In this document: positions 1 through 33,581 of the stretch, one piece after another | Position numbering within the stretch: position 1 is the stretch's first letter | Layout: every line of letters begins with the position of its first letter | Source of the DNA: a virus | DNA: 33,581 nt | Strand: one strand, 5' to 3' | IMG/VR virus record: IMGVR_UViG_3300021326_000150 | Notes under the pieces: generated by a model | Databases searched by the model: none | What the model was told of the DNA's origin: nothing | What the model saw: only the letters and a program-made list of their open reading frames with translations | Translations under genes and position numbers: made by a program

Positions 1-77
1 CAATATTTTATTAAAAAAGTTAATGATAACTGAACAAGTGTAATTTTAAGAATGTTAAATTTAACGTCAATGAGAAA

Positions 78-570
78 TTGCAATTTAGTTGCAATTTTTC
101 CCCTAAGAATTGCAATTTTATTGCAATTAATTGCAATTCCAAAAATCGAAAAACCCCGCATATCCGTTTTTGACCCTATTTTAATGCAAGTTGCAATTCA
201 GTATTTAAAAGTTGCAATAGTTGCAATTGTGAATGTTTACACGAATGTATATAAATTATTGTAGTATATTACGAAAGTGCCGAACAGCTACTGGGACAGA
301 TGTATCACTTCCTACCCCCATTTTTCGACCTTTGGCTGGCATACCAAGGAAATGTATATATTACGATATATGTATTACAATCCTTGAAGCTTCCTGCAAG
401 CAAACACCATACCCCCAAAAACTGCAATTGCCGTTTTATTTTTTTTTCAAAACCCAAAATTAAACACTTTTCAACATTTGTTCAAAAGTTGCAATTCCAA
501 AATTTGAGTTGCAATTCCAGTTGCAACTGTTGCAATTTTTGTTGCAATAGAATTGCAATTAATTGCAATA
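78..570. repeat. Bipartite array of ~15 TTGCAA(T) palindromic motifs flanking a ~250-bp core
   Basis: Copies at 78, 89, 110, 121, 131, 191, 212, 221 and 489, 509, 521, 530, 542, 553, 563. The 18-bp palindrome ATTGCAATTAATTGCAAT occurs at 120-137 and 552-569. Confidence 0.9.
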
Positions 571-626
571 CCTATAAAATATAGTTGTGATAAAAATATG
601 TGTGTTAAGGATTGGAGTGAAATTTC

Positions 627-1745
627 ATGGATGAAAAAACTCTTGAAAAAAGTGATAATGGTATTGGCCAGGAATTCGAGGTAAAGAAAAATACGGCCAA
701 TTCAAATAGGATAACATTCAGCAGTAAATTTTTTGCTGTCGGTGATAATGTTTATATTCTAACTGAAAGCGAACGCTTTGACTTGATGAAACAACAAGAC
801 CAGATAGATGAATACAAGGCCAGAATCAAAGAGCTTGAAAATATACTAGCTGATGCACCAACTGACATTGACGTTGACGATTTACAGGATCAGCTCAAGA
901 AAAAAGATGAAACAATAGCTACATTGAAAGATAGAGTTGATTCACTTGGAAAAGAGCTTGAAGAACGTAAGGATGTTAAAGTCGAATCTGTTGAAGATAT
1001 TGAATCATTAAAAGAAGAATTGGAAGGTGCTGAAAGTCAAGTCAAATATTGGAAAGGTGCATATGAAAATCTTATGGAATCTTCAGATGGCCTTGCAGCT
1101 AGAAATGAAGAATTGATAAAAGAAAATGATCAACTGAAAAATGCCAACACTAACATTAACGAAACCAATAAGTTACTTAATGACAATATCATTGGCATTA
1201 ACAATAACTATAAGGAATCCAAAGCCGAAATCCAGTCCGCTTTTGAAGAAAGAGAAAATGAATTAAAAGAAACTATCAAAAAACAACAAGCACATATAGA
1301 TGACTTAAGCGAAAAAGTAGAAAGTCTCTCCGGTCTTAAAGAATATATTCCACCTAAACAACATTACGATGAAATCGATAGCTTGAAAGATAAAGTTAAA
1401 GATGCAAAACTTGAATTAGATAAACTTCAGGCTGAAGTTGATATGAAACTTTCAAAACAGAAATCTGAAATTGAAGTTAATCATACCGAAGAAAAAGCAC
1501 AAATGCTTATAGCTTACACTCAAGAAATAAATAGCTACAAATTGAAATATAATGAACTTGCAAAAGATTATAACCATTTACTTGGAGATGCAAGCTCATT
1601 ATCAAGAACAAGTGTATTATTCAGCGGTAGGCACAAGACTATTGTTAAAGATAAAGAACCTGTGGAACTTGAAGAGATAGAGGTGGAAAAAGAACCTACA
1701 GAAACAATAGAATATGTGCCTAAAGATACGCTTACTATAGTTTAA
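627..1745 (+). CDS. Long coiled-coil protein with a possible N-terminal AbrB/swapped-hairpin-like DNA-binding domain
   Basis: 372 aa, E/K/L-rich heptads over about 300 aa. N-terminal VKKNTANSNRITFSSKFFAVGDNVYIL resembles AbrB-like beta-hairpins. GGAG RBS upstream. Confidence 0.7.
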   Translation: MDEKTLEKSDNGIGQEFEVKKNTANSNRITFSSKFFAVGDNVYILTESERFDLMKQQDQIDEYKARIKELENILADAPTDIDVDDLQDQLKKKDETIATLKDRVDSLGKELEERKDVKVESVEDIESLKEELEGAESQVKYWKGAYENLMESSDGLAARNEELIKENDQLKNANTNINETNKLLNDNIIGINNNYKESKAEIQSAFEERENELKETIKKQQAHIDDLSEKVESLSGLKEYIPPKQHYDEIDSLKDKVKDAKLELDKLQAEVDMKLSKQKSEIEVNHTEEKAQMLIAYTQEINSYKLKYNELAKDYNHLLGDASSLSRTSVLFSGRHKTIVKDKEPVELEEIEVEKEPTETIEYVPKDTLTIV

Positions 1746-1757
1746 CATTAACGACGA

Positions 1758-2318
1758 CTATTCCTTATCCTCAATTGATTCCAGAATCTCATCCATCAAT
1801 TTGTTAGTGTCAATGTTATTTTCTTCGCCTATTTCGTATTCTATAACAGAACCAACAATTTTATCGAGAGATCTATCCTGAATAGCTGACACTACCCTTA
1901 ATTTTTTGTGAGTATCTGGATCTACTTTAACATTAATTCTTTTTCTTGGATTTCCTTTATCCAATATCTTATCGTTAATGTCATAAGTTAGATTGTCAAT
2001 GTCATCCTGTTGTAATAAATCAAATCCATCATTACCCTTTTCAAATGATACTTTAACATATTCAACAATATCCAGCCCTTCAATTTTATCTTCCAATATG
2101 GATGTTGCTATTGTTTCTAATGTAGTCTCTTTTGCAGTAGCTATTATTTTCAATGCCTTATGGGTATTTGGAAATAACTTGACTGTTATTTGTTTTTTAG
2201 GAAAAGCTTTCATTTCGTCCATATAGTCTTCACGCACTTGTTTTAAACTTTTTTCACGCTGTATTTGCTTTTTAATTAGCTCATCGAATTTATCATTTGT
2301 CATGTTATACCTCTCCAA
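1758..2318 (-). CDS. Protein with two ribbon-helix-helix (CopG/ParG-like) repeats
   Basis: Internal repeat KQITVKLFPNTHKALKIIA..TLETI..IL / KRINVKVDPDTHKKLRVVS..SLDKI..VI, a strand-helix-helix pattern. Confidence 0.7.
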   Translation of the reverse strand: MERYNMTNDKFDELIKKQIQREKSLKQVREDYMDEMKAFPKKQITVKLFPNTHKALKIIATAKETTLETIATSILEDKIEGLDIVEYVKVSFEKGNDGFDLLQQDDIDNLTYDINDKILDKGNPRKRINVKVDPDTHKKLRVVSAIQDRSLDKIVGSVIEYEIGEENNIDTNKLMDEILESIEDKE

Positions 2319-2484
2319 TTAATTATGTAATTGCACTATTATGTAGTTACATTTATTATCTAGTTAGAATATAATATATTATTAATTGTATATAAACCTA
2401 TGCTAAGATATTAAATTGCAAATATCATTTAGATTGGTTTAATAGAACTACACATTCCGTTTAATAATCTAAATAGGTGTAATT

Positions 2485-3420
2485 ATGAGTAAATATGAAA
2501 ATAAACCAAATATCTTTGAGGATTTACGTTCAGAATATGAAAATTCAAATTGTGGAATATATAAGATTACCAATGTGATAAATAATAAAGCATACATTGG
2601 TCAATCAACTGACATCAAAACTAGATGGAATAACCATAAACTTGAATTAAAAAAGAATATTCATAAGAATTCTCATTTACAAAATGCTTTTAATAAATAT
2701 GGCGAAGAAGCGTTTGAATTTAGAATACTTGAGGAAACTTTTGAAGAAAACCTAGATAATGCTGAAGAATATTGGATTAATTATTTTGATTCAACTAATC
2801 CTAGAAAAGGTTATAATCTCAAATATGGAGGTAATCATTCTAAAAATATAGAAGAGGTTCAGGAGCATATAAATCGAGTTAGAGAATTAAGAAGGCATGA
2901 AGCCCATTATTTTAAAATGAGACATATTAATGATAATGGTGGAATTTCAAGATTATATGAAATGGCAAAAGAAAATAAAACTCAAAAAGAAGCATCATTA
3001 GAATTAAATCTTCCTCAAGTGTATATCACTGAATATTTAAATGAACAAGGCATTTCTGGTTGGAAGGAACTAGTCGATGATGCTAGAGGTTTCAAAGATG
3101 ATTATTCAATCATTGATGAAAAAGGAGGTGTTATATTTATCATGGACCAATTAGTCAATGGAAAGTCATATAAAAGAATAGCTGACGACTTCAATGTTAA
3201 AAGCAAGTTCATTAAAGATTATATGAGTTTTAAAGGAATCGATCCAGATGAAATAAAAAAACATATTTCAAAATGGGCTGTTGAATTAGAGTTGGAAAAT
3301 TTTGGTGGCGTAAATTATATTAAAAAGAATTTAAAACTTGGATTGTCACTTAATGAGATTTCTGAAGAGTGTAAAATTCCCGTACCAACATTATCCAAGT
3401 ATTTGAAGGAACATGCATAA
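2485..3420 (+). CDS. GIY-YIG family endonuclease (free-standing, homing-type) with C-terminal HTH-like repeats
   Basis: CGIYKITN..NKAYIGQS..RWNNH..HKNSHLQNAFNKYG..F..ILE..EEYWI..GYN motif set. Confidence 0.92.
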   Translation: MSKYENKPNIFEDLRSEYENSNCGIYKITNVINNKAYIGQSTDIKTRWNNHKLELKKNIHKNSHLQNAFNKYGEEAFEFRILEETFEENLDNAEEYWINYFDSTNPRKGYNLKYGGNHSKNIEEVQEHINRVRELRRHEAHYFKMRHINDNGGISRLYEMAKENKTQKEASLELNLPQVYITEYLNEQGISGWKELVDDARGFKDDYSIIDEKGGVIFIMDQLVNGKSYKRIADDFNVKSKFIKDYMSFKGIDPDEIKKHISKWAVELELENFGGVNYIKKNLKLGLSLNEISEECKIPVPTLSKYLKEHA

Positions 3421-3459
3421 TATCATTTCATTTACCAACATTACTATTGGAAAAATAAG

Positions 3460-3506
3460 CTGTCCATCTCTGATGGACAGGTTGCGACGAGCTATGCGAG
3501 TCGCAA
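3460..3506. other. Two adjacent hairpins downstream of the GIY-YIG gene (terminator or structured element)
   Basis: CTGTCCATC-TCT-GATGGACAG (3460-3480) and TTGCGAC-GAGCTATGCGA-GTCGCAA (3482-3506). Confidence 0.7.
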
Positions 3507-3640
3507 TAGGTATATACTGAATAATTAGTAATTGGTTGATGATTTAATACACTAACATTAACATTAACGTTAGTGTTTCTAGAAAAATAATTCTCTTACT
3601 GGAATAAAATTTTGAGTGGAAAAAGTAACGTTAACATTAG

Positions 3641-4576
3641 CTATTGCTGATAGTTAGTTACTAAAATTTCATTAATGGCTCCTCTTTTTTTACCGTTAGA
3701 GTTAATTGACCTTTTAGCTTTAACTCTTTCGATATTAAAGTCACCATATAAGTCATCAAAGAAATTATCATCCGGGTCTTCATTCTTAGGGTCTGAATTA
3801 CTTAGAATAGCTTTAGCACCTTTATCTGAAATTCTTTTATAGAATCCCCCAAGTTCAATTTGATGTTCGTCAGTAAATTCAAATCCAGCATATGTTGTAA
3901 AATTAGATTTGCTTGATAATGGCCTATATGGTGGATCTAAATAAACTAAAGAGTTTTCATCAATTAAGTCTTCTGATACATCATAATTTCCGTTAATGAT
4001 ATTTGTATGCTTTAATGTCTTACTAACGGCTTTAATATTTTTATCATCACAGATTAAAGGGTTTTTATATTTACCATGAGGAACATTAAATTCACCATGT
4101 CTATTTAATCTAAATAAGCCGTTGAAGCAAGTTTTGTTCATGAATATTACCTGTGACGCCCTTACAACATGGGCATCAGAATAAGTCTCATAATCAAACT
4201 CTTTTACATCGTCATTAAAGTTAGTTCTAATATTTAGATAATATTCTTTCCTATCATCCTGTTCTAATGGAACATATTCTTCTTGTAAGTTAGATAATAA
4301 TTCAATTAAGTGCTTTGGGTCTTTTTTTATAACTTTATAGGTTAATATAAGCTCTGGATTAATGTCATAGATATAAGATTCTGTGACCTCATAGTTATTC
4401 ATTAAATCGAAGTATAATGCTCCACCACCAACAAAGACTTCAAAATATTTGTCTATCTTCCTAGATTTCTTTATTTCATCTGGAAACCTATCTTCGATTG
4501 TTGTTAATAGCTGGGATTTTCCACCAGCCCATTTTAAAAATGGTTTTGCACCCAAATTATTATCATACTTAAGCAT
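3641..4576 (-). CDS. dam: Dam/DpnM-family N6-adenine DNA methyltransferase (probably GATC)
   Basis: AKPFLKWAGGK, YFEVFVGGGA, FNGLFRLN..G.FNVP.G.Y, VYLDPPY, ILSNS motifs. Start placed at the ATG at 4576 (MLKYDNN) rather than 4630. Confidence 0.95.
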   Translation of the reverse strand: MLKYDNNLGAKPFLKWAGGKSQLLTTIEDRFPDEIKKSRKIDKYFEVFVGGGALYFDLMNNYEVTESYIYDINPELILTYKVIKKDPKHLIELLSNLQEEYVPLEQDDRKEYYLNIRTNFNDDVKEFDYETYSDAHVVRASQVIFMNKTCFNGLFRLNRHGEFNVPHGKYKNPLICDDKNIKAVSKTLKHTNIINGNYDVSEDLIDENSLVYLDPPYRPLSSKSNFTTYAGFEFTDEHQIELGGFYKRISDKGAKAILSNSDPKNEDPDDNFFDDLYGDFNIERVKAKRSINSNGKKRGAINEILVTNYQQ

Positions 4577-4690
4577 ACTATAATGTTTATGAAAAATTAT
4601 TATATAAATGTAATTAGAGAGCGTTTGCAAAGTATTATAAGCTATTTTATAAATACTTTTAAATAGTGAATTTGTTTTTTGGAGTGAATA

Positions 4691-5161
4691 TTGATGGTAA
4701 AGACGGATACAGGTTATGAAGTCTATTTTGCACCAGGAAGATTTGATAAATGGTGTGTTTATTTAACTGATGATGCAAACAAAAAAACAATCCCATTGGA
4801 CAAAGATTATTTCCAATGGATTCTTGATTTATCCAAGAAATATGGAGTAGATCAAGTATATTCTGATTTTCTCATAGTCTATGAAGCTGCTGATGAAATA
4901 TTTGATGAGGATGAATGTTACTCAATCTGTAGTGAAGTGGATAAACATTATGAAGAGGATACAACTCACTGGTGGGTAATATACTATATGACAATGGTTG
5001 CAGAATGTAAAAAGAAAAACGCTATATTAAAAAAGAGAATTAAACATTTGGGTGTATATAATATTTTATTTGATGGATATGATGTAGATTATGTTACTAA
5101 ATATATGAGAGGCAAGGGTTGGAGATATTTAGACAAATTGATGAAAGAAAGAGGAATTTAA
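4691..5161 (+). CDS. Hypothetical protein inserted in opposite orientation between the methylase and endonuclease genes
   Basis: 156-aa ORF with FAPGRFDKWCVYL and IYYMTMVAE..K..ILKKRIK.LG motifs. GGAG RBS. Confidence 0.75.
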   Translation: MMVKTDTGYEVYFAPGRFDKWCVYLTDDANKKTIPLDKDYFQWILDLSKKYGVDQVYSDFLIVYEAADEIFDEDECYSICSEVDKHYEEDTTHWWVIYYMTMVAECKKKNAILKKRIKHLGVYNILFDGYDVDYVTKYMRGKGWRYLDKLMKERGI

Positions 5162-5166
5162 TTCCT

Positions 5167-6027
5167 CTATAAATTATCTAAGAAGTCATCAAGTAGTTTA
5201 TCAAGCATGTGATAATTAAAGATGAAATCTATATTTGCGCCTGCATTCATTAATGATGACATCATCTTTTTCCAACCAAAACCATCAGTTATCCATAAGA
5301 ATATTAAATCAGTTTCATTAATCTCATTTTGAAGGTCAGCGTAAGCATGCGCAACTTCTATTGGTTTACTACCTGTTGAATTGTAGAAATTACATTCAAA
5401 TACAATTTTTGGAGTATTATGTTTATAAATAACAAAATCAAATCTTTTATTTCTATCAATAGCTGAAACAAACTCTTCTGCCATGAAAGTGATGCCTTCA
5501 CGAGTTTCTAATTTTTCTTCAAGTAAAGTTCCAACAGCATCTTCAAATATATGTCCGCTTCTATTTTTTCTTGCATTTGTATCCAGCCCAACTTCAGTTC
5601 CGACTAGATATGAATATAAATCATCAATGTTATTAAATAAATCTAATAAACCGGTTTTAATTGAAAAGTCAACGATTTCTTCAACATCAAAACTATTTTT
5701 TGAAAAATTAACTTTCTTTGAAGATTTGGTTTTTAAATTAAAGATTGGAACTTTTTTATTCCTAATTGCTAATATTAATGGTAATAATGGAACCACTTCA
5801 GGATAATTAACAATAATTTCTCTAAATTTAGCTTCTGATTCACTAGCTGGAATTTTATTTAAGCTATTTAAAATACTAATTTCTACTACCTTATCTTCAA
5901 GATTAGCGTATACTTTCTCCCAATTTACGTAAAATTCGTATGTATGATTTGATTCAAGTAATGTATTTAAAAAATCATTTGAAAATTCATCTAAGGATGA
6001 ATATCCTATTCGTTTATAATTAACCAT
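5167..6027 (-). CDS. DpnII-family type II restriction endonuclease
   Basis: YL.GTEVGLDTNARKNRSG..E, KRFDFVI, FECNFY..GSK..E.A.AY..LQ, FLWITDG.GW motifs typical of DpnII/MboI-like enzymes. Confidence 0.92.
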   Translation of the reverse strand: MVNYKRIGYSSLDEFSNDFLNTLLESNHTYEFYVNWEKVYANLEDKVVEISILNSLNKIPASESEAKFREIIVNYPEVVPLLPLILAIRNKKVPIFNLKTKSSKKVNFSKNSFDVEEIVDFSIKTGLLDLFNNIDDLYSYLVGTEVGLDTNARKNRSGHIFEDAVGTLLEEKLETREGITFMAEEFVSAIDRNKRFDFVIYKHNTPKIVFECNFYNSTGSKPIEVAHAYADLQNEINETDLIFLWITDGFGWKKMMSSLMNAGANIDFIFNYHMLDKLLDDFLDNL

Positions 6028-6158
6028 AATTTCACCAAAGCCCTTAACTATGATTATCTCTTTATTATATGCTTATAAATATTTTACTAACAATTAATTG
6101 ATAATATTTTTATTATATCGTTTACAAAATAATATTAGTTTATTTTTAACAATGGATT

Positions 6159-6464
6159 GTGATAAAAATGGCAAACAATAGATTAGGGCTTGAAAGGATG
6201 ATGAATCTTTGTGATAAACTACAAAAAAAGCAAATCGACTTTGTTAGTTTTATAGAACAATTTGAAAGCATTTGTTTTAATGATATAAGTTCCGATGCGA
6301 TGGATAACTTTAAAGATGGTTGGAGTAGAGGAGAGGTAACTAATTTAATGAAACATGTCTTACGTGCTTATGATAATGATGCAAAAGCTTTAAGACGTCT
6401 TGAAGTAGATTTATTCCTTGAAGATTATGACTTAAGCAATGATCTTGAAGTCATACATTTTTAA
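6159..6464 (+). CDS. Hypothetical protein
   Basis: 101-aa ORF with normal composition. No family recognised. Confidence 0.6.
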   Translation: MIKMANNRLGLERMMNLCDKLQKKQIDFVSFIEQFESICFNDISSDAMDNFKDGWSRGEVTNLMKHVLRAYDNDAKALRRLEVDLFLEDYDLSNDLEVIHF

Positions 6465-6467
6465 TAA

Positions 6468-6866
6468 TTAAAATTTCTCAATGTCTCTGTTATGGATCCA
6501 TTCACGATGTTTTCCAATAGCTACATTAACAATAACGTCAATTAAATCAAGTTCATCTTCTTGTTTGAAATAGTAACGGCCAGGTCCTTCCATTATTTGT
6601 CTTAAATCATAGAATGGTTTTGGTTTAATTGCATTTGGATTCATTAAGCCATAATTTTTCAATAGCTTTACATTAGTTGGTTCGTATTTTTCAAGTTTGG
6701 ATTTCTGGACTTTGGTTGCAACAGTCTTTTCTTTCCTGTCAAATAGTATAGCTATTTGTGAACTGTCAATTAATATGCTTGATTCAATCAGCAGCAATTT
6801 AATTTCCTTACCTTTAACTGTTATTGTTGTTACATATGAATTATTATTATCTAAAAATAATTTCAT
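6468..6866 (-). CDS. Hypothetical protein, weakly RhuM/antirepressor-N-like DNA-binding domain
   Basis: SQIAILFDR..TV and FYDLRQIMEG..RY resemble the RhuM-like pattern. Weak similarity only. Confidence 0.45.
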   Translation of the reverse strand: MKLFLDNNNSYVTTITVKGKEIKLLLIESSILIDSSQIAILFDRKEKTVATKVQKSKLEKYEPTNVKLLKNYGLMNPNAIKPKPFYDLRQIMEGPGRYYFKQEDELDLIDVIVNVAIGKHREWIHNRDIEKF

Positions 6867-6925
6867 TTTATAGCCTCTGATATATATTATAGCTATTATC
6901 TGCTTTATATTTTTTTAAAAATAGG

Positions 6926-6954
6926 TAGCTGGGAGAGGGTCTAATTCCCAGCTA
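6926..6954 (-). terminator. Hairpin downstream of the capsid operon
   Basis: TAGCTGGGA...TCCCAGCTA 9-bp stem, followed on the minus strand by CCTATTTTT, ~160 bp after the last capsid gene. Confidence 0.55.
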
Positions 6955-7112
6955 ATTCGGATTTGGAGTTTTTAAACTCGTAGCAGAAGATGTAGTGAAG
7001 AAAAACAATTGAAAACTCCACTATATCAACCTGAGATAGTAATATTCTTTTTCCCCTACACGCATCTCTTAACGAAAGGGCAGATAAATATTTAGGAGAT
7101 TTTACTATGGCT

Positions 7113-8045
7113 TTATGCTCTGAAATTACCTTTGATTATTCTATTAGGTGCGTTCATTAACACACCGACGGAGGAAAGTATGAATAGCTTTGTATACATA
7201 GGTAATTCATCACGAATGTCCTTGCGCATGAATTCAATTAATGGATAGAAATCGTACATCTCACCGTCCGGGCCTAAAGGTGCAACGGTTGTTCCTGTAG
7301 TCCTGGAGTATAACAATTTCATTCCGGGGTTAATGTAGTCCATACCAATATAGGTTTTGTCACCCATCTCAGCACCACCGTCACAGACAGCAGTTCCAAG
7401 GATATCAATATTATCAACGCCATAATAGCTTTTGATTAATTCTACCGGTTCAACTTGTCTGTTGCTTGAGAATATGTCAGATTTTAAAGTTGTTAATGAT
7501 TTATAGCTTACGGCCATACTGTTTAAGTTAGCATAGCTTCCAGCTGATTCTTTGAATTTCTCTTGAGCTTTGAGGATGGTCATACCGGTATCGTCACCAG
7601 ATTCAAAGTCATAGGTTGCAACTTTGGATGAATTCATTATCATGTCAATAGCTGCCTTTTCAATACTTCGGCCGATAAGAATACCGACATCCTGAAGCAT
7701 ATCATTAACAGAGATTAAATTGGAATCGAGCATTTGTGCGGAAACGTTTAATACTCCACCGATAGTGTCAATGGAGATAGTTTCACTGATTGGTTTTCTT
7801 ACGTTTAATTCCTGAAGGGTTGCACCTGGAGCAATGTCTTTGGCCTCTCCAAGTACACCTGCCTGAATAGCTTCCTCGATATTAACTCTTTGAGACATGT
7901 AAGTGTAATACTGGCTGTTTTCTTCTATCTCTTGCTTTGGAAGTAATCTGGTGAATTTCATCCATTTGGCTGAAGTGTCAGCAACAATTTGAGCCATTAC
8001 TTCATTTTGTACTTTAGCATCATTTCCTTTTGTTAACATTAACAT
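7113..8045 (-). CDS. Major capsid protein paralog 2 (HK97-like fold)
   Basis: 310 aa. GEAKDIAPGATLQELNVRKPISETISIDTIGGVLNVS..LDS is an E-loop/P-domain-like pattern, then backbone helix D...IGRSIEKAAI. Lies downstream of a decoration gene. Confidence 0.8.
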   Translation of the reverse strand: MLMLTKGNDAKVQNEVMAQIVADTSAKWMKFTRLLPKQEIEENSQYYTYMSQRVNIEEAIQAGVLGEAKDIAPGATLQELNVRKPISETISIDTIGGVLNVSAQMLDSNLISVNDMLQDVGILIGRSIEKAAIDMIMNSSKVATYDFESGDDTGMTILKAQEKFKESAGSYANLNSMAVSYKSLTTLKSDIFSSNRQVEPVELIKSYYGVDNIDILGTAVCDGGAEMGDKTYIGMDYINPGMKLLYSRTTGTTVAPLGPDGEMYDFYPLIEFMRKDIRDELPMYTKLFILSSVGVLMNAPNRIIKGNFRA

Positions 8046-8052
8046 TCACCTC

Positions 8053-8991
8053 TTATGGCCTGCAAGTACCTTTTAAAGCAAGACCAGGTTTATTTAATAA
8101 TATACCTACTTTACTTTGTATAAATAACTTTGTATATTGAGGTAACTCATCGTAGATATCTTTACGCATGATTTCAATGATAGGATAGAAGTCTGCAATG
8201 TTTTCATCGCTTGTAATAGGTGCAACAGTAGTTCCAGAAGATTTGGAATACAATACTGTTAATGGTGCATTACGGAGATCAAAACCAATGTAGTCTTTAT
8301 CACCAATTAATGAACCGCCGTCAGCTTGGGTTGTTCCTAAAAGATCTATATTATCAATACCGTAGTATGCTTTAATATCTTCTACAGGTTGTACACGTTT
8401 GTTACTTGCGTAAGCTAATTGTTTAACATAGCTTAATGTCTTGTAAGACTCAGCCATTATTGTTAAATCTGCACCTGCTCCAGCATTACCTTTGAAAGCT
8501 TCTTGTGCTTTGATAACAAATTTACCGAAAGCATCCATAGTATCGTCAGTTTCACTGGTATTGTAAACAGGAACATTTGGAGAGCTTATTATGGTATCGT
8601 AAATGTTAAACTCAATACGATTAGCAATAACAGTTGCTACATCGCCTAATAAATCTTCAAATGAAACAATATCTGAATCAAAGACATCTTTATTAACATT
8701 AAGGACTCCACCAACAGTATCAATGGAGATAGTGTCTGTTACTGGTTTTCTGATGTTTAATTCTTGAAGGCTTGCGCCTGGAGCAATGTCTTTGGCCTCA
8801 CCAAGAAGACCTTTTTTAATAGCTTCATCAAGATTAATGTTTTGTCTAAAGTAAGTATAATAATCTGAGTTCTCTTTAATTTCTTGTTTAGGAAACAATC
8901 TAGCTAATTTCAATCTTTTTGCGGTTTCATCAGTAATAGTTTGAGCTATTACCTCGTTTTGAACTTTGGTATTATTTCCTTTTGTAATCAT
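8053..8991 (-). CDS. Major capsid protein paralog 1 (HK97-like fold)
   Basis: 312 aa, colinear with 7113..8045 over its full length. The two share a 23-bp identical DNA stretch at 7825-7847 and 8777-8799. Confidence 0.8.
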   Translation of the reverse strand: MITKGNNTKVQNEVIAQTITDETAKRLKLARLFPKQEIKENSDYYTYFRQNINLDEAIKKGLLGEAKDIAPGASLQELNIRKPVTDTISIDTVGGVLNVNKDVFDSDIVSFEDLLGDVATVIANRIEFNIYDTIISSPNVPVYNTSETDDTMDAFGKFVIKAQEAFKGNAGAGADLTIMAESYKTLSYVKQLAYASNKRVQPVEDIKAYYGIDNIDLLGTTQADGGSLIGDKDYIGFDLRNAPLTVLYSKSSGTTVAPITSDENIADFYPIIEIMRKDIYDELPQYTKLFIQSKVGILLNKPGLALKGTCRP

Positions 8992-9004
8992 TCATTATCA
9001 CCAA

Positions 9005-9487
9005 CTATTCGGTTATGTCGTATGGTCTGAATACTTCAATGTATTTGTAATCATCTGAATTAGCTACAGGGTGCATTGCAATATATTCGCCGTCGTTTGA
9101 TTTAATAGCTCCAGTACTGCTTAAAGCTATTCTATCATTAACGGCAATGTTAGATAAACCGCTTGCTAATTTTAATCTGAATAAATGGCCTAATACAAGG
9201 ATGGCAGTTTTTCTTTTACCGCCAGTCATGGTAACTGGATCGTTAACTGCAATACCTAATATGATTTCACCGTCAGCTGCAGTGTATTTTTTAACTGTAG
9301 GTTTTCCAATATCTGAGTTAGCTGATAAGGTTACAGCGTCATCGACTTTGATTTTATCGCCTGCATACTCATATCCAGGAGTTTCTCCTGTTGGAGTTGT
9401 TACAGTAGTTGCAGTAATTGTACCTTCATCTAACAAGAAAGTTGTAACTTCTTTTCTTTCTTCAAGTAAAACAATTGCATCTGGCAT
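9005..9487 (-). CDS. Capsid decoration/cement protein (DUF2190-like)
   Basis: 160 aa, beta-rich: IKVDDAVTL, ILGIAVND, LVLGHLFRL, AVNDRIAL..GAI. Immediately precedes the capsid genes. Confidence 0.7.
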   Translation of the reverse strand: MPDAIVLLEERKEVTTFLLDEGTITATTVTTPTGETPGYEYAGDKIKVDDAVTLSANSDIGKPTVKKYTAADGEIILGIAVNDPVTMTGGKRKTAILVLGHLFRLKLASGLSNIAVNDRIALSSTGAIKSNDGEYIAMHPVANSDDYKYIEVFRPYDITE

Positions 9488-9497
9488 TATTAATGTC

Positions 9498-9620
9498 CTC
9501 CACTTATATTAAATATTATATAATTTATTATTTCTGTTATATAAATATCTCTATATAATGGCTACTTTTTTTAATCTTGCGTGGGGATTAACATTAACAT
9601 TAACGATTGACATTAACGGT
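9498..9620 (-). promoter_or_regulatory. Promoter region of the decoration-capsid operon: RBS, TATA box and upstream ACATTAAC cluster
   Basis: GGAGG at 9498-9502 (minus), TTTATATA at 9538-9545 (minus), and three ACATTAAC copies at 9591-9618. Confidence 0.6.
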
Positions 9621-9785
9621 TGAAAAATAGAATAGCTAAAGGATAGAATAGAAATAAGTCTTTCAAGAGTGATAAGTTGTTAAGGATTATAATTCGTGAA
9701 ATAGGGACTTATTTCTACTGAAAACAAAGTTGGAGTTATTGCTTTCAATATCCTATATGTTTGTCATGTTATTTATAGAAGAATG

Positions 9786-11321
9786 TTAATTCATAAAATT
9801 AAAAAAGTCTTTTTCTAAAGGTAATTCAACATCATTGATGATTAAATCTCGTAAATTATTTAATTCATTTATCATAATATTTTTCTGGATGTCTAATTGG
9901 TAAATGCCTGAATTGTTAATCATTTCAGCATCTAATTCTTGAAAATTAGATAAATCCAATTTTGATTTATGATAATATTCATTATAGTAATATTTTTTAA
10001 TTTCATTTTGTTTTTCATCAGGGAAAATAGGAAATGGCAATTGTTTTAGATATGGAATTGCAATACTGCCCCCATTTCCACCAGTAGCGCAGATATCAAT
10101 TAATCCAATTTTTCTAAGATAATCTAAAAAACATTTAATAAAAATTGATTCTGATAAATTACTATCCTTATGAGTTAAAGTTATTCCATGGATATTTGTA
10201 ATTATATTATCATCATCAAAAATAATTAAAGACCTGCCTTTTTCAAATCCTTCTGCACCAAATATTATATCACCTTTATTTAAGGTTTTTAAATCATTTG
10301 GATTACCAATATATTCCTCTTCTAGAACAGTTCCATATATAGAAATATTTTTTGGTTTGATACATCTATAAAATCCTTTTTTTTGAACATCAGAATATAT
10401 TGAATCACCTATTGCAGAGAACTGAAGGTTTTGACCCCTACTAATCTCAAAATTCCAATCTTCAATGCCTTTAAAACCATGTTTATAATTAGTAATTAAA
10501 AACTCTTCATTTTTAAAATAGTCTGAGTATATAGAAGCATCTAATCTTTTTTTAGTATTTATTTCAGAAAATTTAGGAAAATTAAAATTAAAATTATCAT
10601 CTTTTTGATTATTTAAAATTTCCTCATGTATAACATCCATAATTTTATGATATTTATCCTGAATAGCTTTTTCACGATTAATTATAGCTTTAACTAATAA
10701 TGAAATATACTCAATAATTTTATTTCTGTTCTGATTAGGAAAAGGTATTTTTAAGTCTAACCATAATGTTTTCGCATGTTTTAATGTAGATCCTTTAGGT
10801 GTTAATAAGTATAATTGTTCTTTAAAGAAATCTGATTTCATCATTGCAAAAATATAATACTTTAAATCTTCCTCAAAAACTAATTTTACTAACCCTCCGG
10901 ACATAATATATTGATTTAAATCTTCATTAACATATACTACTTCGCCAACATTGGAATCTTTAACAATTAAAATATCTCCTTCAGTTAGGTTAAATTCTAC
11001 TTCTTTTTTTGCATAACTTTCAATATAATTTTCATAAGTTGTTGGAAAAATTGGTTGAGCTTCAGTATATGTATTAACACTAGGTAAAAAAGAATAACTT
11101 TGCACCGCTTTTGTTCTAATAAAATTAAATCCAGAATCAAAACTTAAATAATAGTCAGAACCAATATCATTTCCTATTATATAATCAATTAATAACTCTT
11201 TAACTAGCTTTATATTTTTATTTTTAATTGGCACAATATTATAGTTTGATGGAGTAAGCTTTTTATCATTACCTATTTCACTAAATCTAATTGTTTTAGG
11301 TGTCTTTGTATATTTCATCAT
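9786..11321 (-). CDS. Restriction-modification specificity (S) subunit with two target-recognition domains
   Basis: Duplicated architecture: L.EGDILIVKD..VG...YYIFAMMKS..GSTLKH...LKIPFP..Q and LNKGDIIFG..G...FIKCFL...G....LKQLPFPIFP..Q. Overlaps the upstream gene by TAATG. Confidence 0.8.
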   Translation of the reverse strand: MMKYTKTPKTIRFSEIGNDKKLTPSNYNIVPIKNKNIKLVKELLIDYIIGNDIGSDYYLSFDSGFNFIRTKAVQSYSFLPSVNTYTEAQPIFPTTYENYIESYAKKEVEFNLTEGDILIVKDSNVGEVVYVNEDLNQYIMSGGLVKLVFEEDLKYYIFAMMKSDFFKEQLYLLTPKGSTLKHAKTLWLDLKIPFPNQNRNKIIEYISLLVKAIINREKAIQDKYHKIMDVIHEEILNNQKDDNFNFNFPKFSEINTKKRLDASIYSDYFKNEEFLITNYKHGFKGIEDWNFEISRGQNLQFSAIGDSIYSDVQKKGFYRCIKPKNISIYGTVLEEEYIGNPNDLKTLNKGDIIFGAEGFEKGRSLIIFDDDNIITNIHGITLTHKDSNLSESIFIKCFLDYLRKIGLIDICATGGNGGSIAIPYLKQLPFPIFPDEKQNEIKKYYYNEYYHKSKLDLSNFQELDAEMINNSGIYQLDIQKNIMINELNNLRDLIINDVELPLEKDFFNFMN

Positions 11322-13423
11322 TAATCACCTAAAAACTTATGTTTTAATGTTTCTTCCTGAGTATTTACCCATTCTTTAAATTCTGTAATGATACTACTAA
11401 AGTCTTCAGCAAGAATTGCATCACCATTTTCATCAGTTACTACATCAAATGTTTCTTCATCAATTTTATATTTCTTTTTAAATGTTTTAATTGATTTAAC
11501 TGTTTTAACTTCATAACCAACGTTTTCTATTGTTTTTGCAAAAATTTCATAATCATTTTCTTTCAATTTATTTAATGTATCTTTATCTGGTTTATATCCT
11601 ATAATTAAAACTGTATTAACATTAGTATCAGCAAAAACATTTGTAGGTAGTTCAAATAATGCCACTATTCTAATATTGTCCATTAACCATTCTCTAGCTT
11701 TAACATCCCTATCTACGGATGCAATACTATTAGATAAAACGATTCCAAACCTACCATTCTCTTTCAATAATCTAACCGCATTTTCTAAGAATAAGATTCC
11801 CATATCCATGCTTTTACTTTTATCATTATCCCACAATTCATATAATTCAGCAATATCCCTATCTTTCCTATTTTTAGGTTTATATGCTCTGCCCTTACCA
11901 AAAGGAGGATTAGTTAAAACAACATCAAATTTCATTAATTCAGTTTTATCAACCCAATTATCCCAATTTCCATTTTGATGATATTTATGGTTTAATTCTA
12001 CAATATTTCCTTTAATATCAAATTTATGATTTAATGAACCTTTATTTGGAACATATTCAATCTTTGCATTTCCATCCCCATTAAGTAACATGTTTAATTG
12101 AGATAGCATAATCATTTGTTTGTCATTATCTAATCCATATAAGTTGGAATCATTTAACTTAGGGTTTGAATTAACGTAACTGACTGAGAGGAAATCACTA
12201 ATTCCAGTACATGGATCAATCAACCGTTCATTTCCTCTAGGGTTTACAATATTAACTAAAAAGTTAATTAATACTAATGGTGTTAAAAATTGTCCATTTT
12301 GTTCTTTAGCAAATTCATTAGAGAATTTATAGAAAACTAATTGATATAAATCAGTTTTATAAGATTTAATAAATGAATAATTTTGAAATGTTTCAACTAC
12401 TGAAATTACTGTTTGAATATGAGATTCATCTCTCCAATCAATATGGTCATTTTCTAAAATTTTAGTATACACTTCTTTTGCATTATCGAAGATATTAGTC
12501 ATTCTATTGATAAAGTTTTGTATGTTATCATCCATAAGAGAGTCATAATTCTTTTCTTCATCAAGAATATAAAAATTTAAAGGGGAATTATATTTCTCAT
12601 CATAAATCTTTAAAGCAAGAACTTCAATTATTATACGATAACCATCAGGTGAATTAAGACCAACTTTGTCTAAAGTAAATGTTACATTGTTTAAATCTTC
12701 ATTAATTTTATTAGATTTAATACCAGTAATTTTTTCTAAATCATCAACTGTTCTATTGCTTAAATCTACATTTACAAATTTTTTCTTATCTATGATATCT
12801 TTAAAAGATGGTAAGCTAGTATATGAATCAGGTAAGTGTAAAGATAACCTTTCTAATTCTGAATTTCCTTTACCATTTTTTGTATCATCATATCGAGTGT
12901 ATTTCTCATTATCTTTTTGAAAAATCCATAATTTCTCATGATCATAATATATCCCAACAACAAAATCTTTTTCGGATTCTTTCATTGCTGGTTTTAATTG
13001 TTGATTATAATAAGTTTCAAGTTTATTTCCTTTCTCATTTTTAAATTCAATTGCCACTATCAAATGTTTTCTTAACCAATCCAAATCATCTTGGGTTTTA
13101 TCAGTCCAAAATTTATTATAATGATTAATCCAATCTTTATCATCAAAAATAGCTGAATCCATTTTTAAAGGGGTTGATGATGGATTTCCTTTTGGAAAAA
13201 AAACTTCTGCACCTATATAATCTTTATTAAATAATCCTGAATTAATTATCGAATAAATAAATTGCCATTTATAATATTCTTCATTTGGAAGGGATTTTAC
13301 ATTTTTAATTGGGATATCTTTTTTCATTTTTCCATTAACTGGAACTAAACTATCTATGCTGCTTTTTTTCTCGTGTTCAGCATTGAATTTGTCTTTTGAC
13401 TCCTTAAATGATTTAGAACTCAT
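11321..13423 (-). CDS. Fused restriction endonuclease / N6-adenine methyltransferase (Type IIB/IIG-like, BcgI-A architecture)
   Basis: N-terminal PD-(D/E)xK-like MDSAIF...IVAIEFK. MTase motifs GQFLTP, IDPCTG, GLDND, VVLTNPPFG, LENAV.LL..GR.GIVL. Confidence 0.88.
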   Translation of the reverse strand: MSSKSFKESKDKFNAEHEKKSSIDSLVPVNGKMKKDIPIKNVKSLPNEEYYKWQFIYSIINSGLFNKDYIGAEVFFPKGNPSSTPLKMDSAIFDDKDWINHYNKFWTDKTQDDLDWLRKHLIVAIEFKNEKGNKLETYYNQQLKPAMKESEKDFVVGIYYDHEKLWIFQKDNEKYTRYDDTKNGKGNSELERLSLHLPDSYTSLPSFKDIIDKKKFVNVDLSNRTVDDLEKITGIKSNKINEDLNNVTFTLDKVGLNSPDGYRIIIEVLALKIYDEKYNSPLNFYILDEEKNYDSLMDDNIQNFINRMTNIFDNAKEVYTKILENDHIDWRDESHIQTVISVVETFQNYSFIKSYKTDLYQLVFYKFSNEFAKEQNGQFLTPLVLINFLVNIVNPRGNERLIDPCTGISDFLSVSYVNSNPKLNDSNLYGLDNDKQMIMLSQLNMLLNGDGNAKIEYVPNKGSLNHKFDIKGNIVELNHKYHQNGNWDNWVDKTELMKFDVVLTNPPFGKGRAYKPKNRKDRDIAELYELWDNDKSKSMDMGILFLENAVRLLKENGRFGIVLSNSIASVDRDVKAREWLMDNIRIVALFELPTNVFADTNVNTVLIIGYKPDKDTLNKLKENDYEIFAKTIENVGYEVKTVKSIKTFKKKYKIDEETFDVVTDENGDAILAEDFSSIITEFKEWVNTQEETLKHKFLGD

Positions 13424-13521
13424 ATCATCACATAAAAAAATAACTTATATCTATATATCAAGTTACAAGTATTAAAATTTTTTTAGTGAAATTTATTGGA
13501 AATACTTTAAAATAATGAAAA

Positions 13522-13929
13522 TTATCTATTTTCATCATCAATAATAGCCTGCTCAGCCTCACCGCTTTCAATCATGTTGATAGCCATATCAAAGTTAGTT
13601 TTAATATCACTCATTAATCTTAGTTCAGAATCCCAAACTTCGTTTTCATGTTCCCTGGTGATGCCCCAGACACTAGCATCAAGTTCACCTTCAATTAAAT
13701 CTTCAGCTAATAATTCTTCATAAATTGAAAAATATTTTACTTGAATTTCTTCACGTAACTTTTTCAGCTGCTCATAATCACTAATTAAATCTTCAACTTG
13801 ATTTTTATGTAATCTGAATCTAGCATGGTCGTACATTAGCTTCATTTTCCTAAAGCTATCAAGAACTTCTTTTTCATCATCTTCAAGCTCATCATACTTT
13901 CTTATTCTATCGTTATTCATATCAATCAC
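13522..13929 (-). CDS. Hypothetical acidic helical protein
   Basis: 135-aa ORF with GTGA RBS. No family recognised. Confidence 0.65.
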   Translation of the reverse strand: MIDMNNDRIRKYDELEDDEKEVLDSFRKMKLMYDHARFRLHKNQVEDLISDYEQLKKLREEIQVKYFSIYEELLAEDLIEGELDASVWGITREHENEVWDSELRLMSDIKTNFDMAINMIESGEAEQAIIDDENR

Positions 13930-14059
13930 TATTCATTATTTGAATAAACGATTATAAAAGCTTTTTGATATAAGTATAAGGCATTATTGCTCTCAATTTG
14001 TAATTTTACCGGTTCAGAGCAATATTGATATGGGAAAGTAATAATTATAAAAAAAGAAA

Positions 14060-14341
14060 TTAGTCAGCATTAATGTTTTTAACTATCTCCTCACCTTTAT
14101 CTGTTAATCTGTACAATCTGCCTTTTCTAACTTCTGGATTAATACATTCAACAAGTTCATGTGCTTTTAATTCAGCTAGAACTTTTGAAATATGATTTGG
14201 TCTAATTTCTGAATCCCTAGCAATGTGAGTTGGTATTTTTACTTCACCGTCTAAAGACTTCATTACCTTTGCTCTATATGTTGAAATCTGTACATAGCTA
14301 ATTTCTGATAACATTTCATCGGTTAATTCCATTACTATCAC
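14060..14341 (-). CDS. Winged-helix (MarR/ArsR-like) transcriptional regulator
   Basis: YR.KVMKSL..K.P..IA...NHISKVLAELK...LV.C.N...RKGRLY.LT.KG pattern. Paralog of 32740..33021. Confidence 0.88.
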   Translation of the reverse strand: MIVMELTDEMLSEISYVQISTYRAKVMKSLDGEVKIPTHIARDSEIRPNHISKVLAELKAHELVECINPEVRKGRLYRLTDKGEEIVKNINAD

Positions 14342-14457
14342 TTATTATTATTTTAATATATTATTTGATTTATATTTTTATTTAAATATTCAAAGTAATA
14401 TTAACTAAAATTTATATCATATTGAACACAAAATAAATTTAAGAGAATTTTCTTAGG

Positions 14458-14706
14458 GTGATATTAATGGAAAATTTAGAAAAGATTCATGAGACAATAA
14501 ACACTATTGCAGAAGACCCAAGAGTTACTATTTCTAAAATTGATGATTACACATTTGATATAGCTATTGAAGGCGAATTAATGGATTCATTTGATAAACT
14601 TGGAGTTATTCAAAAAGAAATAGATGACAGTTGTTCTGATGAATACACTCTTAAAACTATTTATGGCGACGGACAAGATGCAAAATTTATTTTAAAAAAG
14701 AATTAG
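14458..14706 (+). CDS. Small hypothetical protein
   Basis: 82-aa ORF, GGTGA RBS, upstream TTTATA box. Confidence 0.6.
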   Translation: MILMENLEKIHETINTIAEDPRVTISKIDDYTFDIAIEGELMDSFDKLGVIQKEIDDSCSDEYTLKTIYGDGQDAKFILKKN

Positions 14707-14721
14707 CATTGGAGTTTTGCT

Positions 14722-15003
14722 ATGCCTACAGACATTTTTGAAAAACATAATATAAACTTACCGTCTATTGATGAAGCAGATGCAAAAGATAATCCACCAA
14801 TTGTTGTTAAATTTACCAATGGCCAATGGAATTGGTATATTATAGGCGGAGATAAACTTGATAATGGAGATTATCTCCTGTATGGTTTAGTAGATGGAAT
14901 GGAAAAAGAATTAGGAAAATTCACCCTAAAAGAAATAGAAACCGTTTCAGCTACATTAACACCTGACTTTGATAGTATTGGCCTTTATGATTTAAAAAGC
15001 CAA

Positions 15004-15009
<6 letters not shown>
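14722..15009 (+). CDS. DUF2958-like small mobile-element protein
   Basis: PIVVKF...W.WYI......YGLVDG.EKELG.F.L.E..V pattern. GGAG RBS. Confidence 0.7.
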
Positions 15010-16176
<1,167 letters not shown>

Positions 16177-16180
16177 TATT

Positions 16181-17203
16181 TTATTCCTCCTCATGTGTCC
16201 ATGGTTCAATACTTATTCTTTCCCATTGAATGTGGCCTCCTGCTTCATAAATCATTATTGCAGGATAGAATGTATCAAATGTTATCTTATCTGAAATATC
16301 AGCTTCATATGTGAAATCATCTGTAGCTCCATGTGTTATTGTAGCTTTAACATAACCGTTATCATAATACAAATCAAAATAATACTTCTGCGAATCCAAT
16401 GCCAGCTGTCCTGATGAAACATTAACATCCCGTACTACATGGTCAGATGTGGAATATTTCAGTCCTTTCTTAGCAGGATAAGCACCCAGTTCCAGAATTT
16501 TTGTATCTCTGTAATGGCTTAATGATTTGGAATTGACTAAAGCTATTGCATCGCCCCATCCCTGGTTGCTGTCCTTTTTCTGATAGATAGCTACTTCCAT
16601 ATGAATTCCGCTTGTCCCATCAATACCGTTAGAGTATACCCCGGGTATTGCCATTACTACAGAAGCTGCTACAGTATCTTTTGCCAAATCATAAACCTCA
16701 CTATCATCTACCATATCAATATCAAATGTGGGTGATATGCTTGTTGGATACTTAACAATTTCATAAGCCCCTAAATTTCCATCCCATGCATAATCATCGA
16801 AATTTAAAAATGGAACGCATGTATAATTAATGTTAAAGGCTTCTTTTCTTCCAACTTTGCAGATGACAGTTCCTGTAGCATCTTTAACATATGGTACTGT
16901 AACGGCTGACTTTCCGTTAGAATCTGTTCTGACAACACTGTGAACTCCATCAACCCACCAGTCAATTGGAACTCCTGAATCTTCAAGTGTTACGCTGTAT
17001 TCAAATCCTTCCGGAGGAACTGTATCTGATTTTACAATACGTAATACGGGGATTCCAAACATCATCATTAACCGTTCTGCAAGTTCAAATATTGTGAGAG
17101 TATTGTCCCACCAGATGTTATATTCAGTCAGCTTATTTCTAAGCTTTGTTCTTGTATTTCCAAGCCTTGTGTTTTCCAAAATAACATTACTAGCTATGCT
17201 CAT
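16181..17203 (-). CDS. Putative virion fibre/receptor-binding protein with beta-rich C-terminus
   Basis: N-terminal RLGNTRTKLRNKL...TIFELAER shared with the next gene. Start placed at MSIASN (17203), avoiding a 92-nt overlap. Confidence 0.65.
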   Translation of the reverse strand: MSIASNVILENTRLGNTRTKLRNKLTEYNIWWDNTLTIFELAERLMMMFGIPVLRIVKSDTVPPEGFEYSVTLEDSGVPIDWWVDGVHSVVRTDSNGKSAVTVPYVKDATGTVICKVGRKEAFNINYTCVPFLNFDDYAWDGNLGAYEIVKYPTSISPTFDIDMVDDSEVYDLAKDTVAASVVMAIPGVYSNGIDGTSGIHMEVAIYQKKDSNQGWGDAIALVNSKSLSHYRDTKILELGAYPAKKGLKYSTSDHVVRDVNVSSGQLALDSQKYYFDLYYDNGYVKATITHGATDDFTYEADISDKITFDTFYPAIMIYEAGGHIQWERISIEPWTHEEE

Positions 17204-17213
17204 CTTTAACGCC

Positions 17214-18074
17214 TCACAGTTCCGGTTCATAATATATTTTTGTATCTTTTGTGTTGCATATGGTGTGGGCGTCTGATTTGTAGCCATCACTGCCATATGC
17301 TCCAAATACTATCTCATCGGAATTCCATACATCTCCCGGATCAAAAGTTCCTGAAATTAAGACATTATCGTTTGAATCCTTGAATATGTATTGCAGATAA
17401 TAGTCATCTGTTTTTTTAAGAATCATTGTTCCTTCAGCAAATGGATGATTGTTATCACGTACTGAATCATTTGCAACCCCCCATCCGTTGTCCAGTGAAA
17501 AGACTCCGGGATATCCTCCGACAGAACCTATGAATACTCCAGTATAACCGTCGGGATTATAATCTCTAATCAGTCCAGAACTTTCATGGTTTTCATCTAC
17601 AAGGAATCCAATTCCCATTAATCCGTTCCATCCTCCGGATATGTTGAATTGTGATTCAATTCTCCATCCGTCATTATCTCCATAATAGTATGTTCCGGGA
17701 GTAGTGACAAATTTACCGAAAGTTGCAGTGTAATACCAACCGTCCTCTTCAAACTGATCTTGAGTATCATCATTTGTATATGATACACAATAGTTTCCAT
17801 TGTTGGCACTTGACCATGATGCAGCACTGATATTAGCCATCTTATACAAGGTTGATAGTTTTCCTGCGGTCTGGGGATTAACATTAACGTCCGTTTGAAA
17901 TATCGGAAGAATTTCATACCTGTCTATTAATTGATTAATGCTATCTGTCTGACTATAACTGATTCCGGCATTTGTCAGCCCTGTTCTCAGATTAGTTCTT
18001 AAGGTTGTTAATCTGGAATTCATTAGCTGTTCATTAGCCAGAACTTGTGAAAGGTCAGGAGGGGTGAAACTCAT
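17214..18074 (-). CDS. Putative virion fibre/receptor-binding protein (lectin-like C-terminus possible)
   Basis: N-terminal RLTTLRTNLRTGL...SINQLIDR. C-terminus rich in G/W/Y/D/N beta strands. Confidence 0.65.
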   Translation of the reverse strand: MSFTPPDLSQVLANEQLMNSRLTTLRTNLRTGLTNAGISYSQTDSINQLIDRYEILPIFQTDVNVNPQTAGKLSTLYKMANISAASWSSANNGNYCVSYTNDDTQDQFEEDGWYYTATFGKFVTTPGTYYYGDNDGWRIESQFNISGGWNGLMGIGFLVDENHESSGLIRDYNPDGYTGVFIGSVGGYPGVFSLDNGWGVANDSVRDNNHPFAEGTMILKKTDDYYLQYIFKDSNDNVLISGTFDPGDVWNSDEIVFGAYGSDGYKSDAHTICNTKDTKIYYEPEL

Positions 18075-18079
18075 CTTAA

Positions 18080-18934
18080 TCAGCTCCCGAGCAAATTCAA
18101 GTTTGCTGTTTGTGTGGATGTTATTGTTCCAATAGCTGTTTGGACATTTTCAATAGCTATAGCTACCGGTGCGTTTTTAATAGCGTTGGTTGTATCGGTT
18201 GTATCTAAAGTGCTTGCAAGATTAACAGGGCCGGTATCACCAGTATCTCCTTTATCACCTTTAGCGCCAGATGTACCGGTATCACCTTTAGGTCCGGCAG
18301 GGCCAGTATCACCAGTATCTCCTTTCAGACCACTCACCCCAGTATCTCCTTTTTCACCGGATGCACCAGTATCTCCTTTAGGTCCTTTCAAATTAAAATA
18401 TTGGTCAACTAATGCTTTACCATCACTTATACATGCAATATGACATATATTATTATCAGTTCTTGTGAGTACCCAGTCTCCAAGATTTACTTCTGTTGCC
18501 CATGTATTATTCTCCAATAAATCACTGACATAAAATCCTCCATATAATGAAGGTTGAGCCGGACAGCCTGTTGAAGATAAACTGCTGTTTCTGCCACTGA
18601 TGGACAGTAATATTTGTGCTCCGGCTTTACCTGCAGGACCTGTTTCACCAGTGTCTCCGTGAATACCTGTTGCTCCGGACATGTCTGTTATGAATGTGAA
18701 TTCGGATGTTCCTCTGAGATATAATTTAGCGTTATCGGGATCTTCAACATTAGATTGGATTGCAACAAAACTTCCATCAGGAACATTATTGAAATCAGCT
18801 TCCATTAATGCTATTGTTGAATATGTTTTAAAAATTGTGAATGGTGCGCCTGCAGGACCTGTTTCACCAGTAGCTCCTTGAGGTCCTGTTGCTCCTATAT
18901 CACCTCTTAAGTTTCCAACATTTCTCCAAGTCAT
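18080..18934 (-). CDS. Collagen-like fibre protein
   Basis: Three G-X-Y blocks separated by FTIFKTYST...DNAKLYLR and Cys-containing domains. Confidence 0.85.
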   Translation of the reverse strand: MTWRNVGNLRGDIGATGPQGATGETGPAGAPFTIFKTYSTIALMEADFNNVPDGSFVAIQSNVEDPDNAKLYLRGTSEFTFITDMSGATGIHGDTGETGPAGKAGAQILLSISGRNSSLSSTGCPAQPSLYGGFYVSDLLENNTWATEVNLGDWVLTRTDNNICHIACISDGKALVDQYFNLKGPKGDTGASGEKGDTGVSGLKGDTGDTGPAGPKGDTGTSGAKGDKGDTGDTGPVNLASTLDTTDTTNAIKNAPVAIAIENVQTAIGTITSTQTANLNLLGS

Positions 18935-18937
18935 TTA

Positions 18938-19576
18938 TTATTCCTCCCATACATAAAGTTCGCCGTTAATTAAGTAAGCATCTCCCACTTGAGGATTTGG
19001 AACGTTCTCTTCCAATTCTTCCAGACTATCATATGAGCCTTTTATTATTGTTGATATTCCGGCAGGGCCAGTATCACCAGTATCTCCTTTCTCTCCTTTA
19101 GCACCGCCACCTGCTAATTTAAAACAGTTAATGTAATTGTATTCATCAGAATCTTCCACAGGATGTAATGCCAAGTATTCACCTGATGAATCTTTAACGG
19201 CTCCGTTTTCACCCAGTTTGATTTTATCGGCCGGTGCAATATCTTTAACACCGCTGGCCAGTTTGAGTCTGTAAAGATGGCCTAACACTAACACACTGGC
19301 TTTTCTTTGGCCGTTATCCATTACTGTCGGGTCATTAACGATTATGCCTATTGGTATTTCATCATTATCGCCAGTGTATTTTTTAACCATTTCTTTTCCG
19401 ATTTCGGATTTGTCTGAAATGGTTACTGTATCTTCAGGATATAATTTGTCAGTGTAATCATAACCGATGCTTTGGCCTGTTTGTGTAACTACGTCTTTTG
19501 AGGTTACATCTCCATCATCAAGTAAAAATGTTGTGACTTCTTTTCTTTGTTCAAGTAAAACTATTTGGTCTTGCAT
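18938..19576 (-). CDS. Decoration-domain protein fused to a short collagen segment and a truncated IKGSYD domain
   Basis: N-terminal ~155 aa closely parallel 9005..9487 (IVLLE.RKEVTTFLLD.G; VLGHL.RLKLASG). Ends GDAYLINGELYVWEE. Confidence 0.85.
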   Translation of the reverse strand: MQDQIVLLEQRKEVTTFLLDDGDVTSKDVVTQTGQSIGYDYTDKLYPEDTVTISDKSEIGKEMVKKYTGDNDEIPIGIIVNDPTVMDNGQRKASVLVLGHLYRLKLASGVKDIAPADKIKLGENGAVKDSSGEYLALHPVEDSDEYNYINCFKLAGGGAKGEKGDTGDTGPAGISTIIKGSYDSLEELEENVPNPQVGDAYLINGELYVWEE

Positions 19577-20175
19577 TAAACACTCACCTCATATATGTGA
19601 TTACCTTTAACGTGGGGATTGCATTTGATATTCATTTCATGTTTTCTGGCTTCTGTGCAGAAATATAAATCTTCAGAAAGTACTGTATCATCGTCGTAGA
19701 TAACATATCTGAAATATGGATAGCTCATCTTTCTGAAGACATTAACATTAACGAGGCTGATTCCAAGTCCTCCTCCTTTAACGTCAATGGGATTGTTAAG
19801 GTTCCATAATGTTTTTCCATAGATCATGTTTTTGTCAGTGTAATCTTTTCCAAAATCATAGATGACGGTTTGATCTGTTTTTGTTCTTTTCTTGTAATAC
19901 CAGCCTAAAGCAATATCCGTTTCACACTTTAACAGATTGTTTACAGTTTGTCTAGGCACACTAACATCTGAATCTACCATTAACACATAGTCAAAGTCGT
20001 ATTTGATTGCTAGCTTTGCTATTTCGTTTCTTGCACGTGCGCAGTCATAGCCTTTAACATAATCAAAATATAGTAAATAATCGTTAGGATTTTTCATGCC
20101 GTAAATACTTTTAAAGCATTCCGGTTTGATGTTTTCGAATGTTGGAACGGCAATTAGGATTTTACCTTTCATCAT
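19576..20175 (-). CDS. GT-A fold (GT2-like) glycosyltransferase
   Basis: KILIAVPT, ARARNEIA...FDYVLMVDSD (DxD), GGGLGISLV, SEDLYFC, H. Start placed at MMKGK. Confidence 0.88.
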   Translation of the reverse strand: MMKGKILIAVPTFENIKPECFKSIYGMKNPNDYLLYFDYVKGYDCARARNEIAKLAIKYDFDYVLMVDSDVSVPRQTVNNLLKCETDIALGWYYKKRTKTDQTVIYDFGKDYTDKNMIYGKTLWNLNNPIDVKGGGLGISLVNVNVFRKMSYPYFRYVIYDDDTVLSEDLYFCTEARKHEMNIKCNPHVKGNHIYEVSV

Positions 20176-20443
20176 TGCCCTCCAGCTTTTCGATTCTCTC
20201 TTCCAGTTCATCCAAGTTTATCTTGTCTTGTTTTTCACATGTATATTCATAAATGTCAATTACTGCTACAATAACAATAGCTACTGTTAATGGTAACAGT
20301 CCTTCGATTAAAGCATACTTTGTTGCGTTGGTCATTATGATGTTGATAGCTATTGCTGTTAAAACTGCACTGGAGATTGTTTTGGTAAAGTTACAAATGA
20401 CTATTTTATTTTTTAGTTTGTTCATGATAACAATATCCTCCAA
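20162..20443 (-). CDS. Small two-TM membrane protein (holin-like)
   Basis: Two hydrophobic segments followed by a charged coiled tail. Confidence 0.6.
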   Translation of the reverse strand: MEDIVIMNKLKNKIVICNFTKTISSAVLTAIAINIIMTNATKYALIEGLLPLTVAIVIVAVIDIYEYTCEKQDKINLDELEERIEKLEGNDER

Positions 20444-20449
20444 AGAAGT

Positions 20450-20701
20450 TTATTTTTCTTCAGGATATCCCAAAACTTTTTTAGTTTTTTGTTTAGCGTC
20501 TTCAACATCTCCCTCGCCTCTTATTCTACTTGCATAATGACTAGCTACACCTAACACTATCATAAGAATGCAATAAGGAAGAGTATTTTCAGTAATACCC
20601 AATGCCTCTGAATATAACATTACTATTGGAATAACGGTAACTAAAAATGATGTTAAAATATCAATGTCCTTTCTGTTTCGCTCCAACCATTCATAAATCA
20701 T
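20450..20701 (-). CDS. Small two-TM membrane protein (holin-like)
   Basis: ILTSFLVTVIPIVMLY and LPYCILMIVLGVASHY segments with a charged C-terminus. Confidence 0.6.
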   Translation of the reverse strand: MIYEWLERNRKDIDILTSFLVTVIPIVMLYSEALGITENTLPYCILMIVLGVASHYASRIRGEGDVEDAKQKTKKVLGYPEEK

Positions 20702-20861
20702 TGCTTATCACCTCATCTTCAAAATCCTTATATGTATGGCTTAGGATTATACCATCAACACAAATCTTTTCTTCACTTTCGTATACTTCTTCAGCATTTT
20801 CTTTTATGCTCATCCAGGATTCGTATTCTTCTAAAGTTTCAAAGTATTTTATGTATTTCAT
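20691..20861 (-). CDS. Small acidic protein
   Basis: Start MKYIKYFETLEEY at 20861, ATGA-overlapping the upstream gene, GGAGG RBS. Confidence 0.6.
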   Translation of the reverse strand: MKYIKYFETLEEYESWMSIKENAEEVYESEEKICVDGIILSHTYKDFEDEVISNDL

Positions 20862-21049
20862 TGTGCCTCCCATGTAATGGAATAGTATAGTATACCATCT
20901 TCGATTTTAAATTCAATTACGGGTTTAACTGCATAAGGATAACCACTATCAACGTATTTGGTTCCGTTCCAGTAGAACCAGTGCCCTGTTGATTGGTCTA
21001 TGTATGGTCCTTTGTTTTCTAAAGTTCCGACAAGTTTCCTTATAGTCAT
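20858..21049 (-). CDS. Small fibre-module protein
   Basis: GPYID..TGHWFYWNG..YVDSG motif seen in phage collagen-fibre linkers. GAGG RBS and upstream TATA box. Confidence 0.65.
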   Translation of the reverse strand: MTIRKLVGTLENKGPYIDQSTGHWFYWNGTKYVDSGYPYAVKPVIEFKIEDGILYYSITWEAQ

Positions 21050-21103
21050 GTTAACAACCTCTCTATAATATTATATGTTTTATTACTTATTTTATTATTT
21101 TGT

Positions 21104-21880
21104 TTATATAAAGTATACATTTTCGCCATCATCACAACCGTCCCATTCCATGTATAACTTATTGTCTTCCCAAACAAACCGTACATTATTAACAATAGCT
21201 ACATCCGGAAGCTCACAATAAGTAACACCGTCTGCATCTTTAACATAATTGGCCTGCGCCATAATATTGGATTCCGTTGGTACGATCATATTAACAACAT
21301 GAGTTATTTCATCCTGTTCAAAAGAACAGTCAGCAAGATCAATACAGTTCTGAGATTCTGGATACATTTCAATTTCAGACATCTGCCTGTATACTCTAAT
21401 GTATTCAGTGTCTTCATTTTCCGTTAGATTAACAATGGAAAGTAATCTTAAATCATGGCCTTCAACCGGATTGCACTCACCGTCACTGTCAATGTAGATT
21501 CTGGTATTCGGCAATATATCTGCAGGAGCAGGTCTTTTGAGTTTTAATCTGAAAACATCACCCAGTACCGCAACAGTAACAAGAGTATGGCCGGATGATT
21601 TAACCTGCACCTTACCTAACAGATAACCGAAGGCCAGTTCACCAGCCTGTGCTTTTCTAACAATTGTATGCTGCATTGTGGATGATTCATCAAGTGTTAC
21701 CATCTCACCTACTGCACATTGGTTTTCACATATCCACGCCGTATGCTCATCATTAACGTAGAACCTTTCGCCCTCATCAAGTAAACAGGCAATAACGTCC
21801 ATCTTTTCTTCATGTTCAAGTCCTGTTGGATATCCACGGCCATGTCCTATAGTACTGCCGTCATCATAGTCACTTATCAT
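21104..21880 (-). CDS. Third, divergent decoration-domain paralog with C-terminal extension
   Basis: MDVIACLLDEG, AVGEMVTL, VAVLGDVFRLKL, EYIRVYR align with the two other decoration proteins. Confidence 0.7.
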   Translation of the reverse strand: MISDYDDGSTIGHGRGYPTGLEHEEKMDVIACLLDEGERFYVNDEHTAWICENQCAVGEMVTLDESSTMQHTIVRKAQAGELAFGYLLGKVQVKSSGHTLVTVAVLGDVFRLKLKRPAPADILPNTRIYIDSDGECNPVEGHDLRLLSIVNLTENEDTEYIRVYRQMSEIEMYPESQNCIDLADCSFEQDEITHVVNMIVPTESNIMAQANYVKDADGVTYCELPDVAIVNNVRFVWEDNKLYMEWDGCDDGENVYFI

Positions 21881-21881
21881 T

Positions 21882-23072
21882 TTAAAACACCCAATCCCAA
21901 TTATGGTTAATTATTTTATCTGGAATGTGAAGTCCAGTATCAGTCATGTCCTCATCGTCTGCATCCCACAATAACCTACTGCCTTTGTAAGCTTTAGGAT
22001 ATTCATGACTTCCTTTATACAATCTAATACCTGTTTTAGAATCCCTTTGCGTTACTGTTATTGCGGGAATAGAATTAGCTGCAAGTAATGGTGACGGGAA
22101 TATTAACATCCATTTCAGGTCAATGTAGTTGTATTCTTCAAAAGCGGTTGTTAAAAACCATCCTGGAGCAACTTCAATTTCATGGTAATTGTTGTCATAA
22201 ATTTTAGTTGGATTGTTTCTGTCGAATCCCTCCAGGTAATCTGAGTCACTGCTGAACCCGTTTGAGACTCTCCCATGGAAATGGTATTGTTTATAATTTC
22301 CCTCCTCATCACTGCCTGAAGCATATGCATCATTGGAATTAACCTGCACTAATGTTTTAGTTCCGTTAAACATTAAGTAAGATTTTTCACCGTCCCAATT
22401 CAAGGATGTGACTTTTATATCTTCCTGATATGTTGTGAGATTATAGTCAGTCTGCATCATGTATGTTCCAGTTGTTGTTCCATGATATGTTGCATTATCA
22501 TTAACATCCACACAACCGGAAATCCGTTTAAATCTTGCAACAGTAACACGATTGTTTGATAGACTTCCACCAGAGGCGAATGTTGTAAATAATGATGTTG
22601 GTGAACTTCCATCCATACTTGGAACAAATCTAGCTCTTAAAAATCTGCCCCCATCCGTTGAATCATTGTTGATACTTAAACCTGAGTATGTCATAAAAAA
22701 CTGGGAGTATGTGTCAGAATTTGCATCGAACATTAACACCTCACCACCAGTGGATAAAGTGCTGCTGAAGATGGTTGAGGTATCATAAACATCAAGAAAT
22801 AGCTTTGTTGTTTGGGAGATCTTACCGACCGGAACCCTGACCAGGATAGCTGCCGGTTGAGATCCATAACTTGGAATGTATAATACTGGACAGTTGCTTC
22901 CATCTTTGGTTTTGATCTTTAAGTTTTTCAAATCACTTCTGAAAAGATTGGAATAAGAACTGTTGGCCAGATTATCCAAGAAGATGTAATCATAGTTGGA
23001 TGAATAGCTACCGCTTCTTTGCGTGTAATTGTTTATTACAATATTGATTTGTAATTCCGCTTGCAATGTCAT
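21882..23072 (-). CDS. Putative virion surface protein with N-terminal DUF2341-like domain
   Basis: SDLKNLKIKTKDG..CP.LY......ILVRVP....KLFL pattern, then a beta-rich region and C-terminal YKGSRLLW. Confidence 0.55.
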   Translation of the reverse strand: MTLQAELQINIVINNYTQRSGSYSSNYDYIFLDNLANSSYSNLFRSDLKNLKIKTKDGSNCPVLYIPSYGSQPAAILVRVPVGKISQTTKLFLDVYDTSTIFSSTLSTGGEVLMFDANSDTYSQFFMTYSGLSINNDSTDGGRFLRARFVPSMDGSSPTSLFTTFASGGSLSNNRVTVARFKRISGCVDVNDNATYHGTTTGTYMMQTDYNLTTYQEDIKVTSLNWDGEKSYLMFNGTKTLVQVNSNDAYASGSDEEGNYKQYHFHGRVSNGFSSDSDYLEGFDRNNPTKIYDNNYHEIEVAPGWFLTTAFEEYNYIDLKWMLIFPSPLLAANSIPAITVTQRDSKTGIRLYKGSHEYPKAYKGSRLLWDADDEDMTDTGLHIPDKIINHNWDWVF

Positions 23073-23127
23073 GATTAATAATTTATTATGTATTTTATAT
23101 AAATCATATAATAATTATAGTAATATT

Positions 23128-23645
23128 GACATTAACATTAACGATTGCATACTCAGATGTTGAACCCCTCCGCACTTTGATATATATGCAAGGGTTGAGA
23201 TTAAATCAACATTAACAACAGTGCCCGTTAATGTCAATAACAATTATGGAAAACCTAATGTTAACAATAACTATTGATTTAAATTAACATTAACATTAAC
23301 GATTTGATATTTGAATTTTGGATGTGAATTAACGTTAACGACTGCGATTTAGGATTTAAAAGTTATTTCCCCCTGCACTGCGATATATATGCAAGGGTTG
23401 AAAAAGAAACAACATTAACGATAGCGAATGTTAATGTGAAAACCATTGCCAGAAATTAAAGCTTTGAGATATTCATTGCTTTAAATTAACATTAACATTA
23501 ACGATTACAATAGCTGAAGTTGAAACCGGATTAACATTAACAGTGACCATTTGTTAATTGAAACTTGCTTTTGAAAAGAAGTTGATGTATATGCATAGTT
23601 GAAATAGATATTGATTAGTAATACCCTTGCCGTTAATGTAATACT
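23128..23645. repeat. ~202-bp imperfect tandem modules rich in ACATTAAC with a GATATATATGCAAGGGTTGA core
   Basis: Core at 23179 and 23382, degenerate copy at 23584. The 27-mer TTTAAATTAACATTAACATTAACGATT is at 23278 and 23480. Confidence 0.85.
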
Positions 23646-23855
23646 TACTTCATTAAAATTATACTTGTTGATTTACATTTGTTTTAATTAACGATAACAT
23701 AAAGAATTATGATAGTAATATCTTGTTCGACATGTCATTATCACAATAACATTACAATCAGCCTTTTGAAATTTGAATTTTGTTTTACATTAACATTACT
23801 GTTAAGGATTTGCCCAGACCAGAACAACCTGACGGCACCCACGTTTTAAGCGAGC

Positions 23856-24590
23856 CAATTCGCCCCACCATAACCACGCCGACCCGAGGCCGACCAACGG
23901 GAGGCCGAAGTGGGAGGCGTGGTATAGGTGGGGTGAATAGAATTGGCGAGCATATACTATAGGGAGGAACCGACCCTTGCCGGTCGGTTCCGTATGGTTA
24001 CTTATGAATAAAAAGAGTTTACATTGAAATACAACCATTATATGCAGTCCGGCCTTTAGGTCGGACTGGATGCCTTGAGCGTAAGCGAAAGGCCAATACT
24101 ATAGGTCTAGCAATAATAGTTTTGTCAAGGTGCAGGAACAGGGGCTTGTCCCCTGTTCCGTAGTTATGGATTTGGAATAGCTTATTTTGTCAAAGTTAAA
24201 GGAACCGACCCTCGCCGGTCGGTTCCGCTGAGGTAAAACATGGACAAGCATGATCAAATTTTTTTAGTAGCAAACATTAGCATTATGTTCCGTCCGAGCG
24301 TAAGCGAGGACTGGACGCCTTGAGCGATAGCGAAAGGCCATACTATAGACAGAGCAATAATAGCTTTATAGGAGTCGAGGAATAGGGGCTTGCCCCTATT
24401 CCGAGTTTATGGATTTGGAATTATTGATTATATCAAATTTAAGAACCGACCCTTGCCGGTCGGTTCGAGGTTTATGAAATTTGCAGTTTAACTTACATCG
24501 GGCATTGGCAGTTGTGGGTAATTAAAGGGGGGCTTGTCCCCCCTTAATTAGGCATTAAGGGTTTCAATGCACGCCCGAACCCCACAAGAC
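23856..24590. other. GC-rich multi-hairpin region with ~240-bp triplicated unit (structured ncRNA or ssDNA element)
   Basis: GAACCGACC-6nt-GGTCGGTTC hairpins starting at 23966, 24201 and 24443. GCCTT-GAGCG(TA/AT)AGCGA-AAGGC at 24072 and 24317. GGGGC-TTG-(T)CCCC hairpins at ~24135, 24379 and 24520. Confidence 0.8.
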
Positions 24591-24718
24591 GAAATATAAA
24601 ATTTTTTAGAGGAAGTGAAAACATGTTCAAAAACACTTCCCCCGACACCTAATCAAAGAGTGATTCAATGAAAAGTCGTAGCTCAGGTGGAAAAGTAACA
24701 AAAAATACACCGTCATAG

Positions 24719-25696
24719 CTAAATTCTAGTTCTATTGAATCCCATATCCTTTAATATCTTATTATATTCCTCACGAGTTGTAAAAGAAGGTGAATCTTCA
24801 TCTCCAGTACTTCCAGTGTCGCCAGTGTCTCCAACATCACCAGAGTTTCCGGGATTCCTACCACCCGGTGTGGAACCGTCTTTACTAGCTTCAATTTTAA
24901 TTCTTCTCTCAGCCAGTTTCTCCATTAGCTCCATATCAACGTCACCGGACAATAGCTTATCAATTATTTCTTTATCCTGAGCATTCTCATTATAGTTAAA
25001 GTTGTACTTGGCCTCGTACTCTTTAATCTTCCTTTCATTCTCAGCTTTTCTAAGTTCAGATAATTCCTTTAAGATATCATCTTTACTTTCAATGAAGTCC
25101 TTATTTTCTTCAATATCTTTTTTAATTTCTTCATATCTTTCAGATTCTTCTTTTAGAGTTTTAATCTCTTCCTGAAGTTTTCCGATTTCCGCATCCTTGC
25201 CTTGCAGTTTCTCCAATAGTAAGGTAGTAGCTACATTAGCTTCTTTACTTGGAGGTTGAGGTTGTGGCTGCGGTTGAGGTGCCGGATTACCTGGTTCGCC
25301 AGTGGCACCGGTATCTCCAGTAATATCAGAATTCAACAGGGTAATTTTTCTAGGGCTTTTGGTTACGCCAACATCTATTAGGCTCATAGTATCAATTCCA
25401 AATGAATCTCCGTTATCTTTTAATAAGACATCTATTTTAGGGGATAAACCTTTTCCTTCCATATCCAGTTCATCAGGAACTTCAAGGAATAGTTTTCCTT
25501 CCTCGTATTCTATATTGTTTCCGATGCCAACGTAGATATTGTCATGTTCTGAAGTTAAAGGAATTCCTCCACGATAGTTTTCAGCTATTAGTTTTAGATC
25601 ATCTTCAGTCCATTCAACAGGTTTATCAAGTTTTTCGTCCAGGTCAGAATAGTCGTATGATCCAACTTCAAAAAGTTCATGCCTCATTATTATCAC
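24719..25696 (-). CDS. Prohead protease-scaffold fusion
   Basis: N-terminal IPLTSEH..G....LSP...DVGVT..PR resembles the prohead serine-protease His/Ser pattern. Pro/Gln linker and C-terminal coiled coil. Directly follows the portal gene. Confidence 0.78.
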   Translation of the reverse strand: MIIMRHELFEVGSYDYSDLDEKLDKPVEWTEDDLKLIAENYRGGIPLTSEHDNIYVGIGNNIEYEEGKLFLEVPDELDMEGKGLSPKIDVLLKDNGDSFGIDTMSLIDVGVTKSPRKITLLNSDITGDTGATGEPGNPAPQPQPQPQPPSKEANVATTLLLEKLQGKDAEIGKLQEEIKTLKEESERYEEIKKDIEENKDFIESKDDILKELSELRKAENERKIKEYEAKYNFNYNENAQDKEIIDKLLSGDVDMELMEKLAERRIKIEASKDGSTPGGRNPGNSGDVGDTGDTGSTGDEDSPSFTTREEYNKILKDMGFNRTRI

Positions 25697-25737
25697 ATCT
25701 ATTATTTACTTTATTACTTTATTTATATAAATATATA

Positions 25738-27039
25738 TTATATTTCAACTCCACTGTCAGTTAAAATCCTTTCACCGACCGGTTGCTCCTCTTCAAAGTT
25801 ACTTAAATAGTTCTTATAGATTTCATCACCCTCAGAGGACAATTCCATAATATATCTTAATACATCATCACGAGAATAACTGAAGTAAACATCTAAAGTT
25901 TCTTTAACACCCATTAACTCCAATTGCCTCTTTAATAATTCATTGCAATACTTTAACACCCACTTCTGGTCATTAGCAACATTAACAATAAACCCAGTAA
26001 TAGCTGAATCGTTAATGTACTCAGCAACATTCTGATTGGATTTCTCATTACCTGCCTGTGACTGCGGTGTCACGAAAGTCCTTAAAATATTATTCCTGAA
26101 GATTTCCGTTTGCCTTGTATAGTCAGATTGATAATTGTTACCCCCAAGTATTTTAGATTCGATTCCTGGAGGTACAATAGCTACATTACTTCCGGCCGTG
26201 GTTCCGTAATCAGCATATAGGTTTTCCTTTGCAGTGGATGAAAGTTCTGTAATTATAGGCTGACCGTTACTGTCCAGTGAAGGTTTAACCTCAATAATAT
26301 TATCCTTATTAATACGCTCCACCTGATTCCTTTCAAGATTGCACTTATGATAAATATCATCCAAGCAGTTCAGGATAATGCTTTGGGCTTCTGAGTAGAT
26401 TTCATTGTACATGAAGTTAATAACCTCATCCGGTTCATACTTGACCGTTAATGTGCCTTCCTCAATACTAACGAAATTATTGAAGTCTTCAGGTGAACCG
26501 TTAACAATATCCTTTGGCATTTCATGAAGGTATAGCTGCACTTCATTATCATCATTAAACTCTTTCTTTAATCCGTAACCGTGAGCGCCGATTTCAAGAA
26601 ATATAGGTTTAATATATTTACCAATACTTTTATCCCATCTCTCTACAGGTTTAATTAATCCCTCACCGTCTACCATTCCGCCCTGAAGGATGTTCTTTGC
26701 AACTTGCGAAATATCAATCATCCTGGCCCAAAGTATTAAAGTCAATTTCTGTTCAGCAGATAACTTCTCTTCCTTATCAACCAGTACTATATTAACATTA
26801 GCTTTATCAATTCTATTTTTCAATACTCCTGCAGTGTAACCGTCAAGTTTAACAGCATACCTTGCGTTAGCTATAGTTTTATTTATTACAGGGGGAAGTG
26901 CATCAGGAAGGTCAAGACCGGTATTGATCCCGTCAGTACGTGGTTGTCTTTCATCCTCACCCCAATAGCTGCGCTTAGTATTGTACTGTTCCACACGGTT
27001 ATTCAGCAATCTGGTTTTTATAAAATCAGTAACGCCCAT
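25738..27039 (-). CDS. Portal protein
   Basis: ~433 aa, first large structural gene after terL and directly before the protease. DGEGLI, SIILNCLDDI, IVPPG..KILG, NI...F..P pattern. Start placed at MGVTDF. Confidence 0.72.
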   Translation of the reverse strand: MGVTDFIKTRLLNNRVEQYNTKRSYWGEDERQPRTDGINTGLDLPDALPPVINKTIANARYAVKLDGYTAGVLKNRIDKANVNIVLVDKEEKLSAEQKLTLILWARMIDISQVAKNILQGGMVDGEGLIKPVERWDKSIGKYIKPIFLEIGAHGYGLKKEFNDDNEVQLYLHEMPKDIVNGSPEDFNNFVSIEEGTLTVKYEPDEVINFMYNEIYSEAQSIILNCLDDIYHKCNLERNQVERINKDNIIEVKPSLDSNGQPIITELSSTAKENLYADYGTTAGSNVAIVPPGIESKILGGNNYQSDYTRQTEIFRNNILRTFVTPQSQAGNEKSNQNVAEYINDSAITGFIVNVANDQKWVLKYCNELLKRQLELMGVKETLDVYFSYSRDDVLRYIMELSSEGDEIYKNYLSNFEEEQPVGERILTDSGVEI

Positions 27040-27040
27040 A

Positions 27041-27205
27041 TTATCCATTTCCAATTGTTACTGTGAATAAGTTTTCAGTATCGACACTGTTGAATCTTCT
27101 GAGTTTAAAATCAGTAAGGTCCAGAAGGTTTTCAAGTTCGTGGCATGCGCTTAAATCAGAATCGTGTCCTTCATAGTCCAGTTCAATAATTATTCTTCTC
27201 ATCAT
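27041..27205 (-). CDS. Small protein (54 aa, below ORF-track cutoff)
   Basis: MMRRIIIELDYEGHDSD...; GGTGA RBS; stop abuts the portal start. Confidence 0.55.
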   Translation of the reverse strand: MMRRIIIELDYEGHDSDLSACHELENLLDLTDFKLRRFNSVDTENLFTVTIGNG

Positions 27206-27207
27206 TA

Positions 27208-27348
27208 TCACCTTTCAAATACTTCTCTTATATCGTATTCATCTTTTTTAATTAAGCAATAACACCTGTATAATAGGTCAATCATTAACAAACTAACTAT
27301 TGCATTAATTAAAACCAATCCGACAAGTATGCCTATCATTTCATACAT
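27208..27348 (-). CDS. Small membrane protein (46 aa, below ORF-track cutoff)
   Basis: MYEMIGILVGLVLINAIVSLLMIDLLY...; GGTGA RBS; tightly coupled to the downstream ORF. Confidence 0.55.
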   Translation of the reverse strand: MYEMIGILVGLVLINAIVSLLMIDLLYRCYCLIKKDEYDIREVFER

Positions 27349-27486
27349 TAACAATCACCTAAGGAGTTTTTTCTTAGAAAAATAAATATTTCCAGTAAGG
27401 ATATTTTCAGTTGAAATATACCTCTATTATATACTTTATTATATTATTTATATAAAATAAGTAATAAATTTAAGGTGAAATGAGAG

Positions 27487-27514
27487 TTGCAATTCCTGTT
27501 GCAAAAATTGCAAT
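27487..27514. repeat. Satellite cluster of three TTGCAA motifs
   Basis: GTTGCAATTCCTGTTGCAAAAATTGCAATTCC, the same unit as the 78-570 array, upstream of the portal operon promoter. Confidence 0.65.
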
Positions 27515-27621
27515 TCCAAAAAAAGAATATCAATAACACTACTAAAATCAATAACTAAAGATTAAAAGAATTGCTATTAAAAAAATAAGTAAAATAAAAA
27601 AAGTAAATAATATAAATAAAG

Positions 27622-28089
27622 TTATTCTGAATTCATATCTTCATATAACTTATTTACATCATCCATATTCATATCGTGATATGCCAGGTTAATTAAAAAG
27701 AATCTGAAGACTTCTTTGTTTTTGCTGCTGAGTTCCTGAATATCAGTTATGCCAAAAGTATCCATATAATACAATACCATTTCCTTGAATAGTTCAAGTG
27801 GTATGTGATTTCTTATCATATCTTCACTGTCAGAATCAGAATCATCACTAGGTTTTGTTGGAACTTCCATATCTCTTAATCTGGATCTGACTGATGCTGT
27901 TAATTCATTAACCTTATCCATTGCTTCATTAAGTTCTAAAATTTCAGTATCTAAAACATTTTGATGCTGTTCGATTGCAGCCTTACAACCTAACTCAAAA
28001 ATTTCCCTGTTAGTTAAACCAGATAATTCTCTAGCTTTAACAGTCTTTGACTTGTCGGCTTTAATATGGAAATCAATCTTTTCAGCCAT
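27622..28089 (-). CDS. RHH-like DNA-binding protein with coiled-coil extension
   Basis: IDFHIK...SGLTNREIFELG matches the SDYSHRDAYELG and SNYTYRDALEVG motifs of two other ORFs. Confidence 0.6.
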   Translation of the reverse strand: MAEKIDFHIKADKSKTVKARELSGLTNREIFELGCKAAIEQHQNVLDTEILELNEAMDKVNELTASVRSRLRDMEVPTKPSDDSDSDSEDMIRNHIPLELFKEMVLYYMDTFGITDIQELSSKNKEVFRFFLINLAYHDMNMDDVNKLYEDMNSE

Positions 28090-28412
28090 TATAACATCCT
28101 CCCATAAAAAGCCTTTAAAACATTCCTAGCATTTGCTAATACAAATAATATATCTTTATCTTCCCTAAATCTCATGGAAGATTCTTCATTAATACTTTCC
28201 ATACTTAACACTTCCGTATTCATATTGAATTGGAAATGTGCAAAAAATAATTTTTTTTGTAATACACTTTTGTATATACAAATCCATAAATAAGTTTATA
28301 TATAACCATCTCTATAAATAATTATAAGTTTAAACTTATGGATTATGAAATGACGGCAATCATTTCATAATTTCTTTCTATCGCTATTTTTTAACACATT
28401 TTCAATATAATT

Positions 28413-28589
28413 TTAATCCAATGTTGATTGTTTATCTTCATTCTGATCTCTTTCTAAACCTTCTTGAATATACCTTGTAATCAGGTCAACTTCTTTTGTC
28501 CTACTTCTCTTAGCTTGAATTTCAAATTCAATAGCTAAATCTTCTGAAATTTTAAATGATTTCTGCTTAGTGGGTTCCTGAATCGCCAT
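28413..28589 (-). CDS. Small ribbon-helix-helix protein (58 aa, below ORF-track cutoff)
   Basis: MAIQEPTKQKSFKISEDLAIEFEIQAKRSRTKEVDLITRYIQEGLERD, a CopG-like pattern. GTGA RBS. Confidence 0.7.
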   Translation of the reverse strand: MAIQEPTKQKSFKISEDLAIEFEIQAKRSRTKEVDLITRYIQEGLERDQNEDKQSTLD

Positions 28590-28829
28590 GATTTATCACT
28601 CACTCCATTAAGTTAAATTTATATTTAGATAAACTACTATATAAATAAATTGTAAAATATCTTTAAATTTAATAATATTTTATTTTATTTTATTTTTTTA
28701 TTTCCTATATTTATTATTATTAATTATTTTTTTAAAATAATTTTATTTGAATTTTAATTGAAAAATTATTGTATCGATTTTTTCGCGGGATTTTTTTATG
28801 GAGGTCGATGTGAATTGTTGCATTGTAAA

Positions 28830-29515
28830 CAGTCCACGCGGAAGTCCATAACGTGGACTGTAGTCCATACATCCATCCACGTGGACTGCCCCAAAAAATG
28901 TGTACCCCCTGAAAATTGCGTTGATTTTGGAAAGATAACAATGTTATGTCGGCCCGACTAGGTTCGCAGACAACAATTTTATGAAAAATCAGTCCATACT
29001 CCAGTCCATAAACAGTCCATAGTATAGTCCATAATCAGTCCATAGTTATGGACACCCTACAAAAAGAAGTTCATATCGACCTTAGATTTCTGATACATGG
29101 GGGGTATACCTGATTCGTGTATGTCCATTAGTCCATCCATACATCCATCAGTCCACAAACAGTCCATCATCCAGTCCATCCACAACTTAGTCCACAAACA
29201 GTCCACGATATAGTCCACACTTTATCCATTAGTTAGTCCATAAACAGTCCATAACATAGTCCATAGTATGTCCATCAAGTAGTCCATAACCAGTCCATAG
29301 TATAGTCCATAGTTAGTCCATAACATAGTCCACGATATATCCATTACCTTGTCCATAATCAGTCCCTCAGATAACCCATATGATAATCCCATTGGGTGTC
29401 CATGGTGTCCCACTTCAAGTCCACAAACAGTCCACGATGCAGTCCATAGTATGTCCATAAGACAGTCCATAAAGTCCACAGTATAGTCCATAGTATGTCC
29501 ATCAATATGTCCATA
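28830..29515. repeat. Array of ~35-40 (A/T)GTCCA(T/C) motifs at mostly 10-12-bp spacing
   Basis: For example CAGTCCATAGTATAGTCCATAATCAGTCCAT. A few inverted TGGAC copies at the left end. Begins right after the terL stop. Confidence 0.92.
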
Positions 29516-29530
29516 GCAAAATAGCTATTA

Positions 29531-30949
29531 TTATGTAGAATACCATTTATCAACATCAACTCTTTGAGGTTGCTTTTCACTAGCCAGTTTCTCATATGCA
29601 CCGGTGAATGCAACAACACAGTCATCGTGAATGGATTCGTTAGGGTAGGCTGTAATTTTTTCAAGAAATTCCATGGCCCATTTTTTAGTAAACCCTGTTC
29701 TATCCTTCCCAACCAGGAAAATTCCGTTAAGTTGGATGTCAGCTGAAACTCTTCTGGCACGGTCAACTTTATTCTCACGTGAATTTCCAGTGCCTGTAGT
29801 AAATCCTCTTCGGTTTAATTCATCAATAATTAACAGGCCAAAGTTCTTACCAGTGGAACCGTCAAGTTCTATATACTGCACATCCGCTTTATCACGCGCT
29901 GCAGTGTTAATGATTTCATTAATAAGATTCCGTGACTCCAATTGAAACTCATAAGAATCAAGGATGTAGATATTGCCGTTTAAATCTTTGGCCAGTAACA
30001 CTCCTGCGGTATAATCTGGATCATTACCTTTCAATTTGTCATCGTTGAGAACTTCAGTTGCAGCAAGATCCCAATACCTGATGATCCGGATGATAGGTAT
30101 TTTCAAAAATTCGTCATGAGAGATCAAGTGGAAATCTGATTCATCAAATAGCTCACCTTTAACTGAAGCATACCAGTTACCGTTCATTAACTGCTCACGT
30201 GTAACTCTATCCAAGCCCATAAGATATTCTTCATAGTCCTGTCTGTCCAGATAAACATTATCGACATAACTGGAGCTGATAAATCTTATCTGGTCTTTGT
30301 CCTGAATGTCTGCATCTATCTTTTCGATGAATCTTTCCCTGACCCATTTATTACCACGCTTACCAGGATTACTTGAGCACATTAACTGTGTTGGAAGTTT
30401 ATTGTCTTTAGTTTTTCGGACACGTGAACGCATATAAATATATTTAAAGCGTTCCAGTTGCGTTAACTCATCAATGCCAATGAACTGGTATTCAGAACCC
30501 TGATAAGTATCGAGGTCGTTAATGTTACGTAAATATCCGAAGGTTAAACTATTGCCGTTTGGAAATGTCCATGAATGTTCAGTACCATCCCACTTCGGCC
30601 GAATAGCTGGGTCTCTTTGAATCTCTTTACGGTTAAGCCATTGGCTGGCTTTATGAATTAAAGCACCTTTCCTTTTCAAATCAGATAATGTTCTACGCAA
30701 TATTAATGCATGGTATTCATTAACATCGTCCTGAACATAAAATAAGGCTCTCATTAACAGGCTGGTTGATTTACTACCTCCAGCGGCACCACCAATTAGA
30801 ACTTCCTTTTCTGTTGCTAGAATCATCTCAGCTTGTTTGACAAATGGTTTAAATGGTATGTATGGATTTTCATATACACATTTTTGAAGAATAGCTTTGT
30901 CTCTTGCACCTAAATAGAATTGGCCATCTTTATTGTACATTATTATCAT
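29531..30949 (-). CDS. terL: Terminase large subunit
   Basis: Walker A GGAAGGSKS, Walker B FIGIDE, motif III SSNPG, nuclease RYWDLA...D...HDDCV. Confidence 0.96.
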   Translation of the reverse strand: MIIMYNKDGQFYLGARDKAILQKCVYENPYIPFKPFVKQAEMILATEKEVLIGGAAGGSKSTSLLMRALFYVQDDVNEYHALILRRTLSDLKRKGALIHKASQWLNRKEIQRDPAIRPKWDGTEHSWTFPNGNSLTFGYLRNINDLDTYQGSEYQFIGIDELTQLERFKYIYMRSRVRKTKDNKLPTQLMCSSNPGKRGNKWVRERFIEKIDADIQDKDQIRFISSSYVDNVYLDRQDYEEYLMGLDRVTREQLMNGNWYASVKGELFDESDFHLISHDEFLKIPIIRIIRYWDLAATEVLNDDKLKGNDPDYTAGVLLAKDLNGNIYILDSYEFQLESRNLINEIINTAARDKADVQYIELDGSTGKNFGLLIIDELNRRGFTTGTGNSRENKVDRARRVSADIQLNGIFLVGKDRTGFTKKWAMEFLEKITAYPNESIHDDCVVAFTGAYEKLASEKQPQRVDVDKWYST

Positions 30950-31736
30950 CTATTTGTTTTGCAAGAACTTCTATTTCATCCATAATGTCTTTTTGAGATA
31001 TTTCAATTTTTTTATCTTCTAGTTCAAGGACTCTGTTTTTAAATAGTCTGTCCATTTCATCTTTGAATAATTTGTTTTTAGCTTCAAATGTTCTAACAGA
31101 TAATTCCAAGTAACGTATTTTTAATTCAGTAAAATCAAGCAAATATCTTCCAATATTTTTTTCGCTAGCATTGAGTCTTATTTCTCTTTCAAGTTTTTCA
31201 AAATCAATTTCAATGCTTATAGCGTTTCGGGTTATCCTGTCGAGATTGTCCAGTCCTGTTTGGATGTCAGTGACCTGTTGCTGCAATATGGTGTCAATAG
31301 CTATGTCAATATTATCTTGATGAACGTTATTGTCTAGTATTTGTTTTTGGCTGATAGCTCTGTTTGTCAATGCTTTTTTATCGTGAGGAGTTTTTTCTTG
31401 ATCTGTTATGTTATATTTTTTCTTGAATCTGGAGAAAGTTGATCGGCTTATTTCAACATCATGATCTTCTGCTAACCATCTTCTAATGTTAGCATCAGTT
31501 GCACCGGATTCTTTCATTACTGTTATCTCATCCAGTAATGTTTCCAGGAAATCAGTTTTTTTAATTTTCAGTTTTGCTTTGAATTTTCTGTAGGTGTTAT
31601 CTGCGACATCTCTTCCATATTTTGTTTTTAGTAGTTTACGGACTTCATTGTTACTCATTCCTTTCTTGCAACAGTTTATTATTTCTTGTTCATGTTGCTC
31701 TAAAAAGTATTTAACGTCTGAATTTTTCTGACCCAT
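30930..31736 (-). CDS. Probable terminase small subunit (two HTH repeats plus coiled coil)
   Basis: Overlaps the terL start. Duplicated G.(S/T)....R..L...(Y/H)..(D/E)(V/I)....(Y/F)..FK.K HTH-like repeat. Confidence 0.65.
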   Translation of the reverse strand: MGQKNSDVKYFLEQHEQEIINCCKKGMSNNEVRKLLKTKYGRDVADNTYRKFKAKLKIKKTDFLETLLDEITVMKESGATDANIRRWLAEDHDVEISRSTFSRFKKKYNITDQEKTPHDKKALTNRAISQKQILDNNVHQDNIDIAIDTILQQQVTDIQTGLDNLDRITRNAISIEIDFEKLEREIRLNASEKNIGRYLLDFTELKIRYLELSVRTFEAKNKLFKDEMDRLFKNRVLELEDKKIEISQKDIMDEIEVLAKQIDDNNVQ

Positions 31737-31749
31737 AGGAGCAGGCCCC

Positions 31750-31998
31750 CTATAAGTTTCTCAATTCTTCTTCAAGTTTTTGTTTTCTTTCTTCAACTAT
31801 TTTACATTCAGCTTCTTTAATTGTTTTTTTAGAAGTTGCGTTTGATTCGACCTGACTAAATGCTTTTGGAGCATCACCTGAAGCAATTATTTTCGCACCA
31901 AGTTCGTATGCATCCCTATGAGAATAATCAGAATCGATAACAATTTTTTTTAGTGCAGATTGTACTCTTGCACTGATATTTTCTTTTCTGATTTTCAT
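31750..31998 (-). CDS. Small RHH-like protein
   Basis: Start placed at MKIRKENISARV. DYSHRDAYELG motif. Paralog of 32231..32422. Confidence 0.6.
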   Translation of the reverse strand: MKIRKENISARVQSALKKIVIDSDYSHRDAYELGAKIIASGDAPKAFSQVESNATSKKTIKEAECKIVEERKQKLEEELRNL

Positions 31999-32230
31999 AA
32001 TATAATGTATATTCTTTATATTTATTACTATTACGGTATGTATATAAAATTTTATTAGGTAAAAAATAGTTAAGTAATAATAAAATATTATTACTTTTTT
32101 CGTATTCAATTTAAATTTTTAAGAGTGCATACGCTAGAAATAGTGTTAAACTAGTCAGGTCTTATTTCGATATTATACTATTTTAAGATGTGCACGTTCT
32201 ATTTTCAGTATATTAAACAATTTAAGATGG

Positions 32231-32422
32231 TTAATCGTCTAATTGTTCTAATTCTTTTTGTAAATCGTAAATTTGCATTTCTTTATAAACTCTTTCAAAT
32301 TTACCTGTTTCAATAAGATATGCTCCAACTTCAAGTGCATCTCTGTATGTATAATTTGACTCTTTGATTATTTTTTTCTTATCCTCATCCATGTATGAAG
32401 ATGTGTTGTTTACATTCGCCAT
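32231..32422 (-). CDS. Small RHH-like protein
   Basis: TSSYMDEDKKKIIKESNYTYRDALEVG motif. GGTG RBS. Confidence 0.6.
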   Translation of the reverse strand: MANVNNTSSYMDEDKKKIIKESNYTYRDALEVGAYLIETGKFERVYKEMQIYDLQKELEQLDD

Positions 32423-32739
32423 AATTTTACACCTACTACATATAATGTAATATATATAATAATATATTATTTTTTTTATATAAAAAGGTATAGGATTTGA
32501 TTTTTATTTTTCCTTTATTTAACCACAACATATCAATAACTTATCCGAATAAAATTTAAATTAATATAAAAGTCAATTTAACATTATAACTAATCAATTA
32601 TGGATATTTTTCGTATTTAAGATATAATAAAAATTTTTTAACATAATGCATAAATCTAATAAAAGATTGTTCGATGTTAATAGAATAACAATAGAATAAA
32701 AATAGCATAATATTTAATTCGTAATTGATATAGAATAGC

Positions 32740-33021
32740 ATGTTACCCGATACTAATAGCCCGACATACATTGACGCATTCGCCTATGTCAAACGTAGCA
32801 AGAACCGTCAGAAGGTTATCAAAATAATCGAAAAATCAAGAATGACTCCATCGGAAATTACAGAAACAATGAACGTAAGATTCTCTCTTGTATCAAGAGT
32901 GCTACGAGAATTAAAAGACAAAGATATTGTTGTGTGCCTTAATGAAAATGAAAAGACCGGCAAGCTATATAAACTAACTCGTCTTGGATTGCTAATATAT
33001 TATGAACTTCAATATAAATAG
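32740..33021 (+). CDS. Winged-helix transcriptional regulator
   Basis: YV.RS..R.KVI......TPSEI.......VSRVL.ELK....VVCLN...K.GKLY.LT..G. Paralog of 14060..14341. Confidence 0.88.
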   Translation: MLPDTNSPTYIDAFAYVKRSKNRQKVIKIIEKSRMTPSEITETMNVRFSLVSRVLRELKDKDIVVCLNENEKTGKLYKLTRLGLLIYYELQYK

Positions 33022-33211
33022 CAAAAATTTTTTTTCGATAGCTAGCGCTATACCTCATTTTAAAAATTGTTAATAAATGACAACAATAAATAAACTAAAT
33101 ATAAACAATCTCGTAATAAAAACTGATTTTCAATAGCTGGAGTAACTTTCATAATCTGCAATGTTATTGTTAAAATAAACAATACCTATTTTTGACTTTC
33201 ACTTTAACAGC

Positions 33212-33330
33212 TGCACATTAACATTAACGGCAGGGTTTTCGGATTTGAATTTAGATTTCCAACTGCGATATATATGAAAGGGTTTCAGAAAAGGAGTTTT
33301 GAATAGCTGAACCCAACCGTTAATGTTAAA
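33212..33330. repeat. Isolated copy of the ACATTAAC / GATATATATG.AAGGGTT module
   Basis: CACATTAACATTAACGG...TTTCCAACTGCGATATATATGAAAGGGTTT...CCGTTAATGTT parallels 23328-23440. Confidence 0.75.
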
Positions 33331-33393
33331 ATGGATGTTAAGTTTCCAACAGCATATGTGGTTAAAGTTTAAAAAATTAGAAAAAAGAAATGA

Positions 33394-33576
33394 TTATTGA
33401 ATTAAGTGTTTTTCGACTAAATCCAATAGCATTTCGCTTGCTGTTGCATATCCCCCCATTTGGGCATGCATCTGTGAACCAGAATCTTCATCAAACAATA
33501 AATATTCCTTTTCACATTCAAGCATATCATAGAATACTTTTGCTTCACCCTGTGTCATTTCTGATGTTCCATCCAT
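33394..33576 (-). CDS. Hypothetical protein, probably 5'-truncated by the window edge
   Basis: Open frame of at least 60 aa running to the window end. No family recognised. Confidence 0.5.
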   Translation of the reverse strand: MDGTSEMTQGEAKVFYDMLECEKEYLLFDEDSGSQMHAQMGGYATASEMLLDLVEKHLIQ

Positions 33577-33581
33577 TACAA

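What the first reader, a model, noticed from the sequence alone, without database searches (positions are those of the whole stretch)
78..2318. Centromere-like phased palindrome array beside a DNA-binding coiled-coil protein and a tandem-RHH protein: candidate segregation system
Seen: 15 TTGCAA copies in two blocks (8 and 7), mostly one or two helical turns apart. Each block contains the same 18-bp palindrome, and the blocks flank a ~250-bp core with a repeated AATGTATATA. Directly downstream is a 372-aa coiled coil with an AbrB-like N-terminus, converging on a double-RHH gene. Known: R1 parC is two iteron blocks around a promoter bound by the RHH protein ParR, and pSK1 Par is a single DNA-binding coiled-coil protein acting at upstream repeats. 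Inference: an NTPase-less archaeal partition or DNA-organising module, which would imply an extrachromosomal virus-plasmid lifestyle.
Basis: partly seen in the sequence, partly recalled or inferred. Interest (0 to 1): 0.72.

Follow-up and report, generated by a model that had tools for sequence, protein, structure and literature searches.

The report
Phased palindrome array with coiled-coil gene cassette
A gut-methanogen tailed virus carries a conserved 2-kb cassette, a helically phased array of an 8-bp palindrome plus a coiled-coil protein gene, that occurs only in relatives lacking an integrase, so it may keep the virus genome outside the host chromosome, though nothing has been tested at the bench.

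Summary
Window 78-568 has 15 TTGCAA, all in the form RTTGCAAY, in blocks of 8 and 7. Each block holds the same 18-bp palindrome, and spacings are multiples of about 10.5 bp.

The window is a Methanobrevibacter tailed virus whose contig breaks inside the array. Seven related 34-37 kb genomes have a third block further left (24-25 copies in all), then a divergent pseudomurein endoisopeptidase (Pei) lysis gene, not a rep gene. Motif columns are 96% identical between relatives; spacers are 75%.

New here:
- Array plus coiled-coil gene form one 2,038-bp cassette.
- Integrase-bearing relatives with 93% identical TerL and 98% identical capsid protein, one integrated in a complete chromosome, lack exactly this cassette. 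Two keep a 49-bp remnant of the gene's 3' end.
- At least 26 cassette-less terL loci in the genus have a tyrosine integrase within about 12 kb. None of seven cassette-bearing genomes has one.
- The tandem-RHH gene occurs in both types, so it is not tied to the array.
- The "AbrB-like" head is not supported, and no NTPase was found.

Best reading (0.4): a KfrA or pSK1-Par-like autoregulated maintenance module for an extrachromosomal state. Main rival: a transcriptional control hub.

The parts
1..76 (.). AT-rich, conserved spacer between block A (outside the window) and block B; the contig breaks here
   Evidence: Aligns to vir323 L001:6001-6076. 67% of columns are invariant and pairwise identity is 84%. 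Block A lies about 26 bp further left in relatives.
77..228 (.). Block B: 8 copies of RTTGCAAY, including the 18-bp palindrome at 120-137
   Evidence: The copies are conserved in all relatives while the linkers diverge.
229..487 (.). Core between blocks B and C. It holds two AATGTATATA TATA-like elements (244-253, 351-360), a variable middle part, a conserved CTTCCTGCAAGCAAACA element and a T-run at 434-447.
   Evidence: No conserved RNA structure and no Rfam family above threshold.
488..569 (.). Block C: 7 copies of RTTGCAAY, including the 18-bp palindrome at 552-569, abutting the promoter of the coiled-coil gene
570..626 (+). Inferred archaeal promoter (TATA-like TATAAAATATA at 574-584) and 5' leader with GGAGTG ribosome-binding site (614-619)
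   Evidence: Read directly from the sequence. Nearly invariant in 8 genomes, and kept in the host-chromosome copy that lacks the array. The promoter role is inferred.
627..1745 (+). Coiled-coil protein gene, 372 aa: small beta-rich head 1-45, coiled coil 47-323, conserved C-terminal tail
   Evidence: AF2 model. 87 homologues, all from Methanobrevibacter-type samples. The head profile finds only its own family among 1.8 billion proteins. Lost together with the array in integrase-type relatives.
1758..2303 (-). Tandem RHH-like protein gene, 181 aa; a neighbour, not part of the cassette
   Evidence: RHH_10 E 1.9e-4 (below Pfam's cut-off), PHROG 7146 E 9e-9, Arc-like E 1.9e-5. Present in integrase-type proviruses that lack the array. 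AF2 model unusable, pLDDT 40.6.
27486..27515 (.). Second small cluster of the same motif (3 copies), 30-65 bp upstream of the TATA-rich region in front of the portal operon
   Evidence: The equivalent cluster is found in G001:C4, G038, G047, G068, G018:C136 and vir323.
28413..28589 (-). 58-aa single-RHH-looking protein gene; an alternative candidate binder of the array
   Evidence: RHH assignment is by eye from the translation; not scanned against Pfam/PHROGs. By tblastn it is present in cassette-bearing genomes and not detected in the integrase-type proviruses. Binding is untested.

Best explanation
The array is a platform of about 24 binding sites (15 inside the window) for a sequence-specific dimeric DNA-binding protein that recognises the 8-bp palindrome RTTGCAAY.

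The sites sit at whole numbers of helical turns, so bound dimers would line one face of the DNA and could build a cooperative nucleoprotein complex. The array and the adjacent coiled-coil gene form one 2-kb accessory cassette.

The most likely binder is the cassette's own product. It has a small N-terminal head, about 275 residues of coiled coil and a conserved C-terminal tail.

Three site positions suggest regulation:
- Block C abuts the gene's own TATA element, which suggests autoregulation.
- Block A faces the divergent Pei lysis gene.
- A 3-copy satellite site sits upstream of the portal operon.

I propose that the complex maintains the virus genome as an extrachromosomal element, by pairing or segregating copies or by tethering them to a host structure through the coiled coil and tail. 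This would work like plasmid KfrA or pSK1 Par and their repeated operators, without an NTPase of its own.

Shown: the array, its selective conservation and phasing, its co-inheritance with the gene, and its mutual exclusion with integrase.

Inferred: which protein binds, the promoters, and the maintenance function.
For: - The motif is about 55-fold enriched locally.
- Motif columns are 90% invariant with 96% pairwise identity. Linkers are 51% and 75%.
- Spacings are multiples of 10.5 bp in 7 genomes.
- The array sits at the same place in vir323, the IMG/VR contig G104, G001:C4, G018:C21, G047:C25, G068:C24 and G038:C162.
- A 46%-identical homologue (L078) also has an upstream array, with an ATTTGCAAAT-type motif.
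- vir323 L001:5756-7793 (array plus coiled-coil gene) is replaced by about 100 bp in the proviruses or contigs of G009, G064 and G041. G064 and G041 keep a 49-bp remnant of the gene's 3' end.
- G009's copy is integrated in a complete 2.27-Mb chromosome, with a tyrosine integrase and host genes at its edge.
- G064 also has an integrase.
- At least 26 terL loci (90-93% identical TerL) that lack the coiled-coil gene have an integrase within about 12 kb on the same contig.
- None of 7 cassette-bearing genomes has an integrase, including circular vir323 and G047:C25.
- All cassette-bearing contigs are 34-37 kb with no host flank.
- RA3 KfrA has the same architecture: 355 aa, a head of about 53 aa, a coiled-coil tail, and an operator of five 9-bp repeats over its own promoter that is needed for stable maintenance (PMC7783346).
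- Omega of pSM19035 uses three iteron blocks of 9, 7 and 10 copies over promoters (PMC5016525).
Against: - No DNA-binding fold is recognised in the coiled-coil protein's head. Pfam gives only coiled-coil noise, the PDB profile search gives nothing meaningful, and hhalign against host MazE/AbrB domains gives 0.06% probability. The head is net acidic.
- No ParA, ParM or TubZ-type NTPase was found in the window or relatives.
- A chromosomal copy of the coiled-coil gene in G053 keeps a conserved head but has no array.
- The genomes are metagenome bins, so 'own contig' may reflect virion DNA of a purely lytic lineage.
- Relatives are not independent samples.
- Other DNA-binding proteins could be the binder: the 58-aa RHH, two wHTH proteins and the tandem RHH protein.
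Confidence: 0.4

Rival explanations
1. The array is purely a transcriptional control hub. It would be a set of operators or upstream activating sites through which a viral regulator times the divergent Pei lysis gene, the coiled-coil gene and the portal/structural operon. It would have no role in genome maintenance.
For: - The array fills the roughly 900-bp divergent intergenic region between Pei and the coiled-coil gene.
- Block C abuts a TATA-like element.
- A satellite cluster lies just upstream of the TATA-rich region of the portal operon.
- The virus encodes several small regulators: tandem RHH, the 58-aa RHH-looking ORF (assigned by eye) and two wHTH proteins.
- Omega and KfrA are also autoregulators.
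Against: - 24 sites over 720 bp is far more than a promoter switch usually needs.
- Integrase-type relatives express the same Pei and structural genes without the array.
- This reading does not explain the exclusion with integrase.
Confidence: 0.28
2. The cassette is a plasmid-type replicon for the extrachromosomal state. The repeats would act as iterons around the conserved AT-rich A-B spacer or the core, with the coiled-coil protein or a host factor as initiator.
For: - Repeat blocks flank a conserved, very AT-rich spacer of about 90 bp and a conserved core.
- No replication protein or other origin is recognised in these genomes.
- The exclusion with integrase would also fit a plasmid replicon.
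Against: - An 8-bp palindrome at 10.5-bp pitch is unlike 17-22-bp iterons.
- A coiled-coil protein is unlike known initiators.
- Host chromosomes have no such clusters, so the array does not copy the host origin.
- GC skew only follows gene orientation.
- Relatives replicate without the array.
Confidence: 0.12
3. The coiled-coil gene, with its array, is an accessory defence or superinfection-exclusion module rather than a maintenance module.
For: - In the host contig G053:C31 the coiled-coil and tandem-RHH genes flank a bSEFIR defence gene (PADLOC E 4.9e-89). They lie next to Cas1, CRISPR-type repeats and a MutH-like nuclease/C5-methylase pair.
- In the window the neighbouring genes are restriction-modification systems and a homing endonuclease.
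- HsdS::coiled-coil C-terminus fusions exist on host-size contigs.
Against: - No PADLOC family fits beyond coiled-coil noise.
- A defence role does not explain a 24-site phased array.
- The G053 locus looks like a virus remnant used as an insertion hotspot.
Confidence: 0.08
4. The array is a packaging recognition site (pac or cos). It would resemble the P1 pac site as I recall it, with hexamer repeats in two groups around the cut site (own knowledge, not checked in a paper here), and would be bound by the small terminase.
For: - The layout is two repeat groups around a unique core.
- Three assemblies (the window, G104, G068:C24) end within about 300 bp of the array.
Against: - Relatives with 93% identical TerL and 74-77% identical TerS lack the array entirely.
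- Other contigs of this virus group also end at other repeat regions, so the ends are best explained as assembly breaks.
- G104's ends are a 127-bp assembly overlap.
- The array lies 5.7 kb from terS.
Confidence: 0.04
5. The array is a chromatin element. Its 10.5-bp alternation of a GC step and AT-rich DNA would position or nucleate host archaeal histone polymers on the virus genome.
For: The periodicity is strict over about 700 bp. That Methanobrevibacter has histones preferring about 10-bp periodic GC and AT signals is my own knowledge and was not tested here.
Against: The whole 8-bp palindrome is conserved, not just the periodic dinucleotides. That points to base-specific recognition. Host chromosomes show no such arrays.
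Confidence: 0.04

Closest known systems
KfrA-type proteins of IncP-1/IncU plasmids (RA3 KfrA)
   Same: - Similar size: 355 versus 372 aa.
- A small N-terminal head followed by a long coiled-coil tail.
- A repeated short operator (five 9-bp repeats) over the gene's own promoter.
- A role in stable maintenance of an extrachromosomal replicon (PMC7783346).
   Different: - No sequence relation. There is no KfrA_N or HTH match, and the head is beta-rich and of unknown fold.
- 24 palindromic sites in three blocks rather than five direct repeats.
- No ParA/ParB partners.
- The host is an archaeal virus rather than a bacterial plasmid.
pSK1 Par (staphylococcal single-protein partition system)
   Same: One protein with a DNA-binding head and a coiled coil acts at repeats upstream of its own gene, with no NTPase of its own. 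This comes from Simpson et al. 2003 as cited in PMC5016525; the details are my own knowledge.
   Different: Par has an HTH head. Here no DNA-binding fold is recognised, the array is much larger, and function is untested.
Omega/parS of pSM19035 and ParR/parC of R1 (RHH centromere-binding proteins on iteron blocks)
   Same: Short repeats (7-11 bp) occur in blocks of 5-10 copies overlapping promoters. Omega has three blocks of 9, 7 and 10 copies and also acts as a global regulator (PMC5016525).
   Different: - Those systems have a ParA or ParM motor; none is found here.
- The tandem-RHH protein next to the cassette is not co-inherited with the array.
- The promoter lies downstream of block C, not between blocks.
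EBNA1 and oriP family of repeats, or papillomavirus E2 (episome tethering)
   Same: Many copies of a palindromic site are bound by a viral dimer that tethers an episome to host chromatin and also regulates transcription (own knowledge).
   Different: The proteins are unrelated and the domain of life differs. This is an analogy only.

Membership tests
AbrB/MazE/SpoVT swapped-hairpin domain (head of the coiled-coil protein) | Sequence or profile match to the MazE_antitoxin/SpoVT_AbrB family (PF04014) | tested here: not met
   - No PF04014 hit for the window protein at E up to 1. PF04014 is also not among the 25 families that most of the 23 scanned homologues matched.
- A six-frame PF04014 search of G001 finds host genes but not the viral gene on C4.
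- hhalign of the head profile A4 against host MazE/AbrB domains A5 gives probability 0.06%.
- The PDB profile search finds no AbrB entry.
- Only a motif-level resemblance remains (RI.F....F.VGD.VYV).
KfrA-type plasmid proteins | N-terminal KfrA_N winged-HTH DNA-binding head | tested here: not met
   There is no KfrA_N or other HTH family among the hits at E up to 1. The AF2 head has two short strands and no HTH.
KfrA-type plasmid proteins | Long alpha-helical coiled-coil tail; repeated operator overlapping its own promoter | tested here: met
   Helices span residues 47-323. Block C ends 4 bp before a TATA-like element 43-53 bp upstream of the start codon. The promoter is inferred.
Type II partition system (ParMRC) | Actin-like ParM NTPase encoded with the centromere-binding protein | tested here: not met
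   No such family appears among the Pfam or PHROG hits of the window's ORFs or of the accessory ORFs of relatives.
Type I partition system (ParA with ParB, ParG or omega) | Walker-type ParA ATPase | tested here: not met
   No ParA, CbiA or MinD hit in the same scans.
RHH (Arc/MetJ/CopG) superfamily, for the 181-aa neighbour | Beta-alpha-alpha motif, here twice in one chain | tested here: inconclusive
   - Pfam RHH_10 scores 22 bits, below the cut-off of 27. FitA-like and Antitox_RHH hits are weak.
- PHROG 7146 E 9e-9 and Arc-like E 1.9e-5, at residues 35-76 and 120-163.
- Two conserved K.I.VK..P.THK.L motifs.
- AF2 model failed, pLDDT 40.6.
Centromere (cis-acting partition site) | Confers stability or incompatibility in cis and is bound by the cognate protein | not testable with these tools
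   This needs EMSA or ChIP and plasmid stability assays.
pac site with repeats around a cut site | Co-inherited with the cognate terminase | tested here: not met
   Relatives with 93% identical TerL and 74-77% identical TerS lack the array.
Iteron-type replication origin | Adjacent initiator (Rep) gene; indispensable for replication | tested here: not met
   No Rep-like gene is adjacent. Close relatives lack the array. A role limited to the extrachromosomal state is not excluded.

The most novel reading that the evidence does not exclude
A tailed virus of gut methanogens persists as a plasmid-like prophage by means of an NTPase-free maintenance cassette. A coiled-coil protein of a new family would assemble on about 24 phased palindromes and segregate or tether the genome. 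This cassette would be the functional alternative to the integrase module used by its close relatives.
Probability: 0.3. Interest if true: 0.8.

Novelty: new variant of a known kind. Interest (0 to 1): 0.6.

Why it matters
How archaeal tailed viruses persist in their hosts without integrating is largely unknown, and no maintenance system has been described for viruses of methanogens.

This family offers a natural comparison. Near-identical virion genes are paired either with an integrase or with this array-plus-coiled-coil cassette. That makes the question testable by binding assays, plasmid-stability assays and read-level checks of integration.

The cassette could also supply a stabilising element for the few genetic tools available in Methanobacteriales.

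Tried and rejected
- **Host-origin mimic:** TTGCAA pairs are scattered singly in five host genomes and cluster only on the viral contig.
- **Structured RNA in the core:** no Rfam hit above threshold. RNAalifold on seven distinct sequences gives weak energies and no covariation on either strand.
- **AbrB-like head:** not supported by Pfam, the PDB profile search, hhalign, the protein atlas or a profile search of 1.8 billion proteins.
- **GC skew as an origin marker:** it only tracks gene orientation.
- **Contig ends as physical termini:** other contigs of the group also break at other repeats, and G104's ends are a 127-bp assembly overlap.
- **attP:** the provirus junctions in G009 lie between terL and portal, not at the array.
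- **Structure of the tandem-RHH protein:** the model is unusable, pLDDT 40.6.
- **Fetching contigs of distant homologues:** The IMG/VR, metagenome and genome scans added few loci.
- **The compendium paper on methanogen viruses (Medvedeva et al. 2023, recalled from memory):** not held in the library.
Full report
**What the window is.** The 33.6-kb window is a tailed virus of Methanobacteriales.
- It encodes a large terminase, a portal, two HK97-type capsid proteins and collagen-like fibres.
- It also encodes a Dam/DpnII restriction-modification (R-M) pair, an Eco57I-like methylase and a GIY-YIG endonuclease.
- Its closest public record is Caudoviricetes sp. vir323. This is a 34,179-bp circular genome, host Methanobacteriales, from goat faeces. 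It is 78.5% identical over window 1-2400.
- A 36.6-kb contig of the nearest held genome (G001:C4) is 98.9% identical over window 15005-33318 and 80% over the array region.

**The observation.**
The window-wide count (36) exceeds every one of 100 shuffles, whose mean is 17.3.
- Every array copy is the 8-bp palindrome RTTGCAAY.
- The 18-bp palindrome occurs in both blocks.
- AATGTATATA occurs twice in the core.
- Spacings in the window and six relatives are 9-12, 20-21, 29-31 and 42 bp. These are multiples of one helical turn.

**The array is larger than the window shows.**
- In vir323, the IMG/VR contig G104, G001:C4, G018:C21, G047:C25, G068:C24 and G038:C162 the same array lies upstream of the same gene.
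- In those genomes it has three blocks (A 8 copies, B 8-9, C 7-9), giving 24-25 copies over about 720 bp.
- The window begins in the AT-rich spacer between blocks A and B.
- Left of block A lies a promoter-like AT-rich stretch. Next comes a pseudomurein endoisopeptidase (Pei) gene transcribed away from the array.
- The window lacks Pei and about 4 kb that vir323 has.
- Contigs of this virus group also break at other repeat regions, and G104's ends are a 127-bp assembly overlap. The window's edge is best read as an assembly break.

**Selection on the motif.** In an alignment of seven distinct genomes, motif columns are 90% invariant with 96% pairwise identity. Linker columns inside the blocks are 51% invariant with 75% pairwise identity. 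New copies even arise in linkers of some genomes. A 46%-identical homologue of the coiled-coil gene (L078) also has an upstream array, built on ATTTGCAAAT-type sites and ending at its TATA-like element.

**A second site.** Three copies lie at 27486-27515, just upstream of the TATA-rich region in front of the portal operon. Six relatives (vir323, G001:C4, G018:C136, G038, G047, G068) have the equivalent cluster.

**The proteins.**

The 372-aa protein:
- It is modelled as a small head (two short strands, pLDDT 63-74), a coiled coil over residues 47-323 and a low-confidence tail.
- The tail is nonetheless the best-conserved part of the family.
- The 'AbrB-like' label fails every test I could run: Pfam on 23 homologues, a PDB profile search, hhalign against host MazE/AbrB domains (0.06%) and a six-frame PF04014 search.
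- A profile of the head finds only its own family among 1.8 billion proteins. DNA binding by this protein is therefore an inference from position, not from fold.

The 181-aa neighbour:
- It has two conserved K.I.VK..P.THK.L segments and weak RHH/Arc-like matches.
- Its structure model failed.

**The key comparison.**
- The tandem-RHH gene occurs in genomes that have no coiled-coil gene.
- In G009, a complete 2.27-Mb chromosome, it belongs to an integrated provirus. That provirus has 93% identical TerL and 96-98% identical capsid proteins. It has a tyrosine integrase about 6.5 kb beyond terL, and host genes start directly after the portal gene.
- There, and in G064:C79 and G041:C9, the RHH gene is followed after about 100 bp by Pei.
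- DNA alignment shows that vir323 L001:5756-7793 is exactly what is missing. This 2,038-bp stretch holds the Pei-side promoter region, the three blocks and the coiled-coil gene.
- G064 and G041 keep a 49-bp remnant of the gene's 3' end, which is a deletion scar.
- Array and coiled-coil gene are therefore one cassette. The RHH gene is not part of it.
- The cassette is dispensable for virion production, lysis and lytic replication.

**Exclusion with integrase.**
- TerL at 90-100% identity occurs in 41 of 103 genomes of the genus, at about 60 loci.
- The coiled-coil gene occurs in only nine genomes.
- Cross-reading, at least 26 terL loci without the cassette have a tyrosine integrase within about 12 kb on the same contig. 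Many sit at coordinates far beyond a virus length.
- None of the seven cassette-bearing genomes has an integrase by tblastn or Pfam. These include circular vir323 and G047:C25, which has a 141-bp end overlap.
- All cassette-bearing contigs are 34-37 kb with no host flank.
- Two caveats apply. These are metagenome bins, and related genomes are not independent.

**Cautionary observations.**
- In G053:C31, a host contig, the coiled-coil and RHH genes (64-65% identity) are the only virus genes. They have no array and flank a bSEFIR defence gene. They lie beside Cas1, CRISPR-type repeats and a restriction-modification pair.
- Half-HsdS proteins on host-size contigs end in the last 68 residues of the coiled-coil protein.
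- Both look like remnants at a hotspot for defence-gene insertion. They show that the gene can exist without the array.

**Interpretation.**
- The array has the anatomy of a cooperative protein-binding platform.
- Its gene partner has the architecture of KfrA and pSK1 Par. In those proteins a head plus a long coiled coil acts on a repeated operator over the gene's own promoter and contributes to stable inheritance (PMC7783346).
- The three-block layout over promoters recalls omega/parS of pSM19035 (PMC5016525).
- Together with the integrase exclusion, I rate an autoregulated extrachromosomal-maintenance module as most likely (0.4).
- A purely regulatory hub comes second (0.28). A plasmid-type replicon (0.12), defence (0.08), a pac site (0.04) and histone positioning (0.04) follow.
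- Membership in any known family fails on sequence. This is a resemblance in how it may work, not family membership.

Noticed in passing
Proteins P0080-P0087; junction equivalent to window ~1540-1560: Several half-HsdS proteins (type I R-M specificity subunits with different target-recognition domains) on 111-201 kb contigs end in a near-identical copy of the last 68 residues of the coiled-coil protein. The join is at QKLRF|NELAKDYNHLL. They are probably scars of R-M cassettes replacing the array and most of the gene in integrated relatives. The contigs could not be fetched.
   Followed up: partly
G053:C31 (L066) 1693-9577; L012 1-1500: On a host chromosome contig the coiled-coil and tandem-RHH genes flank a bSEFIR defence gene. 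They lie beside Cas1 and three copies of a 37-bp CRISPR-type repeat separated by about 1.1 kb and about 150 bp. A MutH-like nuclease and a C5 methylase are also nearby.
   Followed up: partly
window 27486-27515: A satellite cluster of three RTTGCAAY copies lies upstream of the portal operon and is conserved in relatives. In integrase-type relatives the terL-portal interval holds the integrase/att module instead.
   Followed up: partly
window 33189-33349; G001:C4 27304-27415, 31427-31545, 36269-36427: A dispersed 120-160 bp repeat has one copy near the window's right end and three copies in the G001:C4 relative. Contig ends of this virus group tend to fall at this and other repeat regions.
   Followed up: partly
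genus-wide: TerL at 90-100% identity is present in 41 of 103 genomes of the genus, often in several copies per genome (G001 has four). This is a very widespread provirus family with mosaic accessory modules.
   Followed up: partly
window 2485-6027 and 9786-13423: Compared with relatives, the window carries extra insertions. One holds a GIY-YIG endonuclease, Dam methylase, DUF7004 and DpnII endonuclease. The other holds an Eco57I-like methylase with a 511-aa protein matching type I specificity subunits. Relatives carry other R-M systems or adhesin-like proteins at the same places.
   Followed up: partly
G047:C25 27733-28743 (L071 7733-8743): A 336-aa protein combines MCM N-terminal and OB domains with an HNH nuclease domain and lacks the AAA+ part.
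   Followed up: no
window 2304-2484: The promoter region of the tandem-RHH gene holds one AATTGCAAAT site (2414-2423) and a one-mismatch ATTGCAC site (2330-2336). These are possible further weak sites for the same binder.
   Followed up: no

Follow-up and report, generated by a model that had tools for sequence, protein, structure and literature searches.

Nearly all HK97-fold capsids build both their hexamers and their pentamers from one protein, with T4 as the textbook exception; what, then, does a small tailed virus of archaea do with two adjacent genes for major capsid proteins (MCPs)? The question is raised by a window of 33,581 nucleotides (the whole stretch of DNA analysed here, IMG/VR record IMGVR_UViG_3300021326_000150) from a tailed virus of ~34 kb whose host is a rumen or gut Methanobrevibacter. 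An earlier sequence-only reading had described two intact, full-length MCP paralogues in tandem, as is indeed the case: m1 occupies positions 8053–8991 (312 aa) and m2 positions 7113–8045 (310 aa from the first ATG), both on the minus strand. The two proteins are colinear and identical at 173/311 positions (56%; BLASTP, E 8e-128) with one 4-residue gap, which falls at m1 residues 152–155, and their N-termini are as alike as had been claimed (M-I/L-TKGN..KVQNEV.AQ). The distance of 7 bp given for the two genes is correct when counted from the first ATG, at 8045, but the conserved start of m2 is probably the ATG at 8039, which is preceded at 6 nt by a GAGGTGA Shine-Dalgarno sequence and which, in five related loci, has a stop codon just upstream. 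Counted from there, the gap between m1 and m2 is 13 nt and m2 measures 308 aa.

The same reading had reported a patch of identical DNA, and an exact 23-bp match was located at 8777–8799 in m1 and at 7825–7847 in m2 (minus strand in both), covering codons 65–72 (EAKDIAPG) in the predicted E-loop. An identical run of this length is borderline unusual, being reached in 5% of codon-column shuffles at the m1/m2 codon-level identity. The patch is not preserved at the DNA level in other loci, among which its synonymous sites vary. Gene conversion was considered as a cause of both the patch and the similar N-terminal third, and was rejected because of this synonymous variability and because m1–m2 identity within a locus (0.695) barely exceeds that between loci (0.684); no sign of ongoing conversion at the patch was seen among the loci compared. 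Amino-acid conservation of the EAKDIAPG motif, together with chance, explains it.

The HK97 fold was borne out for m1 by structure prediction and fold search. Its AlphaFold model (pLDDT 83.2, pTM 0.81) returned 398 Foldseek matches in the PDB at E ≤ 0.001, led by the capsids of PhiTE, NF5, HRP29, HK97 and HFTV1 (E 1e-11 to 1e-8 for PhiTE, NF5, HK97 and HFTV1), and 282 in BFVD, nearly all of them MCPs. For m2, the same fold is indicated by its 56% end-to-end identity to m1 and its score against the Pfam model PF25209 Phage_capsid_4 (31.8 bits, above the 27-bit gathering cut-off); a PDB sequence search with m2 gave no match. Against PF25209, m1 had no match at E ≤ 1 and the single MCP of a distant relative, L117, scored 24.6 bits, under the 27-bit cut-off; the m1/m2 family thus appears to sit at the edge of this model. 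Domain names used below (spine helix, E-loop and so on) follow the canonical HK97 topology and the secondary structure of the model, without coordinates. Among the 110 ORFs of the window, the family profile matches just m1 and m2. A third, hidden MCP in the 396-aa ORF adjoining the protease gene was considered and rejected (hhalign probability 1.7%, no profile match). Encapsulins also appear among the Foldseek matches of m1, and a reading of the pair as encapsulins was set aside, as the genes belong to a viral genome of 34 kb that also has a terminase large subunit gene (TerL; 29531–30949, minus strand; Pfam Terminase_6N, Terminase_3 and Terminase_6C), tail-fibre genes and other virion genes. 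The papers searched describe no isolate of this virus group and report neither proteomics nor EM for it.

Two checks proposed in the sequence-only reading, a count of dual-MCP relatives and dN/dS for each copy, show that the pair is no artefact. The triad formed by m1, m2 and the 160-aa gene upstream of them (dec) occurs in about 100 loci, single-contig genomes included, and metagenome loci with the triad number 65. Within one Methanobrevibacter-like genus, the family is present in 44 of 103 species genomes, at two to four copies in some of them, and a lone m1 or a lone m2 was never met in an intact locus of this 103-genome set. Both genes are intact in 78 loci, 68 of them non-identical, and across these 68 neither copy evolves neutrally, dN/dS being 0.038 for m1 and 0.031 for m2. 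In a quick IQ-TREE search, the paralogues formed two monophyletic, fully supported clades, whose stems measure 0.32 and 0.36 and whose internal subclades correspond; this tree did not settle the branching order of m1, m2 and P0122, the closest outgroup. The m1/m2 split predates the radiation of this virus group, and the two clades co-diverge. Comparison with outgroups gave 33 m1-like positions, 21 m2-like positions and 22 that were neither, making both paralogues about equally derived, so that neither looks like a specialised offshoot. As single-protein queries, the distant relatives P0129, P0137 and P0148 found no related loci in IMG/VR and P0162 found none in genome contigs; in metagenome contigs, P0122 recovered nothing but m1/m2-type loci. 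Among GenBank phages, the family was seen only in vir323 (BK063679.1 / NC_133304.1), a circular genome of 34,179 bp from a goat faecal enrichment, with Methanobacteriales as host. Medvedeva et al. 2023 is reportedly the source paper of this record.

Two distant relatives, L117 (IMG/VR UViG_3300002834_000020) and L113 (a provirus in genome G008), each carry a single MCP of the same family (profile E 5e-114 and 2e-36, respectively). In L117, a homologue of the 160-aa protein is encoded directly upstream of the MCP, as dec is in the window. In both relatives the MCP gene lies inside a contiguous head module of the order TerL-portal-...-MCP, whereas the capsid genes of the window stand apart from the portal gene (25738–27054) and from the single-copy prohead protease gene (24719–25696, ~16 kb away). 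These last two ORFs, both on the minus strand, take their names from the colinear vir323 record as annotated in GenBank, and had no Pfam match. The 1,246-aa tape-measure gene of L117 and the tail sheath of L113 point to tails unlike that of the window virus. A 291-aa gene following the L117 MCP was examined as a cryptic MCP paralogue and rejected. The single MCP would seem to be the ancestral state, still kept by these relatives, and in L117 so is the pairing of dec with an MCP.

The sequence-only reading had placed dec, m1 and m2 in one operon, which is supported, short of proof, by short spacings (m2 starts 9–16 nt behind m1), a conserved TATA-like element and a terminal hairpin. Upstream of the capsid genes, a BRE/TATA-like element read from the sequence (AAAAAGTAGCCATTATATAGAGATATTTATATA, 9538–9575, minus strand) would act as the promoter; of 53 loci, 52 have a TATA-like motif no more than 120 nt before dec, in a block that is visibly conserved in the loci displayed. 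Downstream of m2, a hairpin (GCTGGGA...TCCCAGC) followed by a T-run (6910–6952, minus strand) likely marks the operon end as a terminator; RNAalifold gives it 6 pairs, with compensatory changes at 2, and it is kept in 20 of 25 loci. A GGAGG Shine-Dalgarno sequence precedes dec in all loci, and that of m2 is at least as strong as that of m1 (mean duplex dG −11.1 versus −9.6 kcal/mol). Between m1 and m2 no regulatory element was found, and both genes fall under one promoter region.

The first gene of the unit, dec (9005–9487, minus strand; dN/dS 0.062), encodes a predicted all-beta protein that is a plausible candidate for a capsid cement or decoration protein. Comparison with the cement families PF09956, PF22758 and PF23968 provided a lead only: among its language-model neighbours at 0.95–0.96, Phage_cement families are found in 13–71% of members. 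HMMER found no Pfam match for dec or for any of 15 homologues, the 160-aa family had no match in a PDB sequence search, and the AlphaFold model, all-beta with low confidence (pLDDT 51), was too poor for a fold search. GenBank labels the vir323 orthologue 'preneck appendage protein'. The window also holds a dec paralogue with a collagen-like tail (18938–19576, minus strand; 56% identical over 154 aa, BLASTP E 3e-62), which is matched by the A4 profile as well and whose related proteins carry Pfam Collagen repeats. The MCP pair and the dec pair are both 56% identical.

Two old, adjacent and strongly conserved MCP copies make it probable that two related subunits form the capsid, one most likely serving its faces and the other its corners, as in T4. 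Among the roles suggested in the sequence-only reading, separate vertex and face proteins are favoured by the pattern of fixed differences and by codon usage, and nothing supports its suggestion of two capsid sizes. The 78 fixed m1/m2 differences reach their highest density in the spine helix (40% of positions) and in the central helices and C-terminus (26–46%), with just 15–22% of positions affected in the E-loop and the P-domain hairpin. The codon adaptation index (CAI) is 0.653 for dec, 0.644 for m1, 0.515 for m2 and 0.455–0.555 for other virion genes, and the GC3 of m2 (0.36) is akin to that of low-copy virion genes. CAI is higher in m1 than in m2 in 54 of 68 loci, although these loci are non-independent, the gap largely follows GC3, and the reference host is the nearest genome, which may not be the actual one. 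Read from these two lines of evidence, the assignment of m1 to hexamers and m2 to pentamers is held with moderate confidence. We propose that a single MCP gene underwent one old tandem duplication and that both copies have been retained since; m1 would form the hexameric faces as the abundant subunit, produced alongside the cement-like dec, and the eleven pentameric vertices would consist of m2, in a capsid that is probably isometric. We infer that both proteins are present in the virion, each at its own lattice position. The account as a whole, with both MCPs as functional subunits of the same capsid, an old tandem duplication and this division of labour, seems to us evenly poised.

The expression signals sit less easily with that division, since similar Shine-Dalgarno sequences and a gap of 9–16 nt would lead to similar synthesis rates, against the roughly 6.5:1 subunit ratio that a hexamer/pentamer split needs at T=7. 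Also counting against it are the equally derived state of the two paralogues and their 56% identity, far above the roughly 20% of T4 gp23 and gp24. Strong, conserved Shine-Dalgarno sequences on both genes and their tight spacing in one unit would suit mixed capsomers instead, in which paralogues made in similar amounts co-assemble within hexamers, in a fixed pattern or a variable tiling. Symmetric divergence from the outgroups and equal dN/dS are in line with such mixing, as are the shared E-loop and P-domain, through which m1 and m2 could contact each other. A mixed HK97-fold shell has a precedent in the two-component Family 2B encapsulin of Streptomyces lydicus, where two paralogues co-assemble in one shell (PMC11071501), although that shell is a cellular nanocompartment with cargo and the window genes are accompanied by terminase, portal, protease and tail genes. 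Nevertheless, m1 sides with dec in its codon usage and m2 resembles low-copy genes, the fixed differences cluster in intra-capsomer contact elements, which separate capsomer types fit better, and a strictly alternating hexamer would still require homo-pentameric vertices. We therefore regard mixed capsomers as possible but doubtful.

An extension of the scheme in which m1 forms the hexamers and m2 the pentamers would have MCP and cement duplicated in parallel, with m1 hexamers binding dec and m2 pentamers providing the socket for its collagen-tailed paralogue as vertex fibres. This is unlikely; if true, it would represent an adenovirus-like penton-plus-fibre arrangement that a gut archaeal virus evolved independently on its HK97 capsid.

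It is quite unlikely that one copy lies outside the shell proper, whether it assists assembly as a chaperone or scaffold-like factor, surrounds the portal as a special capsomer or is a decoy for a capsid-sensing host defence. The neighbourhood of the capsid genes has no recognisable classical helical scaffold gene, and the adjoining dec has an all-beta prediction, leaving room for such a role; a coiled-coil-like region carried by the protease ORF could, however, supply the scaffold function, and both paralogues have the full HK97 architecture (N-arm, E-loop motif and P-domain hairpin) under equally strong constraint. Alternative shells, with m1 and m2 interchanging by condition or host or forming two particle types or sizes, are very unlikely. 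Nothing speaks for them directly, although, with several fibre and decoration paralogues and no detectable tape-measure gene in the window genome, the particle may be unusual; a single promoter region with no element between the genes, a single copy each of portal, protease and terminase, and the retention of both copies in every intact locus with their 78 fixed differences, which speaks for non-redundant roles, all argue otherwise. That the pair arose in assembly, or is a young neutral duplication heading for loss, has a negligible chance, even though m1 only (about 10 loci), m2 only (about 5) or both (about 4) are broken in some places, since breakage hits both genes, in loci that resemble decaying proviruses or contigs of low coverage, 56% identity excludes assembly collapse or expansion, dN/dS is 0.03–0.04 for both copies, and the triad recurs in about 100 loci, with the pair found in the single-contig genomes G127 and G162.

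If m1 does form the faces and m2 the vertices, the parallel is with T4, where gp23 (hexamers) and gp24 (vertex pentamers) are likewise adjacent HK97-fold duplicates with the abundant one first, an order that m1, the proposed abundant subunit, and m2 would share. Mutations that bypass gp24 map to the A domain, at intra-capsomer contacts (PMC9958956), and the fixed m1/m2 differences likewise concentrate in the central and spine helices. The two systems are otherwise far apart: gp23 and gp24 are about 20% identical as against 56% for m1 and m2, T4 is a bacteriophage with a 169-kb genome and a prolate head whereas the window represents a 34-kb, probably isometric virus of an archaeal host, and its capsid genes lie away from portal and protease, unlike those of T4. 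Neither m1 nor m2 matched gp23-family models in Pfam or PHROGs. The likeness to the T4 pair is of independent origin, in another MCP family (PF25209-like), and would be functional.

The description of two MCPs in an archaeal virus holds, as HK97-fold paralogues in a tailed virus of Methanobrevibacter, but the novelty it implied was overstated. The vir323 record belongs to the same virus group, with the same gene order and an m1 orthologue 93.6% identical, and BK063679.1 already names both genes: vir323_00024 and vir323_00025, which follow the 160-aa gene, are each annotated 'major head protein, HK97-like fold'. Dual HK97 MCPs have also been reported for viruses of ANME-1 (proposed family Ekchuahviridae), where they were called unusual and T4 was cited (Laso-Perez et al., bioRxiv 10.1101/2022.07.04.498658); those genomes measure 72–81 kb and have a maturation protease for each MCP, whereas here a single protease accompanies two closely spaced tandem MCP genes. 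A dual-MCP pair is rare and, by gene names alone, already in GenBank.

What the window adds is an independent duplication, much younger than that of T4 as judged by its 56% identity, in a small genome. Together with single-copy relatives and dozens of natural variants, it would provide a compact system for finding the residues that fix five-fold versus six-fold packing, or for learning whether real viruses have mixed shells. Given how common the virus group is (44 of 103 species genomes), the structure of its particle matters for virus–host biology in methane-producing communities. Away from the capsid genes, the window and vir323 differ at positions 9786–13423, where the window carries a two-gene restriction-modification module and vir323 a methyltransferase and a hypothetical gene.

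The genes dec, m1 and m2 form a closely packed trio of window ORFs on the minus strand: dec (9487–9005, 160 aa), m1 (8991–8053, 312 aa) and m2 (8045–7113, 310 aa counted from its first ATG). As the sequence-only reading had proposed, m1 and m2 are colinear full-length paralogues (56% identical, 173/311; E 8e-128; one 4-residue gap) sharing an identical 23-bp patch at 8777–8799 and 7825–7847. The true start of m2 is probably ATG 8039 rather than the annotated ATG 8045, since five related loci carry a stop codon directly upstream of ATG 8039, and the GAGGTGA Shine–Dalgarno sequence lies 6 nt from it but abuts ATG 8045 (0 nt). Upstream of dec, a 300-bp non-coding stretch contains a BRE/TATA-like block (TATA-like motif in 52 of 53 loci), while m2 is followed by a hairpin, with compensatory changes in two of its six pairs, and then a T-run. 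Tight spacing and these flanking elements agree with the single operon suggested earlier, and from them we infer that the three genes look like one transcription unit. The ~200 nt of conserved non-coding sequence after m2 (6896–7112), which ends in this hairpin and T-run, is modular, with the blocks CCCTTTCG...GCGTGTAGGG and GTGGAGTTTT...CTTCAC present or missing as whole units across loci, and could have a role beyond that of a terminator.

Sequence-family evidence for capsid identity was thin: m2 scored 31.8 bits against Pfam Phage_capsid_4 (cut-off 27 bits), m1 had no Pfam match, and nothing was returned by sequence searches of PHROGs, NCBIfam and the PDB. Evidence from the predicted fold was clear. 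The AlphaFold model of m1, for which 19 family members were used (pLDDT 83, pTM 0.81), matched ~400 PDB chains in Foldseek at E ≤ 0.001, led by the capsids of PhiTE, NF5, HRP29, HK97 and HFTV1, with encapsulins lower in the list, as well as 282 viral models, almost all of them major capsid proteins (MCPs), in agreement with the HK97 fold assumed for the pair. The m1/m2 family profile matched no further ORF in the window, and the 396-aa gene beside the protease proved unrelated and was ruled out as a capsid homologue, so m1 and m2 are the sole capsid-shell candidates of this genome.

The family is small: a search of 1.84 billion proteins yielded 81 representatives at E ≤ 0.001, and many of these are fragments. 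Among 329 Methanobacteriota species genomes its profile matched 48, of which 44 belong to a single Methanobrevibacter-like genus (44/103), some species genomes holding two to four copies; the pair thus belongs to a very common Methanobrevibacter virus group. Both genes were intact in 78 loci (68 non-identical), with the m2-type gene starting 9–16 nt after the m1-type gene. The pair also occurs in the single-contig genomes G127 and G162, and the whole triad in 65 metagenome loci (rumen, goat, human gut), leaving no indication of the assembly artefact that had been a concern. Nor was neutral evolution of either copy seen: dN/dS (Nei–Gojobori, pairs with 0.05 < dS < 1.5) was 0.038 for m1 and 0.031 for m2, and 0.062 for dec. 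In an IQ-TREE phylogeny m1 and m2 formed two fully supported clades (stems 0.32 and 0.36) that split into the same internal subclades, which indicates that both genes have been co-diverging since before the radiation of the virus group. The pair is a real, ancient and selected tandem of HK97-fold shell genes.

Among decayed loci, m1 alone was broken in ~10, m2 alone in ~5 and both in ~4, several carrying the same mutation by descent. We take these loci for dying proviruses or low-quality contigs and do not conclude from them that either gene is dispensable. Two independent nonsense mutations affect neighbouring codons within the conserved LQELN motif of m1: codon 77 GAA to TAA in three loci (L058, L064, L096) and codon 76 CAG to TAG in another (L085). 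Contigs of three separate metagenomes share one of them, which suggests that a defective lineage is circulating, probably as a fixed provirus. Three host genomes (G001, G221 and G127) each carry two to four copies of the virus group, including four loci in G001 (m1 86–98% identical to that of the window) and two in the complete genome G127, and polylysogeny by related viruses seems common.

The rest of the window belongs to a tailed virus, with a terminase large subunit (29531–30949, three Pfam domains), collagen-repeat genes, tail-tip fibre genes and two restriction-modification modules. A tblastn search matched a single virus in GenBank, Caudoviricetes sp. vir323 (BK063679.1 / NC_133304.1; host Methanobacteriales; 34,179 bp, circular), whose m1 orthologue is 93.6% identical and whose annotation is colinear with the window. 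There, both capsid orthologues are named 'major head protein, HK97-like fold', the dec orthologue upstream of them is a 'preneck appendage protein', and 'portal protein' and 'prohead protease' adjoin the terminase. Going by these names, the capsid operon of the window lies beyond the fibre genes, ~16 kb from portal and protease. As vir323 is the closest known object, the gene pair itself was already known and catalogued. Between fibre genes and capsid operon, the window has a two-gene restriction-modification module (9786–13423; a 700-aa Eco57I-like methylase fusion and a 511-aa specificity-like subunit) where vir323 has a plain methyltransferase; the GC3 of the module, 0.14–0.16 and far below that of the virus backbone, suggests recent acquisition.

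Two distant relatives have one MCP each. L117 (IMG/VR UViG_3300002834_000020) runs TerL, a 423-aa portal-sized gene, two more genes, a dec homologue (profile E 2e-21), the MCP (P0145) and tail genes that include a 1,246-aa tape-measure-sized one; the gene after its MCP was ruled out as a hidden paralogue. In L113, a provirus in genome G008, the module that holds the MCP (profile E 2e-36) is myovirus-like and includes a tail sheath. These contexts make it likely that the ancestral head module was contiguous, with dec before a single MCP; given that state, the MCP would likely have duplicated in the window lineage, whose capsid operon is now separated from the portal. P0122, the nearest outgroup, shares 46% identity with m1 and 45% with m2, and the three form a three-way split without settled branching order in the tree. 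The tail region of the window (15004–23072) contains no tape-measure-sized ORF (largest, 401 aa), and related head genes are thus found with three tail types.

Comparing m1 and m2 column by column across 68 loci, 147 columns were fixed and identical in both clades and 78 fixed but different, with 27 conserved in m1 alone and 34 in m2 alone. Regions were named by laying the secondary structure of the m1 model on the canonical HK97 topology. Fixed differences made up 46% of positions in the C-terminus (m1 residues 300–312), 40% in the putative spine helix (101–135), 30% in the putative N-arm (1–33) and 26–29% in the putative central helices (152–212), compared with 15–18% in the putative E-loop region (34–100) and 22% in the putative P-domain hairpin (273–299; 70% fixed and identical). 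This pattern suggests that elements tying neighbouring subunits and capsomers together are common to both proteins, and that those packing round the capsomer axis diverged and were then frozen. In T4, the mutations by which gp23 can stand in for gp24 likewise map to contacts within the capsomer, in the A domain (PMC9958956). Polarised on seven outgroups, 33 fixed differences were m1-like, 21 m2-like and 22 neither; the two copies have diverged to a similar extent. Within the highly conserved E-loop region, where model confidence is low, the 23-bp patch codes for EAKDIAPG. Codon-column shuffles gave a run of that length in 5% of cases, synonymous sites inside the patch differ among loci, and m1–m2 identity is scarcely higher within than between loci (0.695 vs 0.684); ongoing gene conversion is therefore unsupported.

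Codon adaptation was scored against the ribosomal-protein operon of the nearest available host genome, giving CAI values of 0.653 for dec, 0.644 for m1, 0.515 for m2 and 0.455–0.555 for other virion genes; m1 exceeded m2 in 54 of 68 loci. Despite the common operon, GC3 in the window is 0.21 for m1 and 0.36 for m2 (cross-locus means 0.32 vs 0.39). This pattern places m1 alongside dec, which is presumably made in many copies, and m2 among low-copy proteins. Shine–Dalgarno sequences, in contrast, are strong and conserved on all three genes but strongest on m2 (mean duplex dG −11.1 vs −9.6 kcal/mol). An independently arisen, T4-like division of labour between hexamer (face) and pentamer (vertex) proteins is the most likely reading, but because the two indicators disagree we give it only about an even chance. 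T4 gp23/gp24 would be the nearest analogue in mechanism; gp23-family membership was rejected for want of any family match, and the m1/m2 duplication arose independently and is much younger. Dual HK97 MCPs have also been described in ANME-1 ekchuahviruses, where a separate protease accompanies each MCP; the authors consider this unusual among Caudoviricetes (bioRxiv 10.1101/2022.07.04.498658). A two-component encapsulin shows that mixed HK97 shells are possible (PMC11071501).

The description of dec as a decoration gene is plausible. The gene has no match in Pfam or PDB; phage cement families occur among its language-model neighbours, which we take as a lead only, and it keeps its place immediately upstream of the MCP even in the single-MCP L117. 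Its AlphaFold model is all-beta at low confidence (pLDDT 51), so a helical scaffold role is unlikely, and dec is best read as a candidate cement or decoration protein. The window also encodes a dec paralogue with a collagen-like tail (18938–19576), 56% identical to dec, the same figure as for m1 and m2, and a third family member by profile match (21104–21880). L117 has one dec-type gene only in the 17 kb read, and the dec-type and MCP duplications may be linked.

What the first reader, a model, noticed from the sequence alone, without database searches (positions are those of the whole stretch)
18080..19576. A fibre domain split across two in-frame genes: fission, readthrough or strand complementation
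Seen: the intact domain occurs twice in 15004..16176 ([35 protein letters not shown] then collagen). Gene 18938..19576 stops mid-domain at GDAYLINGELYVWEE, and the next gene starts with the missing strand MTWRNVGNLRG then collagen. The DNA reads TGG GAG GAA TAA TAA ATG ACT TGG: same frame, two ochre stops, and a GGAGG RBS made from the W-E codons. The double stop plus RBS suggests a fixed fission rather than decay. Inference: the two proteins rebuild the domain in trans, non-covalently joining a capsid-anchored stub to a collagen extension.
Basis: partly seen in the sequence, partly recalled or inferred. Interest (0 to 1): 0.75.

Follow-up and report, generated by a model that had tools for sequence, protein, structure and literature searches.

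The report
Fibre knot domain split between genes
In a gut-methanogen (Methanobrevibacter) virus, a small knot domain that normally sits inside collagen-like fibres is cut in its last hairpin into two neighbouring genes; the cut is conserved across dozens of related viruses, so it most likely works as a plug-and-socket joint that links a capsid-anchored base to a fibre extension.

Summary
Gene A (18938..19576, minus strand) ends ...GDAYLINGELYVWEE. It is followed by TAA TAA, and gene B (18080..18934) starts MTWRNVGNLRG plus collagen. A profile of 61 copies of the domain tiles exactly across the two genes: A's last 39 residues fill positions 1-39 and B's first 11 fill positions 40-50.

The split is not an error, decay or readthrough:
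- 36 non-redundant junctions in Methanobrevibacter proviruses share it, and every one has a donor gene downstream.
- Spacers run 3-94 nt, all three frames occur, and each donor gene has its own ribosome-binding site.
- Many relatives carry the split twice in series (A-B-C).
- No unsplit A-B protein was found. The two "fused" proteins are chimeras with the distal fibre gene.
- In 200 of 202 phage records that hold the domain, it is contiguous.

The second TAA is incidental; relatives have GAA or AAA there. The paralog of A's base folds like capsid decoration proteins and the phi29 head-fibre base.

Best reading, at about 0.7: B's N-terminal strand completes A's half-domain in trans, as in donor-strand complementation. 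This is inferred from conservation, co-occurrence and paired changes, not shown physically. It is a new variant of a known kind.

The parts
19112..19576 (-). Gene A, residues 1-155: base domain, a paralog of the 160-aa protein next to the capsid genes
   Evidence: It is 55% identical to window 9005..9487. The AlphaFold2 model of that paralog (pLDDT 87.6) matches capsid decoration proteins and the phi29 gp8.5 head-fibre base. Foldseek gives E 2.7e-4 to 2e-3 at probability 1.0. VIA-align gives Z 7.0 for Borrelia phage BB1 (64 aligned, rmsd 2.4) and Z 6.5 for 6qyy (55 aligned, rmsd 2.8).
19061..19105 (-). Gene A, residues 158-172: short collagen-like stalk of five G-X-Y triplets ([15 protein letters not shown])
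   Evidence: Read directly from the translation. It is too short for a Pfam Collagen hit.
18941..19057 (-). Gene A, residues 174-212: acceptor half-domain (strand 1, helix, strand 2, strand 3), ending ...LYVWEE
   Evidence: It matches domain HMM positions 1-39 at E 1.2e-19. The read-through fold places strands at 178-182, 200-203 and 206-211 and a helix at 185-191, with pLDDT 64-81.
18943..18947 (-). Shine-Dalgarno-like GGAGG for gene B, made from the W-E-E codons of gene A, 8 nt before the ATG
   Evidence: TGGGAGGAATAA is identical in all six junctions of this class.
18935..18940 (-). A's TAA stop (18938..18940) plus a 3-nt spacer that happens to be a second TAA (18935..18937)
   Evidence: In relatives the spacer codon is GAA or AAA.
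18902..18934 (-). Gene B, residues 1-11 (MTWRNVGNLRG): donor strand, the missing strand 4 of the domain
   Evidence: It matches HMM positions 40-50. W1, [VA]4, G5, [IL]7, [KR]8 and G9 of the strand are invariant in 30 split copies, as in 31 intact copies. All full-length close B homologs start with it; the only exceptions are one internal-Met gene call and two N-terminal fragments.
18080..18901 (-). Gene B, residues 12-284: collagen, a divergent knot-like insert, collagen, a globular insert, a long collagen stretch, then the tip ...TQTANLNLLGS
   Evidence: Pfam Collagen scores 53.4 bits against a cut-off of 27.2, at residues 183-236. PHROG tail-fibre families match. The same tip ends the single-chain and three-gene forms in relatives.
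15949..16107 (-). Intact copy 1 of the domain in the distal fibre gene 15004..16209
   Evidence: HMM E 1.3e-25; coordinates.
15592..15750 (-). Intact copy 2 of the domain in the distal fibre gene
   Evidence: HMM E 2.7e-29. tblastn finds this domain contiguous in 200 of 202 phage records.
9005..9487 (-). Bare 160-aa paralog of A's base, directly upstream of two major capsid protein paralogs (8053..8991 and 7113..8045)
   Evidence: Phage_capsid_4 hit; vir323 annotation; fold.

Best explanation
**What it is.** A and B are two separately translated subunits of one trimeric, collagen-like fibre of a Methanobrevibacter provirus.

**The parts.**
- A has a base domain with the fold of capsid decoration proteins and head-fibre bases. 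It has a five-triplet collagen stalk and the first three quarters of a roughly 50-residue knot domain (strand 1, helix, strand 2, strand 3).
- The gene boundary falls at the tip of the strand 3-strand 4 hairpin.
- B starts with strand 4 (after likely Met removal, T-W-R-N-V-G-N-L) and runs straight into its own collagen helix.

**Proposed mechanism (inferred).** Each of the three strand-4 plugs of a B trimer docks next to strand 3 of one A chain. The pairing is a Trp-Trp and Tyr-Asn cross-strand hairpin. This completes the knot, joins B to A without a covalent bond, and sets the register of B's triple helix.

**Translation.** Tight coupling would deliver B's N-terminus next to the newly finished A. 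The stop, 3 nt and the ATG follow one another, and the ribosome-binding site lies inside A's last codons.

**In relatives.** The same joint is used twice, giving a chain A-B-C. The two joints differ at paired positions, which would keep the order of assembly and stop B from polymerising on itself.

**Shown:** the fission, its conservation, independent translation signals, and constraint on the donor strand.
**Inferred:** physical complementation, trimer stoichiometry and the capsid location.
For: - **Exact tiling of one domain across the two genes.** HMM positions 1-39 fall in A and 40-50 in B.
- **Recurrence.** There are 36 non-redundant split junctions in related proviruses. All have a donor ORF 3-94 nt downstream, and 35 of 36 show an SD-like motif 3-8 nt before the start. 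The split occurs twice in series in vir323 and in many MAG loci.
- **Constraint on the donor strand.** It is as conserved as strand 4 of intact copies, with six of nine positions invariant in 30 split and 31 intact copies.
- **No unsplit form.** 51 of the 120 best A clusters end W-[ER]-E. All 20 split A proteins in the species genomes stop within 1-3 residues of strand 3. All full-length close B clusters start MTW.., and none is fused to an A base. The only 'fused' proteins, P0121 and P0143, carry a domain of the distal-fibre clade: 96% and 84% identity to intact copies against at most 67% to split ones.
- **The intact state is the norm elsewhere.** The domain is contiguous in 200 of 202 phage records.
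- **One origin is possible.** Split copies form one side of a branch, with support 96/90 after the loop columns are removed. This fits one fission followed by spread of the junction.
- **Fold of the read-through.** It gives a regular strand 3-strand 4 hairpin at pLDDT 64-81.
- **Paired class-specific changes across the gene boundary.** Tyr35/Asn48 becomes Phe35/Ser48 in all 11 unique copies of one class. Trp37 becomes Phe or Tyr, together with Glu47 to Val, in another. Positions 35 and 48 are cross-strand neighbours in the model's strand register.
- **Location of the base.** The fold of its paralog matches capsid decoration proteins and head-fibre bases.
- **Fold of the knot.** Its best structural matches include the collagen XV and XVIII trimerization domains (Z 5.0-5.4).
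Against: - No direct test of association was possible. Only single-chain folding was available, and the read-through fold is expected to look like the homologous intact domain.
- The paired changes are single evolutionary events in single clades, so they are weak as covariation.
- Structural matches for the knot are of middling strength (Z below 8), and the whole-protein model was poor (mean pLDDT 39).
- The capsid location rests on a paralog's fold at Z 5-7 and low TM-scores. No virion data exist.
- The split and intact copies sit in different genes, so the tree may partly reflect gene lineage.
- Only the best 120 of 633 A homologs could be inspected.
Confidence: 0.7

Rival explanations
1. 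Recombination scar without a joint. The gene boundary sits in the domain only because module shuffling between collagen-rich fibre genes left it there. On this reading the half-domain on A and the strand on B are tolerated leftovers that do not bind each other, and B attaches elsewhere or acts alone.
For: This fibre locus is clearly shuffled. Relatives show single-chain, two-gene and three-gene forms and chimeras with the distal fibre. Binding has not been demonstrated.
Against: A leftover strand should decay, but it is invariant at six of nine positions in 30 copies. It always sits at the extreme N-terminus, directly after a half-domain (36 of 36 junctions). Both halves persist through about 45% divergence of the A base.
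Confidence: 0.14
2. Recoding. Stop-codon readthrough or ribosomal bypass makes a single A-B chain with an intact domain, and the separate products are minor.
For: In this window and its five closest junction relatives, A and B are in the same frame and 3 nt apart. The longer B-C spacers hold a hairpin next to the stop, which loosely recalls bypass elements.
Against: Frames are 0/1/2 in 20/9/7 junctions. Six of the eight same-frame junctions of the second A-B class, and five of the six same-frame B-C junctions, hold two to five in-frame stops. This window itself has two. Nearly every donor gene has its own ATG and an SD-like motif at normal spacing. Candidate take-off and landing codons are not conserved when the spacers are read by eye.
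Confidence: 0.04
3. Recent pseudogenisation or an assembly error particular to this genome.
For: None beyond the bare fact of a stop inside a domain.
Against: The identical protein occurs on three contigs in 19 member sequences. 51 clusters, 36 junctions in independent MAGs and a published virus genome share the split.
Confidence: 0.01
4. Same joint, different place. The A base sits on the neck or tail rather than on the capsid shell, so the A-B fibre is a tail appendage used for adsorption.
For: vir323 annotates the 160-aa paralog as 'preneck appendage protein'. A phi29 gp12 fragment is among the fold matches at Z 5.4. A lies in a cluster with tail-fibre-like genes. No tail tube or tape-measure gene was recognised in the virus.
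Against: Nine of the ten best VIA-align matches and all of the top Foldseek matches are capsid decoration, cement or head-fibre-base proteins. The bare paralog lies directly upstream of the two major capsid protein genes.
Confidence: 0.25

Closest known systems
Donor-strand complementation in chaperone-usher pili (Fim and Pap pilins)
   Same: One subunit carries an incomplete beta fold that lacks its last strand. The N-terminal strand of the next subunit fills it. Subunits can be chained in series, and specific pairs could set their order.
   Different: The fold is different: a small strand-helix-strand-strand-strand knot rather than an Ig-like pilin. The setting is a trimeric collagen fibre. 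No chaperone or usher is evident. The system is a virus of an archaeon. Intact single-chain copies of the same domain lie in a neighbouring gene, so the fission is traceable. This comparison rests on general knowledge and was not tested by sequence or fold here.
phi29 gp8.5 head fibre and capsid decoration (cement) proteins of tailed phages and of Haloferax virus HFTV1
   Same: The base-domain fold of A's paralog matches them: Foldseek E 2.7e-4 to 2e-3, VIA-align Z 5-7. A trimeric fibre rises from a decoration-type base.
   Different: The phi29 head fibre is a single polypeptide with a helical stalk. Here the stalk is collagen-like and continues on a second (in relatives a third) polypeptide through a split domain.
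The same knot domain, intact, in tail fibres of many bacterial phages (rV5-like coliphages, Gordonia phage minor tail proteins, Erwinia jumbo phages, a C. difficile BppU-family protein, crAss-like phages)
   Same: It is homologous by sequence at 37-56% identity over all 53 residues and is flanked by collagen. PHROG families 3904, 819, 35286 and 5073 cover it.
   Different: In those phages the domain is contiguous (200 of 202 records). It has no Pfam or NCBIfam model and no solved homolog by sequence.
Trimerization domains of multiplexin collagens XV and XVIII
   Same: They are about 50 residues, built of strands plus one helix, and lie next to a collagen helix. They are among the best structural matches: Z 5.4 (54 aligned, rmsd 3.9) and Z 5.0 (51 aligned, rmsd 4.6), covering nearly the whole target. 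According to the review PMC7852327 they start in-register folding of the triple helix.
   Different: There is no sequence similarity. The Z values lie in the range where unrelated small folds also score. They are of animal origin, lie at the C-terminal end of the collagen, and are not split.
Multi-protein phage fibres with non-covalent joints (T4 gp34-35-36-37; BppU-BppL of lactococcal phages)
   Same: Fibre segments are encoded by neighbouring genes and joined without covalent bonds, which allows distal modules to be exchanged.
   Different: In those fibres the joints are formed between whole, distinct domains, as far as I know. They are not formed by the two halves of one domain that is intact in paralogs.

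Membership tests
Collagen triple helix repeat (PF01391) | Runs of G-X-Y triplets that score above Pfam's gathering threshold | tested here: met
   B scores 53.4 bits against 27.2, and the distal fibre scores 91.3 bits. A has only five triplets and gives no hit.
Phage fibre knot domain (unnamed; covered by PHROGs 3904, 819, 35286 and 5073) | The full-length ~50-residue motif IKGSY..EL..HP.G..GDAYLV.G.LYVW...W.NVG.IKG on one chain | tested here: not met
   A carries positions 1-39 only and B carries positions 40-50 only. Together they meet the feature. The neighbouring fibre gene meets it twice.
Capsid decoration / head-fibre base fold (phi29 gp8.5 N base, BB1, HFTV1, FCWL1, Pam3 cement proteins) | Fold similarity of the base domain to solved decoration proteins | tested here: met
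   The model of the 160-aa paralog has pLDDT 87.6. The top 15 Foldseek rows are all capsid decoration or head-fibre proteins, best E 2.7e-4. VIA-align gives Z 7.0-5.0. TM-scores are low (about 0.3), so the strength is moderate.
Capsid decoration / head-fibre base fold | Physical location on capsid three-fold or quasi-three-fold sites | not testable with these tools
   Only gene context is available: the bare paralog sits directly upstream of two HK97-fold capsid genes.
Chaperone-usher donor-strand complementation | An Ig-like pilin fold lacking its C-terminal strand, a periplasmic chaperone and an outer-membrane usher | not tested
   No pilin fold comparison and no search for a chaperone or usher was run. 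The secondary structure of the read-through model (four strands and a helix in about 50 residues) and the archaeal-virus setting make membership unlikely. This is an analogy of mechanism only.
Programmed stop-codon readthrough or recoding | The downstream ORF is in a fixed frame relative to the upstream one across relatives, with a single leaky stop | tested here: not met
   Frames are 0/1/2 in 20/9/7 junctions. Most same-frame spacers longer than 3 nt hold two to five in-frame stops. Donor genes have their own SD-like motif and ATG.
Pseudogene or assembly artefact | The break is confined to one assembly, with loss of constraint downstream | tested here: not met
   51 protein clusters and 36 junctions share the break. 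The donor strand is invariant at six of nine positions.
Split intein (protein trans-splicing) | Intein halves of tens of residues flanking the break | tested here: not met
   Only one to three residues follow strand 3 in A, and only Met plus one residue precede the conserved Trp in B. There is no room for intein halves.

The most novel reading that the evidence does not exclude
The split knot is a natural, programmable plug-and-socket system. Each joint class (A-B and B-C) has its own matched plug and socket: Tyr/Asn against Phe/Ser, and Trp/Glu against Phe-or-Tyr/Val. Trimeric fibre segments would therefore assemble on the capsid in a fixed order without self-polymerising, and the socket trimer would also template the register of the next collagen helix. 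If so, this is a viral counterpart of pilus donor-strand complementation that arose by a traceable gene fission. It would also be a ready-made set of orthogonal non-covalent protein connectors.
Probability: 0.35. Interest if true: 0.8.

Novelty: new variant of a known kind. Interest (0 to 1): 0.66.

Why it matters
Fibres built from several proteins are common in viruses, but how the pieces recognise each other is rarely readable from sequence. Here the joint can be read directly. One small domain, intact in the neighbouring gene and in about 200 phage records, is cut at a hairpin tip, and both halves stay under constraint for as long as the virus family can be traced.

This gives a concrete and cheap hypothesis to test, by co-expressing two short termini. 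It would explain how head or tail fibres of methanogen viruses are extended and swapped in modules. It is also a possible example of a domain fission becoming an assembly interface. If the joint classes prove orthogonal, they would be useful as small trimeric protein connectors. The host genus is the dominant methanogen of rumen and human gut, where virus-host recognition is almost unstudied.

Tried and rejected
- **Sequence families.** Pfam, NCBIfam and PDB sequence searches gave nothing for the knot domain or the base domain. A profile of 24 base-domain relatives also found nothing. A phmmer hit of the read-through domain to the beta-propeller protein HCF136 (E 0.55) only reflects a 'GG.TW' hairpin motif and is not significant.
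- **First fold.** The whole A plus read-through model was poor outside the knot (mean pLDDT 39). I therefore used the second job on the 160-aa paralog.
- **Other plugs and sockets.** The candidates were the N-terminus [14 protein letters not shown] of the fibre gene and the C-termini of the 258-aa and 374-aa proteins. The domain HMM gives no significant match there (best score -1.8), so this is neither supported nor excluded.
- **Ribosomal bypass.** I considered bypass across the hairpin-containing B-C spacers and rejected it. Reading the spacers by eye showed no conserved take-off and landing codon pair, and every donor gene has its own start signals.
- **'Fused' proteins.** P0121 and P0143 looked at first like unsplit ancestors. 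Their domain belongs to the distal-fibre clade, so they are chimeras.
- **Tools and literature.** Literature searches found no description of this split or of the domain. The paper that deposited vir323 is not in the library.
Full report
**1. The observation**

On the minus strand, gene A (18938..19576, 212 aa) ends ...GSYDSLEELEENVPNPQVGDAYLINGELYVWEE. The DNA then reads TGG GAG GAA TAA TAA ATG ACT TGG. Gene B (18080..18934, 284 aa) begins MTWRNVGNLRG and runs straight into G-X-Y triplets.

The fibre gene 15004..16209 holds two uninterrupted copies of the same roughly 50-residue unit...[46 protein letters not shown]..., each flanked by collagen.

It matches A's last 39 residues to profile positions 1-39 (E 1e-19) and B's first 11 residues to positions 40-50. 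It matches the two fibre copies end to end (E 1e-25 and 3e-29).

**2. Where it comes from**

tblastn places the region in a provirus of Methanobacteriales. The closest named relative is Caudoviricetes sp. vir323 (BK063679, 34 kb, circular, host Methanobacteriales), at 54% identity for A. The nearest held genome, G001, carries four related proviruses. A scan of species-representative genomes returned 72 loci, nearly all from Methanobrevibacter MAGs of rumen and gut.

**3. The split is fixed, old and repeated**

- *Protein database, A side.* Among the 120 best 90%-identity clusters homologous to A, 51 end exactly at W-[ER]-E, two residues after strand 3. The others are single-chain forms in which the base is followed by collagen and the tip ...NLNLLGS without any knot domain.
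- *Species genomes.* There are 20 distinct A-type proteins that end in the half-domain, 13 single-chain forms without the domain, 39 bare forms of about 160 aa, 2 with another C-terminal domain, and none with an intact domain.
- *Junctions.* Scanning all loci in six frames gave 36 non-redundant split junctions. Every one is followed within 3-94 nt by an ORF that starts M-[TAS]-W-x-x-[VA]-G-x-[IL]-[KR]-G plus collagen. The six other pattern matches, reported as 'no donor' or 'other', are spurious hits in unrelated frames.
- *Serial use.* In vir323 and in many MAG loci the split occurs twice in series. A ends ...LFVWHND and B starts MAWxSVGxIKG. B ends ...LYV[FY]Q and C starts M[AS]WVNVGxIKG. 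C carries the same ...LLGS tip.
- *Protein database, B side.* All full-length close B clusters start MTW[RK]x[VI]GNLRG. The exceptions are one internal-Met gene call and two N-terminal fragments. None is fused to an A base, although the length window would have admitted a 496-aa fusion.
- *The 'fused' proteins.* The two proteins that join an A base to an intact domain, P0121 and P0143, carry a domain that is 96% and 84% identical to distal-fibre copies. It is at most 67% identical to any split copy, and it is followed by the distal fibre's tip domain. They are chimeras between A and the distal fibre gene, not unsplit ancestors.
- *Other phages.* In 50,697 phage records the domain occurs in 202, and in 200 of them one alignment covers at least 80% of it. 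The hosts include E. coli, Gordonia, Erwinia, Clostridioides and crAss-like phages. The intact state is the rule, and the split is a derived feature of this virus family.
- *Tree.* With the loop columns removed, a tree of the 61 copies puts all 30 split copies on one side of a branch, with support 96/90. One fission followed by spread of the whole junction is therefore possible. The caveat is that split and intact copies sit in different genes, so gene lineage and split state are confounded.

**4. Not readthrough, not decay**

The junctions fall into three classes.

| Class | Junctions | Spacer | Ribosome-binding motif | Other |
|---|---|---|---|---|
| A-B 'EE' (this window) | 6 | 3 nt | GGAGG inside the W-E-E codons, 8 nt before ATG | same frame |
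| A-B 'HND' | 16 | 15-35 nt | GAGGTG | frames mixed |
| B-C 'Q' | 14 | 8-94 nt | AGGTGA | longer spacers hold a GC hairpin and a run of 7-9 T |

The vir323 B-C spacer folds at -22.1 kcal/mol with z = -4.6.

The downstream frame relative to the upstream gene is 0, 1 or 2 in 20, 9 and 7 junctions. Six of the eight same-frame HND spacers and five of the six same-frame Q spacers hold two to five in-frame stops. Stop codons are TAA, TAG and TGA. The donor genes are therefore started independently.

The window's second TAA is just the 3-nt spacer. The five relatives of this class have GAA or AAA there. The 'double stop' is not evidence for anything, although it makes readthrough even less likely in this genome.

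**5. The two halves stay under the constraints of one domain**

In the donor strand, six of nine positions (W1, V/A4, G5, I/L7, K/R8, G9) are invariant in 30 split copies. The same holds in 31 intact copies. The second residue is T, A, S or another small residue in nearly all junctions. The initiator Met is therefore probably removed, which I infer from the general rule for Met aminopeptidase. The mature plug would then begin one residue before the conserved Trp, as strand 4 does in intact copies.

The AlphaFold2 model of the read-through (both TAA codons read as Gly for the fold only) is poor overall, at pLDDT 39. The knot is the one confident part, at pLDDT 64-81. It has strand 1 at 178-182, a helix at 185-191, strand 2 at 200-203, strand 3 at 206-211 and strand 4 at 216-222. 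The gene boundary thus lies in the turn of the last hairpin.

In that strand register, A's Trp210 faces B's Trp3 and A's Tyr208 faces B's Asn5. The column table shows class-specific changes on both sides of the boundary.
- The HND class has Phe at both Tyr positions of the socket (columns 28 and 35) and Ser instead of Asn at plug column 48, in 11 of 11 unique copies.
- The B-C class has Phe or Tyr instead of Trp at column 37 and Val instead of Glu at column 47, in 12-13 of 13 unique copies.
- The EE class changes columns 48, 52 and 53 of the plug.

Each of these is a single event in a single clade, so this is suggestive rather than statistical covariation. It is what one expects of matched, mutually exclusive pairs. 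Within one virus the A-B pair and the B-C pair differ. That difference would stop B, which has both a plug and a socket, from polymerising on itself, and would stop C from skipping B.

**6. What the parts are**

*The base.* The base of A (residues 1-155) is 55% identical to the 160-aa protein at 9005..9487. That protein lies directly upstream of two major capsid protein paralogs and is annotated in vir323 as 'preneck appendage protein' followed by two HK97-fold head proteins. The family is narrow, with 59 representatives at 50% identity, and no sequence family matches it.

Its AlphaFold2 model is confident (pLDDT 87.6). Foldseek's top 15 rows are all capsid decoration, cement or head-fibre proteins:
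- Haloferax virus HFTV1, E 2.7e-4
- phi29 gp8.5 head-fibre N base, E 2e-3
- Borrelia phage BB1, FCWL1, Pam3 and T1

VIA-align gives Z 7.0 for BB1 (64 aligned, rmsd 2.4) and Z 6.5 for the phi29 gp8.5 base (55 aligned, rmsd 2.8), with nine of the ten best rows of that kind. TM-scores are low, at about 0.3. I take the fold class as supported and the capsid location as likely, at about 0.7, but not shown.

*The knot.* It has no sequence relative in the PDB. The best structural matches of the knot part of the model are:
- the N-terminus of Geobacillus virus E2 ORF18 (Z 6.9, 57 aligned, rmsd 6.2)
- the trimerization domains of collagens XVIII and XV (Z 5.4 and 5.0, covering nearly the whole 53-57-residue targets)
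- N-terminal domains of several phage tailspikes (Z 3.3-4.5)

These values are in the range where small folds match by chance. Even so, a collagen-adjacent trimerizing knot is a sensible reading. Multiplexin trimerization domains start in-register triple-helix folding (review PMC7852327).

*B.* It continues with collagen, a divergent knot-like insert, collagen, a globular insert, a long collagen stretch (Pfam Collagen, 53.4 bits) and the tip shared by all architectures.

**7. Mechanism proposed**

*Shown:* two cistrons, each with its own start signals; a conserved break at a hairpin tip; and conserved halves.

*Inferred:* A trimerises on its base and short collagen stalk and presents three open sockets. 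The three N-terminal plugs of B each add strand 4 next to strand 3, pairing Trp with Trp and Tyr with Asn. This closes the knot and fixes the register of B's first collagen segment. In this window, the arrangement of stop, 3 nt and ATG, with the ribosome-binding site inside A's last codons, would couple synthesis of B to that of A. In relatives a second joint adds C.

The likely benefits are all inferences:
- exchange of distal modules by recombination at a conserved junction, since the family shows one-, two- and three-gene forms and chimeras
- control of how many bases carry extensions
- shorter collagen folding units, each with its own nucleus

**8. Comparison with what is known, and novelty**

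The closest analogy of mechanism is donor-strand complementation of chaperone-usher pili. This is not a member of that system, because the fold, the setting and the accessory proteins differ. The closest relatives by descent are the intact knot domains of phage tail fibres. The closest relative of the base is the phi29-type head fibre or decoration protein.

Multi-protein fibres with non-covalent joints are well known, for example the T4 long tail fibre and BppU-BppL. To my knowledge, their joints are not the two halves of a domain that is intact in paralogs. Literature searches found no description of this split.

I rate it a new variant of a known kind. The fission is solid. The complementation is a well-supported inference that can be tested with two short constructs.

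Noticed in passing
L010:9521-9614 (vir323); also the B-C spacers of L004, L005, L029-L036, L041 and L042: The spacer between the second and third fibre genes holds a conserved GC-rich hairpin followed by 7-9 T, then AGGTGA and the ATG. In vir323 it folds at -22.1 kcal/mol, z -4.6. It looks like a terminator or attenuator inside the fibre operon and could lower the dose of the distal subunit. Two loci (L038, L039) lack it.
   Followed up: partly
window 16174-16183, and 15004-16209: The distal fibre gene probably starts at ATG 16176 ([17 protein letters not shown]...), 4 nt after the stop of the 374-aa gene. Its first residues resemble a donor strand (W..IG.V.G plus collagen). The domain HMM does not score it (-1.8 bits), and no half-domain precedes it, so a third joint is neither supported nor excluded.
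   Followed up: partly
window 18677-18844 (B residues 31-86): B holds an insert between two collagen runs (FTIFKTYSTIALMEADFNNVPDGSFVAIQSN...LYLRGTSEFTFITDMSG). Its strand and helix pattern looks like a very divergent intact copy of the knot. The HMM does not detect it.
   Followed up: no
proteins P0121 (384 aa) and P0143 (457 aa), from metagenome contigs: These are chimeric proteins. An A-type base is joined to the intact knot and tip domain (Phage_tail_C) of the distal fibre gene, as if recombination between fibre genes had removed everything in between.
   Followed up: partly
window 7113-9487 and 21104-21880: There are two full-length major capsid protein paralogs in tandem. There are also three paralogs of the decoration-like base: a bare 160-aa form, A with its fibre, and a divergent 258-aa form at about 27% identity. 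One database protein (P0164, 474 aa) reads as base plus capsid protein in a single chain, perhaps through a frameshift or a gene-call artefact.
   Followed up: no
window 19576-20211: A glycosyltransferase-like gene (PHROG 1574; weak Anp1 match below threshold) ends in TAATG, which overlaps A's start codon. The arrangement is conserved in vir323 and the G001 loci. It might glycosylate the Thr-rich collagen triplets.
   Followed up: no
window 9786-13423: A 700-aa and a 511-aa gene pair of low GC content (about 26%) sits between the fibre cluster and the capsid genes. It looks like a restriction-modification cassette inserted in the provirus. vir323 has a DNA methyltransferase at the same place. 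I ran no family search on it.
   Followed up: no

Follow-up and report, generated by a model that had tools for sequence, protein, structure and literature searches.

A GC-rich island beside the head protease gene

The DNA analysed here, referred to as the window, is the 33,581-nt stretch of IMG/VR record IMGVR_UViG_3300021326_000150. The virus is a tailed virus of Methanobacteriales (gut methanogen) and its relatives are viruses and proviruses of Methanobrevibacter-type methanogens; the closest record, Caudoviricetes sp. vir323, also with a Methanobacteriales host, shows about 80% identity. The terminase, portal, protease and MCP were identified in the window. A GC-rich, gene-free island of about 0.9 kb, at approximately 23826-24718, lies directly 3' of the prohead protease gene, and the repeats described in the sequence-only reading are its middle part. 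In archaeal genomes rich in AT, an island of high GC content is a well-known sign of a structured RNA gene.

The island is a constant feature of one group of tailed viruses and proviruses, and the protease flank was found in nearly all fetched loci. Three copies integrated into complete chromosomes have the island inside the provirus, between the protease gene and the p396 gene. The neighbours of the island are structural genes, p396 being lectin-like. The island had been read as occupying the place where the MCP gene would be. It does lie at this position, but two MCP-like genes are found at 7113-8991 and the slot is a gap between two co-directional late operons, in which relatives carry cargo genes, up to 7.5 kb. 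The AT-rich stretch adjoining the island contains ACATTAAC iterons and three modules of about 202 bp, and the window encodes several small RHH/wHTH proteins.

The island is composed of a rod hairpin A, a boundary hairpin H1, n cassettes (P2/P3, AU-rich linker, P4, AU-rich linker, H1), a pseudoknotted T domain and a hairpin T2. The features of the window copy are:

23826-23849, + strand: conserved leader 5' of rod A (AACCTKRCCRYACCCAYGTTWTAA), from the upstream sequences of 24 loci aligned by eye
23850-23951, + strand: rod hairpin A (model R1 and alignment A6)
23954-23962, + strand: motif ATACTATAG, first of three copies, after a G.A hairpin (direct reading)
23966-23991, + strand: boundary hairpin H1a, 10 bp stem, loop CTTGCC
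23992-24041, + strand: AT-rich spacer 1 with AAAAAGAG-TTTACATT (BRE/TATA-like), starting 29 nt before the GTCC of P2
24042-24071, + strand: P2 of unit 1, long stem, tip type 1 (GGCC-TTTA-GGTC)
24072-24093, + strand: P3 of unit 1, GCCTT-GA-GC-GTAA-GC-GA-AAGGC, abutting P2 directly
24094-24134, + strand: linker 1 with ATACTATAG (24096-24104), CAATAAT and TTTGTCAA
24135-24159, + strand: P4 of unit 1, GGAACAGGGG-CTTGT-CCCCTGTTCC
24160-24200, + strand: linker 2 with the tail TTATGGATTTGGAAT (24164-24178) and a second TTTGTCAA
24201-24226, + strand: boundary hairpin H1b, loop CTCGCC
24227-24286, + strand: spacer 2, with a T7 run at 24259-24265
24287-24425, + strand: unit 2, 73-78% identical to unit 1
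24287-24316, + strand: P2 of unit 2, tip type 2 (GA-GC-GTAA-GC-GA)
24317-24338, + strand: P3 of unit 2, loop GATA
24340-24348, + strand: ATACTATAG of unit 2
24379-24402, + strand: P4 of unit 2, GGAATAGGGG/CCCCTATTCC
24406-24421, + strand: tail TTATGGATTTGGAAT of unit 2
24443-24466, + strand: boundary hairpin H1c
24502-24570, + strand: T core, stems 96-99% paired and nearly invariant
24581-24587, + strand: pseudoknot 3' strand CCCACAA, partner TTGTGGG at 24512-24518
24602-24607, + strand: T6 run after the T domain; a T4-T6 run is present in many, not all, relatives
24611-24640, + strand: hairpin T2 (GGAAGTG ... CACTTCC), present in all relatives, reduced islands included
24641-24718, no strand assigned: conserved non-coding tail to the protease stop codon, with an ORF conserved on neither strand

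Modules of the island

Upstream conservation ends about 25-45 nt before rod A (24 loci, by eye), and in relatives an AT-rich TATA-like patch, which we only infer might be a promoter, is found about 22-30 nt further upstream of the leader. The base of rod A reads GC-(G.A/A.G)-GCCAATTC; the rod presents bulges AATA and AGT and a tip module GA-CC-AAC-GG-GA. In alignment A6 it contains 30 pairs in seven helices, 87-99% paired, with both-side changes in 16 pairs and invariant tandem G.A columns. Long and short forms of the rod differ by matched 10/11-nt deletions in both arms. A 60-aa + strand ORF over rod A, whose frame is lost across these deletions, was rejected as a GC-rich artefact: just 11 loci have it open and over 80% covered, and this number includes two copies of the window itself. 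Two - strand ORFs, open only in the window's own copies, were likewise rejected as coding, and no ORF is conserved.

H1 has the sequence GGAACCGACC-CTYGCC-GGTCGGTTCC. As the earlier reading had it, each unit begins with this hairpin (at 23966, 24201 and 24443, with spacings of 235 and 241-242 nt). The word GGGGCTTGYCCC occurs three times exactly, with 0.67 matches expected at up to two mismatches. H1 is helix 8 of A6, 90.6% paired with both-side changes in 7/10 pairs, its loops vary widely among copies, and at the H1c position some relatives present a P4-type hairpin instead. The repeat had been described as a triplicated multi-hairpin unit, which is true of H1; the body is found only twice, and a different domain (T) follows the third H1. 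The window repeat is a tandem duplication of one cassette of about 240 nt.

Within the two bodies, the GTCC/GGAC hairpin with a swapped loop corresponds to P2 (24042-24071 and 24287-24316), with two different tips, and the GCCTT-GA-GC-GTAA/GATA-GC-GA-AAGGC hairpin to P3 (24072-24093 and 24317-24338); the conserved linker and tail motifs were located in both units, at the positions listed above. Tip types 1 and 2 of P2 are swapped among loci, and ATACTATAG is retained by most A and B-unit copies. Both sides of P2 stem pairs change: pair 9-38 occurs as GC (24 units) and as AU (16 units), and pair 20-27 as GC (19 units) and as CG (18 units). P3 is 98.3% paired; in 41 units 5/7 of its pairs do not vary, nor do its two G.A dinucleotides, and its evidence is sequence conservation, not covariation. 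P4 is 98.4% paired, and C-GA...GA-G flanks it in most copies. The compensatory change from C-G to T-A proposed for this stem is present, and it recurs in the homologues, where pair 109-127 occurs as CG (24 units) or as UA (17 units), none of the 41 being half-changed; the adjacent pair 110-126 is AU in 35 units and GC in 6. A linker helix ACAA/TTGT, 84.8% paired, was rejected as unsupported.

The T core is closed by the stem GCATTG/CAATGC and contains an internal loop, each side of which carries GGCATT, and a hairpin TAATTAAAGGGGGG-CTTGT-CCCCCCTTAATTA at 24519-24550. Its pair 79-103 is GC in 21 copies, UA in 12 and AU in 2. The 3' strand of the pseudoknot lies within an optional insert of about 28 nt, present in 16-17 of 37 copies, in which the helix is 77.6% paired. 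Variants of this helix, read from the alignment by eye (GTGAG/CTCAC, ATTGG/CCAAT and TGGGTAA/TTACCCA), suggest with moderate confidence some covariation. The T6 run at 24602-24607 is a candidate archaeal terminator of a + strand transcript. For T2 a variant GGAAATG/CATTTCC was seen, and its pair counts are unusable, the MAFFT alignment being misaligned there. In the conserved tail, an A6 at 24700-24705, i.e. T6 on the - strand, lies 13 nt past the protease stop, where it may serve as terminator for the head operon. The tail also contains an isolated D-arm-like word, GTAGCTCAGGTGG, at 24678-24690.

Folding, conservation and covariation

The 761-nt stretch folds with z = -9.1 as RNA on the + strand and z = -8.8 with DNA parameters, in comparison with dinucleotide shuffles. 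Mean pairwise identity is 0.91 for A, 0.88 for P2-P3 and 0.92 for T, and falls to 0.52-0.58 in the spacers and 0.38 in the upstream sequence. In 72 distinct copies of A+H1, pairing is 93.8% and both-side changes are present in 23/40 pairs, compared to 12.2 ± 1.8 in shuffles and 7-11 with slid partners. The covariation score is 0.196; shuffles give 0.079 and slid partners no more than 0.042. These shuffle controls overstate the significance because the related copies are not independent. For the B unit, an unfitted MAFFT alignment gave 94.7% pairing and four clean covarying pairs. Covariation is present in P2 and P4, while P3 and T are nearly invariant and therefore mute on pairing.

The fold z-scores together with the excess of GGGGCTTGYCCC and the recurrence of CG and UA in homologues indicate that the hairpin pattern is not due to chance. 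The proposal of a functional folded single-stranded nucleic acid, with stems kept and spacers diverging, is well supported by the shared gene order, the conservation of the segments and the covariation seen across about 100 related loci.

Distribution and cassette number

About 100 related loci or viruses carry the conserved hairpin set. Matches by blastn were obtained in 46/103 genomes of the genus, and model R1 matched 17/137 sampled genomes of the family, in three genera. R1, a single model of 143 positions, finds the island in genomes and metagenomes, and the 31 metagenome contigs all score between 115 and 169 bits. A 15-mer scan of IMG/VR gave 106 matching stretches, from which 79 further loci (L078-L156) were fetched; all were R1-negative, with zero false matches, and a vir323-like contig was the sole member. 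Among 35 distinct complete islands, the cassette number n is 0 in 7, 1 in 20 and 2 in 8. The island of vir323 has one cassette unit only.

Comparison with known families

A scan of the whole window with Rfam 15 (4227 models) gave no match at the gathering score, in agreement with the suggestion that the element is undescribed, and permissive filters on 22900-24900 returned only E values of at least 0.37. GA-cis RNA (RF02987) was considered at 24043-24104 and rejected, its 18.1 bits (E = 1.3) being below the gathering score of 34.7 bits. ARAGORN found no tRNA or tmRNA in the window. Tandem G.A/A.G pairs as in kink-turns are found in P3, in type 2 of P2, at the base and tip of A and at the base of P4. 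By inspection, however, each G.A site is a symmetric 2x2 loop without the 3-nt bulge, and the bulges of rod A (AGT/TGT and AATA) are not followed by G.A opposite A.G, so a kink-turn or K-loop identity was rejected. A box C/D sRNA was also rejected, the C box RUGAUGA (with D box CUGA) being sought as RTGATGA and found on neither strand of 23840-24720, and H/ACA was rejected by inspection.

A Pfam and PHROGs scan of 40 ORFs (including all of at least 150 aa), from the 93 ORFs of at least 50 aa in the window, revealed no rolling-circle Rep or relaxase. The sso- or oriT-like role once suggested is not supported by this result. A packaging RNA is not supported either: the virus has a terminase, and no link between the element and packaging was seen. 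The island may be a processed repeat array, the third role proposed. The neighbour genes, searched with PHROGs and Pfam, include none for a protein that binds RNA or takes part in replication. A search of the window and three genomes for sequences complementary to the conserved tail gave chance-level matches only. The island was rejected as attP, as it is internal and not at the provirus ends in the three integrated copies. A CRISPR repeat mimic was discarded as well, H1 (up to 2 mismatches) being found in 9/61 genomes with 1-5 sites each, 17 in total, and no array-spaced runs; genome G001 has five H1 matches, at its three island loci.

Strand and transcription signals

The tandem G.A is invariant in 41/41 P3 copies; at the base of A, where 50 copies were aligned, it is kept in 46-47 of the 47 without gaps. 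The mini-stem that it encloses, in contrast, takes CG, GC, UA and AU pairs. One G.U pair is retained in 67/72 copies. The + strand fold is the more stable in 41/43 A copies and 37/42 B copies. Within 33 islands, only 5 runs of five or more T are found on this strand compared to 80 of four or more, the window with its T7 being among the exceptions. The + strand is thus favoured by the invariant tandem G.A, the asymmetry in fold energy and the scarcity of T5 runs. The GC skew is positive at the island and negative in the flanks. An A5 run, i.e. T5 on the - strand, follows H1a in 22/33 islands.

Other indicators of strand were set aside. The stem mismatches count 78 G.U and 70 A.C cells, with asymmetry in no subset, and this count is uninformative; an early G.U count in favour of the + strand was due to one conserved pair and to doubtful RNAalifold pairs. 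In about 56% of the 30 distinct spacers, the best TATA-like 8-mer begins 23-33 nt before P2, and this positional test was rejected as strand evidence since the opposite strand clusters likewise. The transcriptome study of the virus MSTV1 counted reads on genes only (PMC11375127), and MSTV1 gave no blastn match, so that this study gives no expression evidence for it.

Interpretation and alternatives

We consider the most likely reading, at about an even chance (roughly 0.5), to be that the island is a + strand locus of an undescribed structured ncRNA, convergent with the head genes. Its product would be a single RNA, or a few RNAs in tandem, read from the + strand, with transcription starting probably at the TATA-like patch 5' of A and perhaps also at one within each spacer. 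Repeated G.A and YUUG-loop hairpins, carried on conserved single-stranded linkers, could form a multivalent binding platform, as a scaffold or decoy, for a putative viral or host protein, and the cassette count would then set the number of putative binding sites. More tentatively, and rather doubtful at present, the island may represent the first large modular structured ncRNA class of archaeal viruses, whose hairpins would titrate or organise a protein, possibly an RNA-binding factor of translation or RNA processing or a head-assembly protein, with lineages tuning the dose by gain and loss of cassettes. Several observations weigh against the ncRNA reading. The RNA is deduced from sequence, and G.U is as frequent as A.C, whereas a single folded strand under selection, be it RNA or DNA, should show more G.U. 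In the positional test the promoter-like motifs have no strand specificity, the T-runs past the T domain are not universal, and a T7 run lies between the two units of the window. DNA parameters fold the island equally well, and the loop types GNA/GNNA, TTTA and CTTG form stably in DNA too, as does tandem G.A. In addition, the G.A motifs are without the 3-nt K-turn bulge, and the role as a protein platform is a proposal.

A folded single-stranded DNA on the + strand, formed when the duplex is unwound in replication and acting as an origin (lagging-strand or single-strand), a hairpin promoter or a signal for primosome assembly, is a serious rival, which we hold to be fairly unlikely. Identical hairpins form with DNA parameters, and the island contains the mini-hairpins GCGAAGC, GCGTAAGC and GCGATAGC, which we take to match the d(GCGNAGC)/d(GCGNNAGC) class, besides the stable DNA loops TTTA and CTTG. 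It also adjoins the AT-rich iterons and modules, and no replication protein was found among the scanned ORFs of the virus. Against these points, the 40 scanned ORFs include no relaxase and no rolling-circle Rep of the HUH, Rep_trans or Rep-Arvir (PF25227; PMC13107129) type, the virus packages by terminase with structural genes as neighbours of the island, and the cumulative GC skew has no turning point there. The element presents at least nine hairpins, a pseudoknot and a variable cassette count, which is more than single-strand origins are known to need; the scarcity of T5 on the + strand is a transcription signature, and the equal G.T and A.C mismatches are not predicted by folded DNA either. 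An unlikely reading is that of a cis-acting operon boundary, whose hairpins and T-runs would stop transcription or insulate the head operon, the cargo slot and the following late operon from one another, or else would protect mRNA 3' ends. Its location between two co-directional late operons with a cargo slot of up to 7.5 kb, the T6 on both strands (24602-24607 and 24700-24705) and the conserved A5 run after H1a are consistent with such a role. However, archaeal termination requires oligo-T and not hairpins, the T-run of the head operon occurs 13 nt past the protease stop, already before the island, and a sequence-specific structure of 0.5-0.9 kb with invariant G.A, conserved linkers and a pseudoknot goes far beyond the need of an insulator.

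The equal G.U and A.C counts fit an element in which both strands matter, namely a double-stranded DNA element whose palindromes would be sites for dimeric proteins (viral RHH/wHTH, several small genes of which are in the window, or host Orc1/Cdc6) or would form cruciforms at an origin or regulatory hub. The H1-loop 8-mer ACCCTTGC recurs inverted beside the TATA-like cores of the AT-rich modules, and 5/6 exact window copies lie within 23188-24456, but this sharing was given no weight because the H1 loops vary. We hold this reading to be quite unlikely: the two-sided changes in many unrelated stems, the matched arm deletions and the covarying 2-bp mini-stems point to intramolecular pairing and not to half-sites, and the invariant G.A/G.A internal loops are non-palindromic. 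We consider it very unlikely that the element is a hairpin repeat of a selfish or mobile kind (REP/BIME-like or MITE-like) or a functionless remnant in decay. The variable cassette number and the swapped modules would agree with it, as would a partial solo copy among cellular genes in one genome and two degenerate copies about 870 bp apart in another. Nevertheless, the P4/T core GGGGCTTGYCCCC (up to 1 mismatch) is confined to islands in the five whole genomes searched, being found only there in four and absent from the fifth, so that a REP/BIME-like dispersal was rejected; the H1 pattern is likewise restricted, as seen above in 9/61 genomes and in G001. The position is fixed and syntenic, the hairpins are under strong purifying selection in comparison with the spacers, and no transposase is nearby.

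Likeness to known systems

GOLLD and ROOL are large structured ncRNAs, often carried by prophages. The island is like them in being a non-coding, virus- or provirus-borne multi-hairpin element of several hundred nt with covariation, and with a function not evident from context. In contrast, neither their two Rfam models nor any other model matches the island, which belongs to an archaeal virus, is modular with 0-2 internal cassettes and occupies a fixed slot beside the head protease gene instead of lying near tRNA clusters. The ssoA/ssoU single-strand origins of rolling-circle plasmids and the complementary-strand origins of the phages G4, phiX174 and M13 also present strand-specific clusters of imperfect hairpins in non-coding DNA, with very stable GNA/GNNA mini-hairpins and a long rod with internal loops. 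In comparison, the window is from a dsDNA tailed virus with a terminase, in whose 40 scanned ORFs no rolling-circle Rep was found, and the island is 3-5 times longer, with a pseudoknot, variable cassettes and scarce T5 on the folded strand.

Multi-site protein-binding RNAs (the CsrB/RsmZ sponges, and adenovirus VA RNA and the EBV EBERs as viral decoys) resemble it by repeated hairpins, single-stranded linkers and variable copy number, and by being virus-borne. The motifs of the island differ and GGA loops are absent, so this likeness is one of way of working and not of family. Invariant tandem sheared-type G.A/A.G by a short stem-loop, at least six per island, recall the L7Ae kink-turn and K-loop sites, from which the island differs by its symmetric 2x2 loops without a 3-nt bulge and without C/D or H/ACA boxes.

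To our knowledge, very few structured ncRNAs are known from archaeal viruses, and we know of almost no experimental study of the viruses of gut and rumen methanogens. If the island is transcribed as RNA, it would give a concrete starting point for studying the dealings between a methanogen virus and its host; should it instead be an origin of folded DNA, it would hint at the replication mode of a virus group without a recognisable replication protein. The natural versions with 0, 1 and 2 cassettes constitute a ready-made dosage series.

Genomic setting of the hairpin repeats

By blastn, the hairpin-repeat region matched one public virus, Caudoviricetes sp. vir323 (BK063679/NC_133304; 81% identity, 95% query coverage), a circular 34-kb genome whose recorded host is Methanobacteriales. 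In the first 25 kb of the window, the stretch that was queried, 47% can be aligned to vir323 at ~80% identity. Gene identities were taken from PHROGs, Pfam and the vir323 annotation, and nearly all the identified genes (terminase, portal, protease, capsid, fibre etc.) lie on the - strand.

7113-8991, two HK97-like capsid genes
21882-23072, - strand, 396-aa gene, a conserved neighbour
24719-25696, prohead protease
25738-27054, portal
29531-30949, large terminase
elsewhere in the window, collagen-like fibre genes, DNA methylases and a DpnII-type nuclease

The hairpin repeats are held in a 1.65-kb gene-free gap (23073-24718), with the protease gene on one side and the 396-aa gene on the other. 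The 396-aa protein gave no match in Pfam or PHROGs; by language-model features it groups with viral DUF2341/Laminin_G_3 (concanavalin-like lectin) proteins, so that a role in virion structure or receptor binding is probable.

The gap has an AT-rich part (26-30% GC), dense in ACATTAAC repeats and carrying three ~202-bp modules, and a GC-rich part (~23826 to 24718, 40-52% GC), hereafter the island, which contains the hairpin repeats. Within 23100-23800 there are ~ten ACATTAAC(ATTAAC) repeats. The modules are centred on GATATATATGCAAGGGTTGA (23179, 23382 and a degenerate copy at 23584) and read on the - strand as CAACCCTTGC-ATATATAT, which is BRE/TATA-promoter-like and directed toward the 396-aa gene; alternatively, they could be origin iterons. 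The motif ACCCTTGC occurs in six exact copies in the window, five of them within 23188-24456: two on the - strand adjoining TATA-like cores, one at 23623, and two in the loops of the boundary hairpins H1a and H1c, the H1b loop reading ACCCTCGC instead. Because H1 loops vary among relatives, this link to the AT-rich modules may be due to chance. A by-product of the motif search was the 16-mer TTTTTGGAATTGCAAT, found on the - strand at two distant sites, 130-145 and 27507-27522.

Architecture of the island

Comparison with relatives gave the following layout, in + strand order.

before A, + strand, conserved leader
23850-23951, + strand, rod hairpin A
then, + strand, ATACTATAG, boundary hairpin H1a, AT-rich spacer
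then, + strand, unit B: hairpin P2 abutting hairpin P3, AU-rich linker of ~40 nt (ATACTATAG, CAATAAT, TTTGTCAA), hairpin P4, second linker of ~40 nt (TTTATGGATTTGGAAT, TTTGTCAA)
then, + strand, H1b, spacer, second unit B, H1c, spacer
24502-24570, domain T; 24581-24587, its pseudoknot strand, optional
24611-24640, hairpin T2
then a conserved tail up to the protease stop codon

All the hairpin features listed in the sequence-only reading were found in place. The triplicated multi-hairpin unit that it described holds for H1, which is present three times; the body is present only twice (73-78% identity), and the third H1 leads into a different domain.

H1 and P4 share the design GGAAY-5 bp-YTTG(Y)-5 bp-RTTCC; a P4-type hairpin stands in place of the last H1 in several relatives, and P4 is duplicated in one lineage, comprising both proviruses of genome G065 (loci L031 and L048). 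A second design recurs in P3, the type 2 tip of P2 and the tip of A, and consists of a stem, G.A/A.G, a 2-bp mini-stem and a 3-4-nt loop. The base of A is likewise closed by tandem G.A, as is that of P4 in most copies.

The tail (24641-24718, from T2 to the protease stop) is conserved in relatives, reduced islands included. A word resembling a tRNA D-arm, GTAGCTCAGGTGG (24678-24690), lies within it, and neither a tRNA call nor a conserved ORF was obtained.

Conservation and covariation of the stems

The island is a real and conserved element. Among ten one-unit islands, mean pairwise identity was 0.91 in A, 0.88 in P2-P3 and 0.92 in the T core, compared with 0.52-0.58 in the spacers and 0.38 upstream of the leader. 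When 72 distinct copies of A+H1 were aligned to R1, the covariance model of these two hairpins, 93.8% of the cells were paired and 23 of 40 pairs showed two-sided changes (12.2 +/- 1.8 in column shuffles, 7-11 with slid partners), with a covariation score of 0.196 (0.079 in shuffles, <=0.042 with slid partners), figures which overstate the significance, the alignment being model-fitted and the sequences related. The picture was no different in a previous set of 47 copies. Two observations are independent of the fitting to R1: between the long and the short forms of A, both arms show matched deletions (10 and 11 nt), and the 2-bp mini-stem at its tip, enclosed by invariant G.A dinucleotides, appears with CG, GC, UA and AU pairs.

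When 41 units B were aligned simply by MAFFT, they were 94.7% paired. Four pairs covary cleanly, none with a half-changed intermediate, and pairs that vary are no more numerous than in shuffles. One of the four is the C-G to T-A compensatory change noticed between the two copies of the window, which recurs in these homologues (CG in 24 units, UA in 17, half-changed in 0). P3 is invariant and thus conserved as a sequence. Domain T is almost invariant as well, with one pair read as GC (21), UA (12) or AU (2), and support for its pseudoknot is moderate.

Distribution, synteny and modularity

Island matches were found by blastn in 46 of 103 genomes from the genus of the nearest genome. Of 137 genomes sampled from the family, 17, belonging to three genera, matched R1; across two sister families it matched 0 of 14. 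All 31 metagenome contigs sharing a 20-mer of A were true members (115-169 bits), and in IMG/VR a vir323-like contig was the only member found.

The protease gene directly adjoins the T end of the island in nearly every locus. Three proviruses in complete chromosomes keep the order protease, island, AT-rich region, 396-aa gene; the island is therefore internal to the virus, and an attachment site was rejected. Two of the three have additional genes, one to five in number and spanning up to 7.5 kb, in the space separating the island from the 396-aa gene. The island thus borders a slot accepting cargo genes, an accessory-gene hot spot whose contents are possibly defence genes. In a G065 provirus (L075, 5218-12499) the slot holds five ORFs, four on the + strand (401, 92, 1116 and 454 aa) and one on the - strand (324 aa); in that of G019 (L077, 628-2004) it holds a single 458-aa ORF.

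Among 35 distinct complete islands, unit B is missing in 7, single in 20 and double in 8; considering that vir323 has one, the window island carries a tandem duplication of one ~240-nt cassette. Reduced islands also occur, e.g. a lone H1 with T2.

Nature of the element

The element matched no Rfam family and, in agreement with the sequence-only reading, has no description in Rfam or the literature searched. No tRNA, conserved ORF or C/D box was found in the island, nor a K-turn bulge by inspection, and the genomes searched held no CRISPR-array-like copies of H1. A REP-like repeat was rejected, the hairpin motif being confined to these islands in whole genomes.

Compared with shuffled sequence, the hairpin stretch is far more stably folded (z-scores: + strand RNA, -9.1; - strand RNA, -12.6; + strand DNA, -8.8). 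As hairpins would lead one to expect, folding energy by itself names neither strand nor molecule. The + strand is favoured by five other points. No variation is seen in the G.A/G.A motifs, whose - strand counterpart would be U.C/C.U mismatches; 67 of 72 copies retain one particular G.U pair; the + strand fold is the stabler one in 41 of 43 copies of A and 37 of 42 of B, T being neutral; and the GC skew is positive locally in the island and negative in the flanking genes. The fifth point concerns T runs. In archaeal termination, the polymerase is stopped by oligo-T runs. In 33 islands, T4-or-longer runs number 80 and T5-or-longer runs only 5, and 22 of these islands have an A5 run just after H1a, i.e. 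T5 on the - strand. This fits read-through of the + strand and termination on the - strand, and is only moderate evidence because many of the runs are homologous. An early impression of G.U excess was not upheld: stem mismatches comprise 78 G.U and 70 A.C cells, at equal frequency in every subset, and the signal expected of the folded strand is missing. BRE/TATA promoter-like patches lie at plausible distance upstream of A and each P2, and a positional test gave the same clustering on the opposite strand.

We give a probability of about 0.5 to a reading of the island as the locus of a non-coding RNA on the + strand, oriented convergently to the head operon, with stable GC-rich hairpins set on conserved AU-rich linkers. 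The head operon has a T6 run of its own 13 nt past the protease stop. The main rival, a folded-DNA replication signal of a virus without a recognisable replication protein, is less likely. The loop types of the island, like tandem G.A, form stably in RNA as well as in single-stranded DNA; the cumulative GC skew shows no origin-like turn, and the scanned ORFs contain no rolling-circle initiator, including Rep-Arvir, a recently defined archaeal family (PF25227; PMC13107129). Lesser rivals are an operon boundary element, duplex protein-binding palindromes and selfish repeats.

Features resembling recognition elements are the repeated invariant ones, namely P3, the G.A motifs, ATACTATAG, TTTGTCAA, the YUUG loops and GGCATT, the last present on both sides of the T loop. 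Since their number varies with that of the cassettes, the simplest working model, and our most tentative suggestion, is that the RNA may bind a protein multivalently, as a platform or a decoy. Hairpins, conservation, covariation, synteny and modularity are observed properties of the island; its transcription and strand, and most of all the platform role, are inferred. GOLLD and ROOL are of the same general kind, orphan structured elements of viruses; unlike them, the island combines an archaeal host, a cassette architecture and a fixed place beside the head protease gene, which is unusual.

Isolated copies

At a contig end of G020 (L070), two degenerate A+H1 copies (1150-1395 and 2020-2267; 59-61 bits, 40-42% GC) are arranged as a direct repeat of ~250 bp on either side of a 77-aa ORF, their starts ~870 bp apart, the protease gene being absent from the vicinity. 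A solo partial copy in the complete chromosome of G153, of another genus (L071, 1480-1775), comprises leader, A, H1, spacer, P2 and P3, after which it stops abruptly. It lies among cellular genes (C_GCAxxG_C_C redox protein, GNAT acetyltransferase, DUF169), and its stems are intact, as judged from its 122 bits with R1.
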